This document shows positions 1 through 64,000 of a stretch of 64,000 nt of DNA, piece by piece. Source of the DNA: a virus; IMG/VR virus record IMGVR_UViG_3300010354_000073, positions 4,558-68,557 of that record; one strand, written 5' to 3'. Each line of letters begins with the position of its first letter. The first letter of the stretch is position 1. The notes under the pieces are model-generated. The model worked only from the letters and a program-made list of their open reading frames with translations. It was not told the DNA's origin and did not search any database. Position numbers and translations under genes: made by a program.

Positions 1-3000
1 CTAGTTAATCCAGAAAGAGATGTGTTAGTTTTATCAGAATATCTAATCAATTCATTATCTACGTATACAACTCCACTAGATGGGAATAGAGAAGCATCAT
101 CGACTGGCAAAGAAGTTGAAGATGCTGTAACTAATTGAGTTAACTTTGCTTTTGGACCTTCATTAATAACTTCATAACGAACTGGTAAGTTACCAGAACG
201 CATGAATGCTTCTGTATTTCTGTTGTTATTTTTTAATCTGTGAAGGAAGATAAAATTACCAGAAGGACCACGAAGCATCCAATCGATAAAACCTGCACCG
301 TACCATGAATATTGGAATCCAATCATTTGCATTTTATTGATTTTGATGTTATATCCACTCTTTCCAGATCCATCTGCCCTGTCAATGTTCCATTCATTTT
401 GAGGAATAATGATTTCTCGTGTCAGTGCAGTTTTAATATTAGCTGCTGTAGAAATTCCTCTATAATCTGGGTTAACATATAGACGAGTTTGTGAATCAAT
501 TTTTGTCACAATATGAGACATTCCTCTAATGACAATTCTATCTCCAACCACTAATTGATCGATAAATTTTGTATTGAGACCATCAATCACGTTAGAATCT
601 GGAGTTGCTGTAATTGTTCCAGCAATTTGATACGTTGAAGATCTCAATCCAACAGAAATATTTGTTCCATCATACTGGAAAAATATACCATTTTGATCAT
701 CAAATGCGCCTGCACGGACAGTAGCTCCTTTCCATTTGTATAGTGATACTTGTGGTTGAATATCAAATTCTGCTGTTGTAGAACCAAGATTATTAATTGC
801 GAGAACTGTAAAAGTTACTTCATCTATAATACTTGAAACAGTATAATGATTGTCAAAACCAGAAGTTCTTATTCCAGATAATGCTATTTCGGCACCTACC
901 TGCAATCCGTGATCAACATCATCTGTAATAACTGTAATGACGCTACCAATTGTAGTTCCAGATGCAGTGACGCTTCTTAAATCATAACTAGGTGCAAACA
1001 AAGCACCAGTTGTATACATAATACCTTTACCAGATTGATATCTAACATACTTTTTAGATTGACGAATCGCTTGAGATCCATGTGAAGGACCACCAGTTCC
1101 TAGTTGAACGCCACCGTCAAATGGTCTATGAGTATAAAAACTATCTGGTCTAGCATAAATTTTACCAGTAATTGCTAATGGAGATACTGATATTGTACCA
1201 GTTGATCTTGCTGTATAAATTAATTCATTTAAAGCTGGTACATCATCAACAAAGAATGGACCTGCGGCAAGAGTATGATTTGTTCCAGCTGATGTGATTG
1301 CTGTTAAAATAGTATCTCCTGGAACTAATCCATGATTACCAGTAAACAGAGCACGTATTTTAGCAATAGCACTATAGTTAAGAGTAGTGGATGCTGGTAA
1401 TGATTGTGTGGTGTTAGTTGTTAATGATATTGATGGGAAAAATGCAATTGTATCTCCAGTAAGAGGAGTACCAGTAGCAGTAACTTCAGTAATTGCTCCT
1501 GAATCATTAATATTAGAAACAGTAATAATCATATCATTAGCAGGGGAACTTCCACCTAATGTCGTACCAACAATTCTAAATTGATATCCTATTGAGTACC
1601 CAGTTCCACCAGAAGTAACAGTTGGAGAATAAGCACCAGAAACAATTCTTGGTAAAAATGTAGCATTAAAGGCAACTGGGTTAGGACCAATATTAAAGAA
1701 TTGAGCATTACCATTCCAAGCTGTACCAGCAACACTAAATGCCTGTATTCCTCCTTGAGCGTTTACGGATGTTACAGTAATTATTAAATTATTTGATGGA
1801 GTTGTTCCACCTAGTTCCGAACCTAAAATTGTAATAGTATCATTTGGTTGATAACCAGAACCACCGTTTACAACTGTTGCACTATATGATGGGCTGCTAT
1901 TTCCAGATTCATTTGGCGTTAGCGTAATTCTTGTGATTGTCTGTGAATCTGCGGCGCCGCCACCACCTTCCGTGGTAGAAACAGAAGAAGTGAAAGCAGT
2001 TCCAGCTGATATTGCAGTAATAGTTAATTTTTCTGGAGAAGATCCAACTTCAGCAAAAACTGTAGATTGACCAGAATTAATTGCTGTTATTAAACCATTT
2101 CTGATTGCAGTTAAAGTATTGCCAGCTAATGCTGTATATGAATATCCTGTTCCGTTAATTGTAACTGTAAATATGTCATCGGTCTCTACACTTCCACCTA
2201 CTGTCACTTCATCAACTTGAGCTACTCTATTACCACTACCTGTTCTAGTTACATTAAAAGAAGCATTAATACCAGAACCGCTAGTTGGACCATCTAAGAA
2301 ATTATATTGTCTGGTTGAAGGAACAGCATCTCCAAAAGCAAGGAAATTTGTAATACCCCCACTTCCAGATACACCAGTTACTACAATATTGAGATCATTT
2401 GCAGGAGAAGTACCACCTAAAGCATTACCATAGATTACAATTTTTTCTCCAATTGTATAATTACTACCACGTTTTGTTATAGTATTTGCCGCAGTTCCAG
2501 TATAACTGAATGTGTCTATACCACCAGTAGCAGTAACCGTTAAGATTGTAATTACAATATCGTTTGCAGGACTAGACCCCCCAACAGAAGAACCTAAGAT
2601 CGTAATTGTTTCAGATGCAGAATAACCAGATCCACTAGCATTTTTGAATACATTTGTGTATGTTCCGTTTCCAGAATTTGCTCCTCTTCTTTCAACTCCA
2701 AAAGCAGCGCCAGACCCAAGACCAACATAATTTCCCATGATATATGAATAACTAGTGTCTGGATTAATTGCTACGTTTACATAAGCTCCACTAGTTCTAT
2801 CTACATTAAATTGAGCACCACTACCAAGTCCAAAATTAACTGGCGCCCCAGGAGTAGAAACTGCGTTGAAGCTATTACCAGATTTGCTAATTGTGTATGG
2901 TGAAGATAAAGAAACAGTGTTACCTTCAATATTTGTAACAAAAATTGTTGTTCCAGATCCATTATCTAACGCGGAACCTATAGCAATTCCACTTGTTTCG

Positions 3001-4031
3001 TTGAAAATAATAGTTGAAGATGGAGCAGTAAATGAAGAAGTAATTGCAAGTGTAGAACTTAAATTAACAACAGCAGAAACTTGAGTTCCTGCTGGTAATC
3101 CTGTTCCAGATAAAGGTGATCCAATTGGAGGCATAGTGCCAGTATTAACACCTATAATATTAGCACCAGATGGGTTTACACCTCTTGTAGATACTTGACC
3201 ACTAGCTCCGTTAGAAGCGATTGAAAAAGTTGGAGTACCTATTTCAGATCCACTGTAGAATCCAGCTCTTCTTAATTGAACGGCAGATGCAAAAAGAGAA
3301 GTTGCTGGAGATGTTCCAACTCTTCCTTTTGCATAAAATGCGAAATTTTTTGAATCAGTTATTGAACTAATAATAAAAGATCCTTCTGCTTTTGAAAATC
3401 CAATAACATTATCAGATATTCCTCTAAGAGTAATAGGATCCCCAACAGAAAAACCGTGATCATTTTCTGTTGTAACTGATATTAATGAAGGACCAATGTT
3501 TCCAGTCCCATTACTAGCGTCTGTAACTATAGCAGAAACTGACAAATCTGCTCCAGGTTGCTCATAGATTGATGGGTAACCTCTCATCAAATCAATTGCT
3601 TGCCATTTTGTTGGTTGAATTCCATATTCAAAGTCGGCGTCAATCATAGATTGAGGTGCCGCCATTCTCATACGCTCAATAGCGTCAGTGCCAAAATCAT
3701 ATGGTCTTATTTTTAAATCTTCTGATTCTACAAAAATTTGAATAGTATCTGTTGAAGAATATTGTGTAGTATTATATTGAAAATGAATCGTTGTTACGCC
3801 GTTCGATAGAGTATTTGCGTAAGGAAAATCTGGATCGGATCCTAAAGTAGTTTCATCAAATTCTACTATAATTTGTTTTAAAGGATCACTAAATGAATAT
3901 AGAATTTCATTTGCCGTAGTATTTGTTATGAGCAAAATTTGCTCTTTGGAAATTTTATCAAGAACTTTAATCCTTCCAAAACCAGCAACCCCTGGTGTAA
4001 AAACATAATCTCTAATTTGTCTTTTAGCCAT
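1..4031 (-). CDS. Large virion structural/tail-fibre-like protein (partial; runs off window start, absent from ORF track)
   Basis: ATG at 4031 gives MAKRQIRDYVFTPGVAGFGRIKVLDK...; segments translated along the frame are open and include four GxGY...LGGxxPxNDxxIxV repeats (~1500-1620, 1750-1870, 2350-2470, 2520-2640); Gly/Ser/Thr-rich, typical of cyanomyophage structural proteins. Confidence 0.8.
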   Translation of the reverse strand, partial: MAKRQIRDYVFTPGVAGFGRIKVLDKISKEQILLITNTTANEILYSFSDPLKQIIVEFDETTLGSDPDFPYANTLSNGVTTIHFQYNTTQYSSTDTIQIFVESEDLKIRPYDFGTDAIERMRMAAPQSMIDADFEYGIQPTKWQAIDLMRGYPSIYEQPGADLSVSAIVTDASNGTGNIGPSLISVTTENDHGFSVGDPITLRGISDNVIGFSKAEGSFIISSITDSKNFAFYAKGRVGTSPATSLFASAVQLRRAGFYSGSEIGTPTFSIASNGASGQVSTRGVNPSGANIIGVNTGTMPPIGSPLSGTGLPAGTQVSAVVNLSSTLAITSSFTAPSSTIIFNETSGIAIGSALDNGSGTTIFVTNIEGNTVSLSSPYTISKSGNSFNAVSTPGAPVNFGLGSGAQFNVDRTSGAYVNVAINPDTSYSYIMGNYVGLGSGAAFGVERRGANSGNGTYTNVFKNASGSGYSASETITILGSSVGGSSPANDIVITILTVTATGGIDTFSYTGTAANTITKRGSNYTIGEKIVIYGNALGGTSPANDLNIVVTGVSGSGGITNFLAFGDAVPSTRQYNFLDGPTSGSGINASFNVTRTGSGNRVAQVDEVTVGGSVETDDIFTVTINGTGYSYTALAGNTLTAIRNGLITAINSGQSTVFAEVGSSPEKLTITAISAGTAFTSSVSTTEGGGGAADSQTITRITLTPNESGNSSPSYSATVVNGGSGYQPNDTITILGSELGGTTPSNNLIITVTSVNAQGGIQAFSVAGTAWNGNAQFFNIGPNPVAFNATFLPRIVSGAYSPTVTSGGTGYSIGYQFRIVGTTLGGSSPANDMIITVSNINDSGAITEVTATGTPLTGDTIAFFPSISLTTNTTQSLPASTTLNYSAIAKIRALFTGNHGLVPGDTILTAITSAGTNHTLAAGPFFVDDVPALNELIYTARSTGTISVSPLAITGKIYARPDSFYTHRPFDGGVQLGTGGPSHGSQAIRQSKKYVRYQSGKGIMYTTGALFAPSYDLRSVTASGTTIGSVITVITDDVDHGLQVGAEIALSGIRTSGFDNHYTVSSIIDEVTFTVLAINNLGSTTAEFDIQPQVSLYKWKGATVRAGAFDDQNGIFFQYDGTNISVGLRSSTYQIAGTITATPDSNVIDGLNTKFIDQLVVGDRIVIRGMSHIVTKIDSQTRLYVNPDYRGISTAANIKTALTREIIIPQNEWNIDRADGSGKSGYNIKINKMQMIGFQYSWYGAGFIDWMLRGPSGNFIFLHRLKNNNRNTEAFMRSGNLPVRYEVINEGPKAKLTQLVTASSTSLPVDDASLFPSSGVVYVDNELIRYSDKTNTSLSGLT

Positions 4032-4054
4032 TTATAAACTCCGAGTTTTCCTTT

Positions 4055-5191
4055 TTATGAGAGAGCAATTGCCAAGGCAATGGATTTACTATCGACATAC
4101 CTACGATTAGCAGCATCAGATGAACTGGTTGGATCTGCTACGTTTATTACCCTATTATTTAGAATGTTTAAATTAGATGAAAGACCACCAGACAAGGAAA
4201 CATTACCAGCAATAGTAGTATCACCAGTTGTTGAATTAACAATGAATTTGTTCGTGTTAATTGTTAAATTACCTCCAATAGAAGCTCCGCCAGATAAAGT
4301 TACACTACCACTAGAAGTTAAATTGCCAGTGGATGGAGCAACTGTAAATTTAGGAGATCCAGTCGGACCAATTCTAAAAGTACCTTCAATGTAAACATCT
4401 TGATTAAATGTAACGTCGTCACTAAAATCTGAAATACCAGTAACAGAAAAATCTCCGCCAACGGTAACATCTCCTTGTAAATCTGAATCAAGACCAACAG
4501 TTAAATTACCAGCAATTGACAAATCAGAACTAATTACGTTATAATTAAATTTGCCATAAGCAGCAAAACTAATTTCTGTTGTGCTTCCGTACACGATCAA
4601 ACTTTGACCGCCACTCATCTTGATATCAGTTCTTTGATATGTCGATCTTGGATTTAATTCTGTTTCATACTCTAAGTAATTTGCAGAAGGTAAATTTATC
4701 CCAGTATCACTAACACCAATTCTTATCGTTGCAGGATTTGGTCCTTGGTTGGTTGCAAACAAAGATACATTTAATTCTTGATTTGCTGGAACTGTGTATA
4801 GTAAATTTTTTTGTCTTGCAGTTGGAATTTTAACTGATGCTAAAAATCCAGAATTAGTTGGGTTATCTTGTTGTTCACCATGAATGATAAAACTAGTATC
4901 ATCAGCATCACTATAAACAACTAATGATTGGTTGTTACCATAATATATTGTATTTGATTCGTAACTTTCCCCAGGATCAATAACCCAATCGTAAATTACA
5001 TAGTTTGATGCGCTAAAAGATGTCAAAGATCCAGAAGAGACACCAATTCGTATTCTTACTGGATATGGGTTTTTATGAGTTACAGTAATAGTTCCCTCAA
5101 CAATTTTTGAATTGGGAGCAACGTGCAATACTGTCCTTGTTTTTTTAGTTGGAATAATGGACGCTAAATATCCAAATGTGGGTACTGGCAT
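4055..5191 (-). CDS. Virion structural protein (two tandem beta-sandwich-like repeats plus fibre-like C-terminus)
   Basis: 378 aa; duplicated GxLAS...RIGVS...NY..Y domain; C-terminal VINVADPTSSSDAANRRYVD fibre motif; late promoter upstream. Confidence 0.7.
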   Translation of the reverse strand: MPVPTFGYLASIIPTKKTRTVLHVAPNSKIVEGTITVTHKNPYPVRIRIGVSSGSLTSFSASNYVIYDWVIDPGESYESNTIYYGNNQSLVVYSDADDTSFIIHGEQQDNPTNSGFLASVKIPTARQKNLLYTVPANQELNVSLFATNQGPNPATIRIGVSDTGINLPSANYLEYETELNPRSTYQRTDIKMSGGQSLIVYGSTTEISFAAYGKFNYNVISSDLSIAGNLTVGLDSDLQGDVTVGGDFSVTGISDFSDDVTFNQDVYIEGTFRIGPTGSPKFTVAPSTGNLTSSGSVTLSGGASIGGNLTINTNKFIVNSTTGDTTIAGNVSLSGGLSSNLNILNNRVINVADPTSSSDAANRRYVDSKSIALAIALS

Positions 5192-5222
5192 TCTACAAGA
5201 TGCTATTATTCTATGTTATACT

Positions 5223-5233
5223 TATTTATAAAT
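5223..5233. promoter_or_regulatory. Bidirectional T4-type late promoter (TATAAATA on minus, TATAAAT on plus)
   Basis: TATTTATAAAT between divergent starts at 5191 (-) and 5245 (+). Confidence 0.7.
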
Positions 5234-5244
5234 GGGTTGAAAAT

Positions 5245-6033
5245 ATGATTTTTCTTACTGGATGTAAAGGATTTATTGGTCAGCATTTTGCTAGCACTAT
5301 AGGAGATAGTGTAGCTGTTGATTATTTTAATGCTTTTCCTGTTCTAGAGCATTTCAAAAGTTGGGATACGATAGATGAAATAATACACTTAGGAGCAATA
5401 TCTTCAACTACTGAAAAAGATATTAATAAATTGCACAAGTATAATGTAGAATATACTATTGCTTTGTTTGAAAAGGCGATTGAATATCAAATCCCAGTTA
5501 AATATGCATCGTCTGCTTCTGTTTATGGACTATCAGAATGTGGAGAAGTCAACCCTTTAAATTATTATGCAATTACAAAAACTCAAATTGATTATTATGT
5601 TCAAGACAATTTAGATAAATTTAAAAACATTTGTGGATATAGATTTTTTAATGTATATGGAGAAAATGAAAATCACAAAAAAGATCAAGCAAGTCCAGTG
5701 AGTAAATTTACTTGGCAAGCAAAAGAAACAAAACAAATAAAAGTATTTGAAGGATCAGAAAATTATTATCGTGATTTCATTTACGTTGGTGATATAGTTA
5801 ATATTGTTTTAAATCAAACTCAACCTTCTGGAATTTATGATTTGGGAACAGGAGTATCAAAATCATTTCAAACAATTGCAGAATTGGTCGCAAAAAAAGA
5901 GGGGGCGGAAATTAAAACAATTCCCTTCCCCTCAAATTTAAAAGGTAAATATCAAAACAATACTCGTGCAAATATGAACTGGATTGATTACAATTTTACC
6001 ACTGTAGAAGATTATATTAATCGCCCTTCATAA
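5245..6033 (+). CDS. hldD: ADP-L-glycero-D-manno-heptose 6-epimerase-like extended SDR
   Basis: TGCKGFIG Rossmann motif, HLGAISSTTE, YASSASVYG, YxxxK (YAITK), RFFNVYG, RDFIYVGD; start moved to ATG 5245. Confidence 0.85.
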   Translation: MIFLTGCKGFIGQHFASTIGDSVAVDYFNAFPVLEHFKSWDTIDEIIHLGAISSTTEKDINKLHKYNVEYTIALFEKAIEYQIPVKYASSASVYGLSECGEVNPLNYYAITKTQIDYYVQDNLDKFKNICGYRFFNVYGENENHKKDQASPVSKFTWQAKETKQIKVFEGSENYYRDFIYVGDIVNIVLNQTQPSGIYDLGTGVSKSFQTIAELVAKKEGAEIKTIPFPSNLKGKYQNNTRANMNWIDYNFTTVEDYINRPS

Positions 6034-6379
6034 CTCTGTGACTGTCCTCATCGAAATGAGTTGTAGAAAACTCAAATAATTCTGTATCTAAAAGAGCAAT
6101 CATTTGATGACGCATACCCCTAGGGATTTCAAATTTGTCTCCAGCATTTAGAATTGCGTAAGAAGCCTGACTAAAATCATCAGTCATTCCAAAAAATAAT
6201 TTGATTGCTCCTGACTGAACATAAAATGTTTCTCTTTTTTTCTCATGGAAATGCCAAGAGCACTTTTTATCCTTAACCATATAAAGAAGTTTTCCACAAT
6301 ACTCTTCATTATTTACGATCCATTTTTCAAATCCCCACCCCTTTGGAACTAATTTAATATTAAGATCAGAAGAATTCAT
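6017..6379 (-). CDS. Cupin-fold protein (mannose-6-phosphate-isomerase-like)
   Basis: VPKGWG, CSWHFHEKKRETF, EIPRGMRHQM cupin metal-binding motifs. Confidence 0.75.
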   Translation of the reverse strand: MNSSDLNIKLVPKGWGFEKWIVNNEEYCGKLLYMVKDKKCSWHFHEKKRETFYVQSGAIKLFFGMTDDFSQASYAILNAGDKFEIPRGMRHQMIALLDTELFEFSTTHFDEDSHRVMKGD

Positions 6380-6692
6380 TTGCGTTTACTCCTTTATCAT
6401 CAATGTATATATCACCTGCTGGTTTGCCTAGAATTAATTGATGGAACTTACAACCCCAAGATTTAAGTTGAACATAAGTTAAATCTTGAAAATGTTTTTG
6501 AGCAAGAATTCTTGAGTTATCATATCTACCCATTCCTCTAGCGGTAAAATATTTAATTGTATGTCCCTCATCATATAAAGCATTAATTTTTTGAATCCTA
6601 TCTAGTTTGGGAATACTTGTTTCATAATCTCCATCTTCTCTACATTCTGGTTTGTCGCAAATTGTCCCGTCAATATCAATTACATAAATCAT
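6366..6692 (-). CDS. Small HAD-superfamily phosphatase (GmhB/capsule-phosphatase-like)
   Basis: DIDGTI motif I, FTARG motif II, GKP..DIYIDDK motifs III/IV. Confidence 0.8.
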   Translation of the reverse strand: MIYVIDIDGTICDKPECREDGDYETSIPKLDRIQKINALYDEGHTIKYFTARGMGRYDNSRILAQKHFQDLTYVQLKSWGCKFHQLILGKPAGDIYIDDKGVNANEFF

Positions 6693-7464
6693 TTACGTCT
6701 CCTGATGTAAGAATATAAGTTCCTCTATTTTGAACTGCTATGGCAGCTGCCTTATTAGCATATGGTATAGCACATTCTATTCTACCACATTTTAAATAAA
6801 AGTAAACCAAAGCACTTAAAAATGTATCTCCAGCACCAGCTACATCAAATACTGGAACTGGTACTCCAGGATAATGTTTTCCTTTATAAACTGCGCCATC
6901 AGATCCTTTTGTAGTAATTAAAAAAGGATATTCACCTTGTAAACGATTAGTTTCTAATTCGTTCAATTTTAGATAACAATCTGATGGGAGAGTAGTTTTT
7001 TTACTGTCAACAAACACAGGACCATCAAACCAATCAACCAATTCGAATAATTTTTCTTGTGTTAAAAATCCTTTATTATAATCGGATATTATCAAAGCAT
7101 CATATTGATTTTGATCTGGTAATTCATAATTAAATTCATCAACAATATCATTTTCATCCAATCGCATGAGTTGTTGATTTGATTTCTCATCTACATATCT
7201 AGTTTTAATTGGACGATTACTATTGGTTATCATGTAAACTTCAATTCCAAATGCTTGTAGATTCAAACGAACGTTCCATGCCATACCCATAGTTTGATAT
7301 GTTTTTGAGAACTCTAAAATAGGCACTGGAGCTTCTGGACTTAATCTAGAACACTTACCATAAACATACCTATCAATACAAGAATCACCTATAAGAAGAA
7401 CCTTGTATTGTTTTGGTTGTGGAGAAAGTTCCAACTCTGTCGAAAAACCGAACTTCTTTTGCAT
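6676..7464 (-). CDS. PfkB-family sugar kinase, HldE/RfaE kinase-domain-like (start may be TTG 7434)
   Basis: IGDSCIDRY..G...RLSPEAPVP, IISDYNKG, DVAGAGDTF PfkB signature. Confidence 0.85.
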   Translation of the reverse strand: MQKKFGFSTELELSPQPKQYKVLLIGDSCIDRYVYGKCSRLSPEAPVPILEFSKTYQTMGMAWNVRLNLQAFGIEVYMITNSNRPIKTRYVDEKSNQQLMRLDENDIVDEFNYELPDQNQYDALIISDYNKGFLTQEKLFELVDWFDGPVFVDSKKTTLPSDCYLKLNELETNRLQGEYPFLITTKGSDGAVYKGKHYPGVPVPVFDVAGAGDTFLSALVYFYLKCGRIECAIPYANKAAAIAVQNRGTYILTSGDVNDLCN

Positions 7465-7783
7465 ATTGTTGACCTACAACTTCTTTGTCTTTCCAATCTG
7501 ATCCTACTACTAGTATATCAGGATTTATGGATTTTATCAAATCTTCTAAATTTTGTTTTGTATTAAAAATATAAACAGAGTCAATGTATTTTATTGCCTG
7601 TAAAGTTTCTTCTCTATCTTGCTGACAAAAAATTGGTCTTGTCTTGCCCTTCATCTCAGAAACTCTCTCATCTGAATCTATAGCAACAATTAAATAATCT
7701 CCAAGAGATTTGGCATACTTAAAAAGTTTTATATGTCCTGGATGCAGGACATCGAAACAACCATTAACAAAGATTTTTTTCAT
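7385..7783 (-). CDS. Cytidylyl/adenylyltransferase, HldE adenylyltransferase-domain-like
   Basis: NGCFDVLHPGH (HxGH), KGKTRPI, VVGSDW, FSTTKTI. Confidence 0.85.
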   Translation of the reverse strand: MKKIFVNGCFDVLHPGHIKLFKYAKSLGDYLIVAIDSDERVSEMKGKTRPIFCQQDREETLQAIKYIDSVYIFNTKQNLEDLIKSINPDILVVGSDWKDKEVVGQQYAKEVRFFDRVGTFSTTKTIQGSSYR

Positions 7784-9434
7784 TTGGAAAATAAATCATA
7801 CTACTAATTTCAGGTAAAATCAAATATTCAATGTCACTTTTTCTCATGGTTCTAAAGGCATCATTTAAATCTTCTACGATTGTATCGCCAGCTAAATTAA
7901 ATGATGTATTGAATAATATAGGAACTCCAGTGAGATTATAGAATTCTTCGATTAAAGAATAATAATTTAAATTGTGCTCTTTAGTTACAGTTTGAATTCT
8001 ACACGTTCCATCTACATGAGTTATTGCTGGGATCAAATCTCTTTTTGATTCTAACACATCAACAGCATACATCATAAAAGGACTTTCATTCAATCTATCC
8101 ATATCAAACCATTCTCTAGCATGTTCTAATAAAACAGTTCCAGCAAATGGTCTAAAGTATTCTCTTTTTTTAATTTTATTAACTATATCTTTTCCTTTAG
8201 GATTTCTAGGATCAAAAAGAATAGAACGATTGCCAAGAGCACGAGGACCTGCTTCAGATCTTCCTTGACACAAAGCAACTATATTTCCATCAGCAATTAA
8301 TTGTGCCGCATCTTTTGAAGAGCACTCAGATTGCACTTCCCATTCATACAAATTGTATTCATAATTAATGGGTTGACCAAAATATAAATTTGTAATATTT
8401 GTTTTTTTATAATTTGGTAAATATTTTTTGCTTTGATGTTTATAGTAAGTTAATTTGGCAGCTCCCATTGCAGTTCCAGAATCATCAGATATAGGTTCTA
8501 CGTATAAATTTACGTCGCTGGGAAGATTCTTTAGTAATCTGTAATTACTAACACAGTTAAGAGCACACCCACCAGTTAAAATTATATTTTTTTTATTTGT
8601 AAGTGATAGTGCTTTATACACCAATTGCATAATATACAATTCAAATTCTTTTTGAAGAACATAGCAAAGATTTTGTTTCTTTCGTTCTAAATCATCTTCA
8701 TCTTTGGAATAAGAAAGATATTCATACTGCTTCATCCTCACACCAACAAATTTGAATTGATTGTAATCAAACAAATTAAATAATTGTTTATTACCACCAT
8801 CTTCGGATAACATCCATTTTATATTTTTATCTTCTGTTCCATATGAAGATAATCCCATCGTCTTACCACATTCTAAACCATCCCAACCAAGATATTCTGT
8901 AACACCAGAATATACCATGCCAGCACTAATTCTAGAAACAGGATCTACGAATTCGTGTTCTTCATTATCAACTGGAATGTTACCATAACCAACAACAGAT
9001 TTATAAACACAATTACAATCTATTGGAAAAGACATATCAAAAATAGATTCATTTTCTTTACCAAATGATAAATCAGAACCTGCACCATCGATTACTACAC
9101 AAGCAGCGTCATCAAAACCAGAATTATAAAAAGCACATGCTGCATGTAAAGCGTGATGATATTCACTCAAATTTACATAGTTTGTTACTGTTATTCCTGC
9201 CTTTGCAAATAATTTGTAGTATGTTCCAAAATCTGTTTGATGATTATATAAGTGGGTGAATGCAACATAATCTAATTGATTTGTATAATTTGAAATTAAA
9301 TCAATGACATAAACTATTTCTTTGTCATGTTTTTTGTGTGATATTCGTTCTTCCTGGAGATGTAAAACAACTTTATCATCCCGCATTAAACAAATGGCAC
9401 TATCATGTGCAGTATTTACCCCAAGTATCCACAT
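7764..9434 (-). CDS. Carbamoyltransferase (NodU/CmcH family), copy 1
   Basis: HDSA, EERISHKKH, HHALHA, DGAG, GKTMGLSSYG, GGCALNC, GPRALGNRS, REYFRPFA, HVDGTCRIQTV, NTSFN. Confidence 0.92.
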   Translation of the reverse strand: MWILGVNTAHDSAICLMRDDKVVLHLQEERISHKKHDKEIVYVIDLISNYTNQLDYVAFTHLYNHQTDFGTYYKLFAKAGITVTNYVNLSEYHHALHAACAFYNSGFDDAACVVIDGAGSDLSFGKENESIFDMSFPIDCNCVYKSVVGYGNIPVDNEEHEFVDPVSRISAGMVYSGVTEYLGWDGLECGKTMGLSSYGTEDKNIKWMLSEDGGNKQLFNLFDYNQFKFVGVRMKQYEYLSYSKDEDDLERKKQNLCYVLQKEFELYIMQLVYKALSLTNKKNIILTGGCALNCVSNYRLLKNLPSDVNLYVEPISDDSGTAMGAAKLTYYKHQSKKYLPNYKKTNITNLYFGQPINYEYNLYEWEVQSECSSKDAAQLIADGNIVALCQGRSEAGPRALGNRSILFDPRNPKGKDIVNKIKKREYFRPFAGTVLLEHAREWFDMDRLNESPFMMYAVDVLESKRDLIPAITHVDGTCRIQTVTKEHNLNYYSLIEEFYNLTGVPILFNTSFNLAGDTIVEDLNDAFRTMRKSDIEYLILPEISSMIYFPNEKNLC

Positions 9435-9437
9435 AAA

Positions 9438-11147
9438 TCATTCTTTATTTTTATTACTAATTTTTACTAATTTTTGAATTTCTGGCAAATAAAGATATTC
9501 AATATCACTATTGTTTAAAGTTTTTACTGCGTCTTCTATAGTTTCTACTAAAGGATCTCCTCCAAGATTAAAACTGGTATTGAAGAGAATAGGAACTTCG
9601 CTCAGTTTTTCAAATGCATCAATCAGATTATAGTAGTGCTCATTCTGTTCTGGAGTTACCGTTTGAATGCGGCAAGTTCCATCAACGTGAATAACTGAAG
9701 GTATTTTTTCTTCTACTCCTTCTAGACATGATACAGCATACATCATGTGTGGAGTTTCATCACGACCAGCAAGATCAAACCAATCATGAACCTTTTCTTT
9801 CTTAATTGAACATGCAAAAGGTCGGAACCATTCACGACGCTTTACAGCATTGACAATATCCTTACCATCTTTAATGGTGGGATCAAACAGAATAGAACGG
9901 TTTCCAAGAGCACGAGGACCACCTTCAGAACGACCCTGATACATTGTAACGATATTACCTTCTCTAATTAAAGCAGCTACCTCATCATAAGATGTTTCTT
10001 TGATATCAGTAACTCCACAAGTGCTCAAATCAGTTTCATAAGTATCTGGAGAATACTGTGGTCCATAATAAACAGAAGATTGTTTTTGAGTTTTGGTATT
10101 TTCGGTCAATTCATTCCAAACATATTTTGCTCCGCCAATTGAAGTTCCACCATCGTGAGAAATTGGTTCACAATAGATGTTAAGATCTGGAAATTCTTTC
10201 CAATACTTATAATTAGCAACACAGTTCAATCCGTATCCACCACAGACAACAATATTTTTTTCTCCTGTTTCTTCGTGTGCTTTACGAATTAGTTGAACCA
10301 TTCTGTTTGATGATTCTTCTTGGATTTTATATGCCAAATCTTTTTGAATTTGAGTATACTCACTAATTCCATTCACATGTTGCTTAACATCATTTGCTAA
10401 AATTGGATAACGATGAATATTAATTTGAGCAGCATTTGGATAGGTAGGAATAATTAAACTTCTATTCCCATATTCACCATCAAAGAAGGAAGGCAATTCA
10501 TCATTTTGTTTACCATATGGAGCAAGTCCCATTAGTTTACCAGCTTCAATAGCAGGGAATCCACAGTATTGAGTTACTGCTTCATACATCTTTGTCAAAC
10601 CTGGGTATTCTGTTAGGAAAACACCAGATTCTAATTCATGAAAACCTATTGCTGCTTTTGTTCCAATATGCTTATAAACTGTATCAAACGTATTAGGATA
10701 ACTTGCTTGGAAAATAGTTTCAAATTCGTATGAAATATCTGGGCAACCATCGAGTTGAAGAAAACTTCCTGCTCCATCAGCAATCACACAAGCAGCAGTT
10801 TCAAATCCAGAATTGTAGAAACCACACGCAGCGTGCATTTCGTGGTGCGCTACATCAATAAAATGAGTTTCAAATTCAAATTTTTTCTTGGCAAGTTTTC
10901 GCACCCATCCTTCATACATGTCTTCTCCAGTCCAATCAAGTTTGGATCCAGCACGGTGAGTGTGACAAACAACTAAATGATCAATATGATCAACATAATC
11001 AAATACTTTGGCAAGACCCAATAAAGGAGAACCATCGTATTTAAATCTAGACAGGCGCTCTTCTTCTAAGTAAAAAACAACCTCTCCATCAACAAGCAAT
11101 GTCGTGCTGCCGTTATGACCACGAGCAACGGATGCAATAATTGTCAT
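9438..11147 (-). CDS. Carbamoyltransferase (NodU/CmcH family), copy 2
   Basis: EERLSRFKY, HHEMHA, DGAG, GKLMGLAPYG, GPRALGNRS, REWFRPFA, HVDGTCRIQTV, NTSFN. Confidence 0.92.
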   Translation of the reverse strand: MTIIASVARGHNGSTTLLVDGEVVFYLEEERLSRFKYDGSPLLGLAKVFDYVDHIDHLVVCHTHRAGSKLDWTGEDMYEGWVRKLAKKKFEFETHFIDVAHHEMHAACGFYNSGFETAACVIADGAGSFLQLDGCPDISYEFETIFQASYPNTFDTVYKHIGTKAAIGFHELESGVFLTEYPGLTKMYEAVTQYCGFPAIEAGKLMGLAPYGKQNDELPSFFDGEYGNRSLIIPTYPNAAQINIHRYPILANDVKQHVNGISEYTQIQKDLAYKIQEESSNRMVQLIRKAHEETGEKNIVVCGGYGLNCVANYKYWKEFPDLNIYCEPISHDGGTSIGGAKYVWNELTENTKTQKQSSVYYGPQYSPDTYETDLSTCGVTDIKETSYDEVAALIREGNIVTMYQGRSEGGPRALGNRSILFDPTIKDGKDIVNAVKRREWFRPFACSIKKEKVHDWFDLAGRDETPHMMYAVSCLEGVEEKIPSVIHVDGTCRIQTVTPEQNEHYYNLIDAFEKLSEVPILFNTSFNLGGDPLVETIEDAVKTLNNSDIEYLYLPEIQKLVKISNKNKE

Positions 11148-11161
11148 TTATATACCTCAAA

Positions 11162-12295
11162 TCATTTTTTAATGTTTACAGTGTTGGCAAACCCAGATGC
11201 CGAAGATTTATTAATTTTATCTAAAATATTTTGATTAGAATTTTCTAATAATGCTGGGATAATGTTTGGATTATTAGAAGGTTGTTGATTTAATGTTGGG
11301 GGGCAACATGAAGAAGATTGTTCTTGAGTCGGAAGAATTACCTTCACTGTTGGTTTCTTATAGTATTTATTCATCAATTTTTCAACTGATTTTAAAATGA
11401 CTTCCTCGACTTTATCATTCATTGCCATAATGCCATCATTTGTTCTGGCGGATTCTTCATCCATAGAAATTCTAATTGGATCATAAATTCTAAGACCCTC
11501 CCCCATATCAAGAACTTCAAATTTATCAGAATTTGGATAAGAAATATTTTCTTTAAACGTAGATCCAACAACAACGACAGCTGGAGTTCCTACGGTATGG
11601 GCAATATGTTGACCAACAGAATCACAACCAATGAAAAGATCTGCTTCTTTAATTACCCCTGCCCAATGTCTGATTGGCATTCCAGAAGGAGCAGCTACTG
11701 GATCTTTTACGCCTTCTAATTGAAAATCTAATTGCAATTCTGACATAACAATTACAGAATATTTTTTCTGTAATTGCTTGACAATGCTTATAACATTATT
11801 ATATTCAAAACTTCTTCCAGAAGAATCGACAATCAAATTGCCCATTACTTGAACACCGCGACCAAATGGTTGAAAAACCACCGTCTTTTCTTTTTTAGTT
11901 TTTTCTCTTACTTCAGTAACAACAAATTTACCATTTATTTCTTCTTCTCTTGATAATTTGATTGTTGGGGGAGGAAGATCTCTAATCCCCTTTTTATTAA
12001 TTGCTATATCAAATGCTTGGGATAAATTACATTTTTGATTATAGTATTCCCAAATACGATATGGTTCTGGAGTTTCAATATCGGTATGAACTATTTTATC
12101 CTTAAAAAGATTTTTGTGCCAATTGTCGTAAACGTGCGAATATAGGTTAGGATGACCTTTAAAAAAATCAGTTCCCCCTTCGCAGACAATTACGAAATCT
12201 TCCTCTGGATGGTCTTCTTTATACTTTTCAAACGCTGGAATAGAACATAATACTCTGCCTGCACCACCGTTCACAAAAAATGATTTTGGTCTCAT
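11162..12295 (-). CDS. Glycosyltransferase, GT9/heptosyltransferase-like GT-B fold
   Basis: N-terminal GGAGRVLCSIPA (GxxGD-like), VVFQPFG, IKEADLFIGCDSVGQHIAHTVGTPAVVVVGST (GT9 DS..H.A motif). Confidence 0.75.
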   Translation of the reverse strand: MRPKSFFVNGGAGRVLCSIPAFEKYKEDHPEEDFVIVCEGGTDFFKGHPNLYSHVYDNWHKNLFKDKIVHTDIETPEPYRIWEYYNQKCNLSQAFDIAINKKGIRDLPPPTIKLSREEEINGKFVVTEVREKTKKEKTVVFQPFGRGVQVMGNLIVDSSGRSFEYNNVISIVKQLQKKYSVIVMSELQLDFQLEGVKDPVAAPSGMPIRHWAGVIKEADLFIGCDSVGQHIAHTVGTPAVVVVGSTFKENISYPNSDKFEVLDMGEGLRIYDPIRISMDEESARTNDGIMAMNDKVEEVILKSVEKLMNKYYKKPTVKVILPTQEQSSSCCPPTLNQQPSNNPNIIPALLENSNQNILDKINKSSASGFANTVNIKK

Positions 12296-12335
12296 ATCGG
12301 GTCAATTAATAAATGATTTATTTTTAACACATACT

Positions 12336-12342
12336 TATTTAG
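12336..12342 (-). promoter_or_regulatory. Late promoter CTAAATA for the sugar-modification operon
   Basis: TATTTAG on plus strand, 40 nt upstream of the GT9 start and just downstream of a terminator. Confidence 0.55.
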
Positions 12343-12346
12343 GCAC

Positions 12347-12374
12347 AAAAAAAGAGGCGGATTACCGCCTCTTC
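12347..12374 (-). terminator. Rho-independent terminator
   Basis: GAAGAGGCGG-TAAT-CCGCCTCTTTTTTT on minus strand after the 12381 stop. Confidence 0.85.
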
Positions 12375-12380
12375 AAAAGA

Positions 12381-13070
12381 TCACCATACAAATCCGTCAA
12401 TTTGAGGAGTTCTAGGATCGTCAGGGAAAGGAATCATGTGTACTCCCCAACCAGCAAATTTTTCATATGTTTGCTCTAGTTTTTCAATATATTCTGGCAT
12501 CTTTGCTTTAATTTCTTCTGGAAGATCTCCATTTTCTAGATCTTCTTTTGCTCCAGCAAGAATAGCATCTCTAACCATTACATGCTGCTCCATAGAAATC
12601 CATGGTTGCTTCCATGCATATGGCTTAACAAATTCACCTTTTTCTAGATCATACTTGAATGCTGTTGGCTCATAAGTATGATCTGGTGATGTTGGATCTG
12701 GACGCTCATATAATGTTACTCCATCAATTTTATACTCTTTTTGAGGATAACCAGCAGCTCTTGAAGTATCGATTGCGTGATATAGTGAAGCAATTAAAGC
12801 GTGTTCATCATTTGATCCTGGAGTTAGAAGAACCGCAGTACAATCTAAACCAGCTCTTAATGCAGCACCTTTTTCTTCATCTTCGGATCCATCTGTAGGA
12901 ATGAATGATTGGGAAAATAGAAGATTTCCTGTTGCATTTTCAACAAAAACATAAAGTTTTTCAGGACCTTCATAAGTCCATTCCGCAGTTAATCCTAACT
13001 CAGATGTTTGTGCTAAGTAATCATCTGGTAAGGAATAAGTAAACGTTTTTGAAATAGTTTTGATTGCCAT
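12381..13070 (-). CDS. Hypothetical protein, possible tail-fibre assembly chaperone
   Basis: 229 aa after fibre-tip paralogues; C-terminal VRDAIL...YIEKL...W...FPDDP resembles tail-assembly-chaperone ends. Confidence 0.55.
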   Translation of the reverse strand: MAIKTISKTFTYSLPDDYLAQTSELGLTAEWTYEGPEKLYVFVENATGNLLFSQSFIPTDGSEDEEKGAALRAGLDCTAVLLTPGSNDEHALIASLYHAIDTSRAAGYPQKEYKIDGVTLYERPDPTSPDHTYEPTAFKYDLEKGEFVKPYAWKQPWISMEQHVMVRDAILAGAKEDLENGDLPEEIKAKMPEYIEKLEQTYEKFAGWGVHMIPFPDDPRTPQIDGFVW

Positions 13071-13098
13071 AATCCTTTTTACGTGTCCTTTATACGAT

Positions 13099-13106
13099 TA
13101 TTTATA
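13099..13106 (-). promoter_or_regulatory. T4-type late promoter TATAAATA
   Basis: Exact consensus upstream of the 13070 start. Confidence 0.7.
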
Positions 13107-13107
13107 A

Positions 13108-13998
13108 TTACTTGTAACTAATACGGATCAGTCCTGGAGTTCCTTGTTGACCATAGCAACAACCACCACAGGTCCATCCAGTCGCTCCTCCAACGCCAGG
13201 AACATAATTATGCTCACTGAAACCACCACCCCAAGGAAGTTGTGTCAATGCGTTGTGTAGAAGGCAATAACCACAACCACTATTTTCACATTGAGTTGCT
13301 GGTAACCATCCTCCTTTACCATTTACAAGACCGCCTGGATATGGGAACCATTGCTTATTCCAGCAGTGATTATCATAGCACCACATAAATGCTGCACCAG
13401 GATTTCCAACAGCGCCAGTATCTGCCCCATAAAATAGAGCGCAAGGACCACCAAGGCACCCAGTTCTTGCTCCACCATCCTGAGTTAAGACATACCATGT
13501 GCAGCAGCACATAAAGCAGCAAGAACAACCACCATGACCACCAGTTGCACAATAATTACTTAAACCATATCCTGTGATAAAAGTTTTTCCTCCTGGTTGA
13601 CCGCAAGCATTACCATCTCTCCCTTGTCCTGGTTGACCAATCTCCATTGCGTAGGTGCAACCAGCAATACTAGATCCTTGAACTCTTTTATAAGCATATG
13701 CCCCAGAACCACCTGGAACACCTCTCGAACAACAGCAACTAGAACCACCACCACCACCAGCACCCCAAATTTCGAAAATAACATCAGTTACTCCAGTTGG
13801 AACTGTCCAAGAAGGATAATCATAATAGTTATAATCAGTTGTCCAACCTTGACAAGTTGCACCACAGAAAGCTGGGATGTATTGAACTCTATAACCAGTA
13901 GATGGAAATGGAGGTAATTTTGTTGTTGTGTTTGGTTGAGCAGCAGCTGCAATTGAACTTTCAGATACTATATCTAGTAGTGTTCTTAAACTAGCCAT
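13108..13998 (-). CDS. Cys/Gly-rich fibre-tip/adhesin-like protein, paralogue 1
   Basis: WTVPTGVTDVIFEIWGAGGGGG...GTPGLIRISY glycine-rich domain frame; about 24 Cys by manual count. Confidence 0.75.
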   Translation of the reverse strand: MASLRTLLDIVSESSIAAAAQPNTTTKLPPFPSTGYRVQYIPAFCGATCQGWTTDYNYYDYPSWTVPTGVTDVIFEIWGAGGGGGSSCCCSRGVPGGSGAYAYKRVQGSSIAGCTYAMEIGQPGQGRDGNACGQPGGKTFITGYGLSNYCATGGHGGCSCCFMCCCTWYVLTQDGGARTGCLGGPCALFYGADTGAVGNPGAAFMWCYDNHCWNKQWFPYPGGLVNGKGGWLPATQCENSGCGYCLLHNALTQLPWGGGFSEHNYVPGVGGATGWTCGGCCYGQQGTPGLIRISYK

Positions 13999-14023
13999 TT
14001 TTACTTCCTTTATTGGTAATTAT

Positions 14024-14950
14024 TTAGTTACAGAAATGATATGCACAGTTAGCGTTCACACCAACCCAACAAGAACAATATGTAATTCTAATTAAACCTC
14101 CGCCACCTCTCCAACCATAACAGCAACCACCACCACAACTAGTAGCAGATGGGGATCCAACTCCAGGTAATGTATTATTACAGTTTGCGTTGAATGCCCA
14201 TGGCGTAGTTCCCATACAATATGTCCAATCATTAATACAAGCATTACCTGAAGTATTAGACATAATATGACCGCCAAGATCGTCAATTAATTTTGCTGGA
14301 TAAGCTAATCCTATTTTGGCATAGCAATTATTTGCACTATTATAAGTTCTAAAGAATCCTGGTCTTCCTGGAATCATACAATCTCCGCCATATGCACAAG
14401 CACAACTAGTAACAGGATCATAACCACCACAACCAGTCCAATAAACTCTATCCAAACATCTAAAATCAGAAGACCAGAAAGCATAACAGCATGTCTTTCC
14501 TGGCAATCCTCCTTCTGCACACAAGTTAGATAAGTTGCAACCAGTAATCCACGACTTACAACCTTGAATTCCTACACAACAAGCAGAACAGCAAGTTGGT
14601 GGCGCTACGTATAAAGAATAACACCAACCACCTTGAATTTGAGCTCCTGTTAAAGTTTTTCTAACATATGCTCCAGATCCTCCTGGCATTCCTTGTTGGC
14701 AGCAGCAAGCACCAGCACCAGACCCGCCGCCGCCCCACATCTCAAATGTAATTTGAGTTGTTCCACATGGAACACACCAGTTAAGTAAGCAGTAAGAGTG
14801 ATAAGAAGTATCGCAGTTTTCTAAATTGCAATAGGGGGCAAAAACAAACTGTTTGCCATCTCTTACCTTGTTAAAAGCACCAACGCTTCCGTTAGTAGCT
14901 GCAACAGTGGATGCAAATTCTTTGTTTAATAATTGTCTTAAATTGGCCAT
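14024..14950 (-). CDS. Cys/Gly-rich fibre-tip/adhesin-like protein, paralogue 2
   Basis: WCVPCGTTQITFEMWGGGGSG...GGGGLIRITY; about 34 Cys by manual count. Confidence 0.75.
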   Translation of the reverse strand: MANLRQLLNKEFASTVAATNGSVGAFNKVRDGKQFVFAPYCNLENCDTSYHSYCLLNWCVPCGTTQITFEMWGGGGSGAGACCCQQGMPGGSGAYVRKTLTGAQIQGGWCYSLYVAPPTCCSACCVGIQGCKSWITGCNLSNLCAEGGLPGKTCCYAFWSSDFRCLDRVYWTGCGGYDPVTSCACAYGGDCMIPGRPGFFRTYNSANNCYAKIGLAYPAKLIDDLGGHIMSNTSGNACINDWTYCMGTTPWAFNANCNNTLPGVGSPSATSCGGGCCYGWRGGGGLIRITYCSCWVGVNANCAYHFCN

Positions 14951-14966
14951 TTTTTATGTTTCCCCC

Positions 14967-15896
14967 TTATGATTTACAATATAATGTAATCTTAACAAGA
15001 CCATATGCGCCCTCACTACCACAGCAGCAACCACCACCGTAAGTGTCGGAACCCATCGCTCCCATGCCAGGAGGACCATTTCTGAAGCAATCTCCACTTA
15101 ATCCGCCATTATTTCCTGTCAACCATAAAGTAGATCTTCTACCACAATCAGCCATTTCTGGATAACGGACAGTTGCAAATGTTCCCATTTTTGCATCTAA
15201 TCCTGGAGCAAAAGGAGCAAATCTCTTCATCCAGCACCAGTTGCCACAATCTTGACAATCTGATTGGTTGTAACCACCTACTGCACCCCAGTAATCTTTT
15301 CCTCTAAGATTACAGCAAGAACGACAAGTTAAATCACAAGAATACTTATCTGTTTGCCATCTATTCCATGGTTCTCCAGTCATCCAGTTCAATCTAGTTG
15401 TACATGCACCAGCATAGTAAGCATGACCAAAACAACATGAATAACCGTGACATCCACCGCAAGCACAGAAGTTATCTAATCCAGGACCAACGACAAAAGA
15501 TTTACAACCATCGTATCCACCGCCGCCTGGATTTCTACATGTACCAGATCCAGCGCAAATATCATAGCAGCAGCAATCCAATTGATTGACTCCTTGAACT
15601 GCTGCACAAACTGTACATTTTTGATATTGTCCAGAATATGCTGGCCAACTAGTCATACAACAGCAAGAACCACCGCCGCCTCCGCCGCCGCCCCAAATTT
15701 CGAACTGTATTTTACAGATACATCTGGGTGGTACGCACCAAGTAAACCACTGTCTGTTATAACTGTGGGTATCACTATATTCCCAACAATGAGCACCTCT
15801 AAAATAAATTTCGTGAGAATTGCCAGGACCATAATAAGTGGCGACAGGTAATAGAGATGTTGATGCTGTATCTAAAAGATTTCTTAAACTGGACAT
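14967..15896 (-). CDS. Cys/Gly-rich fibre-tip/adhesin-like protein, paralogue 3
   Basis: WCVPPRCICKIQFEIWGGGGGGG...GAYGLVKITLY; about 34 Cys by manual count. Confidence 0.75.
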   Translation of the reverse strand: MSSLRNLLDTASTSLLPVATYYGPGNSHEIYFRGAHCWEYSDTHSYNRQWFTWCVPPRCICKIQFEIWGGGGGGGGSCCCMTSWPAYSGQYQKCTVCAAVQGVNQLDCCCYDICAGSGTCRNPGGGGYDGCKSFVVGPGLDNFCACGGCHGYSCCFGHAYYAGACTTRLNWMTGEPWNRWQTDKYSCDLTCRSCCNLRGKDYWGAVGGYNQSDCQDCGNWCWMKRFAPFAPGLDAKMGTFATVRYPEMADCGRRSTLWLTGNNGGLSGDCFRNGPPGMGAMGSDTYGGGCCCGSEGAYGLVKITLYCKS

Positions 15897-15911
15897 CTGA
15901 ATATACCTATA

Positions 15912-16235
15912 TTAGTTAGTAATGATTGACCATCCGTAAGCAGAACCAGTATAGATTAATCCAAGTGATGCATTTTTAATATCAAAATCTAGATCTTCTG
16001 CTAAGTTAGCAATCTTATTTCCATTTCTTAAAATTACCGCTTTATTAGTTCCACAGTTTCCAGCTGCATCAATAAAATTGATACGATCTCCAATAAGAGG
16101 GTTTGCTGGAAGAGTAATATTAAAAGTTGCAGCTGTTGTATCAATTAACAAAATCTGACTAGCTAAAGCTGAGTAGTTTGAAGTTACTGCTACTGATACT
16201 CTTGTTTCAGATATTGCTGAAAGTGAACGTCCCAT
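15912..16235 (-). CDS. Small tail-fibre-associated protein
   Basis: IDTTAATFNITLPANPLIGDRINFIDAAG...GW domain typical of T4-like fibre/baseplate proteins. Confidence 0.7.
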   Translation of the reverse strand: MGRSLSAISETRVSVAVTSNYSALASQILLIDTTAATFNITLPANPLIGDRINFIDAAGNCGTNKAVILRNGNKIANLAEDLDFDIKNASLGLIYTGSAYGWSIITN

Positions 16236-16264
16236 TGTACTTTAATCTCCTTTATTAGTATTTA

Positions 16265-16588
16265 TCAAAGAGCAGATTCTTCTACACCATAAACAGAGAT
16301 ACTTACTCCAGCAGTATCTGCCCAAGCAACAATTCTCTTCGCTGCCTGCAATGCGACACCAGTTCTTTCTAGAACTCCGTAACCAGCAATTTGAGCATTA
16401 TATTCAATATACTCTGCTGCAGTTGGGGTAGCAGCGGCAGCAAGAGCAACTCTTACGTTAACTGCAGTTGCATTAGTATTAACAACGTTGAAGTTTACAT
16501 ATGCTGTAACATCAGCAGGAACTGTATAAATTGTTGTTAATGTGTTAGCAGTTAATGAGGTTTGTGTCCCCAAAATTCCAGAAGCCAT
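16265..16588 (-). CDS. Small virion structural protein
   Basis: MASGILG...YTVPA...EYIEYN...LERTG; resembles the repeated domain of 4055..5191. Confidence 0.7.
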   Translation of the reverse strand: MASGILGTQTSLTANTLTTIYTVPADVTAYVNFNVVNTNATAVNVRVALAAAATPTAAEYIEYNAQIAGYGVLERTGVALQAAKRIVAWADTAGVSISVYGVEESAL

Positions 16589-16623
16589 TTAATATTCTCC
16601 TTAATAATCCGATTGTTTATTAG

Positions 16624-16631
16624 TATTTATA
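16624..16631 (-). promoter_or_regulatory. T4-type late promoter TATAAATA
   Basis: Exact consensus upstream of 16588. Confidence 0.7.
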
Positions 16632-16636
16632 ACTAA

Positions 16637-16655
16637 GGGGAGTTAAATACTCCCC
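16637..16655 (-). terminator. Stem-loop / probable terminator
   Basis: GGGGAGT-TAAAT-ACTCCCC immediately after the 16663 stop; weak U-tract. Confidence 0.55.
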
Positions 16656-16662
16656 CATTTGA

Positions 16663-19600
16663 TCAAGCTCCGCCAGCCCAGAAGGTAAATCCTTTTGTTT
16701 TGGTTTTCTTGTCCACGTATGATTTAACAGCTCTTTGTGTAGGAACTTTAGAATTGCTATTAGCAGATAAAGTTACATCAGCAGAGAATTCACTAATGCT
16801 TTCACCTAACTGAGCTCCGATAGAACCGAGACGTAGGGATGATAGACCAGACAAGTCGAACGAAGATGCATTCAAAGTAGTGCTACCAGTTGCCTGGTTT
16901 ACTTTGAAATAACGTCCAACAGTAAAGTTACCATCTTGATCCGTTGAAACGAAGAACACACGACCTGGGAATGCCTCTGTAACTTCATTTCCTGGAGCTG
17001 GTGCTGATAATGGAGAATTCGGGAAGTTAGTTGTTACTTTTCCACCAGTTCCAATATTCAAGAAGTCATGACCAGTCAATCTTACTTGAGAATATAGATA
17101 TCTAATCTTAAATCCTTGTTGATCGTAAGATGGGGTTGGTTTAGTTTGAGCAAGAACAATCAATGTTGTTCCAGTTGTATCAGTAGCAACATTCGTTACT
17201 TGCATGAATTCATTATCTAGTTTTACATAATCATTGACTAGAACCCCAGTAGAAGATAATACTCTAATAGTTCCATCGGAAGATAACATATCACGAAGAG
17301 TTGTTGTTTGTGCAGGAACTTTAATTTGAATTGCTCTTACAGTAACTGAAGATGAATGAGTAGCAGCAGTTGTTCCTTCTTGACCACGAGTTACAGTAAT
17401 TGAAGTTGCGGTTGGGAATGCAACTACGCCCATCATTTCATTATTAATAATAATATAACCACCAATAGTGATACCAGTAATTGAAGTTACATAAATTGTT
17501 GAATCTGAAGTTGAACTAATAGGTGCAGTTAATGTTGTTGAAGTTCCTGTTTGATATCTAATTAAAGTTGATAGTCCATTATGTGCAGCAGCAGCAGAAC
17601 CAAGTAATCCTCTAGTTACAGATAAAGTTCCTCTTCCTGATGGTGCGGAGTAAGAAGAATTAGCAACAACATAAGTAAATGGATCTTCTCCTGCTCCACC
17701 AGGACCAGTAATAAACTCAATTGATCCACCTGGCTTTGGAGCTGCAGATAGACCACTTAATGCAAAAGTATATCCTGATGTACCTTGATTTGCTGAACTA
17801 TTATTAACTAAAGTGGCGGTTGCTCCTGTTTCTTGACCAATAATACCTTCATTTTGAGCAAACGTTCCTTTCAAAGGTCTATAAAGAAGTTTTTGAACAC
17901 TGGATTGCCAAGAAATAATTTCACCAATTGCTCCAGAAGTTAGACCAGTGATTCTCTCACCACTGTTGAAACTTCCAACTAAAGAAACTGTAGTGTAATT
18001 TAATTCTTTACCATCAATATTTCCATTAAGTGTTGCCTCATCTGTGTTATATCCAGAAGAAACAATAGCATAATTACCCCACGAAGAGTTACCAGCAAGG
18101 GATCTAATGTTTCCACCACGAGTTGCTGCATAAGAAATATGAGCATAATAAGTAAAGCAAGAAACAATTTCCGAATTACCATTATTAGTGATCCAGAATC
18201 CTACTCCACCCTGCTCGTGAATCTGAGTGAACGAGTCAAATAGCATGGATTTGTTGGATGGTGTTGCTGTGCCCTCCCACTTAGAATGTACATTTCCATC
18301 AACAATTGCTCCGACACCAGTGTTAGAAAAAGCAGAACATTGTGAAATATATGGAGATTTAGTTGTTGGAGAATTCGGATTTAATCTTAAAAATACTCCT
18401 TTAACGGTCGCTGTATTCATATCTTTTGGATCTGATACAGAAGGTACAAATCCATTCATACCATCCATCACAAGGTCTTTGAGCATTGTTTTGTTGCTCA
18501 TGAAGAACATGGTGGAATTTTCATTAGTAATTGCATCAACAGCAGTGATTGCAATATCAGTGATGCCAGCTTCAAATGTATCAGAAGTTGTCCATGCTCC
18601 ACCAGTTAATGGTTTGATTATAATTACTGATCCTCCTGATTGAACATCAAGAATCATACCTGTTTTTGGTGCTCCACCACCAGCCTGAACAGTTGCTCCG
18701 AGAACTCTATACTGGGGTAAAGGAACAGTTGCTAAAGTAAGTTTTACGGTAGAACTATTTCCAACAGCTGGTTTAATAACAGAAGTTCTTAAGTTATCGC
18801 CAACAATTGCTACTTGCTCTGGAACAATAATAGGAAGTGTTTCGTAATAAGTTCCTGCTTTTACATAAATTGTTGCTGGACCTGTAATGTTGTCGCAAGC
18901 ATGACGTAAAGAAGCAAATGCATTTGTTATATTTTCTCCATCATTTAAATTATTACCATTTACTGTGACGTAATAAACAGGATCAGTTTTATTATTTTCT
19001 TTCCATTCTGGATATCCAGTTGATCCAACAGTTAATACTTGACCTTGTTGACCAATTGGCAATCTTGCAGGACCAGATCCAGCTTGATAAACAGTATCAC
19101 CAGAAGTCGTTAATACGTTTGTTTGTGCTCCTTGAGCAAGGGAATTCCAATATGTTCCTGTAGCATCAGTTTCTGGAGTGTTATTAGTAGAAGTAGCAAC
19201 ACAAATATAACTATTGCTATTTCTTGATACAGCGTCTCCTGGTTGATAAGTTGTAACGGTAGTCCAAGTTCCTTTCCAGGTAAATCCTCCAACAACAAAA
19301 CTCCACTCTGTTGGGTTTGCTGATGGGATTTTATTACTGTTAGTAACTTTTGCTACGTAAGAGTTACCACCAAGTAATACAACATCTCCAGGCTTAAACG
19401 TTGCAGAATCATTCCAAGTGCCAACAACTTTGAAACCAGTTGTTAAAATTTCCCAATCAGAATCTAAAAAGAGGTTTGGCGCTTTGTTTACGTTAATTGT
19501 CTTTGCAACATAGCTGTAACCACCATGAGTTACGATATCGCCAGGTTGGAATTGATCGGTATTATTCCATGTATCTTCAAATCTTAACCCATCTAGATAC

Positions 19601-19929
19601 GCTGAAAAATTAGGTTCTACAAAACTAGCGCCAGATGTATGCGGAACAATGGTTCTGTAAAGAACATTACCGTACTTTACAATATCATTTAATTTGTAGA
19701 AAGTGGATGCCGCCCAATTTCCTTTATTGAAAATACCTTCTGTATGAAGTTGCCATCTACCATTATCGGTAGAATACCAGAAAGATTGGTTGGACGCTGA
19801 TGTGTGATTTGAAACACATACGTAAGTGTTGGCGCCAAATTTTACAATGTCATCAATAACATATGCAGTATTGACTGTCCAATCACCTCTCCAATTAAAT
19901 TTTAATCTACCTAATCTGAAATCTGCCAT
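16663..19929 (-). CDS. Tail fibre-like protein with N-terminal Trp repeats and a beta-helix-like region
   Basis: MADFRLGRLKFNWRGDW; repeated W....Y..GDxV..GG.SYV modules (ChW/CBM5/12-like); YYVTVNGNNLNDG...IYVKAGTYYE pectin-lyase-like start. Confidence 0.75.
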   Translation of the reverse strand: MADFRLGRLKFNWRGDWTVNTAYVIDDIVKFGANTYVCVSNHTSASNQSFWYSTDNGRWQLHTEGIFNKGNWAASTFYKLNDIVKYGNVLYRTIVPHTSGASFVEPNFSAYLDGLRFEDTWNNTDQFQPGDIVTHGGYSYVAKTINVNKAPNLFLDSDWEILTTGFKVVGTWNDSATFKPGDVVLLGGNSYVAKVTNSNKIPSANPTEWSFVVGGFTWKGTWTTVTTYQPGDAVSRNSNSYICVATSTNNTPETDATGTYWNSLAQGAQTNVLTTSGDTVYQAGSGPARLPIGQQGQVLTVGSTGYPEWKENNKTDPVYYVTVNGNNLNDGENITNAFASLRHACDNITGPATIYVKAGTYYETLPIIVPEQVAIVGDNLRTSVIKPAVGNSSTVKLTLATVPLPQYRVLGATVQAGGGAPKTGMILDVQSGGSVIIIKPLTGGAWTTSDTFEAGITDIAITAVDAITNENSTMFFMSNKTMLKDLVMDGMNGFVPSVSDPKDMNTATVKGVFLRLNPNSPTTKSPYISQCSAFSNTGVGAIVDGNVHSKWEGTATPSNKSMLFDSFTQIHEQGGVGFWITNNGNSEIVSCFTYYAHISYAATRGGNIRSLAGNSSWGNYAIVSSGYNTDEATLNGNIDGKELNYTTVSLVGSFNSGERITGLTSGAIGEIISWQSSVQKLLYRPLKGTFAQNEGIIGQETGATATLVNNSSANQGTSGYTFALSGLSAAPKPGGSIEFITGPGGAGEDPFTYVVANSSYSAPSGRGTLSVTRGLLGSAAAAHNGLSTLIRYQTGTSTTLTAPISSTSDSTIYVTSITGITIGGYIIINNEMMGVVAFPTATSITVTRGQEGTTAATHSSSVTVRAIQIKVPAQTTTLRDMLSSDGTIRVLSSTGVLVNDYVKLDNEFMQVTNVATDTTGTTLIVLAQTKPTPSYDQQGFKIRYLYSQVRLTGHDFLNIGTGGKVTTNFPNSPLSAPAPGNEVTEAFPGRVFFVSTDQDGNFTVGRYFKVNQATGSTTLNASSFDLSGLSSLRLGSIGAQLGESISEFSADVTLSANSNSKVPTQRAVKSYVDKKTKTKGFTFWAGGA

Positions 19930-19941
19930 TTTCGTTCCTTA

Positions 19942-20340
19942 TTATTTGGGGCCTTCTGTGGTGTGATTATATGCTTCGTTGAAGCGAATAACAAAATAAC
20001 CATCACTATCAATAAAATATGTCACTTTACGACTATCAAACCTGTACTGTTGATATTTATCTTGTGGATGATTGTAATATGATTTATCCTCTGTAGTTTC
20101 TTCTACATAGTCGTAGACACCAGTTGCTATATCTAGATAAGGAGTTCCATCCAATCTATAAAAATCGGCAACTTCACTATCAATACTTCTAATTTTAGTG
20201 TAAACCAACATGCCATCAGCGTCTCTACGCAAGGCATGAATAGTAAAATCATTACCTAGAGTATAATTATTAGATCCAAACCCAGAGGAATTAGATCCAC
20301 CAGATGAAGATCTGTAACTATCGCTGATATACATTGTCAT
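19942..20340 (-). CDS. Hypothetical virion-associated protein
   Basis: 132 aa ORF, ATGA-coupled to upstream gene within the structural operon. Confidence 0.65.
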   Translation of the reverse strand: MTMYISDSYRSSSGGSNSSGFGSNNYTLGNDFTIHALRRDADGMLVYTKIRSIDSEVADFYRLDGTPYLDIATGVYDYVEETTEDKSYYNHPQDKYQQYRFDSRKVTYFIDSDGYFVIRFNEAYNHTTEGPK

Positions 20341-20795
20341 ACGATTACCCTCCAGTAAGTGCCGTCCCAGATTAATTGAACTCTTGCTCCTTTCAGATCA
20401 AATACTAATGGTGAATCGACGACTTCAAAAGTATTTTGAAACTGTCTATTAATAGGATCAATGATCGTAACATTATTTATATCCCATGTAAAAGAAACAT
20501 CAACAAATTCCATACTGTCTCCAGCTTTTGGAACAAGTTGATTGTTATACAAAGGTAATGTCAAAGTTAATGGACCACCAGAAGTATCAACCAAATATCT
20601 CAAACTGGTTCCTAATACTTGTGATGTATTAATGTACTCCCATCTAGCTCTATAAACATCAAAACCTCCAGTAGTTTGACCGTCATGAATGACAGCCATA
20701 TTCTTGTCAGTATCAATTGTAAGTTCACCTTCCGCTCCAGTAAATAGAGCGTGCTCGGCGGTAGTACCCCTTCTAAATTGTACCTGGGTGGTCAT
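20337..20795 (-). CDS. Tail-associated protein with Mtd-N-like (QFRRGT...GELTIDTD) domain
   Basis: MTTQVQFRRGTTAEHALFTGAEGELTIDTDKNMAVIHDG motif. Confidence 0.75.
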   Translation of the reverse strand: MTTQVQFRRGTTAEHALFTGAEGELTIDTDKNMAVIHDGQTTGGFDVYRARWEYINTSQVLGTSLRYLVDTSGGPLTLTLPLYNNQLVPKAGDSMEFVDVSFTWDINNVTIIDPINRQFQNTFEVVDSPLVFDLKGARVQLIWDGTYWRVIV

Positions 20796-20817
20796 TATTT
20801 CTATAAGATACCAAAAA

Positions 20818-20825
20818 TATTTATA
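20818..20825 (-). promoter_or_regulatory. T4-type late promoter TATAAATA
   Basis: Exact consensus upstream of 20795. Confidence 0.7.
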
Positions 20826-20828
20826 ATA

Positions 20829-23800
20829 TCAAACAATCCATCCGTATGCTCTTTGTGGAGAAGCATGTACCTTTCTGTTAATTGATTGACCAGTGACAAC
20901 CAGTACACCAAATCCAGAATATTTGCTTGCTGGAGATGTTTCTTGTGCTTTACCAAATTCGAATATTCTTCCAGATCCATTATACCCAACAGAAATGACG
21001 GATCTAGATTCACCAGAAATTCTGACAGTTCCTGAACCAACATGAGATAGACCAACTGTTGGTTCTTCTGCTTTACTACGCTTGCGTATGGAACCAGAAC
21101 CAAAGTAAACATTTGATTCTTTGAGTTGTGCAAGACCATAGAAATTAATATTTCCAGAACCAACATATGGTATTCTAGTGAACGAAACACCTGCTGATCC
21201 CTGAAGATTAATATCAATTTCTCCATCATGCGACTTGGATTTCGCAGTTCTTGTGAATCCAGAAATCTTAAATAATGTATCAGTTTGATAATTAATCGTG
21301 GCAGATTCTGCAGATCCTCCAATTGCAAATACAACGCCACTACCATTGTATGGAGTAATAACAGAAGTTCTGGCAGATCCAGTGAGTTTGATATCAACCG
21401 TAAACGATTCTGCAGTTGAAGAAACTTCTGCAGCACCAGAGAACGTAGATATACTTCCAATCCCTTCATACGCTTTAATTTCAGCGTAAGAAGCAAATCC
21501 GCCAACAGAAATTGTGCCAGTAGTTTCATATGCAAATCTTTCTCTATCAATAGAATTACCAATAGAGAATAGATTTCCTTTACCAGAGTATGATTTGGAT
21601 TTGGAATCTACATCATTACCAATAAATCTAAATAAGTTTTGTGCTTCGCTTGTAGAAACTTGTGTTTCTGGTACAACTGCAGTTGATTCTGCAGAACCAG
21701 ATGCACTGTACAGAATTCCTTCGCCACGGTATGCTTCTGTATTTCTTTCAGTTGCAGATCCACTAATTGAGAACAATAATTGTTCTTCAGATGGATTGTA
21801 TGCAACAGATTCTGCTGCACCAGAAAGATTGGTAATAACTCCAGAACCAATGTGGCGTAGCGAGAAGTTGGTTTTGCCAACTCCAGAAGTTCTAATAAAT
21901 CCATCTCCACGTTCAAATCTAACAAGATAAACATTCGAAACTTCACCAGAAATATCAATTTCAACTTGCTCAACTTTTGTAATGGAAACTCTTTCTTGTG
22001 CTTTACCGCTAAAGGAGAATAGAACTTGTTCTTCGTCTGGATTGACTGTGAAGGATTCTGCTGCTCCACCAACAGAGAATATAGAACCAAATCCATCATA
22101 AACATCAGTTTCACTGTATGTCGTTGTTGTATCAACATAAATTGTTCCAGATCCATTGAAGTTTGGAATGTATCTGGTTTTAAATGCATTACCATAGATG
22201 CGAGTTGATACATCACCAACTTCAGAACGACTAATTTTTTCAGATTCCCTTGAACCAGAAATTTGAATGTCGGTCGTAATATCTGGAGGATTGACAGAAA
22301 TTGCTTCTGCTGCTCCACCAATGGAGAATATAGATCCAGAACCAATATGACGAAGAGAGAAGTTTGTCTTACCGATTCCAGTAATATCAATTTCAATTCT
22401 TGGTTGCTCGGCAAAGGTAAGAATTTCTGGAGAAGATGATCCAGAAATATTATGAATAATACCAGATCCAATCTCTCTAAATCCAACCGATTCAACAAGA
22501 TCACCTGATAATTTAATATCTGTGGTAATATCTCGTGGATTATATCCTACAGATTCTGCGGCGCCAGAGAATACAGAGAACAATCCAGAACCATAGTAAG
22601 ATTCTGTATTTCTTTCAATTCCTGTTCCAGATATGCTGATTTGAATTGTTGGTTGTTCAGCATAGGTGAGAATTGGTATCTCAACTTCACCTGATAATTT
22701 AAACTCAACACTACCATTATAATTTGCATAAGAGAACGATTGTCTACCAAATCCGAAGAATTTAAGATCTGTGGTTTGATCTGGTGGATTGATAACAAAC
22801 GCTTCTGCTGCTCCAGCAAATGCAAATATAGTACCAGATCCATTCCAGTTTGGTAAGAACTTCTCGCTACCAGCACCAGAAACAAAAATTCTCGCTGTTG
22901 GTTGCTCTGCAAATGTGCGAATTGGAGTGGAAATTTCTCCAAAGATATTAAGAGAAGCATCACCAACATTTGCTGAAACAAATTTTTGTGATGCAAATCC
23001 ATTAAAGTTGAGAAGAATCTGCTCCTCGTCTGGACTAAATGCACGAGTAACAGCAGCACCAGATAGAGATCTGATAACTCCAGAACCGTTAAAGTTAGGA
23101 ATTCTATTTGTTATTGCGGATCCAGAAATAATAATGTTGGCAACTTCTACCTCAGAAACAGTAGACGATTCAACTGCTCCGCCGAATCCAAATAGTACGC
23201 CGCCTTCAATTGGTACAAATGTAGAGGTGCTTTCTCCACCAATACCAGAAATCTTAATGTCTGTTGTAATATCTGGTGGATTGGCGCCAAACGCTTCTGC
23301 TGCTCCAGCAAATGCAAATATACTTCCAGAACCAGCATAAGATTCTGTGCGTCTTTCTGCGGCAGATCCAAAGATATCAATATTGATGAAACGTTCTGCT
23401 GCATTAAGGATTGTCTCGTAACCTTCTCCAGAAATCTTAATTTCTAATGTAGAGGAAGGTGGAGTAAATCCTGTGACTTCTGCTGCAGAACCAGAAAGTT
23501 TGATATCAGTTGTAATATCTGGTGGATTGAATAGAACAGATTCTGCTGCTCCACCAAATCCAAACAGGACCCCTTCTCCAGAATGGAATGGTGGGAATCT
23601 AATCTTAACCTCTCCAGAAAGAGGTCCGATGATTCCACTTCCAACCTGGAGGAGAGAGAAGTTAGTTTTGGAAATACCGAAGATATTAAAATCACCAAAT
23701 GGATATCTAGTGATATTTGGAATAATGTATTCGTAATCGTCTGTAATTGAAGGAATTTGTAGAATTCCTTCGTAATCATAACTATTTGCATGATTATTTG

Positions 23801-25823
23801 ATACAGACCCATAATCGAGATGTGTATATTCAACAATTGAAGAAGTATTGTAAGAATAAGTTCTTCTCTCTTCTTTATTTGATATCTCAAATAGACGACC
23901 AAATCCAGAGTAAGTATTTGAAGTGACAATATACGCCGCTTCAGATTCTATACGTATAGTACCAAACGAGTTCCAATTAGGAGTGAATGATGTATTAGCA
24001 TAACCAATAACTCTAATTGGAACAGGGTCTTCTAGAGGATTAGCGCCGAATGCTTCTGCTGCCCCATTAATTGCAAATATTGAACCTGATCCATTGTAAT
24101 GGCGTAGTTTTCTAGTTTCGGCAGATTCAATATTGAATAGTAAACCTTGTCCAGAGTAGCTATTAGTGATTGTTGAATATACAACACCAGTAATATTAAG
24201 AGTGGATTCTTGTACTTTTGCTGGTGTAGAAGTTGCTTCTGCTGCTCCACCAAATAGTGGTAAGTATCCAGAAGTAGTGTGACCTATACTGAAGTTTGGT
24301 CTTGTTAGAGATACTAGGTTGAGAGCACCAAATGGATAATTTGAAATAGTATCTCTAATATAACCCCAATCGGTTCTTCCAGAATTTGGTTCTGAAACCA
24401 AACCATTATCCCACGAAGATGTGTGGATTTCAGAAACTAAACCATAATCTAAATAATCGAAGAATTCTATAGATGATGTATTATATGAATACGTTCTTCT
24501 TTCTTCTTTGGATACTAAATTAAATAGACGACCAAATCCAGATTCAGAATAAGAAGTACGAACATCAATTGCTGCACCAGAAATACTAGTTGAACCTCTA
24601 CTGATCCAATTTGGAGTAAATGCAATTGTTGCAGATCCAGAAGATTTAACAATACCAGAACCAACATACGATTCTGTATTTAATTCTACCGAAGATATTC
24701 TTGTGAATAGTTTACCAGATCCTTCATAACCATAAGACCTTCTTTGTTCTCCTCCTCCAATACTGAACAGAGAACCAGATCCAGGATGTAATAACGAGAA
24801 GTTTGGTTTTGCTGATCCAGAAACAAGAATTTCCGAGTAAGAAATCCATATTGGTTTCTGTTTTATGAATGCAACACCAGAAAGTTTAATTACACCAGAA
24901 CCAACCCATGTTGGTTTGAACGAATATAAAGATTCTCCAGATATTCTCTTACTTCCAAATGGATATCTTGTGAAAGTATCTCTAATTAATCCCCAATCTT
25001 CATGAACATTAGTTATTACATCTAGATCTGCATGTTGTATGAACGAAGAAGCAGATTGAGAAACTGATCCATAATCTAGATAATTGAAATCAAATACTGA
25101 AGATCCATTATAAGAATATACTCTTCGCTCAACCTTAGTTGATAGAGACAATATGGATCCAGACCCAACATAAGAAAATACTTTGTTGGTTTGTGTTAAT
25201 GATAATGTTGGTAAAGTGCCCTCTCCAAGATATGATCTGGTTTGTGCCAGTTCAGACGCACCATAAACATTGAAGAGTCCACTTGTTTTAAACGCTCTCG
25301 CTTGTGTCGTTGACGAGAGAGATGTTGAGAATATTTTGCCAGCACCGAAGTGCTGGACTGTTCTTGAGATATTGGTAGATGTTCTAAATCTTACAATACC
25401 ATTAGCATTATAATTAGGTACAAATTTACTTTGACCTATTCCAGATACCCTTACTGTTCCAGAAACTATCCAAGGAGCTACTAATCTTGTATACGACTTA
25501 CCAAATTCAAATATTTGACCACTACCAACGTAGTGTTTCTTAACCTTGAATGTAGTGCTACTTGCTAGCTTTATGTCTCCGAATGCATAACGACTCTGCT
25601 CGTATCTTATGTAACCCCAATCTTCGCGGGTATAAGATTCTTGCTGAGTCACTGATCCATGATCTATTATAACTGTTGGAGCAGATAATAAACTTGGACC
25701 CAAATCCAAGTGTATAAAAATATCTTCAATTCCTGGTACATAGCTATAGGAAATTGACTCCCCAAGAAATACAAATCTACGGGGAGTTATGTTACCTGTA
25801 CCAGCATATGAAAATACTGACAT
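20829..25823 (-). CDS. Large repetitive Gly/Ser-rich virion protein (fibre-like)
   Basis: 1664 aa; many YxGSGxIFxxxGAAE and NPPDITTDIKxSG repeats plus RRxYSYN...YLDYG...DWGxIR...YPFG repeats. Confidence 0.75.
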   Translation of the reverse strand: MSVFSYAGTGNITPRRFVFLGESISYSYVPGIEDIFIHLDLGPSLLSAPTVIIDHGSVTQQESYTREDWGYIRYEQSRYAFGDIKLASSTTFKVKKHYVGSGQIFEFGKSYTRLVAPWIVSGTVRVSGIGQSKFVPNYNANGIVRFRTSTNISRTVQHFGAGKIFSTSLSSTTQARAFKTSGLFNVYGASELAQTRSYLGEGTLPTLSLTQTNKVFSYVGSGSILSLSTKVERRVYSYNGSSVFDFNYLDYGSVSQSASSFIQHADLDVITNVHEDWGLIRDTFTRYPFGSKRISGESLYSFKPTWVGSGVIKLSGVAFIKQKPIWISYSEILVSGSAKPNFSLLHPGSGSLFSIGGGEQRRSYGYEGSGKLFTRISSVELNTESYVGSGIVKSSGSATIAFTPNWISRGSTSISGAAIDVRTSYSESGFGRLFNLVSKEERRTYSYNTSSIEFFDYLDYGLVSEIHTSSWDNGLVSEPNSGRTDWGYIRDTISNYPFGALNLVSLTRPNFSIGHTTSGYLPLFGGAAEATSTPAKVQESTLNITGVVYSTITNSYSGQGLLFNIESAETRKLRHYNGSGSIFAINGAAEAFGANPLEDPVPIRVIGYANTSFTPNWNSFGTIRIESEAAYIVTSNTYSGFGRLFEISNKEERRTYSYNTSSIVEYTHLDYGSVSNNHANSYDYEGILQIPSITDDYEYIIPNITRYPFGDFNIFGISKTNFSLLQVGSGIIGPLSGEVKIRFPPFHSGEGVLFGFGGAAESVLFNPPDITTDIKLSGSAAEVTGFTPPSSTLEIKISGEGYETILNAAERFINIDIFGSAAERRTESYAGSGSIFAFAGAAEAFGANPPDITTDIKISGIGGESTSTFVPIEGGVLFGFGGAVESSTVSEVEVANIIISGSAITNRIPNFNGSGVIRSLSGAAVTRAFSPDEEQILLNFNGFASQKFVSANVGDASLNIFGEISTPIRTFAEQPTARIFVSGAGSEKFLPNWNGSGTIFAFAGAAEAFVINPPDQTTDLKFFGFGRQSFSYANYNGSVEFKLSGEVEIPILTYAEQPTIQISISGTGIERNTESYYGSGLFSVFSGAAESVGYNPRDITTDIKLSGDLVESVGFREIGSGIIHNISGSSSPEILTFAEQPRIEIDITGIGKTNFSLRHIGSGSIFSIGGAAEAISVNPPDITTDIQISGSRESEKISRSEVGDVSTRIYGNAFKTRYIPNFNGSGTIYVDTTTTYSETDVYDGFGSIFSVGGAAESFTVNPDEEQVLFSFSGKAQERVSITKVEQVEIDISGEVSNVYLVRFERGDGFIRTSGVGKTNFSLRHIGSGVITNLSGAAESVAYNPSEEQLLFSISGSATERNTEAYRGEGILYSASGSAESTAVVPETQVSTSEAQNLFRFIGNDVDSKSKSYSGKGNLFSIGNSIDRERFAYETTGTISVGGFASYAEIKAYEGIGSISTFSGAAEVSSTAESFTVDIKLTGSARTSVITPYNGSGVVFAIGGSAESATINYQTDTLFKISGFTRTAKSKSHDGEIDINLQGSAGVSFTRIPYVGSGNINFYGLAQLKESNVYFGSGSIRKRSKAEEPTVGLSHVGSGTVRISGESRSVISVGYNGSGRIFEFGKAQETSPASKYSGFGVLVVTGQSINRKVHASPQRAYGWIV

Positions 25824-25841
25824 CTATCAACTTACACAGAT

Positions 25842-25873
25842 AAAAAATGGGGGATCGTTGTGCAATCCCCCCA
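25842..25873 (-). terminator. Rho-independent terminator
   Basis: ATGGGGGGAT...ATCCCCCATTTTTT on minus strand after the 25898 stop. Confidence 0.7.
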
Positions 25874-25897
25874 TAATAAAGAATTCAATTGGATTAA

Positions 25898-27286
25898 TCA
25901 GTCGAGGCTGACGTTTAGAGTTACTTTAATTTGGTCACCAGAGTTTTGAATAGCGTATGGACCATTTGTAAATCTTTCAGCGAAGAAAATTGAACTATAA
26001 AGAGTTAAAGATCCAGTTCCTTTAAGTGCTTTGGTTGTAGTAAAGGTGTTAGAATCAATAACGTTGAAAACGGTGTATGTTCCAGAAACAGTGGTTGTGT
26101 TTCCAGTACCTTGTGCAATATAAATTACATCGCCTTTTACAAGGCCATGACCAGTTGCAGTAACCTTGCTATAATCGAAAAGAACAGTGTCATTTCCGTT
26201 TGAAGGTTGGATGTTATCAATTAGGATGTTGCTTAAATAAACTTTAACGGTTCCGTTTACAGCATCAGTTTCTTCGTCAATACCAATGATGACCGTATTT
26301 GCATCGATACCATTTGGAGATGCTGTCTGAGAAACTGCCATACCGTTGGTTAGATCTTCACCAACATTCTTGAGGAAGTTTACGTTTCCAGCAACAGCGC
26401 CTAGTAAAGCTTTGCTTAGATATACTGTAGTTCCAGCAATACCAACAACACGAGTACCAGAAGCAACGTTTGTTCCCGTTACACGCTGATTAACTGCCAC
26501 TCCCGAGGTAGAAGTTACAGAAAGTGAGAACTGACCAGAGGTTCCAGTAGCAGCGGTTGTGTTAGTAACAGCAGCAAGAGTGATGTAATTGTTACCAATA
26601 GTTCCTCTTACACCAGTTTTGGAGATTTGAGTTCCTACTGCAGCAGTAGCAGCATCAGCAACACCATGAATAGTTGTTGGCATATTATTGCCACGAACCA
26701 ACATGTATCCATAAACATCACCAGCAGCGCCACTAAAAGTAAATGTTTGCTCTGGATAAGAAGCAGTTGTTCTACCACGTCCAAATGAAAGTGGTTGAGT
26801 TGTGAACGTACCAGTGTTCTTTACGCTCAATTCTAGATTTAAATTATCAATATCAACTACGTAAGCTCCAGTTCCAACTGAACCACCAGTTACATAGTCG
26901 CCTTTTTTAATACCTGCGTTTGAAGTTACGGTAATACCGTAAGTTCCAGTAGTGCCAGATCCGTTCACAGTAACTGCAGCGGTTGGAAGAGTTTCAATAT
27001 TCCAACGATTGCCGTTTAAAAGGATGCCATACTGAGCAGCATAATCTTGATCTGTTCTGTTATTAATACATGCTGGATATCCAGTTACAGGAGCACTTCC
27101 GTAACCAAGAGTGTTATTATTGGTATATGGCTCATAATAAGCAGTTTGAGAAGGAGTATCGCTCTCAACTGGATATGTGTTTGTTGTAAAAAGTTTCAGA
27201 ATGAGATTTCTGGGAATAGATTGATTGTAATTTAACAAATTACGTAGAGATTCAATTTCCCCATTATCTGTGACTAAAAGTGCCAT
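25898..27286 (-). CDS. Virion structural protein
   Basis: MALLVTDNGE...LILKLF...AERFTNGPYAIQNSGDQIKVTLNVSLD, typical cyanomyophage structural protein. Confidence 0.75.
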   Translation of the reverse strand: MALLVTDNGEIESLRNLLNYNQSIPRNLILKLFTTNTYPVESDTPSQTAYYEPYTNNNTLGYGSAPVTGYPACINNRTDQDYAAQYGILLNGNRWNIETLPTAAVTVNGSGTTGTYGITVTSNAGIKKGDYVTGGSVGTGAYVVDIDNLNLELSVKNTGTFTTQPLSFGRGRTTASYPEQTFTFSGAAGDVYGYMLVRGNNMPTTIHGVADAATAAVGTQISKTGVRGTIGNNYITLAAVTNTTAATGTSGQFSLSVTSTSGVAVNQRVTGTNVASGTRVVGIAGTTVYLSKALLGAVAGNVNFLKNVGEDLTNGMAVSQTASPNGIDANTVIIGIDEETDAVNGTVKVYLSNILIDNIQPSNGNDTVLFDYSKVTATGHGLVKGDVIYIAQGTGNTTTVSGTYTVFNVIDSNTFTTTKALKGTGSLTLYSSIFFAERFTNGPYAIQNSGDQIKVTLNVSLD

Positions 27287-27319
27287 TTAAACTCTCCGAG
27301 ATTCCTTTGCGTTTACTTT

Positions 27320-27343
27320 TATTTATATCCTGTTGTATTTATA
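27320..27343 (-). promoter_or_regulatory. Two T4-type late promoters TATAAATA (27320-27327, 27336-27343)
   Basis: Two exact consensus copies upstream of 27286. Confidence 0.65.
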
Positions 27344-28058
27344 ATTTCAATTTCAATGAAACTACAAATCTTGTTATGTTAACTGCATAAACAACTTCAA
27401 ACTGAAAAATGTCTCCAGCATTTACTTGTGATTGCCAAGTAGTCAAATTTTCATCTTTATTTTTTCTTTGAGTAGATTGATTTAAAATCCCCAAACGAGG
27501 AGGTTCTGAACCAACGATTGAGGTAAAATTTGGAAAATTGTTATAGGTGCATTTTTTAATATCTAATTCCAAATTTCCTTCAGTATCTGATACAACTGTC
27601 CAAGAATCAATAGTACCAGTTACATCAATAGTCATGTTTCCTTTTGGTCCTGGGGACATTACAAAAGAACCACTATCAATTACATAGTTTAGCGTTCTAG
27701 TTAAATCTGCAGTAGTAGCTAAAGCAACACCAAAGAAAATTGAAGAACTACTAGGTGGGTTTGTAAAAATAATTTGATTTGATGATACAGTATAATCTGT
27801 CGAGGGATCTAAAACTACGTTATCAATCGATATTATTAGTTGTTGTGCATTTAAAGGATAATATGATTCTCCATCTACAGATAATGGAAATGTGGTTTCA
27901 ACACCGTCAAACTGAGGAGATATATTATCTAATATTAAATTTGAATATTGAGTAGATTTAGATGGTATTTCATAATTAACGTCAAGAGAATATTGAGGAC
28001 TTGGCCTATATCCAATTCTATATTGATTATTCGCTACCCTTACGTTATAAGACATCAA
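27339..28058 (-). CDS. Baseplate/virion structural protein
   Basis: LDNISPQFDGVETTFPL...QQLIISIDNVVLDP repeat also present in gp7. Confidence 0.7.
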   Translation of the reverse strand: MMSYNVRVANNQYRIGYRPSPQYSLDVNYEIPSKSTQYSNLILDNISPQFDGVETTFPLSVDGESYYPLNAQQLIISIDNVVLDPSTDYTVSSNQIIFTNPPSSSSIFFGVALATTADLTRTLNYVIDSGSFVMSPGPKGNMTIDVTGTIDSWTVVSDTEGNLELDIKKCTYNNFPNFTSIVGSEPPRLGILNQSTQRKNKDENLTTWQSQVNAGDIFQFEVVYAVNITRFVVSLKLKL

Positions 28059-28387
28059 GAAACTCCTGGAGTTACCTCAACAATGCCCTCAATTACTCTT
28101 GTTTTATAATTATTTGGTGAAGTAATTAAAATATCATAAACATATCTTCTTCTATCTAAAGCACCCGTTTGCGATGCAGTTAAAGATATTTTAATTTCTC
28201 CTAAAGTTCTATTTAAAAATGTCAGTGTAAAAGGTATGCTTGTGGTCGCAGCATAACTTTTTTTAAGTGCAGAAACACCAGTGTACCCAGTTAAATTTAA
28301 CGGAGTTCCATCTTTATTGCTTAAGTAAAAAGTCGCATCAAAGTTTGCATTTTTATCTATTACAATATTAACTGGTATTGCAGACAT
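28055..28387 (-). CDS. Small virion structural protein
   Basis: NIVIDKNANF...LNLTGY...YVYDI...RVIEGIVEVTPGVS, widespread phage structural family. Confidence 0.7.
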   Translation of the reverse strand: MSAIPVNIVIDKNANFDATFYLSNKDGTPLNLTGYTGVSALKKSYAATTSIPFTLTFLNRTLGEIKISLTASQTGALDRRRYVYDILITSPNNYKTRVIEGIVEVTPGVS

Positions 28388-28393
28388 CTTTAA

Positions 28394-28573
28394 TTATTCT
28401 TCCGCTTTGATTTCTTCAACCTGTTGAGATAATAATTCCAATGCTTCTAATGCACCAAGAAGTTTAGTTTTATACTCCTTTACATTTGAAAGATCTTCTT
28501 CAATTTTAATAATTTTTAAAGTTGCTTCATTTAGTTGAGATTGAAATTTTTCTCTTAATTCTGATGTAGTCAT
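28394..28573 (-). CDS. Small coiled-coil hypothetical protein (59 aa, not in ORF track)
   Basis: MTTSELREKFQSQLNEATLKIIKIEEDLSNVKEYKTKLLGALEALELLSQQVEEIKAEE; CATAAATA late promoter at 28596-28603. Confidence 0.75.
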   Translation of the reverse strand: MTTSELREKFQSQLNEATLKIIKIEEDLSNVKEYKTKLLGALEALELLSQQVEEIKAEE

Positions 28574-28598
28574 TTCAATTAATAATAACTCATATTAT

Positions 28599-29378
28599 TT
28601 ATGGCCAAGTAGCAATAGCGACTCGTTTCCAAGTATTTGCCGCAGTACAAATATAAATGTATGAACTATCATATCTTATTTCTCCCGCTGTTCCTGTACT
28701 TGAAGCAGTCGCTGGTGCAGCAGTTGCAGAAAGTTTGCCGACACGAATGCCTAAAAGTTCTACAAACGAAGCAGTAACTCTAGCATCTATATCCGTATTT
28801 GCTCTAGTAGTTGTATAGTAATAATTAGTACCCTCGGAAACATTTGTGGTACTAAATTCAGTAAAATCTAGAGCAAGCGTGTAAGTATTTAAACTATCAT
28901 TATATGTTTTCTGAATTCCAGTTCCAGCTGTAATCAATAAATCAATTCTATCATCAACCTTTTCGTCTGTATAATATAAATTTGTTCCTTCAGTTATATT
29001 TGTGGTACTAAATTCTGTAAAATCAATTGATAATGTCAAAGAATTACCAAGATCATTATATGTCGAAGAAATTCCTGTCCCCCCAACTACTAAAGAGGAA
29101 ACTCTATCATCCACTCTTTCATCGGTGTAATAAAGATTGGTGCCTTCCGTAATATTTGATGTAGAAAATTCTGTAAAATCAATTGATAATGTCAAAGAAT
29201 TGCCAAGATCATTATATGTCGAAGAAATGCCAGTTCCGCCAACAAGTAATGAAGAAACCCTATCATCTACTTTCTCATCAAACGCCAATGACAGATCATT
29301 CACATCACCAGCAAGAGAATTAAATTCTAATCTTGTTTGATCTAAGGTGAAAGTTTTTGCTACGCTACGTAATGTCAT
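28599..29378 (-). CDS. Short fibre-like protein with three 52-aa tandem repeats
   Basis: DDRVSSL.VGGTGISSTYND...TEGTNLYYT repeats; C-terminal APATASSTGTAGEIRYDSSYIYICTAANTWKR fibre motif. Confidence 0.75.
   Translation of the reverse strand: MTLRSVAKTFTLDQTRLEFNSLAGDVNDLSLAFDEKVDDRVSSLLVGGTGISSTYNDLGNSLTLSIDFTEFSTSNITEGTNLYYTDERVDDRVSSLVVGGTGISSTYNDLGNSLTLSIDFTEFSTTNITEGTNLYYTDEKVDDRIDLLITAGTGIQKTYNDSLNTYTLALDFTEFSTTNVSEGTNYYYTTTRANTDIDARVTASFVELLGIRVGKLSATAAPATASSTGTAGEIRYDSSYIYICTAANTWKRVAIATWP
29011..29228. repeat. 156-bp-period intragenic direct repeat
   Basis: 29011-29072 and 29167-29228 match at 61/62 nt. Confidence 0.9.
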
Positions 29379-29566
29379 TGAATTAATTTTTGGAGAAGTG
29401 ATTTAATCTCACTAATTTCATTCTTTAAATTATTTAGATCTTGCTGAACAGATTTGAATTCTGATGAAAAAGATTTTTTTGGTTTTTCTGCCGTGTTTAT
29501 AATTGCTCCTGTATTCATGTCACGAATATAATCTTCGTGACCTTCCACTTTCAAATAATCTGCCAT
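29375..29566 (-). CDS. Conserved small T4-like hypothetical protein
   Basis: KVEGH...RDMNTGAIIN...LKNEISEIKSLL. Confidence 0.75.
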   Translation of the reverse strand: MADYLKVEGHEDYIRDMNTGAIINTAEKPKKSFSSEFKSVQQDLNNLKNEISEIKSLLQKLIQ

Positions 29567-29567
29567 A

Positions 29568-32500
29568 TCAATAAGAAGCTACTGTTCTAATATCTTGAAT
29601 TTTTGGAGCATATGAAGGATCTATAGATTGCATAACGATTTTAATTGCAAAAGAAGAGAATTCAGATAAACCAGAAGCACTATATTTTAATTCTTGATAA
29701 GAATCTTGTGTTTCTGTTTGAGACGAAAGAGAATTTGATGGCGTAGCGATTTCATTAGTATCTGGATTTCCATCAACATTGAAAGCATTCCATCCAATGT
29801 CGTCAAAATTTTCCTGTGAAGATGCTGGTTTGAATTTATAATAAACTTTAATATTATTGATATCCTTTACATTAACAGTTAATCTAGTATCAATAGCAGT
29901 TCCAGAAGAATTGATATTTACTTCCTTTGTAACATATTTTGCTATGCCTGAACTATTTTTTGATGCAGATTCTGGAACAAAATCTACGCCATTAGTAAAT
30001 GACATCTCTCCAACTTCATAATATTTTTCCTCTCCAGTAGTGATTTCATCGAAGAAAACTAAATCTCCAATTCTAAAAATATCTGGAGATTGGGAAGAAA
30101 TTGAAGCATTTCTTGAAAACGCACTACCTAAAGTAATTTTACTGGTGTAATCTCCAGAAATTGGATACTTATCATTTTCAATTATTAATAATTTTGCTTG
30201 AGGATCCCAACTGATAATTTTACCACTTATTTTGTTATCGTATTTCTTAGTCGTATCACTTGGGTTGAAAGCTACTATGGTAGAACCAACTACAAAACTT
30301 AGAGGTCTTAGTGAGACACCACCAGAATTAATAGAGACATTAATACCATTTAAATTACCACCTGATATAGATTGTAATCCAAAATACAAACGTTCATCTT
30401 GTCTGAATACACCATTATTTGTAACTTTCACTTTTAATACACCAGATGAATATCCAACAACTTCTCCTTTTGTTCCAGAAGTCAACCCTTCTACTGTTTG
30501 ATTTAATAAAATAGATGTTGCACCATTACCAGAAATGTTAAGTTGATATATTGGTAAGAATGACAACACTTGGTATTTCTTACCAAATCTATCTTCTTTT
30601 CCCGATGGGGATTCAACTCGATTGGAGGAAAGTTTTACCGAAGCAACTCTAAGATCAATTACTGGGGACAGATAAGAAGCTGTCGATGAAAGTTCTAATT
30701 TATACTGTAAAGAATTGTTTGTGTTATTTAAAATTTGATTTATTCTTGATGCTACAACTTTTTGATTTGTGAAAAAGTGTTCTTGATTTAAAAATGTTTT
30801 TTCGTAATCAGTTGTTGAATATGAAAGGTAGTTTTGAGTATTAGAATCTACTGGAATAATATTTGTTGTTTTTACATAAGTATTGATGGAAGTTTTTGGA
30901 GCTTGAAGATATGAAATGTGAGCAAAAAGTTTTTCATATTTTCTGTTGAACGCTGCTAAGGCGGTATCTCCACCGCCAATAGAATTTGCGCTTGCTCTAT
31001 TTGGACCAACTATATTATAATAATCAAGACCACTGTTAGAAACTTTGAATAAAGAAGAATTTAAAACACTAGAAGTAAATCCTCCAACATTAGACAATGA
31101 TTTAAAGAAAACATACGATTTTCCAGATGATTCAAAACCATGATCTCTATGATTAACTTTAACAATTGAATTATTGTTTTTAAATAATGTTGATGTGGCA
31201 TTTGTATTTGCCAAAGCATAGGTTTGAATTGGATCTGCAAGTAATTTCTCGTACCCCAAATTGGAGTTAGTTAGATAAAGATTTGCTGTTCTTGAAATAT
31301 CAAATTCTGCACGGTATAAAGTAAATTTAATATCTTCAAATAAATCTTCTGACCAAACATCAGTGTTTTGTGATTTGTAAACAGAACCAAGTGAAGGTTG
31401 TGTAGTAATAGCAATTCCAGTTGCCGTGTCGTTGTCTGTTAAACGAGATGCCCATATTCTATAATCTGTAGAATCTGTTTCTACAGCAAATGCATATTCT
31501 GTATTATTTTGAAGATAAACTGGATGTTTAAAATTAAACCTTGTTGGTGTTGTAGATGCGGTAGTTCCAGTCGAATCTGTGGCAATTCCCATCACCACAG
31601 CGGGCGTATCTATCTCGATAATAGATTCTATCACAGCACCACTTGCACCCGTCCCAGAACCCCTCACAGTGACCGCTGGTGGTTCTGTATACCTGCTTCC
31701 AGGTAAAGATAGATCTACATTGTATACCTTGCCATTCGAGACATCTACGGTCGCAGCAGCAGTGCTTCCTCCTGGCAGTTGAGGACTTTCTATTAATAAA
31801 ACTGCGCTTTCGTAATTGGAACCAACTGATTTTATTTTTAAATCAACAATCTTTCCAGAATCTTTTACGATATTTACAGTAACGGAAGAAGATGTTCCTG
31901 CATTATAAGTTTTGACACTAGAAATAGTTAATGATTCATCTTGAACAAAAGAAACCCCATTGTTATTACTCAAAACTAATGTGTATACCTGATCATTATT
32001 TAATGTTACTGAACCAGATGATGTTGCAGAAACAATGACATTATTTTTATCAAGAACAGATGCTAGTGGACCATAAGCACCAGATTTAGATCCTCTAATT
32101 TCTTCTCCTATCGTCAATGAAATTTGTGAACTTACAGTTACTCTTATATACGTATTGGGTAAAAGAACCGATTCTGTTCCTGGTATGATATATTTTCCTG
32201 GTTTTCCTGTATCAACGTTTGTTAAATAAACTCTAACAGGAATACTAGAACTTTTTTGTTGGAAAAATATATCCATGCCAGTAACAAAAACACCACCCTC
32301 ATAGTTTTCAATTTTAAAGGTCTGTGAAAGAGGACTTGGTTTTTCCTTATTACTTGTTACACTATCAACAATTTGAACGCCTTCATTAGCTTTAAAAATT
32401 GCTGGTAACGTTGAAACAATTCCAGAAGGATTTTGTGGTAGAGATCCTACAGCATAAAATTTAGATTCTGCATAACTTTCTGCTAGGTTAGTATCAATAT

Positions 32501-35500
32501 CTGTGGAACTAGAAGTAAATCTAATTGTTTTAATTCCTGTTGGGAATCTAACTTCATCTGAAGTATCATCATAAAGCATAGTATTGATATCTCCAGACCA
32601 AGTTGTGTTTTCAATTGGAGCATAACCAGCAGGCATTAAAATGATGCCGCTGGCATTGCCGCTACTATCAGTTACAATTGGAGAATTGAAAGAAGATAAA
32701 GAATTTCCTGGTATTCCAGTATAAATTGTATCTGGATTTGACCATCTATTTACATTGATGTGATCAATAAAGACATAATATCTTGTGGATGGTTTCATCC
32801 TAGTTAAATTGTATTTAATTGGAATACTTCTAGTAAAATAAGTAACTGAAGAAATTACGGAAGTATTTCCAGAAGAATTTACTGAGACCCCTTGAGCTGT
32901 TTCGTTGTTTTGCGGACTGATATTTGATACACTAGCAACAGAAGCTTTTGTAACAGATGAAGATGCAATTTCACTAGTTGTTTGACCAAATGAAGCGATG
33001 TTAAAGAATGATCTGCTTGCTCCAACCCAAGTAACAATAAACGAATTATAGAATGATGCAAAAGCATTCTTTACATCAGATACCGAGTAAATTGTAAATA
33101 AATTTGTGTTGTTATCAGAAACTAATGGGGCAATAGATGTATCATACCATTGATCTATATTTGGAGAAATATTCAAATCACCCACATATTGAACTAGCAC
33201 AAAAGGATTTGGATTTAATGTTTTAGAAGCGTTTGGATTTCCTAATAGTTTTGAACTGCTGAATGGTAATGTAATAACGTCGTTATTCTTCACATATCCA
33301 GCATTTGTTCTCTCATCACTTCTGGTAATTACTTCTTGTAAAAATAAATTATCTTCTTTAACTTGAGGACGCAATACAGCTTGTTGTGTATCTATAGAGC
33401 ATCTGTAGTCGATTGAATTTAAATTGCCAATTTTATGTGTTTCAAAATTATCAACTATAAAACCACTCTTAAATCGATCTAATCCAATTTCATCTTTTAT
33501 TTGCATATTTAATGCTTGTTGTTCTAAGATGCTTAGAGTAGTATAATATTCTAATCTTTCAATTCTTTTTTCTAGTTTTCCAATATCTCTCATTGTATAA
33601 CGTTTGTTATCAACAGGAGTTACTCTAATATCTTTACTTGTTTTAGTGAATGCAGGAACAAAAGCATAGCAAAGTGCAATTGCATCATCAATTAAATCTG
33701 GTTTTGTAGGACTTAACGAAGAGTTACCTTCTTTAGCAATAAATTGACCCTGCTTGTTTAAGAAAATAGCATCAATTCTATCCAGATATTGTGTTTCACT
33801 AAAAGATAATGTATAATCTAATGAAGCATCTGTTGCTGGAGTAGAAGAAAATACTCCACCAGATCCTCTAAAACTTACATATTCTTGATTGGATAATAAG
33901 GTTGTGTCTTGGAAACCAGAAACTATTGTGGAATTATCTGCCTTTGGTCTAAAATCAACAACATCTTTTAATGAGACGTTACCGTAAACAGAAGAATTGA
34001 ATGATGGTATTTGATCTGCTCCAACACCAGCTTCATGTAAATAAGAATCTACAGTGCAAAAATCTCCTTGCGAGTGATCAAAATAATCAAATCCGATCAC
34101 AAGTTGACCAACAGGAGCAGAAAATCCTGGTTTTAAAATTAATCTGGATACATCATAATGAGTGTCCCTTTGACCGTCATCAAATGTAAATCTATTAGTA
34201 ACGTCAGTTCCAGAAATTAAATTGCCATTAGTATCTACAGATGGTGGATTAGTTGAAGAACCCTCATAAACATAATTTAAACGATACACATCAGAATAAG
34301 AGTAAATTTCAACTTCTTCTGTATCATAATCTTGACCTCTTAATGGCACCACTTTGTCGCCACCAGAAACTACTACAATACGTTTATTTGATATTGCAGT
34401 TTTTAATCTTGGTTTTGCCTTACTAACTTCTATTGTAGCAGATAGTTTTAATTTGGGGAAATTTGATGTTATTGCCGCACCGCTATTGTCGGTAAAGAAG
34501 TTATTTGGTAAAGTAATTGTAACACTGCCAGCAGTTAAACCAGCAGTAGAATCTGTTGAAACTTCTGTACTTACATAAGAAGGATTGATATAAAGGATAT
34601 CTCCGTTTTGTATATTTCTTGCAGATCCTCTATCTAAAATTGTTATTAAGAAATTGTTCTCATTATAACTTGCAAAACGTTGTGTTCCATATTGAAGTTG
34701 CGCTGCAAAAGTAATAAGACCACCATTAGAAGATCCTGTAGTTACAAAATCTCTTCTAATGTAATATTTAAATTTGGAATCTGTGGAATCTTTCACTAAA
34801 GAATTTACTTGCTTGCTACCTGTTGGGAAAACAAGAGATGAAGAAGATAGATTTTCTAATGAGGGTCTAATTCTCAATACAGAAGCATTTATAACTGCTG
34901 CTGGTAAAGAAGAATCTAAATAAATTCTTGATTTCTTTACTCCATCAGGAGATGTTGCGTATTGAACAATTAATTTAATAGTTCTATTTAAAGAATCTGT
35001 AAAGATGATAACATCACCTTGTACTAGATCTTTTGATGCATCTCCTTCAAATGCTGAGCACTCTAAATATTTGTCGCCTTCATTTCCAGAAAAAGTATAA
35101 TCAGTTACTGATTTTGATTCTGAATACTTAGATCTATTAACATCTACATCAGCAGTGAAAGAATACGCACTTCCAGATCCATAAGAAGCATGGAAAGATT
35201 TTATATTTTGTGGAGTGTAGGTTAAAACTGTGTTTTTATATAAAACTGGTATAATTGATGCTGATACTCCTGGAGTGCTACTCGAAGATATAGTTACAAT
35301 TGGTGGTTGTGAATAACTAGTTTGTACAGAATCTCTATTTTTTATAAGGACTTTATAAATGCTGCTTCCTTCTGTAGAAATTTCAATTGAAGACGAATCG
35401 TATCTAACACCATCTAATAGTACAACTGGATTTGTGTATCCATTCCCTCTCTTCTCAACAATGAAATGTGATACAGTATTTTCATTTGCTATACGTAAAA

Positions 35501-37682
35501 CATTTCCAGATTCATCTGCAATACTTTCGCCAGGGAGGAAAGTACCATACAAAGTATTCACAAATAAAATATTACCAGCAGAATATGAAGTGGTTGAAGA
35601 ACCTTCTATGACTCCATAAGCACCGCTTGTCAATCCAGTGATATACTTACCAGCAGTGAATCTTTGATTTACAAAATTATCTTGTGGGATAACACTATCT
35701 AAAAGTAATCTGGTGAAAAATACAGGATTGAAGTAATTAAATCCAAATGTAGAATTATACGTTGTTGTTCCATCGGTTAGTTTACCTTTGGAAATAACAA
35801 CATCTGTATTTTGATTGAATCCCTCTCCTCTTTCTATTAAAGAAAGATTTTTTGGTTTTGTAACTCCAACAACTGGGGTAATTATTTCGTTATAAGAAAC
35901 AATGTGTCCAAATTTATTGCTATTAGCAAAAGCATCAGATTGTGATAGAAATATTTCTCTCTGCTTCGAACCACCAACATCATCGTATTCTTTTAAATAA
36001 AGATCTAAAATATTTTTCTTGCCGACTACCGTTAGTTCGAGGAAAAATCTAGTATCGTCAATAGATTTTAATTTAACTTTGGAGAATGAAACTGGAGTTG
36101 CTGAATCAACTGTATCTGGAGTTGAACCAGTTCTAGTTTTAATAAACCAAATATCATTTAAAATAGTTTGAAAATTAGATTCTGTTACTGATGCTAATGT
36201 TGTAGTAGTGTTCGTAACATCAATGTATATCGTTTTTATTGCATCATCAATAGCAAAACCAGTTCCTCTTCTAGAAATTGTCTGTTTTAATGCTGTAGTA
36301 GCTTCTGTATTATTTGATCCAATTGATCCGTCATTAAATACAGAGTTTAAAAATACATTTGGATAAGATGTTACGTCAGAACCTTCATCATTTAAAGGAA
36401 CTGATCCAAATAAATTTGTAATTTTAAATAAAGAAAGACCTTTTGTTTTTAGTGTAATATTATCTCTGGTTAAAGTATCTTTCGCTTTATTTAAAGTAAT
36501 ATATTTTGTTTCTTTATTTACTATTTCAAATCCTCTAACATACGCCTTTCCAGCACCAATGGTAGCAACTAATTTATTAACTGCTTCTTCGGGATCTAAA
36601 CCATTAACAAGACCATCCGTACCTAGTGGATAAATCCCTAAATTATTATCTTTTTGATAAAACTCTCTTATTTCAATTGGGAAATTATCAACAATATAAT
36701 CTCCAGATTCATCATATGTTCTTCTTGCTAATGTCGTCTCTAGTAGATTATAATCTGATGGTTTAATTTGTCTTTGAATAACACCAGATTTAACAGATAA
36801 AATTTGAATGAAATTTTTATCTGTATCTTCATTATACTCATATTTTTGTAATACCAAATCAATTTTTAAACGATGTGCTCCTGGAGCAGATTGATTTGAA
36901 CTACCAATAGAATTATCATACAGAGAAGAATCTTGTTCTGGAGTTACAATTTCTTCTAGAATTTTGAAACCAACTTTTGCTGATGGTTCATTATAGTATT
37001 TGTCTATTATTAAAAGTTCTTCATTATTTCTAACAAAATAACCATTAACAAAATAGATTCCTTCCTGAACCTTAACACCAGAAGCAAATCCCATTGCTCT
37101 GCTTTCAACAAAAGAAATTGCTCCTGTATCTGGATTAACAACTTCTATCGATGTTGGAAGAACACTACCATCAGTACCAACAACAAGAAGGGGTGTATTG
37201 ATACCCCCTATTACTTCTAAAGTTTCACCTTGTCTAAAAGTTGATTCATCTGCAGCATCACCACTAGTGACATAATTTACGTATAAAACATCTGAACTAG
37301 ATTCAGATGCATATTCTGCTGCTAAAATTGATGCAGTAACACCAGAAGTTACGCCTTGAACTTTTTGACCAACTAAAGATTTTATATCATATTTTTTGAA
37401 AACAATATTACCATCAACATTAACAGCAACCTCAGAAACTGATGACAGTTTTACATAATCTAATCTAGTGTTTAGAGATACTTCTCCAGGTACTACTAAA
37501 TCACCTTGCTTAAACTGATATTTACCATAACTTTCAATCTGATTTTGTAAAATAGATTGGATAGAATTTAACTCTCTTGTTTGGATAGAATATCCTGGTC
37601 TAAACAAAAGCTTGTAAAAATTCTTGTTAGATTTAAAATCATCATTATATGGAGATACACTAAGATTCGTCTGTTGTGGCAT
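29568..37682 (-). CDS. Large virion structural protein, DUF4815/VrlC-like
   Basis: MPQQTNLSVSPYNDDF...LFRPG..Q.RELN..QSILQNQIE; APGAHRLKI; LARRTYDESGDY; RYTMRDIGKLEKRIERLEYYT. Confidence 0.88.
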   Translation of the reverse strand: MPQQTNLSVSPYNDDFKSNKNFYKLLFRPGYSIQTRELNSIQSILQNQIESYGKYQFKQGDLVVPGEVSLNTRLDYVKLSSVSEVAVNVDGNIVFKKYDIKSLVGQKVQGVTSGVTASILAAEYASESSSDVLYVNYVTSGDAADESTFRQGETLEVIGGINTPLLVVGTDGSVLPTSIEVVNPDTGAISFVESRAMGFASGVKVQEGIYFVNGYFVRNNEELLIIDKYYNEPSAKVGFKILEEIVTPEQDSSLYDNSIGSSNQSAPGAHRLKIDLVLQKYEYNEDTDKNFIQILSVKSGVIQRQIKPSDYNLLETTLARRTYDESGDYIVDNFPIEIREFYQKDNNLGIYPLGTDGLVNGLDPEEAVNKLVATIGAGKAYVRGFEIVNKETKYITLNKAKDTLTRDNITLKTKGLSLFKITNLFGSVPLNDEGSDVTSYPNVFLNSVFNDGSIGSNNTEATTALKQTISRRGTGFAIDDAIKTIYIDVTNTTTTLASVTESNFQTILNDIWFIKTRTGSTPDTVDSATPVSFSKVKLKSIDDTRFFLELTVVGKKNILDLYLKEYDDVGGSKQREIFLSQSDAFANSNKFGHIVSYNEIITPVVGVTKPKNLSLIERGEGFNQNTDVVISKGKLTDGTTTYNSTFGFNYFNPVFFTRLLLDSVIPQDNFVNQRFTAGKYITGLTSGAYGVIEGSSTTSYSAGNILFVNTLYGTFLPGESIADESGNVLRIANENTVSHFIVEKRGNGYTNPVVLLDGVRYDSSSIEISTEGSSIYKVLIKNRDSVQTSYSQPPIVTISSSSTPGVSASIIPVLYKNTVLTYTPQNIKSFHASYGSGSAYSFTADVDVNRSKYSESKSVTDYTFSGNEGDKYLECSAFEGDASKDLVQGDVIIFTDSLNRTIKLIVQYATSPDGVKKSRIYLDSSLPAAVINASVLRIRPSLENLSSSSLVFPTGSKQVNSLVKDSTDSKFKYYIRRDFVTTGSSNGGLITFAAQLQYGTQRFASYNENNFLITILDRGSARNIQNGDILYINPSYVSTEVSTDSTAGLTAGSVTITLPNNFFTDNSGAAITSNFPKLKLSATIEVSKAKPRLKTAISNKRIVVVSGGDKVVPLRGQDYDTEEVEIYSYSDVYRLNYVYEGSSTNPPSVDTNGNLISGTDVTNRFTFDDGQRDTHYDVSRLILKPGFSAPVGQLVIGFDYFDHSQGDFCTVDSYLHEAGVGADQIPSFNSSVYGNVSLKDVVDFRPKADNSTIVSGFQDTTLLSNQEYVSFRGSGGVFSSTPATDASLDYTLSFSETQYLDRIDAIFLNKQGQFIAKEGNSSLSPTKPDLIDDAIALCYAFVPAFTKTSKDIRVTPVDNKRYTMRDIGKLEKRIERLEYYTTLSILEQQALNMQIKDEIGLDRFKSGFIVDNFETHKIGNLNSIDYRCSIDTQQAVLRPQVKEDNLFLQEVITRSDERTNAGYVKNNDVITLPFSSSKLLGNPNASKTLNPNPFVLVQYVGDLNISPNIDQWYDTSIAPLVSDNNTNLFTIYSVSDVKNAFASFYNSFIVTWVGASRSFFNIASFGQTTSEIASSSVTKASVASVSNISPQNNETAQGVSVNSSGNTSVISSVTYFTRSIPIKYNLTRMKPSTRYYVFIDHINVNRWSNPDTIYTGIPGNSLSSFNSPIVTDSSGNASGIILMPAGYAPIENTTWSGDINTMLYDDTSDEVRFPTGIKTIRFTSSSTDIDTNLAESYAESKFYAVGSLPQNPSGIVSTLPAIFKANEGVQIVDSVTSNKEKPSPLSQTFKIENYEGGVFVTGMDIFFQQKSSSIPVRVYLTNVDTGKPGKYIIPGTESVLLPNTYIRVTVSSQISLTIGEEIRGSKSGAYGPLASVLDKNNVIVSATSSGSVTLNNDQVYTLVLSNNNGVSFVQDESLTISSVKTYNAGTSSSVTVNIVKDSGKIVDLKIKSVGSNYESAVLLIESPQLPGGSTAAATVDVSNGKVYNVDLSLPGSRYTEPPAVTVRGSGTGASGAVIESIIEIDTPAVVMGIATDSTGTTASTTPTRFNFKHPVYLQNNTEYAFAVETDSTDYRIWASRLTDNDTATGIAITTQPSLGSVYKSQNTDVWSEDLFEDIKFTLYRAEFDISRTANLYLTNSNLGYEKLLADPIQTYALANTNATSTLFKNNNSIVKVNHRDHGFESSGKSYVFFKSLSNVGGFTSSVLNSSLFKVSNSGLDYYNIVGPNRASANSIGGGDTALAAFNRKYEKLFAHISYLQAPKTSINTYVKTTNIIPVDSNTQNYLSYSTTDYEKTFLNQEHFFTNQKVVASRINQILNNTNNSLQYKLELSSTASYLSPVIDLRVASVKLSSNRVESPSGKEDRFGKKYQVLSFLPIYQLNISGNGATSILLNQTVEGLTSGTKGEVVGYSSGVLKVKVTNNGVFRQDERLYFGLQSISGGNLNGINVSINSGGVSLRPLSFVVGSTIVAFNPSDTTKKYDNKISGKIISWDPQAKLLIIENDKYPISGDYTSKITLGSAFSRNASISSQSPDIFRIGDLVFFDEITTGEEKYYEVGEMSFTNGVDFVPESASKNSSGIAKYVTKEVNINSSGTAIDTRLTVNVKDINNIKVYYKFKPASSQENFDDIGWNAFNVDGNPDTNEIATPSNSLSSQTETQDSYQELKYSASGLSEFSSFAIKIVMQSIDPSYAPKIQDIRTVASY

Positions 37683-37717
37683 TTTAATCTATTTTGTAAT
37701 TTTGTTATTATTAAAAA

Positions 37718-39553
37718 TCAGAACTCAATAACTAATTTAATATCTTCAATTTGATCTGCTGCTCTTGTAATTAATCTTCTGTTTTCGATGTAAATTACAC
37801 TGCCACTATTTGGTTGAATTTCTGGAGCAGCTAAACCATTAGCAAATACAGCACCAAGATAACCAGAAGATGCGTTGTAAGTAGTATTTACAGTTCCTGA
37901 AGCGAGAGAAGACGCTCCAGTGACTGCATTTGAACCATTTGATTCAAATAATCTTACTACACCATTATCAGTGTGAAGATCTGGGGATTGGATATATTTT
38001 AAAACACCGTTTGTAGTGCTTCCCGAATCTAAAGTCCAAGAAACAACAGTACCCTTAGCGGTTCCTCCAGTTACAGTTTGACTGATAATTTCATCGGGAG
38101 TGTAACCAGCTGTAGCGCCACTAATTTTTAGAGCACGTAATCCATTTAAAGTTTCTGCTGTAGCAAATGTAGTTGTTCCAAATTCATATGGATCTTTAAT
38201 TAATCCAATTCTACGGAAATCATTATCTACTGGAAAATCACCAGCACTTTCAATCTGAGTTAGACGAATATTTGTCATAACCCTCTTTGCATTCAATTCT
38301 TGCTCCATAGAAGAACCATGTCCTCCTAATGGTGACATAATTGCTTCAACAGAACCAGTTGCAGTAGCACCAACAGTTACTGGACTGGTTAATGCAGAAT
38401 CTGAGAAAAGACCTCTTGCTGCTGCTCCACTTCCAGTTCCAGTAATTAAATTAACAAAACCATAACTATAACCAGATCCGTACTGACTTACACTAACACT
38501 TGTAATTGAACCAGAAGAAACAATGATTTGAACCTTAGCTCCAGTTCCGTCTCCAACTACAGGTGCATAGTGAGTACCATTTGGTAAATTAGCTCCAACT
38601 GCTTTTACTAAAACGTGAGAAATAGCTCCGTTTGTAGCAAGTGTTTCCGTAGCAACTCTGGAGGCGTTTGTGCTATCAACAATAGGCATGAAATCTGTTG
38701 ATAGGAATCTTAGAACATCATCGGTTGGAATTGTGAACAAATACTTCCAAACGTAAGTTCCTGATGGTTCAGTATAAATTCCATTTGCTGAATTATATGT
38801 ACCCTGACCAGCAGATGGGGTTGTTTTTGGTTCGTATGAAGCATTTTGTCCAGTTGGATTTGCTGGAGATTCACCATTATATAAGCACTTAAATACTTCG
38901 TAATTGTTGTTCATAACATAGAACTTTGCATCAGCAATCGATGATGCTCCAGTCGCAGTTTGCTTACCAATCTGTCCACCACCACCTGGAGTAGCAGAAT
39001 AGTCAGGTTTCCACATGTCAAATTTAGGATTTGCCACTAGATCCCAATTATATCTTCTAACTACAGATCTTGCATATGAAGATGTAATTCTTTTTGCTGC
39101 TATAATATCTTTGTATAAAGATGTGAGTTCTTCTTGGTTATCTAGAGGAACAGGGGGAACATCTTCGGTAGCGTATCTATATACCCCAGTAACAGCTGTA
39201 GCGCCTGTGTCGGAACCACCAAGATAACCTTTTAATGTAGCTCCTGCAGCAGGAGCAGAGGCGGTAGAAGGACCAACACCATAAAGTAGTAAACTGTTGG
39301 GGTAAACTGATCTAACAGTTGCTCTAAACGTCGCTGCTCCGTAGTTAGCACCAACATATACAGTATCACCAACTGCAAACGCAGTTGAATTTTGACTGTA
39401 GATTTCTAAATACGCATCCCAGCGTTGTGGTCTTCCGATAAAGAAATACATTCTACTTCTGTCGGGACCAGCATCAGTAGTGCCTTCAGTCAATGACTCC
39501 AAAAACTGCTGGGCATTAAAAATTCTAAATTTTTCTGAAATTATAGCGGCCAT
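37718..39553 (-). CDS. gp8: Baseplate wedge subunit gp8
   Basis: MAAIISEKFRIFNAQQF, YFFIGRPQRW, YEVFKCLYN, YVWKYLFTI, NDFRRIGLIKDP, QIEDIKLVIEF; position after gp7. Confidence 0.88.
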   Translation of the reverse strand: MAAIISEKFRIFNAQQFLESLTEGTTDAGPDRSRMYFFIGRPQRWDAYLEIYSQNSTAFAVGDTVYVGANYGAATFRATVRSVYPNSLLLYGVGPSTASAPAAGATLKGYLGGSDTGATAVTGVYRYATEDVPPVPLDNQEELTSLYKDIIAAKRITSSYARSVVRRYNWDLVANPKFDMWKPDYSATPGGGGQIGKQTATGASSIADAKFYVMNNNYEVFKCLYNGESPANPTGQNASYEPKTTPSAGQGTYNSANGIYTEPSGTYVWKYLFTIPTDDVLRFLSTDFMPIVDSTNASRVATETLATNGAISHVLVKAVGANLPNGTHYAPVVGDGTGAKVQIIVSSGSITSVSVSQYGSGYSYGFVNLITGTGSGAAARGLFSDSALTSPVTVGATATGSVEAIMSPLGGHGSSMEQELNAKRVMTNIRLTQIESAGDFPVDNDFRRIGLIKDPYEFGTTTFATAETLNGLRALKISGATAGYTPDEIISQTVTGGTAKGTVVSWTLDSGSTTNGVLKYIQSPDLHTDNGVVRLFESNGSNAVTGASSLASGTVNTTYNASSGYLGAVFANGLAAPEIQPNSGSVIYIENRRLITRAADQIEDIKLVIEF

Positions 39554-39585
39554 CTAAAATCTCTGTGGGGGGAATATTTCTGAGT

Positions 39586-39599
39586 TATTTATATTTATA
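39586..39599 (-). promoter_or_regulatory. Two overlapping late promoters TATAAATA
   Basis: TATTTATATTTATA on plus strand upstream of gp8. Confidence 0.7.
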
Positions 39600-39602
39600 G
39601 TA

Positions 39603-42600
39603 TCAACTGCAAGTTCTTAAATATTGACCTGCTGGGTGTGATTCTATTTCTGTGTTGTCGTATCCTCTAATTACACCAGTAAATGAACCAAATGATTTGC
39701 CAGAATAGTAAACGACTTCTTTGCCAACTAATAGCTTACCACTTGATGGGAAACTAGATGTATTTACCACATATAATGTCGTATCAGAAGGACTTACAGA
39801 AGAATCCAAATACATTCCATATTCATTTACGGATGGAGGAGCATAATTTATTATTTGACCTGTTGTAGTGACACTAGTATAATTCCTCGATCTATTCAAA
39901 TCATATTCTTCAAGAGAAGATAGGTCTATATGCTTCTCCAACATTTCGATAGAATAACCAGATACATTCATAACTCCAACATCATTATATAAATTGTCTA
40001 TAAAATTGTAGACAGTTGTTCCAAGTTTACCTAAAGAATAAAATTCATTGTGATCTGTTCCCAACTCAAGATAATCTATTACTCCTCCAACATAAGATAA
40101 CGTTCTTTCTATAGAAGAAGAAATTGAAATTGTTGGAACTATTGACTGAATTTTAGTTTTATGAATCAGTGATATATTAGAAATACTATCAACACTAACA
40201 CCCAAACTTAAAGAAGATACATGCTCAGTTGTTGATTTTATTATTTCTACTTTTGAAAAAACAGATACTGATAGATTTATTTGTCTTTCGGAATTTGCTG
40301 GTGTTATTACTGGAACAGAAGAATAATAAGTTTCAATTTGTATTCTATTGTATAGATTTGTGCTTGATGATATAGTGACAAGAGAAGGATTGATATTAGA
40401 AGCTACACTAATTGAAGTAACACTATCAATTTTTCTATTTTCTCTAATAATATCATATCCTCTAGCAACAACAACTTTTGGTGGTTGAGTATATCCAAAT
40501 CCTTTGTTAATTAAAACAACATCAATAACCTGTCCATCATATATTATGACTTCTGCTTTAGCGCCTCCACCATTTTCATCTTCTGGAATAAAATGTAAGA
40601 TTGGATTTGTGTAGTATTGATATGCTGTTGGTTGTAAAAGAATATTGTCTTCAAAATATATTTCTAATTCTCTTTTATTCCATATAATTTCATTTACTTC
40701 ACCATCTCTAATTCTTGCTGCTACACTTAATCCTTCTCCTCTAGTAATGTCATTGTAGTTAGAAACGCCAATTTTAGTGTAAATTTCTGAAGAAACTTGA
40801 TGGTTGTTATTAAATTGTTTTGATTTTACTTTGGATGGAATATATTTTATTTCTCTGTAATCATTTTCACCATCAATTTTAATTCTATCACCTGGCAAAA
40901 TGTTTGCAGATAATCTCTTCACCTCATTCCAAAGAAGGTCTTGTAATGACGTTTTATAGTAATAACGGTTTATTTCTCTAGATAATACACGATTACCATC
41001 TTCATTTGTTTCAAACACTATTGAAACAGAAATATCAGATAATGAAAATTCTTCCGTATTTTTTAAATTAGAATTACTGGTAAACTTTAATGGTAATGCA
41101 TCATCGTAATCGACATTATTATTAGAAATTAATGTCAATTTCCAGTCAGTAGAGTTAATTTTTTCGTCGTATAATACTTTTCCAAAAATACTATTATCTT
41201 GATAAACCCAAACAACATCATTTGATTTTTTACCATAATATGATTTAAAATCATTGTATGAATTTACTCCAGAAATAGTTAATTCTGTGTAGTTGTAGTA
41301 GCAAGAAGGTTCAAAATCATATAATGTTATAGTTTTTTCTAAATCTCTTCCATATAAGAGTAAAATTGAAACATCAACTGTTTTTTCTTCTCCAGTTTTT
41401 GCTATAGAATAATTTAATCTGTTGGTAAATGTTATTAATGATCCATTAATAACATAAGATTCTATTTCTCTTTGCAAAACGCCATCAACAAAAACTAAAG
41501 CATATTTTGAATCATCTATACGAACAACTCTATTTGTAACTTCGTCTATCAATAAATATGGTCCACCACCTTTAAACTTAATTAATGATTTTGGTATCGT
41601 TAGTCGAGTATAATTTCCTATAGAATATATAAACGACTTCTCGGATCCGTCAACTTGTTTTTCTGGAGATTGATATAAATCTTCGTGATTAATTGGTGGA
41701 GATGAGAATACAATTTTGTCTGTTACTAGTGGATTTTGATCTCTTAGTATGTAATATGAATTGCCATATGGCACATCTTTAAATGTTTGAGCTTTTTGAA
41801 CAACACCGTTTAATGTTACGATTAAATTTTCATTTAATTCAGTTTTGACAATAGAGTTGTCTTGATAGTATAAGTCAAATTCTTTTTTAATTCCATCAAA
41901 TTCAGAATCAATTGATCTTAATTTTCTCAAATAACGAGAATTAAAAGAATTGTTCTTGAATTTTATAAATTTACAATAGAATTTTTGTGATTCTACTGAT
42001 TGCCCTTCAACTATTCTTGGTCCGAATGGAGGAGTATCAAATGTAATTGAAGAACCAGAAACTGTATATGCTAATCCTGGTTCTTGAATGACACCATCTA
42101 AAGTTACTATTAACTGCTGAGAATTATATGGAGTAATTGCTAAACCAGTTTTTTTGTCTAATAAATTAAATGTTTTTGTGCCGACAACTTGACCTGTTGA
42201 CGGATTAAAGTTTCCATTAAATGGAGAACTTAAAATAATTTCTCCAGCGAGCGTTTCTGAATTATCATATGTGTCAACAGATATTGAACCAATTCCTCTT
42301 TCAACTTTCAAGGAATCAGTAGATAATACTGTTTCTGTAATATATCTTTTTGTATCAACAACTGTTACTGTTTTAGGAGAAAGATTTATATGTGTTATAT
42401 TTTGGAACGATGAAGATGAATTCATCTTTCCTACAGCATCACTTTCAATAATAATTTCACCAAACAGTTTAAATCCTGCTGGGTGAGTAGTTTGTTTTAT
42501 TAAATCTCTCCAAACATTTACTCCTGTTTTTGATTTGATAACATAAGAATAATCTTGATAGAAATCAGAATTAGTTATTCTTTGAGAAGCTGCACTAATT

Positions 42601-45600
42601 TTACCTTTTTCCGAAACATACGATCCGTAGTTGTCAAAATAACTTCTTATATCTTCAGCAAACGAAGAAACAAATATTTCTGAAATATTAACTATACTTT
42701 GCTTTGATGTACCATACAACGGCAAATCTTTATCGCAGGTTCCAGAAACTTTTTCTAATTTTAATAAATTACTTCCTTTAATCCACCCAATCTTAGAAAC
42801 ATAACCAGAGAATATTTCTTCATAAGACCCATTAATATTTTTTCTTTGTATTACTCGTTCTCCAGGAGAAAAAGCATCTACACTATGGTTGTTAACGAAT
42901 ATATTATAATTTGATATAAAATTAGATCGAAGGGATTTATCTGTGTGAAAAGAAGCACCATTAGATATAATTTTAACCGCTTGCGGAACGCCAATTGAAT
43001 TTGACCTAAAAAATAATTTTACATCCGTCTCTACAATTTTTACTGTAGGGGTGTAGGTATAATTTTTCCCTTTATTTTTAACAATAACGTTCAATATCTT
43101 TCCATTTAAATGAATGACTTCAAAAGTTGCGCCATACCCATCGCCATCAACAATAACAGCTTTTGGTTTTGAATAATCACTTCCAGTAGAAACCACAGAT
43201 ATAGAATTTATATTTTTTTCTATTGCATTATAATTTACTGATAAAACAGCATCGTTTTCTTGTGTTACAAAAACTCCTTCTACAATAGGTAATTGTTTGT
43301 AATTTGATCCAAAATTTTCTATAGAAATGGAATTTATTTTTCCTACAGCAAATTTGGAAGACGTAGTGTATTCAATAATTCCAGAACCATCATATTGAGG
43401 GTAGGAATTAATTTTATAAACAAAACGATTACTTGTTGTGGATATTATACTTTTGGGACCAGATAATGAATCTTCAACTACATTTAAATAAGAAGATTGT
43501 GAGTTTATCTTTTTACTGGAAGATCTAGTGTAGTAATAATATTTTGAATAATTAATTGGACGTTTTTTGACAAATGTATTTGTATTTAAATATGAACCGA
43601 ATCCCAATTTCAATAAAACGTAAGAATTTGGAGATCCAGGTTCTATATCTGACGCCTTTTTTTCTGTGGTTACGACATTTAAATTAATGCTAGGAGAAAA
43701 ATCTAAATAAACTCCAGTCATAGAGGAATGACTAGTATCAAATTTATATTTGTAATATTTTTGAATGTTTAATATTGGATTGATATCAAAATTTGTATTA
43801 TCTTTAGAAAATTCCAGTAAATATTCTGGTGAAAATACTTCAGAAAGCTTTATTTGTTTTGCTGGTGTGCTAGAATCATAAAAAGAACTACTTTGAACAA
43901 CCGATTGGGGTGATGTCGTAGTATAATCATATTTTAAAATCAACTCATTTGTCAGTTTGTTATAAGAATGAACATAAGGAGAATTAGCAGATGTTCCTAA
44001 AGGTCTAAACCCAGCAATAAAGTTGTAGAAATTGGAATCTAATAATATATCAGTATTGTTATAATGATTGGTGGGAATTGTGGAGAATTTTCCACGAACA
44101 ACGGTTAATTTCTTTTCTCCAGAATTAATTGCAGTAACTTCGACTAGTTCGCTGTTTATTTTTAAAATATCGTTTACAGATATACCAGTAACATCATTTA
44201 CAAATAAAGAAGTATTAGATAAAGAAAATCCAACATGGTCTACAAATATTTTTAATCTTTGTGTCGAAACACTAGGAGAAATTCTTGATAAAGATGCATC
44301 GGTTACTGTTAATTCGTCTCCTTTTCTGTAATCAGATCCTTTTGAAGTTATAACTACACTAGTTACTTTTCCTTGACTTGATACTGTAATAGTTGCTCTC
44401 GCATTCTTAACATCACCAGATCTACCTATATTTGTTCTTGCCTTCGTTTGGTCAGCAAAAATTAATTCGACATTTAGGTAAATATTTGGCGTGTAAGAAG
44501 CGCCACTATTTAACAAATCAAAAGAACCAATTCCAGTATCTAAAATTTGAGAATTAATTGATGGGGGAGATAAAATAATTTTTTGGTAATATCTATTTCT
44601 AACATAATATGTGGTTTGAGTGGTAGAATCATCTGGATTGATATCTACAGTAACTTGATCACCTACAGTTAAGTTATGAACACTTGAAGTTTTAACGATT
44701 GCAATTTTGTCATCTAGTGAGTTTATACTTATATTCTTACTTAACGAAGATACAGAAATTATTTTGGAACCAACTGTGTCTACTAAACTGCTACTCTTTA
44801 AAAATCTATCGTTATCGACAACAAAAGTTCCTGTTAAAACCCTAACCTTTATTGAATTTTGATTTGAAGTATTTTCTAGTACAATGCCAGTTGCTATTGC
44901 AGGATTAATTGAATCCGTTAATTCAATTTGAGAATTTACAGTATAAGATGAATTTTGATCAACTAATATATTAACAACCTCAATATCAGCATTTATTATG
45001 GATTGTTGATTAAAAGTTCCAGATACGTTTCTTAAAATTAATGAATTAGAATCAAATACGTTTCCAATTAATTGCCCAACGGCAGATGTAGAAGGTTGTC
45101 TAATATAATCATTTTCAAATACATAAACGTTTTGAGTGGTATCAATTTTTAATGATTTCGTTTGCTTACATTCGATTGATTCTACTTGTTTTCCATATAC
45201 TGAAGACACCGATGCCGCTGCATCAGAACCACTGGTATTTTCGTTATTAATAAACAACTTGCAATCAACGGAGAAAGAATCTACTGAATCTTGAATTTCA
45301 ACTTCAGAAACGCCGCCATTAGACGATAGATCAACAATGCCAACAAAATCATCTCCATTTTTTTGAATAGAAGAAGTTCTTAATCTTCTACAAGCAGATG
45401 GTAAATTATATTGAGATATTGAAGAATTGTAATTTGAATCTACAGGAAGAGAATAATAATTTTTACCGACAATGTATGGAAATACAGGATTGTTTGAGGA
45501 ATCTATAGTTATGAAATAAGCATACACACCGTTTGGATAATCTGGTGTGATACAAAATCTACCATTATTCTCATCCAGTTTAGATTTAAATGAGGATACT

Positions 45601-48086
45601 GTAGTCACATATTCATAATCATCAATAAAAGATCCTAATGGATAAGAAGATACTAATGGACCGTTTGTTCTTGAAGATTTTAAAACATAACCACTTTCCA
45701 TTCTAACGATTCCAGAAGAAGCGTTGAAAGGATCTGAATAACCAAAAGGACCATATATTGGATTGCCGTCATAAGCATAACCCAAAATAGGTGAGTGTGT
45801 TTTGAGAGATGGTTCAACAAAGGTGTTTGATAAATTATCATTTAATCCAATTCTCAAACGTTTTGGATTACCCACGACTCCATAAACATATTTTTTAGCA
45901 GTGGATGTTCTGGAATCAAAGGTTTCAAATAAAGTTCCATTATTATCATCTAAAGAAGAACCTCTTCTTCTAATTCTATTCTTTATCCACCTTTTAATAT
46001 CAACTTCTACTATAGATGGACTTGTTTTTGCATCTTCTATAACTTGTACAATAACGTTTTCCTGTGTATAAAATTTTCCTTCGGCAATCTTTTCAAAATC
46101 AATTAATTTACCATCCAAAGAAATAATTGCTTTGTACTCTGCAAATTTTCCTCTGCCAGATAAATCTGTGATTACAATAGATGGAGGGGAAGAATAATAT
46201 TCTCCTGGGTTATCGATTTGTAAACTTGTTATTTTACCACTAGTGACAATCGCTCTAACTAATGCATTTCTTCCAGAAGTGATAGTAATTTCTGGAACTT
46301 CTGTAAATGTCTCACTTGTTTCGATATTGATATCTTGCAATACTTCACCAGCAAGAACAGATGATGCTTTTCCAGGAATATTATTAATCAAAACATAAGG
46401 AGGTTTTTTGTATCCAGTTCCTTTTCTTATAATTTTTGTTTCTGTAATTTGACCATACGAAACATATTCCTGATCCTTATATCCAAAAGCAAGAGTGCCA
46501 TTTACAAAAATACCAACATCAGAATCTGTGGTTGAATAAACTTCAGTGGTGGTGGTTGGTGTTTTTCTGATTAAACGTAGTATTTTTTCGTCTGAAGGAA
46601 TTCTAGTTTCGTCAGCAGTTAAAAATTGATGTGATGGCATTCCAGATGAACAAATATAATAGTATTGATCATCTTCAAAAATAGCAGAAACATCAGAAAT
46701 GATATCTGATATTGATGCTTGAATAGTTGGATTTAAGAAAGCGTTGGGTAATGCATTAGTTTCATTAATAACCCATCTTGTTGTATTTGTACTTGGATTC
46801 CTTATAATTGGATCTGTTGTTTCAAAACCTGGAGATGATAATTGTATCTTTTCTCCATCTATAGAATATGGAGAAGCATTATCAACGTTTAGATTATAGA
46901 TTATGCCGAGAATTAAAAATGATACATCACTACAAGATACAGTAGAATAACTGTAAACTTTAGATCCAACTATATGAGTTGATGCTGAAGATCTTTTTTC
47001 GATATAAAATTGATTTACACTTTTATCATTAAATTGAATGACTTCATTGTTTACCAATATTCTTCCTGTCTTCTCTTTCCACCCTAGAGTCGAAAAAACA
47101 TTAATTTTTTTGCCAGTTACATCTGAAGGAAGAATCTGCTTTTTTAAAATTGTTTTTGCTGCTACTTCAAATTTTCCATTTACACTAGAAGGGTCTAAAA
47201 TGATTTCATAGATGTCTTCATTGTCTACAGTACCTCTAAAAACAACATTATCAACAATTGCAGAAGCATAGAGCATTTCTGGTCTATTTTCATCAAGAGA
47301 TTGAACAATCTGTTTCCCTATAATCCCTATTGGTGAACCAGATAAAACTTTAACTTTTAGTGAATAAGTAGAAACCCAATCTGCAGTGGATGCTTTCAGA
47401 GTATAATCTTTTGGATAATAAACTTCAGGAACTTCTTGCTGTTCTCTAGATATGATAGAATTGAAAATAAATTTGATTGATTTATCAGTTCCCTTGGAAC
47501 TATAAAAATCTCCTATATTTTTGATAAGGGTTCTTTTATCAATTTGACCCTTTAAATATTTTTCTGGGAATGTATTTAAATACTGCGACTCAAAACTTTT
47601 TACAAAAGCATACAAAAATAAATTACTAATATTGTATACAGTTTCTCCAGATTGGTGAGATGCTGCGATTGTAGTTACAAATTCTGAAGATTCGTATAAA
47701 TCTCCGAGAGTTATGTTACCACTTACACCACGAGATACCTGTAAGAATGAAGTAGATGTCTTTTGCTTGTAAAAACAAATTTCGTCTCCAATTTTGATGT
47801 ATCCATTCTTAGATGGAAACGACGAAGTATCCGATACAGTAATTGTTGTATCGGAAGAAGAAGTGTTTAATGTTAAAGTAGTAGATTGATTTAGTAAATT
47901 CTCTTCATAATAATCAATATCTCTATACTTTGTGATATTATTAATGATATCGAGAGGATTACCTTGATTCTCTAGATGCTCGTAATATCTTTCTACAACT
48001 TTGGTAAAATTTTCATACTCTGCTGTAATAAATGATGGAAGTTGATCCTCAATAAGAGTAGAAATTTTTCTGGATGTTTGAGCCAT
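39603..48086 (-). CDS. gp7: Baseplate wedge initiator gp7 (expanded, with YHYH-like insert)
   Basis: LIEDQLPSFI, LIKNIGDFYSSKGT, FYQDYSYVIKS, HPAGFKLFGE; HSPILGYAYDGNPIYGP...LDENNGRF; lies between gp6 and gp8. Confidence 0.85.
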   Translation of the reverse strand: MAQTSRKISTLIEDQLPSFITAEYENFTKVVERYYEHLENQGNPLDIINNITKYRDIDYYEENLLNQSTTLTLNTSSSDTTITVSDTSSFPSKNGYIKIGDEICFYKQKTSTSFLQVSRGVSGNITLGDLYESSEFVTTIAASHQSGETVYNISNLFLYAFVKSFESQYLNTFPEKYLKGQIDKRTLIKNIGDFYSSKGTDKSIKFIFNSIISREQQEVPEVYYPKDYTLKASTADWVSTYSLKVKVLSGSPIGIIGKQIVQSLDENRPEMLYASAIVDNVVFRGTVDNEDIYEIILDPSSVNGKFEVAAKTILKKQILPSDVTGKKINVFSTLGWKEKTGRILVNNEVIQFNDKSVNQFYIEKRSSASTHIVGSKVYSYSTVSCSDVSFLILGIIYNLNVDNASPYSIDGEKIQLSSPGFETTDPIIRNPSTNTTRWVINETNALPNAFLNPTIQASISDIISDVSAIFEDDQYYYICSSGMPSHQFLTADETRIPSDEKILRLIRKTPTTTTEVYSTTDSDVGIFVNGTLAFGYKDQEYVSYGQITETKIIRKGTGYKKPPYVLINNIPGKASSVLAGEVLQDINIETSETFTEVPEITITSGRNALVRAIVTSGKITSLQIDNPGEYYSSPPSIVITDLSGRGKFAEYKAIISLDGKLIDFEKIAEGKFYTQENVIVQVIEDAKTSPSIVEVDIKRWIKNRIRRRGSSLDDNNGTLFETFDSRTSTAKKYVYGVVGNPKRLRIGLNDNLSNTFVEPSLKTHSPILGYAYDGNPIYGPFGYSDPFNASSGIVRMESGYVLKSSRTNGPLVSSYPLGSFIDDYEYVTTVSSFKSKLDENNGRFCITPDYPNGVYAYFITIDSSNNPVFPYIVGKNYYSLPVDSNYNSSISQYNLPSACRRLRTSSIQKNGDDFVGIVDLSSNGGVSEVEIQDSVDSFSVDCKLFINNENTSGSDAAASVSSVYGKQVESIECKQTKSLKIDTTQNVYVFENDYIRQPSTSAVGQLIGNVFDSNSLILRNVSGTFNQQSIINADIEVVNILVDQNSSYTVNSQIELTDSINPAIATGIVLENTSNQNSIKVRVLTGTFVVDNDRFLKSSSLVDTVGSKIISVSSLSKNISINSLDDKIAIVKTSSVHNLTVGDQVTVDINPDDSTTQTTYYVRNRYYQKIILSPPSINSQILDTGIGSFDLLNSGASYTPNIYLNVELIFADQTKARTNIGRSGDVKNARATITVSSQGKVTSVVITSKGSDYRKGDELTVTDASLSRISPSVSTQRLKIFVDHVGFSLSNTSLFVNDVTGISVNDILKINSELVEVTAINSGEKKLTVVRGKFSTIPTNHYNNTDILLDSNFYNFIAGFRPLGTSANSPYVHSYNKLTNELILKYDYTTTSPQSVVQSSSFYDSSTPAKQIKLSEVFSPEYLLEFSKDNTNFDINPILNIQKYYKYKFDTSHSSMTGVYLDFSPSINLNVVTTEKKASDIEPGSPNSYVLLKLGFGSYLNTNTFVKKRPINYSKYYYYTRSSSKKINSQSSYLNVVEDSLSGPKSIISTTSNRFVYKINSYPQYDGSGIIEYTTSSKFAVGKINSISIENFGSNYKQLPIVEGVFVTQENDAVLSVNYNAIEKNINSISVVSTGSDYSKPKAVIVDGDGYGATFEVIHLNGKILNVIVKNKGKNYTYTPTVKIVETDVKLFFRSNSIGVPQAVKIISNGASFHTDKSLRSNFISNYNIFVNNHSVDAFSPGERVIQRKNINGSYEEIFSGYVSKIGWIKGSNLLKLEKVSGTCDKDLPLYGTSKQSIVNISEIFVSSFAEDIRSYFDNYGSYVSEKGKISAASQRITNSDFYQDYSYVIKSKTGVNVWRDLIKQTTHPAGFKLFGEIIIESDAVGKMNSSSSFQNITHINLSPKTVTVVDTKRYITETVLSTDSLKVERGIGSISVDTYDNSETLAGEIILSSPFNGNFNPSTGQVVGTKTFNLLDKKTGLAITPYNSQQLIVTLDGVIQEPGLAYTVSGSSITFDTPPFGPRIVEGQSVESQKFYCKFIKFKNNSFNSRYLRKLRSIDSEFDGIKKEFDLYYQDNSIVKTELNENLIVTLNGVVQKAQTFKDVPYGNSYYILRDQNPLVTDKIVFSSPPINHEDLYQSPEKQVDGSEKSFIYSIGNYTRLTIPKSLIKFKGGGPYLLIDEVTNRVVRIDDSKYALVFVDGVLQREIESYVINGSLITFTNRLNYSIAKTGEEKTVDVSILLLYGRDLEKTITLYDFEPSCYYNYTELTISGVNSYNDFKSYYGKKSNDVVWVYQDNSIFGKVLYDEKINSTDWKLTLISNNNVDYDDALPLKFTSNSNLKNTEEFSLSDISVSIVFETNEDGNRVLSREINRYYYKTSLQDLLWNEVKRLSANILPGDRIKIDGENDYREIKYIPSKVKSKQFNNNHQVSSEIYTKIGVSNYNDITRGEGLSVAARIRDGEVNEIIWNKRELEIYFEDNILLQPTAYQYYTNPILHFIPEDENGGGAKAEVIIYDGQVIDVVLINKGFGYTQPPKVVVARGYDIIRENRKIDSVTSISVASNINPSLVTISSSTNLYNRIQIETYYSSVPVITPANSERQINLSVSVFSKVEIIKSTTEHVSSLSLGVSVDSISNISLIHKTKIQSIVPTISISSSIERTLSYVGGVIDYLELGTDHNEFYSLGKLGTTVYNFIDNLYNDVGVMNVSGYSIEMLEKHIDLSSLEEYDLNRSRNYTSVTTTGQIINYAPPSVNEYGMYLDSSVSPSDTTLYVVNTSSFPSSGKLLVGKEVVYYSGKSFGSFTGVIRGYDNTEIESHPAGQYLRTCS

Positions 48087-48091
48087 CTATA

Positions 48092-49894
48092 TTACTCTTG
48101 ATACGCAGTAAATTTACTATTTGTGATGTCAACATCAAGATACATTTCTCTTAATGCAACAATATCATTATATTTTGGTCTCACTCTAACTTCTATTTTG
48201 TTATCAAAGAAACTGCCTTTGATGATGGTAAGATCATATAGCATTATCTCACCAGAATCATATTTAATATCACCAACATAATCTTTAACAACGATTTTGT
48301 CGCCAGTTAAAGAATCTAATCTATATAGCAGAATTTTACCACCCTTATCTTCCAAATACACTGTAAATGTTGGGTATTCACTCAATACAAATCCAGTTGA
48401 AGATAATACAGGCGAAACATCACCATCGTAATCAAATGCGTTGTTAAAACACAACTCATAAAAATATGTTGAGTTGATACCAGGATAAAAATCCTTACGC
48501 ATCATGACAGTAGTTCTATTTGAATTGATTGAACGATCAGCATCATCAATTACACCGACCATCTTACTATATCTAAACTTACCACCAAACTTTTCAACAT
48601 CTGCAGATGCAATATAAGTTTCAACACCAGTGATTACTTTTTTACGAATATCTTCTGGAGTTGCAGTTGTTTTCTTCTTATCGTAAAAAATACCAGATGT
48701 CAATTCAATATACAAAATTGAAGGGTTGACGATTTCTGGAGTTACCGAACCTACACAGTATGATTTCAGAGAAGTAATAATTTGATTTTTAGTATATGAT
48801 GACAACAACGCCGCATTTTCTGGTTTAATTGAAATTTTTACCTTTCCATATTCTGGTGGATTTGCGTCTTCTCCGCCAAAAACAATAATATCCGAAATAG
48901 CAGGATAAATGTTGCGGACAATCGCAGCATAATCTGCAGAAGTTACCGCACGATTCTGCGTACTGTAGAATTTTGGTGCATTAAATTTAATTTTGGAAAT
49001 GCTTTCAATGTCTGCACCGCCATTTGCTGCGGAAACTGTGTTAATATTGTTGATTACAGTTACATAACCAGTTCCATTTTCGTCTGTCAATACGCCATTA
49101 AACGTAAATGTCTTGGCACCATTGGTTTCTGGACCATTTGTGACCAAATAAGAGATCTCGACAACCTCACCATTCTGTAAACTTCTACCTAGTATTCCGT
49201 CACCAAAGAAAATTTCATAACGCTCATCTTCGATTTCGTCAATGAAATAACTCTTTGTATCTGCGGTTAAATCTAAAATGCTATCAGCGGGACTGTAATA
49301 CTCAAATGAAGAGTTTAAATCCGAACCATACACTCTCACCACAATTGAATTTGTATCAACGCCAGGGTTATCAATGATAAATCTTTGATTTGAAAGTGAA
49401 GTATTTACGATGTAGTTATCAGTAACAACAGAACCCTCGTAAAAATCAATGCTATCAAATGATGCTGTTGTTCCCGTAACAACCTTTTTAACATCATCAA
49501 TCACTACAAATTGATAAAGTTTATTATCATAGTTTGTAATGAATCCAGATCCTCTCTTTAAAATAATTGAGGATGGTAATGTGCCACCAGTAAAATTCAC
49601 ATCAAAACTAATCGATGCTTTTGGTGCAACTCTTGATTTTGGTTTGTATCCTAGTTGTTTTGCAATCGCAATCACGTTATCTCTTAAAGATGCAGAGTCA
49701 AGAAATAACTCATTCACCACCATATTGGTGTTGAACGCTGTGTAATACGTGTTGTAAGCAAGAACATCAAGTAAATTACTCCATACAGAACCTTCAAAAT
49801 CAAAATCAGTAAAATCCGTATAAGATCTTAAATACTCCTTTAACGCTGATTTGATTTGATTGAATTCTAAATTTGCTACCTGTGCGTATGGCAT
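48092..49894 (-). CDS. gp6: Baseplate wedge subunit gp6
   Basis: FTDFDFEGS...LDVLAYNTYY, FLDSASLRDNV, FFGDGILG, QNRAVTSADY, PPEYGKV. Confidence 0.93.
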   Translation of the reverse strand: MPYAQVANLEFNQIKSALKEYLRSYTDFTDFDFEGSVWSNLLDVLAYNTYYTAFNTNMVVNELFLDSASLRDNVIAIAKQLGYKPKSRVAPKASISFDVNFTGGTLPSSIILKRGSGFITNYDNKLYQFVVIDDVKKVVTGTTASFDSIDFYEGSVVTDNYIVNTSLSNQRFIIDNPGVDTNSIVVRVYGSDLNSSFEYYSPADSILDLTADTKSYFIDEIEDERYEIFFGDGILGRSLQNGEVVEISYLVTNGPETNGAKTFTFNGVLTDENGTGYVTVINNINTVSAANGGADIESISKIKFNAPKFYSTQNRAVTSADYAAIVRNIYPAISDIIVFGGEDANPPEYGKVKISIKPENAALLSSYTKNQIITSLKSYCVGSVTPEIVNPSILYIELTSGIFYDKKKTTATPEDIRKKVITGVETYIASADVEKFGGKFRYSKMVGVIDDADRSINSNRTTVMMRKDFYPGINSTYFYELCFNNAFDYDGDVSPVLSSTGFVLSEYPTFTVYLEDKGGKILLYRLDSLTGDKIVVKDYVGDIKYDSGEIMLYDLTIIKGSFFDNKIEVRVRPKYNDIVALREMYLDVDITNSKFTAYQE

Positions 49895-50287
49895 TTATCG
49901 TGTTCTCTCTAGGAAAAAATTGATACTAAATGGTCTGTCTTCTCTACCAATAATTTCAAAGTCAAGTTGCACATCAAACCCATTATCATCATAATTGGGG
50001 GTCGTATCAATGGATAATACCTTAATACGACCCTCATATTTTTTCAAAGTTTCTTGTATTTCACTGTTTATAATCGCTGCAGTTCCAATATCAAGAGGTT
50101 CAAACAAATAAGTTGTAATCGATGAACCCAAATCACTGTCAAAAACTCGCTCGCCCTTATTCGTAAGCAATAAATTAATCACTGCTTGCTTAATAGCAGC
50201 TTCGTTTTTAGCAACAATCAAATCTCCAGTAACTGGGTGTGATTTGAAAGTCACATTTAGATCTTTAAATGTTTGAACCTGTACCAC
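49895..50287 (-). CDS. gp25: Baseplate wedge subunit gp25
   Basis: FKDLNVTFKSHPVTGDL, NLLLTNKGERVFD..LGS, YEGRI, FLERTR. Confidence 0.92.
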   Translation of the reverse strand: MVQVQTFKDLNVTFKSHPVTGDLIVAKNEAAIKQAVINLLLTNKGERVFDSDLGSSITTYLFEPLDIGTAAIINSEIQETLKKYEGRIKVLSIDTTPNYDDNGFDVQLDFEIIGREDRPFSINFFLERTR

Positions 50288-50309
50288 AACTGAAGAAGTT
50301 TATTGTTAT

Positions 50310-50510
50310 TTATGTGCCTTCTTCAAATCTTTCCACAAAATCATCGAAACCATCCACGCCCCCACAGGGTTTAGATAGTCGATCTTCGGGTGGTTTGGTA
50401 TGCCTCATAACCGACGCCTTCTTTAAGAGTTGATCGCTCGCAGGATCTGATATCAGAGTCATTCCCGATTTTTTAAATTCTTCACCAATATCAATTTTTG
50501 AATTTGCCAT
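50310..50510 (-). CDS. Hypothetical protein
   Basis: 66 aa with GGAG SD upstream; SGMTLISDPASD motif. Confidence 0.7.
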   Translation of the reverse strand: MANSKIDIGEEFKKSGMTLISDPASDQLLKKASVMRHTKPPEDRLSKPCGGVDGFDDFVERFEEGT

Positions 50511-50566
50511 CTGTTTTCTCCATTATGGTTAAACAGAACTTTTAAAGGGGTTGCTATCCCTTCATA

Positions 50567-50593
50567 AAAAAAGCGGCATCAAAAGACACCGCC
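50567..50593 (-). terminator. Rho-independent terminator
   Basis: GGCGGTGTC-TTTT-GATGCCGC-TTTTTT on minus strand after the 50600 stop. Confidence 0.65.
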
Positions 50594-50599
50594 ATATGG

Positions 50600-50743
50600 T
50601 CACTTCCCTTGACCTCTATATTTTTTTCTTGCTACGTTTCTGCTGGTAGCAGCATATTTCGTGTTTTTGCCCATACCCTGTCTCGTTGACTTTGGTTTGG
50701 ATTCGATAACTACTTTGGAAGTAAGTGAAGGACGCTTTGCCAT
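50600..50743 (-). CDS. Small basic protein (47 aa, not in ORF track)
   Basis: MAKRPSLTSKVVIESKPKSTRQGMGKNTKYAATSRNVARKKYRGQGK; AGGAG SD; TATAAT at 50767-50772. Confidence 0.8.
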   Translation of the reverse strand: MAKRPSLTSKVVIESKPKSTRQGMGKNTKYAATSRNVARKKYRGQGK

Positions 50744-50785
50744 AGATTCTCCTTGGTAACTTGTATATTATAGCATGGATGTCAA

Positions 50786-51121
50786 CTAATTTGCAAAAGT
50801 TCTTGTTGAACCCTTTGCAATCTTAATGTTGTTTTCAGCATTCAGAATGTCTAATTGTAGTGCAACTAATTTTTTATTCACAAATACTTTTTTACTTGTG
50901 GAAATTGCAACTCGTTGACTTTGACAAGGAACTGGTACTGGAATGGGTGGAGTAACTCCAACAACTGGTGTTAAAACATCCCCTGCTTTGATCACTGCAA
51001 TTTTATCTGCAAATACTGTAGATTTTAAACTTGTGTTCGATGTCAACGGAGCAGGTTGTGTGTTACATGAACCACTACCTCCAGTGTCAACTCCCAAATA
51101 TATTGCGATTGGTTTACCCAT
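50786..51121 (-). CDS. PAAR-like baseplate spike-tip protein (gp5.4-like)
   Basis: TVFADK.AV..AGD, KVFVNKK.VA...D, IAKGSTRTFAN pattern; upstream of gp25. Confidence 0.65.
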   Translation of the reverse strand: MGKPIAIYLGVDTGGSGSCNTQPAPLTSNTSLKSTVFADKIAVIKAGDVLTPVVGVTPPIPVPVPCQSQRVAISTSKKVFVNKKLVALQLDILNAENNIKIAKGSTRTFAN

Positions 51122-51305
51122 TGGTCTCTAAATTTTTTAGACGTACTTCGACATCATTTAAAAAACTGACAATGTTTTCATGTTCTTCGCCACCAGGGCG
51201 CTTGTACATTAATTCAGGAACTTGCAATTGTGACACTGCTTCCTCTAAATCTTCAATTCTCTTCAGTAAGGAGCTCAGTACCTCCTTCAAGTCCATCAAA
51301 TCCAT
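51114..51305 (-). CDS. Hypothetical protein
   Basis: 63 aa, RIEDLE...LMYKRPG.EEHE. Confidence 0.7.
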   Translation of the reverse strand: MDLMDLKEVLSSLLKRIEDLEEAVSQLQVPELMYKRPGGEEHENIVSFLNDVEVRLKNLETNG

Positions 51306-51492
51306 CTGTAACTCTCTCCTTTCTAATCATGTCATTGTAAATTGTCTCTACGTCAAATCTGCTGCTGTCCAGGTTGCCAGCATAATAATCAATCGCTACG
51401 TCTTGTATCTTTTCTGCAAATTCATTGAAATCATCAAAAACTTGTTCTTTCAATGAACCATCCTTTGTTTTGTGAGTGATTCGATGTTTCAT
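51253..51492 (-). CDS. Hypothetical protein
   Basis: 79 aa; late promoter GATAAATA at 51555-51562. Confidence 0.7.
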   Translation of the reverse strand: MKHRITHKTKDGSLKEQVFDDFNEFAEKIQDVAIDYYAGNLDSSRFDVETIYNDMIRKERVTDGFDGLEGGTELLTEEN

Positions 51493-51554
51493 GGTGTGAA
51501 TTCTGGGGAAATTTTTTTGGGGGAAAAATTTTTTGGATTAGGGATCCTAATGAA

Positions 51555-51562
51555 TATTTATC
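51555..51562 (-). promoter_or_regulatory. Late promoter GATAAATA, first of the late block
   Basis: NATAAATA variant upstream of 51492. Confidence 0.55.
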
Positions 51563-51693
51563 GGTCGTCTGGATACTTTTGTAGGTTAGAGAGGGTCAAA
51601 TATGGGACCCGCTTGGCGATCGGATTCGATACACCATCACCCAAAAATACTGTGCTATTCTTTATACTAACTGTTTCAGAAGAAGAATACTTT

Positions 51694-51712
51694 GGGGGGC
51701 GTAATCGCCCCC
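51694..51712 (-). terminator. GC stem-loop closing the early block
   Basis: GGGGGCG-TAAT-CGCCCCC just after the 51724 stop; weak U-tract. Confidence 0.55.
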
Positions 51713-51723
51713 GCTAAGTGTCA

Positions 51724-52002
51724 CTAACTGTTGGCGAACTCGATGTACTCCAGGTCGCCATTCTTGCGTGCCTTCGCTATCACTGAACCGAGGGACAATC
51801 CTCCCAGGTCGGGTGATGCAATGATGGCAGAAAGATGGGCGATGAAGCGATCAGTGCCCCTGAAGATGTACGCCTTCTCGGTGTTGCTCTGGAAGATCAA
51901 TTCGACGTAGTTGCCATCAATCTCCACGTTGGCGATTGCACTCGACTCGTCTACACTGAAGGAGCGATAGATCGGGGCGGCGTTGATGATGAAGGAAGGC
52001 AT
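51724..52002 (-). CDS. KTSC-like domain protein 1
   Basis: ESSAIANVEI....VELIF.....Y.F......SLGS.I..A pattern resembles KTSC; similar to 56017..56241. Confidence 0.55.
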   Translation of the reverse strand: MPSFIINAAPIYRSFSVDESSAIANVEIDGNYVELIFQSNTEKAYIFRGTDRFIAHLSAIIASPDLGGLSLGSVIAKARKNGDLEYIEFANS

Positions 52003-52066
52003 GGTTTGAGAAGAGAATTGGGTGGGGTGGGGGCGGTGTGCCCCCGTTGCTCGCTATCCTACCACA

Positions 52067-52348
52067 TCAGATGGCGGAGTTGCGATTCTGTGCCCACTGG
52101 GCGAGGCGCTTGGTGCTCGCCTTGTTGAACACCCGATCGCTGGGGGCGCCGTCGAGCAGGTGGCGACCCGCTGCCTTGGCACATGCCTGGAGGGCACGGC
52201 GACCCTGGCGGTCGGTCTGTGCCAGGTTGAGCAGCAGGGTGGCACGGTGCCCGCCGATCACCTGGGGGCGGTTGATCAGGATCTGAGCGACTCGCTCGGC
52301 GTCACCCAGGAAAGCAGCGAAGCGGGAGGAGGGGATGATGGGAAGCAT
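52067..52348 (-). CDS. Early hypothetical protein
   Basis: 93 aa downstream of promoter cassette 52394-52449. Confidence 0.65.
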   Translation of the reverse strand: MLPIIPSSRFAAFLGDAERVAQILINRPQVIGGHRATLLLNLAQTDRQGRRALQACAKAAGRHLLDGAPSDRVFNKASTKRLAQWAQNRNSAI

Positions 52349-52393
52349 CGGTCTCGGTTGGTGGTGGGGGGATCTCTCTCCCCCCGTGTCCTA

Positions 52394-52449
52394 ATTATAG
52401 CGGGTCGGGGGTCGCTGTCGAGGGTCGGTGGACAGTTCCCGAAGTGGCA
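52394..52449 (-). promoter_or_regulatory. Early promoter cassette: palindrome + TCGACA + TATAAT
   Basis: GGACAG-N8-GTGGCA at 52430-52449; -10 at 52394-52399. Confidence 0.75.
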
Positions 52450-52450
52450 C

Positions 52451-52624
52451 TCAGTCGCGGTCGCTGATGCTCCAGGTGCCCCAGGTGCTAGGATCGGGGG
52501 CAGCGATGCGACCCTCGCGAATCGCTTGGCGGTGTGCCTCCTCCTGGTGCAGGCGGTTGGCGTATGCCTCCATCGCCATCATGCAGGCGAGGTCTTTAGC
52601 GGCGAAGTCGTTGGTGATGAACAT
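52451..52624 (-). CDS. Small early protein (57 aa, not in track)
   Basis: MFITNDFAAKDLACMMAMEAYANRLHQEEAHRQAIREGRIAAPDPSTWGTWSISDRD; own promoter. Confidence 0.75.
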   Translation of the reverse strand: MFITNDFAAKDLACMMAMEAYANRLHQEEAHRQAIREGRIAAPDPSTWGTWSISDRD

Positions 52625-52647
52625 GGGTGTCGGTTGGTGACTTGATC

Positions 52648-52706
52648 AGTATAGACCCTAGCGGGGCATCTGGCAACCACCAGGGAGGACACTGTTGATG
52701 GTGTCA
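52648..52706 (-). promoter_or_regulatory. Early promoter cassette: palindrome + TTGCCA + TATACT
   Basis: GGACAC-N8-GTGTCA at 52687-52706; -10 at 52648-52653. Confidence 0.75.
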
Positions 52707-52825
52707 CAACGGGCGGCGGTTGCTTCGTTGATCTGTGCAACGGTGAAGCGGGTGGCATCAACGACCACGAGACCCACCCCGACAGTCAGACCAGAGGTGA
52801 GCAGGTAAGCGAGGAGACGTGCCAT
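52658..52825 (-). CDS. Small membrane/secreted early protein (55 aa, not in track)
   Basis: MARLLAYLLTSGLTVGVGLVVVDATRFTVAQINEATAARCDTINSVLPGGCQMPR. Confidence 0.65.
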   Translation of the reverse strand: MARLLAYLLTSGLTVGVGLVVVDATRFTVAQINEATAARCDTINSVLPGGCQMPR

Positions 52826-52827
52826 GA

Positions 52828-52989
52828 TCAGCGATCGAACTGGGCGAGGGAGGAGGGAGCGATGTGGGAGGGTGACCCACAGGAGCGGTAGAATTCTACC
52901 ATACGCTCTGCCTCATCGAGGGTGGGGAACCACTGTGACCGCCACTCACATGCATTGTAGGGGGTCTGGTAGCGGACTTCGATTCTCAT
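52828..52989 (-). CDS. Small early protein (53 aa, not in track)
   Basis: MRIEVRYQTPYNACEWRSQWFPTLDEAERMVEFYRSCGSPSHIAPSSLAQFDR; own promoter. Confidence 0.75.
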   Translation of the reverse strand: MRIEVRYQTPYNACEWRSQWFPTLDEAERMVEFYRSCGSPSHIAPSSLAQFDR

Positions 52990-53012
52990 GGGTGTGTGTG
53001 GTTGATGTGATC

Positions 53013-53071
53013 AGTATAGAGGCAGGAAGGGGGGGCGGTGTGCCCCCCAGTGGACAGATCACAAACCGTCA
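53013..53071 (-). promoter_or_regulatory. Early promoter cassette: palindrome + G/C hairpin + TATACT
   Basis: GGACAG-N8-CCGTCA at 53052-53071; hairpin 53029-53048; -10 at 53013-53018. Confidence 0.7.
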
Positions 53072-53343
53072 TGCCATGGGGTGCCGAACGCTGCCATCAT
53101 CTCATCATCGCTCGGTTCCCACTGGTCTGCGATCATGGCGGCGATGGTCTCGGGTGCCATCTGGTTGAGAATGCCCTCGATGGCGGCATCAAGTGCCCAC
53201 TCGTTGTGCTCGGTGAAATCACCACCACCCAACCCGAAGGAATCGTCGAGAATGGCGTCCACCTGGGCGAGCATCTCATCGAGGTTGGTGGGCATCTCCC
53301 AGGTCTCATCGATCTGGGCGTTGTCAGTGAAGGCGAAGGTCAT
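53059..53343 (-). CDS. Acidic early hypothetical protein
   Basis: MTFAFTDNAQIDETWEMP...; start re-assigned to ATG 53343 downstream of promoter. Confidence 0.7.
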   Translation of the reverse strand: MTFAFTDNAQIDETWEMPTNLDEMLAQVDAILDDSFGLGGGDFTEHNEWALDAAIEGILNQMAPETIAAMIADQWEPSDDEMMAAFGTPWHDGL

Positions 53344-53368
53344 GGGTGTTCCCTTGGTTGACTCACAC

Positions 53369-53425
53369 AGTATAGGGCAGCAGGGGGGCAGCACAACCCC
53401 CCATGTGCCACTTGTCACACTGTCA
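53369..53425 (-). promoter_or_regulatory. Early promoter cassette: palindrome + G/C hairpin + TATACT
   Basis: TGCCAC-N8-CTGTCA at 53406-53425; hairpin 53383-53402; -10 at 53369-53374. Confidence 0.75.
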
Positions 53426-54143
53426 CAGGTTGCTTGACCTTTGCCTTCTGCACCTTACGATTCGCCCTCGCTGCCTTGCCCCACTCACTGCCAGCGGGTT
53501 GGGTGCCATGCACCAGGAGAGCAAAGGGACCATCCTCAAAGCAGGAGCGATCCTGAGAATCTACCTTGAAACCTGCAGCGATTGCATCATCCTCACTCAT
53601 GAACACTTTGCTATAGCGAGGGAACAAACCTGCATCGATCATGTGATCAAACTTGCCACCATAGGAGGCAGTGAAGTAGAAGTTCTCAGGCAGAGTCAAA
53701 CCATCAAACAGTGGCAGATTCTTGCTGTAGCAATAGAACTTGAGATCAGGATTGTGCAGTGCAACCATCAACCACGCTTGGAGATAAGCAGCAGAGAAGA
53801 AATCACCTGATTCATGAATACGAACGAACTTGGTGTTTTTCTTCCTCGCTTTCTGCAACGCTTCGTTGATAACGTTAGCACAATTCCCTTCCCTGAGAGA
53901 TGCAATGATCTCTTGGAGGTTGTTTGCTCGATTCTGATAGACACCATCGTATTGCACCTCAGATGATGCAGCGAAACAACGGAATTGGGTGTGCTCACCA
54001 TCACGAATCGAACGCTTGCCGTTCTCATCAGTAACAGCGAAGGAGAGGCAATACAAAGCACCTGGGCAGGTCTTACCTGCGGGCAGGTTGAAGATCACGG
54101 TTTGCTTGTTGAGTTTGGCGTTGCCGTGTGAGAAGTGAAGCAT
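53415..54143 (-). CDS. GP88-like (gene product 88 family) protein
   Basis: GNAKL, NLPAGKTCPGALYC, CFAA, VRIHESGDFFS..YL.AW, FYCYSK. Confidence 0.7.
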   Translation of the reverse strand: MLHFSHGNAKLNKQTVIFNLPAGKTCPGALYCLSFAVTDENGKRSIRDGEHTQFRCFAASSEVQYDGVYQNRANNLQEIIASLREGNCANVINEALQKARKKNTKFVRIHESGDFFSAAYLQAWLMVALHNPDLKFYCYSKNLPLFDGLTLPENFYFTASYGGKFDHMIDAGLFPRYSKVFMSEDDAIAAGFKVDSQDRSCFEDGPFALLVHGTQPAGSEWGKAARANRKVQKAKVKQPVTV

Positions 54144-54166
54144 GGTGCCTCGGTGTTGATGTGATC

Positions 54167-54225
54167 AGTATAGGGGGCACGATGCCCCCCTGTGGTGGTT
54201 CACTGTGCCACTTCAGAAAGTGTCA
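54167..54225 (-). promoter_or_regulatory. Early promoter cassette: palindrome + G/C hairpin + TATACT
   Basis: TGCCAC-N8-GTGTCA at 54206-54225; hairpin 54173-54190; -10 at 54167-54172. Confidence 0.75.
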
Positions 54226-54493
54226 CATCACATACCCCATAGTATGCTTTCTCTGTGCTAGCACTAACAAACAGCAGCACACGCTGAGCAACACGAAGCA
54301 GTTGCTGTTTGCCACCGTCGATGTACCATTGACGAACACGGTTTGTAACCCAAACTGTAACGCCAACGACTACACCCAACACAGTGGCAATTGTATAAAG
54401 AATCTGTTGAATGGTTTCGTTGTTAGAAACTTCATCCATCAGTTCATTATACTTTTCGATCATCGGATTGTTGAAAAGAATTGCGGTGTTCAT
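54200..54493 (-). CDS. Early membrane protein
   Basis: 97 aa with TM segment ILYTIATVLGVVVGVTVWV. Confidence 0.65.
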   Translation of the reverse strand: MNTAILFNNPMIEKYNELMDEVSNNETIQQILYTIATVLGVVVGVTVWVTNRVRQWYIDGGKQQLLRVAQRVLLFVSASTEKAYYGVCDVTLSEVAQ

Positions 54494-54540
54494 TGTTGTA
54501 GAGAATTGAACAGCATGGTCGATCTCTCAACCACGAACAC

Positions 54541-54635
54541 ACAATAACACCAACAACCACCCAAGTCAAGTGATAGTGGACAGTTCAACAAGTGGCACAC
54601 AATCACTTGACAAACACAAAAAAATACCCTAGTTT
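54541..54635. promoter_or_regulatory. Palindrome with divergent sigma70-like promoters
   Basis: GGACAG-N8-GTGGCA 54578-54597; minus TTGACT-17-TATTGT; plus TTGACA (54607-54612)-17-TAGTTT. Confidence 0.6.
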
Positions 54636-54659
54636 GTATAAAGAAACACAAACTAGGGT
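54618..54659 (-). terminator. Rho-independent terminator
   Basis: ACCCTAGTTTGT...ACAAACTAGGGT followed by ATTTTTTT on minus strand. Confidence 0.7.
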
Positions 54660-54671
54660 TTGTATAAAGAA

Positions 54672-54803
54672 TTAGTTATCAGTAGTGTATTCTATTTCAT
54701 TATCACCGTAACTATAATCATCATATACTTCATCATTATTGTTATTATGCTGTTCTTCTAATTCTATTGTAACATATTCTACAAAAGATAATGTTGCTGT
54801 CAT
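54672..54803 (-). CDS. Small acidic protein (43 aa, not in track)
   Basis: MTATLSFVEYVTIELEEQHNNNNDEVYDDYSYGDNEIEYTTDN; own promoter and terminator. Confidence 0.55.
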   Translation of the reverse strand: MTATLSFVEYVTIELEEQHNNNNDEVYDDYSYGDNEIEYTTDN

Positions 54804-54829
54804 AAGAAATTAGAATTAATTACAATTAT

Positions 54830-54858
54830 ATTTTATAACATTTTTCTGAATTTGTCAA
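54830..54858 (-). promoter_or_regulatory. sigma70-like promoter TTGACA-17-TAAAAT
   Basis: TGTCAA 54853-54858 and ATTTTA 54830-54835 on plus strand. Confidence 0.65.
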
Positions 54859-54866
54859 GTTTTAAT

Positions 54867-54903
54867 AAAATGGGAAATCTTAATTTCTTAGATTTCCCAT
54901 TTT
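54867..54903. terminator. Bidirectional-type terminator hairpin
   Basis: AAAATGGGAAATCT-N9-AGATTTCCCATTTT. Confidence 0.7.
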
Positions 54904-54909
54904 TGTAAA

Positions 54910-55089
54910 TTATTCGTTTTCTAGCAAATCGGGATAATAATCATTAATTTCAGAAATGAGTTCCTCGTCAGTATAACTGGTGAGGTTTTCTTCCATCTGA
55001 TCACCAACAATCTGAAGCAGATCTTTGGTGCTCATGTTGTCAAGCAAACGATCAATGTATGCTTCAACAAGTGCTTGGCGGTCAATCAT
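54910..55089 (-). CDS. Small early protein (59 aa, not in track)
   Basis: MIDRQALVEAYIDRLLDNMSTKDLLQIVGDQMEENLTSYTDEELISEINDYYPDLLENE; ATGA-coupled. Confidence 0.75.
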   Translation of the reverse strand: MIDRQALVEAYIDRLLDNMSTKDLLQIVGDQMEENLTSYTDEELISEINDYYPDLLENE

Positions 55090-55214
55090 TTGCGAAGAGG
55101 AGAAGAGTAGTAACGACGAAAGGCGGTAACAACAATAATAAACGTTGAAACCACACCAACCAAACCAAGGAAGGTGACAGCATCACCAGTGAAATTGTAA
55201 GTGTCAACCATCAT
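55086..55214 (-). CDS. Small single-TM protein (42 aa, not in track)
   Basis: MMVDTYNFTGDAVTFLGLVGVVSTFIIVVTAFRRYYSSPLRK; ATGA overlaps at both ends. Confidence 0.75.
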   Translation of the reverse strand: MMVDTYNFTGDAVTFLGLVGVVSTFIIVVTAFRRYYSSPLRK

Positions 55215-55393
55215 ACATCGTAGCAAAGGTACTCGGACTTTTCTTGAAGAAACATTTCACGATCAGCATCAGACAACCATGGAATTGATGCCATGAAGTT
55301 GTAGTGATCGACCCAGGTGGCACATGATGACATGATAGCATCGTGTGCAACGACTCGGTTGTAAAAGTGAGCGTTGTCGCAGGTCATTGCCAT
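55211..55393 (-). CDS. Small early protein
   Basis: 60 aa downstream of promoter cassette. Confidence 0.7.
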   Translation of the reverse strand: MAMTCDNAHFYNRVVAHDAIMSSCATWVDHYNFMASIPWLSDADREMFLQEKSEYLCYDV

Positions 55394-55419
55394 GGGGTGA
55401 ATCCCTCAGGAACAAATCA

Positions 55420-55476
55420 AGAATAACATGGGGAGGGGGGCATGTCAACCCCCCTGTGCCACTTCAGATAGCGGAC
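55420..55476 (-). promoter_or_regulatory. Early promoter cassette: degenerate palindrome + TTGACA in hairpin loop + TATTCT
   Basis: TGCCAC-N8-GCGGAC 55457-55476; GGGGGG-CATGTCAA-CCCCCC 55435-55454; -10 at 55420-55425. Confidence 0.7.
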
Positions 55477-55640
55477 TTGAAACCACGACTCCACAGGGCA
55501 AGACGCATCGTGCTAGCCTTGCGAACCTGATCCTGGGTGCGACCTTGGGCAATGGCGTTGGTTTGAAGCACCTTACGTTGGGCATCAGCACCACACACCA
55601 TCACATCACGGGCGGTTTGCAGGAGTTGCTGGGAAGTCAT
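55464..55640 (-). CDS. Small early protein
   Basis: MTSQQLLQTARDVMVCGADAQRKVL...; start re-assigned to ATG 55640. Confidence 0.65.
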   Translation of the reverse strand: MTSQQLLQTARDVMVCGADAQRKVLQTNAIAQGRTQDQVRKASTMRLALWSRGFKSAI

Positions 55641-55688
55641 TTGAGAACCTCGGGTAGTGTTTGCTCGGGGTGTTCCCCCGATGAACAT

Positions 55689-55746
55689 AGTATGGCACCC
55701 ACCAGACCCCTCTGCAACCGCCTGTGTGCCACCTCTAGAACTGTCC
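55689..55746 (-). promoter_or_regulatory. Early promoter cassette: palindrome + TTGCAG + CATACT
   Basis: TGCCAC-N8-CTGTCC 55727-55746; -10 at 55689-55694. Confidence 0.7.
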
Positions 55747-55767
55747 TAGGGGGATATCACCAGACAC

Positions 55768-55790
55768 AAAAAAAGGGGCATGATGCCCCT
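55768..55790 (-). terminator. Rho-independent terminator
   Basis: AGGGGCA-TCA-TGCCCCT-TTTTTT on minus strand. Confidence 0.85.
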
Positions 55791-55795
55791 GAATA

Positions 55796-55966
55796 TTAAT
55801 TATCCCAGTCACCGCTGTATTCATCGTAATCCTTGAATTTGGTTTGCCGTTTACTTCGAACTGAGTAACGCTTGGCATTCTGGACTTCGTAACCGTAGTC
55901 CTCGTATTCATCTTCAAGTGGCAGATCTTTGAAGGATTCTGTGTACTTACGATTGATTTTTGACAT
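55796..55966 (-). CDS. Small charged protein (56 aa, not in track)
   Basis: MSKINRKYTESFKDLPLEDEYEDYGYEVQNAKRYSVRSKRQTKFKDYDEYSGDWDN; stop directly before the terminator. Confidence 0.75.
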   Translation of the reverse strand: MSKINRKYTESFKDLPLEDEYEDYGYEVQNAKRYSVRSKRQTKFKDYDEYSGDWDN

Positions 55967-56016
55967 TTTCTAACTAATTTGACTCCTAGTTGGGGTTAAT
56001 TTGTGTTATTTAGTGC

Positions 56017-56241
56017 TCAAACAGTGGTGAGACGAAGAGTTTGGTCCTCTTTGATTGCTTTATTGATGAAACGACCAACACTTTGGTTGTTTTCAATCAC
56101 ATTCTGCAGTTGAACTGCAAAATCAGCAACTTCGCTGAGATAATTATAGGTTTTGCCACTACCTTTGAAAGTAATAGCAACATCATTACCGTTAACAGAA
56201 ACGGCGTTAATTGCAGTGCTGTCGATGTTAGTAAAGTTCAT
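56017..56241 (-). CDS. KTSC-like domain protein 2
   Basis: DSTAINAVSV....VAITFKGSGKTYNY......SVGRFINKAIK matches the KTSC pattern. Confidence 0.65.
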   Translation of the reverse strand: MNFTNIDSTAINAVSVNGNDVAITFKGSGKTYNYLSEVADFAVQLQNVIENNQSVGRFINKAIKEDQTLRLTTV

Positions 56242-56355
56242 TTTTTAATTTATGAAAGATTGAGATTTTTGAGATTCGAGGTTTTTTAAAAATCACGGTT
56301 TTTGAGATTTTTGAGTTTTTCGAGAAATCTCGAATTCCTCAACCTCGATATTAAT

Positions 56356-56521
56356 AGTATAGGGCATTCGCCCAGTATTGTCAAGCCCTTTGTGACACTC
56401 GATGAACTGTCCCCTGGTCTCCGAGTCCTAAGGTGGGTCTACTGAGATTGTCAAGGGTCTGTGTGACACTTCGAGAACTGGCACAAATCGCCTTGACTTT
56501 CGGTGGGTGGGGCGCTAAGAC
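56356..56521. promoter_or_regulatory. Tandem palindromes with minus-strand TTGACA-17-TATACT and plus-strand TTGACT-17-TAAGAC promoters
   Basis: TGACAC-N8-CTGTCC 56393-56412; TGACAC-N8-CTGGCA 56464-56483; -35/-10 at 56379-84/56356-61 (-) and 56493-98/56516-21 (+). Confidence 0.7.
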
Positions 56522-56596
56522 AACAGCACCCCCGCAGATTTCTAAGCATTCTGCACGATATAGCGAACAAATATATGTTTTTTAACACATTTAAAG

Positions 56597-56637
56597 TTTT
56601 CCACAATTTCCACAGTTTCCACAGGTAGTTTTCCGCA
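56597..56637 (+). repeat. Tandem DnaA-box-like 9-mers
   Basis: TTTTCCACA, ATTTCCACA, GTTTCCACA (adjacent) and TTTTCCGCA. Confidence 0.7.
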
Positions 56638-56641
56638 ACCC

Positions 56642-57286
56642 CTATGATTGATACCTTGATACTCTCTTTTTACCATCAAGAATTTGTGGTTGTAATTCTG
56701 TCTGAAGGTGCATTGTGACTGCAAATGTCGTCCTCCACGCATGTTCCGTAGGTGGTAACGCTTGATGAGCATACAATGCAGGAAATGCCACAATTTTATT
56801 CTGTTGATACTTACAATGATAAAAAGGTTGTTGATCTTTAAAATTATTATAGATCACAGTATCCCCTTCACTTTCATTAATATAATAAAGAAAAGTCCAA
56901 CTGGTATCATGTTCTGCTTCATCAATATGAATTGCTGGTGCATTTGTTGGTGTTTGTCCATTCAATGCAAGACGATGCAATCGTACAAACTTAGCATCTG
57001 GTGAGATGATCTTTGGTCCTTCATTCATAATATAATATGAAAGAAAATCTACAGGTGGTGGAATATTTTTAGGAGTGAAACCTTCTTTAAATCCATCCCA
57101 ATAATAAATCTTACCAAAGAACTGTTGACGATCATTACTTGTACCAGTGGCAGTATGACCGAAACCTAGATCACAACGTTGAAATGCTTCATCCAACCAT
57201 TTGACAGTAGTAGAATCAAACACATTTTCTTTTTCAAAAATGAGTTGTTGTTTTGCTTCTGTCAGTATATAATTAAATTGATTCAT
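56642..57286 (-). CDS. 2OG-Fe(II) oxygenase-like protein
   Basis: HID (HxD), WTFLYYIN..EGDT, HQALPP...R; ATGA-coupled to upstream oxygenase. Confidence 0.75.
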   Translation of the reverse strand: MNQFNYILTEAKQQLIFEKENVFDSTTVKWLDEAFQRCDLGFGHTATGTSNDRQQFFGKIYYWDGFKEGFTPKNIPPPVDFLSYYIMNEGPKIISPDAKFVRLHRLALNGQTPTNAPAIHIDEAEHDTSWTFLYYINESEGDTVIYNNFKDQQPFYHCKYQQNKIVAFPALYAHQALPPTEHAWRTTFAVTMHLQTELQPQILDGKKRVSRYQS

Positions 57287-57924
57287 TTCCATCTTGGTCC
57301 TACCACCCAACCTACAAGAGATTTGCGAACACCTGCTTTAACAGTTCTTACACGATGATTCAAACGAGAATCAAAAATGATTAATGAACCACGTTGTTTT
57401 GAAGCAAACCATGATTCACCATTTTCATGAAATTGTAGTTCGCCCCCATCATATTCTTTCTCATCTGATAATTGTAATGAGAAAGAGAGTTTACGACAGT
57501 ATTCTGCCTGTATCATTGCCAATTGACTCGCATCATTTCTCAATGGTGATGGAGTTTGTTTAGGGGAGAATTGTTGTGCTAGGTGAGTATCTGTATGCCA
57601 ATGATAGTACATACCTTTTTTATAAATGGTGTACTGCAGATATTCACTATCAATGGTAGTAATATCATAGAGGAAATTTTCACGGTTTGCCCTCTGAATA
57701 TAATACCAAATAAAAGAGGCAATCCATTCATCAGTAGGAATCCAAGAATTATGACTATTTCTCGTTGCCTGATTTACTCCCTGTGGTGCTGTAGTTTTAT
57801 CTGTAATTGTATTAATTGTGGTGGATGCTTTTGCTTGTGGTTCATGCAAAAAACATTGCTTACTGATCAGATCTGTAATCTCATCAGGAAGCAATGTTGT
57901 GAATGTAATTTGTGAATGTGCCAT
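57283..57924 (-). CDS. 2OG-Fe(II) oxygenase (prolyl-4-hydroxylase/PKHD-like)
   Basis: QYTIY...YHWHTD, RKLSFSLQLS...YDGGEL, IFDSRLNHRV..V..GVRKSLVGW..GP.W. Confidence 0.9.
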   Translation of the reverse strand: MAHSQITFTTLLPDEITDLISKQCFLHEPQAKASTTINTITDKTTAPQGVNQATRNSHNSWIPTDEWIASFIWYYIQRANRENFLYDITTIDSEYLQYTIYKKGMYYHWHTDTHLAQQFSPKQTPSPLRNDASQLAMIQAEYCRKLSFSLQLSDEKEYDGGELQFHENGESWFASKQRGSLIIFDSRLNHRVRTVKAGVRKSLVGWVVGPRWK

Positions 57925-58163
57925 TATGTTCTAGATTTGTAATCTTCTTCCAATTCATGTTCATTAAAATAAAGAAATACTTCATCAGGATCTTGACGCA
58001 TCCATTCAAGATATTCATCACCAAGAGCAATTGCATTTTGAACAGAATCTTGATTCATTAATTGATGAAACCGTTCTTCTGCCCAGGAGAGAATCTGATC
58101 GGATTGTATAGACACAGATTCATATTCTTTTTCTTGTTGCCGTTGTAGATCATGTTCGTTCAC
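57924..58163 (-). CDS. Hypothetical protein
   Basis: 79 aa, overlapping-coupled to neighbours. Confidence 0.7.
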   Translation of the reverse strand: MNEHDLQRQQEKEYESVSIQSDQILSWAEERFHQLMNQDSVQNAIALGDEYLEWMRQDPDEVFLYFNEHELEEDYKSRT

Positions 58164-58441
58164 ACTGTCACCTCCACAGTTAATTCATTATGCAAATGAT
58201 TATACTCCACGAATTTAGTATGTTGTGGAAGAATGTTACAGATTGCCTGAACAAATTCTTGACAGAAATGACCATGATAACGCCAGAAGAGATCATATTC
58301 TCGTGTGGTGAGATTTTCTTTTGGCATCGGATTCAGAACATGTTCTCCTTGCTCAAGAATAGGAAATCCTTGCAGCAACTGTTCAATATGTGACACCACG
58401 AGAGGTGATGTACGAGAGAGATACGGTTTAAGAGAATTCAT
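58160..58441 (-). CDS. Hypothetical protein
   Basis: 93 aa, overlapping-coupled. Confidence 0.7.
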   Translation of the reverse strand: MNSLKPYLSRTSPLVVSHIEQLLQGFPILEQGEHVLNPMPKENLTTREYDLFWRYHGHFCQEFVQAICNILPQHTKFVEYNHLHNELTVEVTV

Positions 58442-58671
58442 TTGTAGTACACAGGAGCAACAGCATTTTGATGTTGTTGAAGAAAATCAACAGCGGATTT
58501 GTACAGATCATACACAGTTGGAGTGAGATCCATCCAATCAATCAAATCTTGAGTTTCCCAGTCAACATATGCAGTTTCTCCATCGTCTGACACAACATCA
58601 GCAATGACAGCAGCACCAAATTCGTCCAGCGAAATTGCTTTATTGGAAATGACAAAGTACATTTGGTCCAT
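58438..58671 (-). CDS. Hypothetical protein
   Basis: 77 aa; AGGAG SD and promoter upstream. Confidence 0.7.
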   Translation of the reverse strand: MDQMYFVISNKAISLDEFGAAVIADVVSDDGETAYVDWETQDLIDWMDLTPTVYDLYKSAVDFLQQHQNAVAPVYYK

Positions 58672-58697
58672 GATTCTCCTAATGAAGTTCAGTAATC

Positions 58698-58726
58698 AGT
58701 ATAACAGGTTGAGAGTCGCTTGTCAA
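58698..58726 (-). promoter_or_regulatory. sigma70-like promoter TTGACA-17-TATACT (extended -10), no palindrome
   Basis: TGTCAA 58721-58726, AGTATA 58698-58703. Confidence 0.8.
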
Positions 58727-58875
58727 GCGTTGTCGTCAAATTGCTCTAGCAGGTCCCAGGGGACGGATTCTTCTGCGTCTTGCAGGTATTCTTCCTCTGC
58801 AGTCCACAGAACACGCTCACGGGTGCTAGGGTTGTCGTAGGTGGTCGAAAGATCAAAGTCAGAAAAATAAGTCAT
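58723..58875 (-). CDS. Small acidic protein (50 aa, not in track)
   Basis: MTYFSDFDLSTTYDNPSTRERVLWTAEEEYLQDAEESVPWDLLEQFDDNA. Confidence 0.7.
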   Translation of the reverse strand: MTYFSDFDLSTTYDNPSTRERVLWTAEEEYLQDAEESVPWDLLEQFDDNA

Positions 58876-59102
58876 GATTCGTGTGAATGATTACCTTTTA
58901 CAAGTGTGATACGATGCTCTTGATTCTTGAATACAAGAATGCAAACATCTCGGGCAGGATCTCCTTGAAATTTATTGACGCAAACAGTCATGTAAGAATC
59001 GCAAACGAATCTCACTTTGCCATACATGCCATCAATGTAAACTTCTGTCCCTTCTGGTAGCATACCTACCTCAACAATCATATTCTTTGTTGATTGCCGC
59101 AT
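58872..59102 (-). CDS. Hypothetical protein (SH3-like small beta barrel possible)
   Basis: GTEVYIDGMYGKVRFVCDSYMTVCV; start may be ATG 59081. Confidence 0.7.
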   Translation of the reverse strand: MRQSTKNMIVEVGMLPEGTEVYIDGMYGKVRFVCDSYMTVCVNKFQGDPARDVCILVFKNQEHRITLVKGNHSHES

Positions 59103-59223
59103 TAAACTGAGATTCTAGTTCTTCAAGTTGATTGGTTAGAGTTTCATTCTGCTCCAGTAACTGATTTACTAGATCTTGCAGTTTTTCAATAATCTCTTGG
59201 GAGGGATTCATGTGTGTGTCCAT
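59071..59223 (-). CDS. Small coiled-coil protein (50 aa, not in track)
   Basis: MDTHMNPSQEIIEKLQDLVNQLLEQNETLTNQLEELESQFNAAINKEYDC. Confidence 0.65.
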   Translation of the reverse strand: MDTHMNPSQEIIEKLQDLVNQLLEQNETLTNQLEELESQFNAAINKEYDC

Positions 59224-59238
59224 CTGAACAATAACATT

Positions 59239-59487
59239 CTATGTAGGATATTTGGATTTGTCAACCTCATATGTCTTTACATCAGGTCCAAATCTAGGGA
59301 ATGTTGTGTTGCAATCAGGACATTGGTAGTATTCAACACGATCTGATACTACATCATATCCCCCCACAATACGAGAAAAGAAGTATGGCGGAGAGTACAG
59401 ATGCCTCCTTTCCGCAGGTATTGCGGAGGATATCCAATTGGCTCCGCATTCTGGACAACTGGGTAGTTTGGATACTGATACTTTCAT
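59239..59487 (-). CDS. Zinc-ribbon protein
   Basis: CPECG and CPDC pairs. Confidence 0.75.
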   Translation of the reverse strand: MKVSVSKLPSCPECGANWISSAIPAERRHLYSPPYFFSRIVGGYDVVSDRVEYYQCPDCNTTFPRFGPDVKTYEVDKSKYPT

Positions 59488-59621
59488 AGAAATTCTGCCA
59501 TGTAATAATCGACAGTGATCTCACGCTCTGCTGCTTCTTCTTCAAGTGCTTTCCACAGAAGAGCATCAATGTCAGTTTCACCTGTTTTGGTGACATAAAG
59601 ATTGTACTGATCCTGATTCAC
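59484..59621 (-). CDS. Small early protein (45 aa, GTG start, not in track)
   Basis: MNQDQYNLYVTKTGETDIDALLWKALEEEAAEREITVDYYMAEFL; ATGA-coupled to 59487. Confidence 0.7.
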   Translation of the reverse strand: MNQDQYNLYVTKTGETDIDALLWKALEEEAAEREITVDYYMAEFL

Positions 59622-59644
59622 AATGATAAAACCTCAGTTAAAGA

Positions 59645-59809
59645 TTACTTGTTATTGCAGTCAGGATGCCATCCTGCTTGATTTGCACAAAACTCCTTCA
59701 TTGCTTTTTGCTTGTAGTATGCTTTGTACATTTGTTCGTCACGTTTGATTAACATGCCATTCCACATCAGAATGGCAATGACGAGAAAAAACCAAGAATG
59801 TGTTTTCAT
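59645..59809 (-). CDS. Small membrane protein
   Basis: MKTHSWFFLVIAILMWNGMLIKRDEQ...; ATGA-coupled. Confidence 0.7.
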   Translation of the reverse strand: MKTHSWFFLVIAILMWNGMLIKRDEQMYKAYYKQKAMKEFCANQAGWHPDCNNK

Positions 59810-60210
59810 TTGTACAGATAACCTCCCGCCCAATCAGCATGTTCATACAACCACTCACGGGATTGTTCCAGCATCAAATTGAAACGCACATCCTTTGCTG
59901 GACCTGTCCAGGATGCTGGTTTGAATACCTCACCATTGTTACGATCAATAAAAGCATGAACATGACGCTGACCGCCTGCATCCTTCATGATCAGTTTGAG
60001 ATATCTACGACCACGAGTGATGTAGAATTCTACCTCAGGACCATTGTTCTTGATCTGTTCGATCTTCTGAGCATGATAATCCATGTTAATTTCTTCACGG
60101 ATCGAACGCTGGTGAGAGCGAATCTGCTGATTTGCCAGATTCATGGAAAGGGCATCGCACAGCATCACAGCGTAATCTTCGATTTTCTCAGCGGTGAGCG
60201 TGGTGTTCAT
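59806..60210 (-). CDS. Conserved T4-like early hypothetical protein
   Basis: GRRYLKLI...HVHAFIDRNNGEVFKPASWTGPAKDVRFNL...ADWAGGYLYK. Confidence 0.8.
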   Translation of the reverse strand: MNTTLTAEKIEDYAVMLCDALSMNLANQQIRSHQRSIREEINMDYHAQKIEQIKNNGPEVEFYITRGRRYLKLIMKDAGGQRHVHAFIDRNNGEVFKPASWTGPAKDVRFNLMLEQSREWLYEHADWAGGYLYK

Positions 60211-60238
60211 GGGAGGTGTCTCCGTTGATTACCTTGTA

Positions 60239-60296
60239 ATTATAGGGTCAGTAGGACGGCATCGGTTCCTGGATTGTGCCAGTTTGGGAAGTGTCC
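60239..60296 (-). promoter_or_regulatory. Early promoter cassette: palindrome + TATAAT
   Basis: TGCCAG-N8-GTGTCC 60277-60296; -10 at 60239-60244. Confidence 0.7.
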
Positions 60297-60472
60297 ATCT
60301 GTTCCCACACACTGTAAAGTTTGTTGTACAGTGCTGGCACACTGCCATATTGTTTGGCAATGATGTGCTCTTCCCTCAAATCAACACATTGTAATGCAGC
60401 AAGAATAATACCAATCTCTTGTACATTCAGGAGAATAAAATCTTCAGTCATATCAGGCATCATATCCAGCAT
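60248..60472 (-). CDS. Hypothetical protein
   Basis: LNVQEIGIILAALQ...YGSVPALYNKL. Confidence 0.7.
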   Translation of the reverse strand: MLDMMPDMTEDFILLNVQEIGIILAALQCVDLREEHIIAKQYGSVPALYNKLYSVWEQMDTSQTGTIQEPMPSY

Positions 60473-60638
60473 AACGGAGCATCACACGACGACAATCGTA
60501 GGCAGTAAATTCATTAGGATACACACCAAGGCATTGGTGTGTTTGGCGATCAATGATTTCCCATTTTGTGGTGCCGATTCTGCCACGAACGATGAATGGA
60601 TTGTCAATACCAAGTGGATATGGTTTTTTGGTGTTCAT
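60453..60638 (-). CDS. Hypothetical protein
   Basis: 61 aa downstream of promoter cassette. Confidence 0.7.
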   Translation of the reverse strand: MNTKKPYPLGIDNPFIVRGRIGTTKWEIIDRQTHQCLGVYPNEFTAYDCRRVMLRYAGYDA

Positions 60639-60664
60639 GAGTGAGATTGCTCAACTACCTCAGT

Positions 60665-60720
60665 AGTATGTCACAGATCACCTATGTTGTCAAGTGACTA
60701 TGCCAGTTTGTAAACTGTCT
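60665..60720 (-). promoter_or_regulatory. Early promoter cassette: palindrome + TTGACA-17-CATACT
   Basis: TGCCAG-N8-CTGTCT 60701-60720; -35 at 60688-60693; -10 at 60665-60670. Confidence 0.75.
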
Positions 60721-60721
60721 A

Positions 60722-62431
60722 TCAGGACAAATACAAATGAGGAATTGTGGCAAAATTGGCAACCAATACTTGACCATTATCATGAAATTCTTTACTTATT
60801 GCTGATTTAATCTTAGTATCTGTTGCTCCCTCAAAGATTAAATATCCTTTCTTGGTAATGATACCAAATATAGTCAGAAACATTCTTTTCTTTAGGTATT
60901 GATTCAAACTTGGACCACCACGCAATAAGAACCAAGAACACTGTGCATGGACATAGTGTGCTTTTAATCTTTCTAATTTTTGTGCTGATGTCGCTGCTTT
61001 CGCTTCTTTTCCCTTTCCAACTAAGAATTGATGAAATACTGTGTCAGTCACACCACGCATGGATCTTTTGCATGACATGACTAAGTGTGCAATGAAGCGA
61101 TAATATGTGTATGGTAAATCATATAACATTTTATCTTTGCTTCTTTCAGATTGTTTTGGTAATTTATTGACACTAGCATCATATGCTTCGCAGAATTTAA
61201 TTAAATCTGCTTGTCTCTTTGATCCATATAATATGTGCTTGGTTTTAATTTCAACTAAAGCTTTTGAATATAAACTCTTTAATGCTTGATTGCTGCCAAA
61301 GTTTGGAGTTTTTGTTGTACTACCTGTGATAGCATAATTAAATGATTTAACTCTCATCGACGCTACTTCATTAATTACAGTAGAATACATGAAGTATTGA
61401 TTGAAGAATTGTTCAAATGTTTCTACACCAGCACCACCAACCCATTGTCCACCAGTTTTACCTGATGTAAACTGTCCATTGAATCCTGCACCATATCCTT
61501 GAGCAAACAAATCAAATCCATATGATGTACTGCTAATTGGATTTGTATTTTGTTGATTTCTATAGTTATTACCATATACTTTATCATAATTGAATGTCAC
61601 TGGAAATTCCCAATTCAAACGATTTGAGGAAATTCTGAACTTATCAAAATGTATGGTAATCAAATCATCAATTAACTCTCTAACATTATTTTTCTTGTTC
61701 ATTGCTAATGCAAGGAACTTAGTGTATGGATCAATAATATCATCATTTACTGTTGGTTCTGCATATCTACCAGTTGTTCTTCCTACTATGGACACATGGC
61801 GTGTTCCACCAACTGTAGATGGCAATTTTAGTGAGATAGGTATTAATTCTCTGGTATTAAAATACTTATTTGCGAGTGTTCGTATGGTATTATTTCCAGT
61901 TGCCATGTTTGCCAATATCATATCTTTGTTCATATGATTATTGACAATTTCTGTCTGTATTGATGACTTGCTTGTTATATTAACTGCAAAAATATCAGCA
62001 CTCGATAGAATATCTGGTTTAATATTTAAACCAAGTGCATCGATAACTTTCTTCAATATATTATCTTTGACTTCAACAACAAAATCATCATTTTGATCTA
62101 GAAATTCATAATTGCTCCAGGGTTTTCTAATTACATTACCTCTACCACGATTATAAACTTCTTTTGCTACGCTATAAACTATCCTGGCAGTTTTATCATT
62201 ATCACCTTTCTTCCCGCCTTTGATATATGTTGTTCTAGTTAGTTTATCAAAATCAAATCCGCTGCTCAAATGTGTTTTGTATTTTATTTTATCTGCTGAA
62301 GAGACAGACACAGCAGGATCAAACAAATCTAAAAACTTTTGTTCATGATCCGCTTGTTTTTCGTTTGGATAAACAGCGAAGTGTGCAAATGCTAATGCTT
62401 GGATTAATTCCTTTCCTTCTGCCTTTGCCAC
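60722..62431 (-). CDS. Large basic hypothetical protein, possible PD-(D/E)xK nuclease fold
   Basis: 569 aa; SSADIFAV...LIPISLKLP motif pair; AT-rich; late-type promoter CTAAATA at 62455-62461. Confidence 0.6.
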   Translation of the reverse strand: MAKAEGKELIQALAFAHFAVYPNEKQADHEQKFLDLFDPAVSVSSADKIKYKTHLSSGFDFDKLTRTTYIKGGKKGDNDKTARIVYSVAKEVYNRGRGNVIRKPWSNYEFLDQNDDFVVEVKDNILKKVIDALGLNIKPDILSSADIFAVNITSKSSIQTEIVNNHMNKDMILANMATGNNTIRTLANKYFNTRELIPISLKLPSTVGGTRHVSIVGRTTGRYAEPTVNDDIIDPYTKFLALAMNKKNNVRELIDDLITIHFDKFRISSNRLNWEFPVTFNYDKVYGNNYRNQQNTNPISSTSYGFDLFAQGYGAGFNGQFTSGKTGGQWVGGAGVETFEQFFNQYFMYSTVINEVASMRVKSFNYAITGSTTKTPNFGSNQALKSLYSKALVEIKTKHILYGSKRQADLIKFCEAYDASVNKLPKQSERSKDKMLYDLPYTYYRFIAHLVMSCKRSMRGVTDTVFHQFLVGKGKEAKAATSAQKLERLKAHYVHAQCSWFLLRGGPSLNQYLKKRMFLTIFGIITKKGYLIFEGATDTKIKSAISKEFHDNGQVLVANFATIPHLYLS

Positions 62432-62463
62432 GGTATTTTAGTTATGTTCACAACTATTTAGAT

Positions 62464-62736
62464 TTATCTTGCTAGAAATCCAACCTTCACATCATCATCA
62501 TAGATGAAAAACTCAGGGAATTCAAATTGTATCCACGATTCCAATGAGGGAACATCCTCATCATCAAATCCTTCGTATGCAGATTCAAGACAATCTTGTG
62601 CCCATTCTTTCACATCATTTATCCTACCACAATAACGCTCATTGAATAGATCTATTTCGTTTGGAAAGTAAGATTCGTAGCAAGATACGACATCTTCTCC
62701 GTGTTCTTTGATAAGTTGGTCTTTGAGATAGGTCAT
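62464..62736 (-). CDS. Acidic hypothetical protein
   Basis: 90 aa ORF in the operon. Confidence 0.7.
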   Translation of the reverse strand: MTYLKDQLIKEHGEDVVSCYESYFPNEIDLFNERYCGRINDVKEWAQDCLESAYEGFDDEDVPSLESWIQFEFPEFFIYDDDVKVGFLAR

Positions 62737-62755
62737 GATGATTGTGTAACTACTG

Positions 62756-62968
62756 TTATTCTAATGGCAATTTTGCTTTTGATTTGGATCGTGTGCCACT
62801 TTTTTTACTGGCACCCTTGGGTTGCTTTGGTTTTTGTTTTATTCTATGTTTTTTAATTGCTTCTATCGCTTCTTCTTGTGTGCGATGATCCGTCAATTGA
62901 AATCCATTGAAGATGATCATAAATCGATCACCCCAAGGGACAACAGCATATCCGTCGTTAGTTATCAT
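62756..62968 (-). CDS. Hypothetical protein with basic tail
   Basis: MITNDGYAVVPWGDRFMIIFNGFQL...; start re-assigned to ATG 62968. Confidence 0.7.
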   Translation of the reverse strand: MITNDGYAVVPWGDRFMIIFNGFQLTDHRTQEEAIEAIKKHRIKQKPKQPKGASKKSGTRSKSKAKLPLE

Positions 62969-63494
62969 TTTTTCTTTGTATTGCGTTTTTAAAATACTCC
63001 ACATTGTCACCAATCAAACCAGTGCCAGTATTGCAACGCTTACACAGATAACCACGAAACTTTTTAGTTTGGTGATCATGATCACATTGCCACGGACCAT
63101 TTGTTCCATCGACTCCTTCAGGAATATCTTCAACCTTTTCATAGCATATTTTACCACACTGAGGGCATGGTGTCAAATATTCTGGTGGTGGATTGTTTCT
63201 CTTCAGTTGTGTTACAATACTGCTTTCTTTGCTGGAACAATCTTTACAGTTAGTATTGACACGCAATCTCATACCATTTTTCTTGAATCTGGTACGATAA
63301 TGTTGAAAATATATTTCTGGCAATTTTCTTTTGCACACAGAACACGTGCAGTTCACCTTCTCAATCAGATTCTCGTCTGAACATTGATTGCAAACGGAAA
63401 TGAGGGGAAAATCACCTATCACAGACATGAAAAAGTGGTCAGGACTTTTCTCCTGACCACACATTAAACAAGAAAACATGTTCATATTATTCAA
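62958..63494 (-). CDS. Endonuclease VII-like (His-Me finger) nuclease with N-terminal Zn motifs
   Basis: CPQCG...DHDHQTKKFRGYLCKRCNTGTGLIGDN EndoVII signature; extra CxxC pairs. Confidence 0.82.
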   Translation of the reverse strand: MNNMNMFSCLMCGQEKSPDHFFMSVIGDFPLISVCNQCSDENLIEKVNCTCSVCKRKLPEIYFQHYRTRFKKNGMRLRVNTNCKDCSSKESSIVTQLKRNNPPPEYLTPCPQCGKICYEKVEDIPEGVDGTNGPWQCDHDHQTKKFRGYLCKRCNTGTGLIGDNVEYFKNAIQRKNDN

Positions 63495-63759
63495 ATCGAT
63501 CTGCCCAAAGCAAAGAAAACATTTCTTTCATGTTTTCAAGCATAGTATAACGTTGAATGATTTCGTTTTCCATCGGCAATTCACGCATTCCCATGTCCCA
63601 AGGAGAAACCAGATGATATGCTTCGATGGCATTCAAGAGCACATCATTAATCAGTTCATGTTGTGCCTCAGTAAGAGTCACGGTGATGTCGTTGGTGTTC
63701 ATAGTAATTTGTTGTTGAGTATTGACTGGGAGAGAGATCATGTCAGAACGCAATTTCAT
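63487..63759 (-). CDS. Hypothetical protein (start possibly ATG 63702)
   Basis: ORF ends overlapping the nuclease start. Confidence 0.65.
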   Translation of the reverse strand: MKLRSDMISLPVNTQQQITMNTNDITVTLTEAQHELINDVLLNAIEAYHLVSPWDMGMRELPMENEIIQRYTMLENMKEMFSLLWADRFE

Positions 63760-63889
63760 CGAGAGTTGGTACGTTCACACTGGTTGCTTCATCAGTTACA
63801 CTATCACCAGCAATGACATCAAGAATATTAAGAATTTCTTGACCATTGCTGCCCTTACGAAGCATGGAAATCAGGACTTGCTTGCTCAT
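63743..63889 (-). CDS. Small conserved hypothetical protein
   Basis: MSKQVLISMLRKGSNGQEILNILDVIAGDSVTDEATSVNVPTLDEIAF; start re-assigned. Confidence 0.7.
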   Translation of the reverse strand: MSKQVLISMLRKGSNGQEILNILDVIAGDSVTDEATSVNVPTLDEIAF

Positions 63890-63914
63890 GGTAATAAAAT
63901 AATAAGGTTTACAA

Positions 63915-64000
63915 TCAGTTTTCGATGGGGAATAGTTGCCAAGAATCTGGGTTGATACCCATTTCTTCACAACGAACCTCGTAGGCAATACGCTGGAGCA
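63915..64000 (-). CDS. 3' end of a hypothetical protein (partial)
   Basis: ...LQRIAYEVRCEEMGINPDSWQLFPIEN stop. Confidence 0.55.
   Translation of the reverse strand, partial: LQRIAYEVRCEEMGINPDSWQLFPIEN

Follow-up and report, generated by a model that had tools for sequence, protein, structure and literature searches.

A phage-borne GT9-fold transferase clade within the cyanophage ADP-heptose and carbamoyltransferase cassette adjoins tail-fibre genes and may decorate the fibre tip

The GT9-fold enzymes TibC and AAH, acting with TibA and AIDA-I, respectively, use ADP-heptose to place heptose on adhesin protein in the cytoplasm. The iron finger of the TibC type is a cysteine-based feature, and the PDB titles for TibC describe it as "iron-containing dodecameric". 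Virus-encoded glycans are found on mimivirus fibrils and chlorovirus capsids, giant viruses also encoding nucleotide-sugar synthesis, and the capsids and tails of mycobacteriophages are said to be glycosylated, a result credited to Freeman et al. in 2023. To our knowledge, no heptose or carbamoyl decoration has been reported in these three virion systems. A cellular precedent for carbamoyl-heptose comes from Pseudomonas, in which HepII of the inner core is 7-O-carbamoylated and the putative carbamoyltransferase WapO/PA5005 lies beside WaaC and WaaF (PMC8005017). In cyanomyoviruses, a set of “LPS genes” (T4-GC 302-308) is carried inside the host recognition cluster by P-SSM2 (PSSM2_307-313), S-SSM7 (SSSM7_120-133), S-CAM1 and S-CAM3. 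It has been described as “not known whether functional or stuffer DNA” (PMC3037559), and the region is a known hypervariable island (PMC7029224).

The stretch analysed here (64,000 nucleotides, hereafter referred to as the window) comes from a marine T4-like cyanophage, the source contig being that of an uncultured phage (34% complete). It contains this published cassette, which is not new as a gene set: the genes, their order, their genomic place and the convergent epimerase gene are the same as in T4-GC 302-308. All eight genes predicted between positions 5245 and 12342 were found at the positions claimed when coordinates were checked and families matched, their enzyme assignments were correct (Table 1), and the original prediction was also right that such clusters are labelled LPS-related in other cyanomyophages. 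The core set is common to all 49 full-span IMG/VR loci. Unlike S-CAM1, S-CAM3 and P-SSM2, which have one carbamoyltransferase each, the window has two, and, unlike S-SSM7, it has no extra oxygenase, halogenase or denV genes. Seven minus-strand genes (transferase, two carbamoyltransferases, adenylyltransferase, kinase, HAD phosphatase and cupin) form one overlapping string, towards which the HldD-like epimerase gene converges; adjacent genes either share bases or leave gaps of 3-14 nt, bearing out the tight packing proposed, and the adenylyltransferase and kinase ORFs share 80 nt. Structural genes were correctly expected on both flanks, with the tail-fibre gene and a gene for a 1343-aa virion protein on the low side, and a fibre cluster (12381-19929) on the high side. 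The cassette sits directly behind the cysteine-rich tail-fibre tip genes.

Table 1. Genes and sequence signals of the cassette and its flanks in the window; functional names follow from the matches given in the last column.
Feature	Position	Strand	Basis
Tail-fibre protein, 378 aa, low-side flank	4055..5191	-	phrog_11338 “tail fiber protein”, E 9e-120
TATAAATA late-promoter-like motif for fibre gene 4055-5191	5223..5230	-	Exact match, 32 nt before ATG at 5191
HldD-like ADP-glyceromanno-heptose 6-epimerase, 262 aa, ATG at 5245	5245..6033	+	TIGR02197 E 2e-57, under curated cut-off
Metal-binding cupin, 120 aa	6017..6379	-	Pfam Cupin_2
Small cap-less HAD-type phosphatase, 108 aa	6366..6692	-	TIGR01689 capsule-biosynthesis phosphatase E 2e-6, under cut-off; phrog_1238 E 4e-28
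HldA/HldE-domain-I-like heptose-7-phosphate kinase, 262 aa	6676..7464	-	TIGR02198 E 5e-39, under cut-off; PfkB E 2.6e-14; GAGDT motif
HldC/HldE-domain-II-like heptose-1-phosphate adenylyltransferase, 132 aa	7385..7783	-	TIGR02199 E 2.5e-35, under cut-off; CTP_transf_like E 2.7e-18
Second O-carbamoyltransferase (CT-B), 556 aa	7764..9434	-	Carbam_trans_N and Carbam_trans_C above cut-off
O-carbamoyltransferase (CT-A), 569 aa, adjoining transferase	9438..11147	-	Carbam_trans_N and Carbam_trans_C above cut-off
GT9-fold glycosyltransferase of phage-borne clade, 377 aa; core 1-313, disordered tail	11162..12295	-	AF2 model, fold and PF01075 matches
CTAAATA late-promoter-like motif, reading CCTAAATA	12336..12342	-	41 nt before transferase ATG
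Intrinsic-terminator-like hairpin closing fibre operon	12351..12374	-	10 bp stem, 6 GC pairs, T-run
229-aa protein, possible fibre assembly chaperone	12381..13070	-	phrog_9740
Three paralogous glycine/cysteine-rich fibre proteins, 296, 308 and 309 aa; proposed acceptors	13108..15896	-	phrog_4205; Pfam Gly_rich_2 E 3.4e-10
Two 107-aa fibre-related proteins	15912..16588	-	PHROG tail-fibre and tail-spike families; syntenic in related loci
1088-aa tail-fibre protein with carbohydrate-binding modules	16663..19929	-	phrog_9851 “tail fiber protein” 1785 bits; Pfam CBM_5_12 E 3.8e-19

By the fold of its AF2 model (pLDDT 89), the transferase is a GT9 enzyme. Like WaaC and WaaF (2gt1, 2h1h, 6dfe and 1psw) and the Veillonella GT9 protein 3tov, it has a predicted GT-B fold (Z 19-24 over 254-284 residues), with VIA-align Z scores of 24.0 for 3tov, 21.6 for WaaF, 20.3 for TibC and 19.5 for WaaC, versus at most 12.7 for solved glycosyltransferases outside GT9; the chloroplast NDH chains 7wff_a, 7f9o_6 and 9grx_1 likewise matched this fold (Z 18.8-19.3). 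It resembles WaaC and WaaF in its donor-side D-(S/T)-G..H motif (here D-S-x-G-x-H, aligned with WaaC D261..H266), in an Arg or Lys at the position of WaaC K192 and in a gene neighbourhood linked to ADP-heptose synthesis. It differs from these enzymes and 3tov in being only 10-15% identical to them and in falling below the Pfam cut-off (its PF01075 score is 20.5 bits, where the cut-off is 22; 38 of 76 relatives match the profile). Unlike WaaC and WaaF, it has an N-terminal signature of its own (GGxGR, EPY and QPxG) and is phage-borne, in a host that has no Kdo/heptose core (PMC4515613). A nearly invariant Arg apparently occupies, in a weak alignment, the position of the catalytic Asp13 of WaaC, and the chemistry of the transferase may therefore differ. 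Conservation amounted to 2.04 bits per column in the N-terminal (acceptor) half and 1.96 in the donor half. This conservation of the acceptor half spans phages of very different hosts. The structural comparison proposed with the original prediction did not place the transferase nearer to TibC than to WaaF or WaaC: the model aligned with TibC residues 96-396 only, so the first 95 residues of TibC were unmatched, and the family alignment showed no cysteine conservation that could support an iron finger of the TibC type.

The transferase clade is essentially viral, almost exclusively so. Among 51 pattern matches in cellular genomes (185,579 species genomes) there was one weak relative, whereas viral contigs yielded 359 relatives among 471 matches in one count and 474 among 536 in another; the ten clusters sampled were all on contigs of 44 kb or less. 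In 80 diverse viral loci, the gene was joined, in varying orders, to those for the adenylyltransferase (24), kinase (18), HldD (17), cupin (14) and carbamoyltransferase (21), which ties it to ADP-heptose and carbamoylation; a Gly/Cys-rich gene was present in only four. In some loci, the transferase and carbamoyltransferase are retained although the surrounding 10 kb contains none of the heptose genes. One subgroup in distant phages lies between nrdA and nrdB, alongside 2OG oxygenases, and other distant members belong to islands that also encode GT2 enzymes, sulfotransferases and methyltransferases.

The two carbamoyltransferases are 40% identical to each other and both of the NodU/TobZ type. 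CT-A, the gene for which immediately follows that of the transferase in close loci, matched the PDB sequences of carbamoyltransferase 7xb6 (E 9e-53), TobZ (2e-50), the novobiocin carbamoyltransferase 9s2t and GdmN; CT-B was present in 26 of the 61 loci having both transferase and adenylyltransferase. TobZ/NodU relatives of known substrate use small-molecule glycosides, a point against fibre decoration. The HldD-like epimerase is 36% identical to E. coli RfaD (E 1e-46) and retains the SSA and YxxxK stretches, with about 35 residues of the N-terminal domain absent. The HAD phosphatase (DIDGT and DD motifs), encoded in 45 of the 49 full-span loci, would have a GmhB-like role. No SIS-type GmhA was found in 10 phage records, and it is because GmhA is not encoded that the cupin is probably an isomerase. 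This protein, with the invariants S-x-H-x-H-x2-K-x-E and one later His, gave D-lyxose ketol-isomerase 2y0o (E 1.1e-6) and D-lyxose/D-mannose isomerase 7nzo (E 3.7e-6) as its best near-full-length PDB profile matches, and may be a candidate sedoheptulose-7-P/heptose-7-P isomerase standing in for GmhA.

In an AF2 model of pLDDT 63.6, the Gly/Cys-rich proteins fold like virion fibre and tail-tip proteins of solved structure (cyanophage Pam3 fiber 7ypx_A, Z 16.6 over 193 aligned residues; Bxb1 tail tip, Z 13.8), and this fold also matches the glycine-rich domain of ALK (Z 7.5-9.8). The gene for the 229-aa protein, for which an atlas lead points to a Phage_tail_APC cluster (score 0.88), always separates the Gly/Cys-rich genes from that of the transferase in close loci. 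A count started from the Gly/Cys-rich protein alone found 79 contigs, 65 of which had the transferase (median distance 671 nt); the other 14 were uninformative because they end 0-1,986 nt past the fibre cluster. The transferase-carbamoyltransferase pair adjoins the Gly/Cys-rich genes in all 65 informative contigs, in three orientations, the transferase being inverted in three of them. In the loci L161, L165 and L166 the fibre cluster is inverted and on the opposite side, with adjacency kept. The co-occurrence of module and Cys-rich fibres foreseen earlier holds for these contigs; the more distant family members, between nrdA and nrdB or in glycan islands, are not placed among fibre genes. On the other flank, the tail-fibre gene follows HldD in 49/49 loci, which had been selected as spanning the large fibre gene to the tail-fibre gene. 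Gene content, folds, synteny and linkage are direct observations. Part of this linkage stems from common descent in a single phage lineage, and it would be equally compatible with an enzyme modifying the host receptor to which these fibres bind.

The terminator predicted ahead of the transferase operon is real (hairpin 12374-12351 on the minus strand) and also conserved in S-CAM1 and S-CAM3. The late promoter placed after it is partly supported: CCTAAATA is found there, matching 7/8 of the cyanomyovirus late motif NATAAATA (PMC2984593), and its position is conserved, with the same letters in S-CAM3 (CCTAAATA) and the canonical CATAAATA in S-CAM1. In the window, ATAAATA is enriched in intergenic DNA (7/16 copies in 5.6% of bases) and CTAAATA less so (3/13 copies). 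HldD was thought to have a late promoter of its own, but the perfect TATAAATA is on the minus strand and serves the fibre gene, towards which it is also oriented in S-CAM1 and S-CAM3; the plus strand before HldD has only TATAAATG, 11 nt from the ATG, conserved in neither phage. Late expression of the operon is suggested by the motif before the transferase.

The best explanation for the cassette appears to be a self-contained cytoplasmic sugar-decoration pathway belonging to the phage host-recognition module. We infer donor, acceptor, timing and every enzymatic step from family matches. Sedoheptulose-7-P would be converted, probably by the cupin, to D-glycero-D-manno-heptose-7-P, which the kinase would phosphorylate at C1 and the HAD phosphatase dephosphorylate at C7; adenylylation by the HldC-like enzyme and epimerisation by the HldD-like enzyme would give ADP-L,D-heptose. 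The GT9-fold transferase would then place heptose on its acceptor, and one or two TobZ/NodU-type enzymes would O-carbamoylate the sugar with carbamoyl phosphate and ATP. The acceptors thought most likely are the Gly/Cys-rich fibre-tip proteins encoded just upstream, which would receive the modification late in infection, either ahead of fibre assembly or while it proceeds. We give the proposal that the cassette heptosylates and carbamoylates the phage's own fibre tip a probability of about 0.45. As with TibC and AAH, the transferase gene adjoins adhesin genes, the acceptor here being a proposed one. The Pseudomonas system (PMC8005017) likewise combines a GT9 heptosyltransferase with an enzyme of a carbamoyltransferase family to give carbamoyl-heptose, but is cellular and acts on a core bound to lipid A-Kdo, whereas this cassette is phage-encoded, with one or two carbamoyltransferases. 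If fibre decoration is true, the phage-encoded transferase would decorate its own particle, as in mycobacteriophages, mimivirus and chloroviruses, with different transferase families and sugars, in a case known here from its genes. Virion glycosylation as originally predicted is favoured by the fibre linkage and the essentially phage-only transferase, whereas the lack of conserved cysteines and of any closer relationship to TibC counts against it. So do the settings of the distant family members, the loci that have no heptose genes nearby, the apparent Arg at the Asp13 position and the hypervariability of the island, which also gathers unrelated genes (denV and a halogenase in S-SSM7).

A serious rival, which is also the published reading, is that phage-made ADP-heptose serves, at the cytoplasmic face, to build carbamoyl-heptose on the LPS of the host or on some other envelope glycan; we consider it rather unlikely. 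By hiding the receptor, such remodelling would prevent superinfection, the loss of progeny on debris or recognition by grazers, and it has been proposed for P-SSM2 and host-recognition clusters in four reports (PMC1079782, PMC2984593, PMC7029224 and PMC12801897). The GT9 enzymes of known acceptor are mostly LPS-core heptosyltransferases, Pseudomonas carries carbamoyl-heptose on its core (PMC8005017), and the family occurs within glycan-tailoring islands in other phages. Linkage to a receptor-binding gene suits remodelling too, as co-evolution of receptor-binding protein and receptor-masking enzyme. Nevertheless, the premise that host LPS lacks heptose is in print: both heptose and Kdo are missing from the LPS of marine Synechococcus (PMC4515613), and the usual GT9 acceptor is therefore absent from the host. 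The conservation of the acceptor half across phages of unrelated hosts would be unexpected for host-specific glycan targets, the family is nearly missing from cellular genomes, and neither family matches nor a reading of the translations revealed a flippase, lipid-carrier primer or membrane protein in the operon.

The product might instead be a soluble or lipid-linked carbamoylated heptoside (a metabolite, signal or inhibitor) tailored as by TobZ, NovN, GdmN or NodU, which we judge improbable. The closest carbamoyltransferases of solved structure all have small-molecule glycosides or macrolactams as substrates, sulfotransferases and methyltransferases neighbour the transferase family elsewhere, and the S-SSM7 version of the island additionally encodes a tryptophan halogenase, a protein with a methyltransferase domain and 2OG oxygenases. 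However, family matches revealed no scaffold-forming enzyme (NRPS, PKS or aglycone synthase) within the cassette, the core set comprises only donor synthesis, one transferase and carbamoyltransferase(s), and the strict adjacency to fibre genes would be left unexplained. It is very improbable that the target is hydroxymethyl-pyrimidine in phage DNA, heptosylated much as hmC is glucosylated by GT-B enzymes in T4. DNA, as a universal acceptor, would be a fitting target for a GT-B enzyme that is confined to phages and conserved in its acceptor half, and one subgroup lies between ribonucleotide reductase genes, but the ThyA/dCMP-hydroxymethylase family (PF00303) was found in none of five complete transferase-carrying genomes, the fold is that of GT9 rather than of other solved glycosyltransferases, and the operon lies within the fibre module, behind a late-type motif.

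Decoration of the virion gains new support from an almost exclusively viral GT9 clade, a conserved acceptor half and adjacency to fibre genes in 65/65 informative contigs. The linkage of the cassette to these genes suggests, without proving, that the phage decorates its own fibres.

The window is a fragment of an uncultured T4-like cyanophage (IMG/VR; the record is 68.6 kb long and 34% complete) with a G+C content of about 32–40%. Two stretches are richer in G+C, and no convincing ORF, tRNA or Rfam family at gathering score was found in them; two giant ORFs lie in the structural region. The cassette consists of seven ORFs running from 12295 to 6017, overlapping or separated by 3–14 nt, and of a convergent HldD-like epimerase gene. 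Profile searches returned the same families as the enzyme names given in the original prediction, the whole observation of which was correct, except for the promoter attributed to HldD. The overlap between the adenylyltransferase and kinase ORFs is annotated in the same way in S-CAM1; in three distant loci (L055, L057 and L061), a single ORF of about 400 aa combines both activities, which therefore occur in split as well as fused form.

Features of the window, with their positions, strands and profile matches
Feature	Position	Strand	Length	Remarks
Fibre gene	4055-5191	minus		
TATAAATA	5223-5230	minus		exact copy, 32 nt ahead of the fibre gene
HldD-like epimerase	5245-6033 (ATG at 5245)	plus	262 aa	convergent; best model TIGR02197, E 2e-57, below equivalog cut-off
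Cupin		minus	120 aa	ORF nearest the convergent epimerase
HAD protein		minus	108 aa	weak TIGR01689 match, E 2e-6
PfkB kinase		minus	262 aa	best model TIGR02198, E 5e-39, below equivalog cut-off
Adenylyltransferase (nucleotidyltransferase)		minus	132 aa	best model TIGR02199, E 2.5e-35, below equivalog cut-off
Adenylyltransferase/kinase overlap	7385-7464	minus	80 nt	
Carbamoyltransferase CT-B	7764-9434	minus	556 aa	Carbam_trans_N and Carbam_trans_C above cut-off
Carbamoyltransferase CT-A	9438-11147	minus	569 aa	Carbam_trans_N and Carbam_trans_C above cut-off
Transferase	11162-12295	minus	377 aa	first of the seven ORFs
Hairpin	12374-12351		10 bp	followed by a T-run
229-aa protein	12381-13070	minus	229 aa	upstream of transferase; weak lead to tail-assembly chaperones
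Three paralogous Gly/Cys-rich proteins	13108-15896	minus	296-309 aa	upstream of transferase; Pfam Gly_rich_2
Two 107-aa proteins			107 aa each	upstream of transferase; fibre-like
1088-aa fibre			1088 aa	upstream of transferase; CBM_5_12 modules
Giant ORF	29568-37682	minus	2704 aa	structural region
Giant ORF	39603-48086	minus	2827 aa	structural region
G+C-rich stretches	52000-53400 and ~55400-55800			0.578 in the 52-54 kb bin; ~0.32-0.40 elsewhere

Gene order, the convergent epimerase and the fibre genes around the cassette were identical in S-CAM1, S-CAM3, S-SSM7 and P-SSM2 (T4-GC 302–308). The cassette is real, well delimited and already catalogued, and the window provides an additional member, of the two-carbamoyltransferase form. 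These four records appear to mislabel two proteins, with “phosphoheptose isomerase” given for the HAD phosphatase and “cysteine dioxygenase” for the cupin. The cassette genes were reportedly named LPS genes by Sullivan et al. in 2005. Excerpts from later papers locate such genes in a “host recognition cluster” and propose modification of the host O-chain (PMC7029224, PMC12801897), and passages in others take the carbamoyltransferase for a pyrimidine-synthesis gene (PMC9146016, PMC10436341), a poor fit because its domains are of the TobZ/NodU type.

The hairpin marks the end of the upstream fibre operon and is followed by CCTAAATA, 41 nt ahead of the transferase ATG; the late motif of cyanomyoviruses is given as NATAAATA in a section of PMC2984593. 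ATAAATA is strongly intergenic in the window (7 of 16 copies within 5.6% of the bases, all ahead of minus-strand genes), and CTAAATA displays a weaker intergenic bias (3 of 13 copies). S-CAM3 keeps the hairpin and motif in place and S-CAM1 has the canonical CATAAATA at the motif position. This conservation makes it plausible that a late promoter serves the transferase operon. For the predicted late-type promoter after a terminator, a hairpin and a motif at conserved positions were found; late expression itself is suggested by the motif. The late-type promoter ascribed to HldD, by contrast, was misassigned: the TATAAATA concerned is on the minus strand and faces the neighboring fibre gene, an orientation retained in S-CAM1 and S-CAM3. 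Near-identical contigs were found in two metatranscriptome runs from two studies (28 and 21 of 30 bins over positions 4000–13500) and were set aside as evidence, because contigs from RNA libraries reveal neither transcription, strand nor timing.

The transferase scored 20.5 bits against PF01075 (glycosyltransferase family 9, GT9; gathering cut-off 22), with a match to residues 208–252 only, and 38 of 76 family members matched this model at E≤0.01 (best 1.1e-9). This subthreshold score, together with the matches obtained for half its relatives, indicates a divergent GT9 branch. A PDB search with the single transferase sequence gave no meaningful match. A structure model built on the 76 relatives (pLDDT 89) has a GT-B fold nearest to the solved GT9 members, with Z values of 24.0 for 3tov (rmsd 3.4, 284 aligned residues), 21.6 for 1psw, 20.3 for 4rap and 19.5 for 2h1h; the remaining solved glycosyltransferases gave Z values of 12.7 or less, and Foldseek agreed on the GT9 entries (E 2e-11 to 1e-8). 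A subunit of the chloroplast NDH-PSI supercomplex (7wff_a, 7f9o_6 and 9grx_1) matched the model as well as WaaC did (Z 18.8–19.3). D225, S226 and H230 show little or no variation and R161 is shared by 75 of the 76 relatives; these residues align with WaaC 261–266 and 192–193, respectively, so that the D-(S/T)-G-x-x-H motif and a basic residue of the donor site are present. We take WaaC 261–266 and K192 to be donor-site residues and Asp13 to be the catalytic residue. R14 (Arg in 71 of 76) was placed on WaaC D13 by HMMER in a weak stretch (−3.3 bits), and the N-terminal half was left unaligned by hhalign; this half bears a signature of its own (GGxGR, E77-P78-Y79 and Q142-P143). The gene neighborhood suggests ADP-heptose as the probable donor.

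TibC and AAH have an iron finger with cysteine ligands and an extension through which dodecamers form, and the PDB titles of TibC read “iron-containing dodecameric”. No conserved cysteine column was found among the 76 transferase sequences, the commonest position being Cys in 40, and the model covers only residues 96–396 of TibC. The structural comparison with TibC and WaaC/F foreseen in the original prediction did not favor TibC (Z 20.3), which was no closer than WaaF (21.6) or WaaC (19.5); with ties within about 1–2 units, the fold was discarded as a means of telling TibC from WaaC/F. The analogy with TibC is functional, with no family membership.

At E≤1e-3, the transferase retrieved 426 representative clusters; its homologues in the protein collection numbered more than 4,700 and those of the carbamoyltransferase at least 8,000. 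Ten clusters sampled from the more distant ones were exclusively on contigs no longer than 44 kb. A pattern scan of cellular genomes with a sub-alignment of the family (185,579 species, one genome each) yielded one weak relative among 51 matches, whereas scans of viral contigs yielded relatives in 359 of 471 and 474 of 536 matches. By these scans, the clade appears to be phage-borne. Its acceptor half is as conserved as its donor half (2.04 versus 1.96 bits per column; 32% versus 30% identity for distant members).

CT-A and CT-B are 40% identical, and both have the Kae1-like N-domain and YrdC-like C-domain of the NodU/CmcH/TobZ O-carbamoyltransferases (Carbam_trans_N/C 67.7 and 196.6 bits for CT-A, 92.7 and 206.5 bits for CT-B, all above the Pfam cut-offs). 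CT-A matched TobZ with an E value of 1.9e-50 and 7xb6 with 9e-53, the TobZ, novobiocin and GdmN carbamoyltransferases giving values of about 1e-45 to 1e-52. Neither is NodU itself, as the NodU equivalog model gave only 129–159 bits (cut-off 1000). Among the matches listed, cyanophage sequences filled the set of CT-A homologues. Part of the text of PMC8005017 describes a carbamoyl-heptose in the Pseudomonas LPS core, made beside WaaC/F with the putative carbamoyltransferase WapO.

By best models, the kinase, adenylyltransferase and epimerase of the ADP-L-glycero-beta-D-manno-heptose pathway are all present. The HldD-like epimerase is 36% identical to Escherichia coli RfaD, with the Ser and YxxxK stretches kept. 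Relative to RfaD, some 35 residues are missing from its N-terminal dinucleotide-binding region, and its glycine motif is GCKGFIG; its cofactor binding may differ from that of RfaD. The candidate for the GmhB-type phosphatase is the HAD protein, with no GmhB model among its matches. For the SIS-type isomerase GmhA, no TIGR00441 match was found in the record of the window and no PF13580 match in the four complete relatives and five further records; these five had no SIS gene whether or not the cupin was present, and are uninformative about an anticorrelation between cupin and GmhA. The cupin has a full metal-binding motif, and its best near-full-length PDB matches were a D-lyxose ketol-isomerase (E 1.1e-6) and a D-lyxose/D-mannose isomerase (3.7e-6), followed by L-ribose isomerases. 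Because these isomerases interconvert ketoses and manno-configured aldoses, the reaction type of GmhA, we propose the cupin as a candidate substitute for this enzyme. In a set of 80 diverse viral loci, it was found in 14 of the 18 that bear the kinase; two of the other four stop at the kinase, and two have no detectable cupin in the stretch examined, one of them lying in a complete 162-kb genome also devoid of GmhA. Alternatively, a host enzyme may supply the isomerase step.

Across the 80 diverse viral loci, a carbamoyltransferase lay directly downstream of the transferase in 21, and the transferase was accompanied by the adenylyltransferase in 24, the kinase in 18, HldD in 17, the cupin in 14 and the HAD protein in eight. 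Gene order and strand varied, and some of these loci carried heptose genes without a carbamoyltransferase. Among 80 close loci, gene order was nearly invariant: all 49 spanning the region had the transferase, CT-A, adenylyltransferase, kinase, cupin and HldD genes, with the HAD gene in 45 and CT-B in 24. Two carbamoyltransferases were present in 26 of the 61 loci with both transferase and adenylyltransferase. The heptose genes were more mobile, being reversed in two loci (L198 and L211) and absent from the surrounding 10 kb in several. In five loci (L233, L238, L240, L242 and L247), a second transferase-family gene lies directly 3′ of the carbamoyltransferase. Some distant family members lie between the nrdA and nrdB genes, accompanied by 2OG oxygenases; others are found in the tail-gene regions of larger phages and of Vibrio phages. 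In the subgroup L008–L025, the transferase gene, between those for the large and small ribonucleotide reductase subunits, is accompanied by a 2OG-Fe(II) oxygenase gene and a small cytidylyltransferase-like gene, and is distant from any fibre gene. L026 and L040 carry islands with sulfotransferase, APS-kinase-like, GT2 and methyltransferase genes; that of L040 adjoins a 1779-aa collagen-repeat protein (a collagen-like fibre).

The Gly/Cys-rich proteins are fibre or tip proteins, as their model (moderate, pLDDT 63.6) matched the cyanophage Pam3 fiber (Z 16.6 over 193 residues) and a Bxb1 tail-tip chain (Z 13.8); the glycine-rich domain of ALK gave Z values of 7.5–9.8 and the next match 4.4. Used as a single query, the protein encoded at 13108–13998 retrieved only four loci. 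The linkage test was therefore performed with the Gly/Cys-rich alignment alone, which gave 79 viral loci from the best 80 of 161 relatives. The co-occurrence of the module with Cys-rich fibres, a check named in the original prediction, was seen from the fibre side: the transferase was present in 65 of the 79, at a median of 671 nt (maximum 3,659) from the last gene of the fibre cluster and inverted in three, and the other 14 were unscorable because all end 0–1,986 nt past that gene. In L161, L165 and L166, the entire fibre cluster is inverted and lies on the opposite side of the transferase-carbamoyltransferase pair. A tblastn search of phage records identified the Gly/Cys-rich and 229-aa proteins solely in 11 S-CAM1/S-CAM3 records, all cassette-bearing. 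The converse linkage fails, a Gly/Cys-rich gene being found in only four of the 80 diverse transferase loci, and the linkage is partly inheritance, because the loci are related. A predicted complex of transferase residues 1–315 with the Gly/Cys-rich protein encoded at 14024–14950 scored 0.00 (mark 0.32), which is evidence neither way.

Decoration of the fibre tips, as proposed in the original prediction, is the best supported reading, with a probability of roughly 0.45: the adjacency survives rearrangements, the clade is phage-only, its acceptor half is conserved and the signals are of late type. It remains an unproven proposal; the literature searched contained no claim of heptose or a glycan on a cyanophage particle. 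Linkage to fibre-tip genes makes a protein, adhesin-like, a candidate acceptor. The same linkage to receptor-binding genes would be accounted for by modification of the host envelope or receptor masking, which also agrees with the known acceptors of GT9 enzymes; we nevertheless consider this a serious but less likely rival, given the conserved acceptor half and the chemistry of the host LPS, described as devoid of heptose and Kdo in a passage of PMC4515613, which we count in favor of fibre-tip decoration. The substrates of solved carbamoyltransferases and the tailoring genes of S-SSM7 would suit a small-molecule product, but the cassette contains no scaffold enzyme, making such a product improbable. 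Modification of DNA, a universal acceptor that would match the conserved acceptor half, was rejected as having almost no likelihood, because a gene of the ThyA/hydroxymethylase family was found in none of five genomes.

The fullest form of the fibre-tip reading can be advanced only tentatively: ADP-heptose would be made de novo in a heptose-free host, with the cupin in place of GmhA, and heptose carrying one or two carbamoyl groups would be laid by a phage-only GT9 clade on the Gly/Cys-rich tips of the receptor-binding fibres. Within it, the Arg that seems to occupy the position of the catalytic Asp and the 13% cysteine content of the acceptors might indicate S-linked heptose on cysteine, although we regard this as highly improbable.

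If this scheme is true, heptosylation and carbamoylation of a virion protein would each be a first, and TibC/AAH would be joined by an independent second lineage of protein heptosyltransferases, encoded by genes filed as LPS genes for twenty years. Should the genes remodel the host surface instead, the cassette would serve to mask receptors on a host with heptose-free LPS. If fibre tips are decorated, protein glycosylation would gain a new tool in the heptosyltransferase clade, and the host range, particle stability and resistance to grazing and proteases of major marine phages would hinge on sugars added after translation, a code that the fibre sequences do not reveal.
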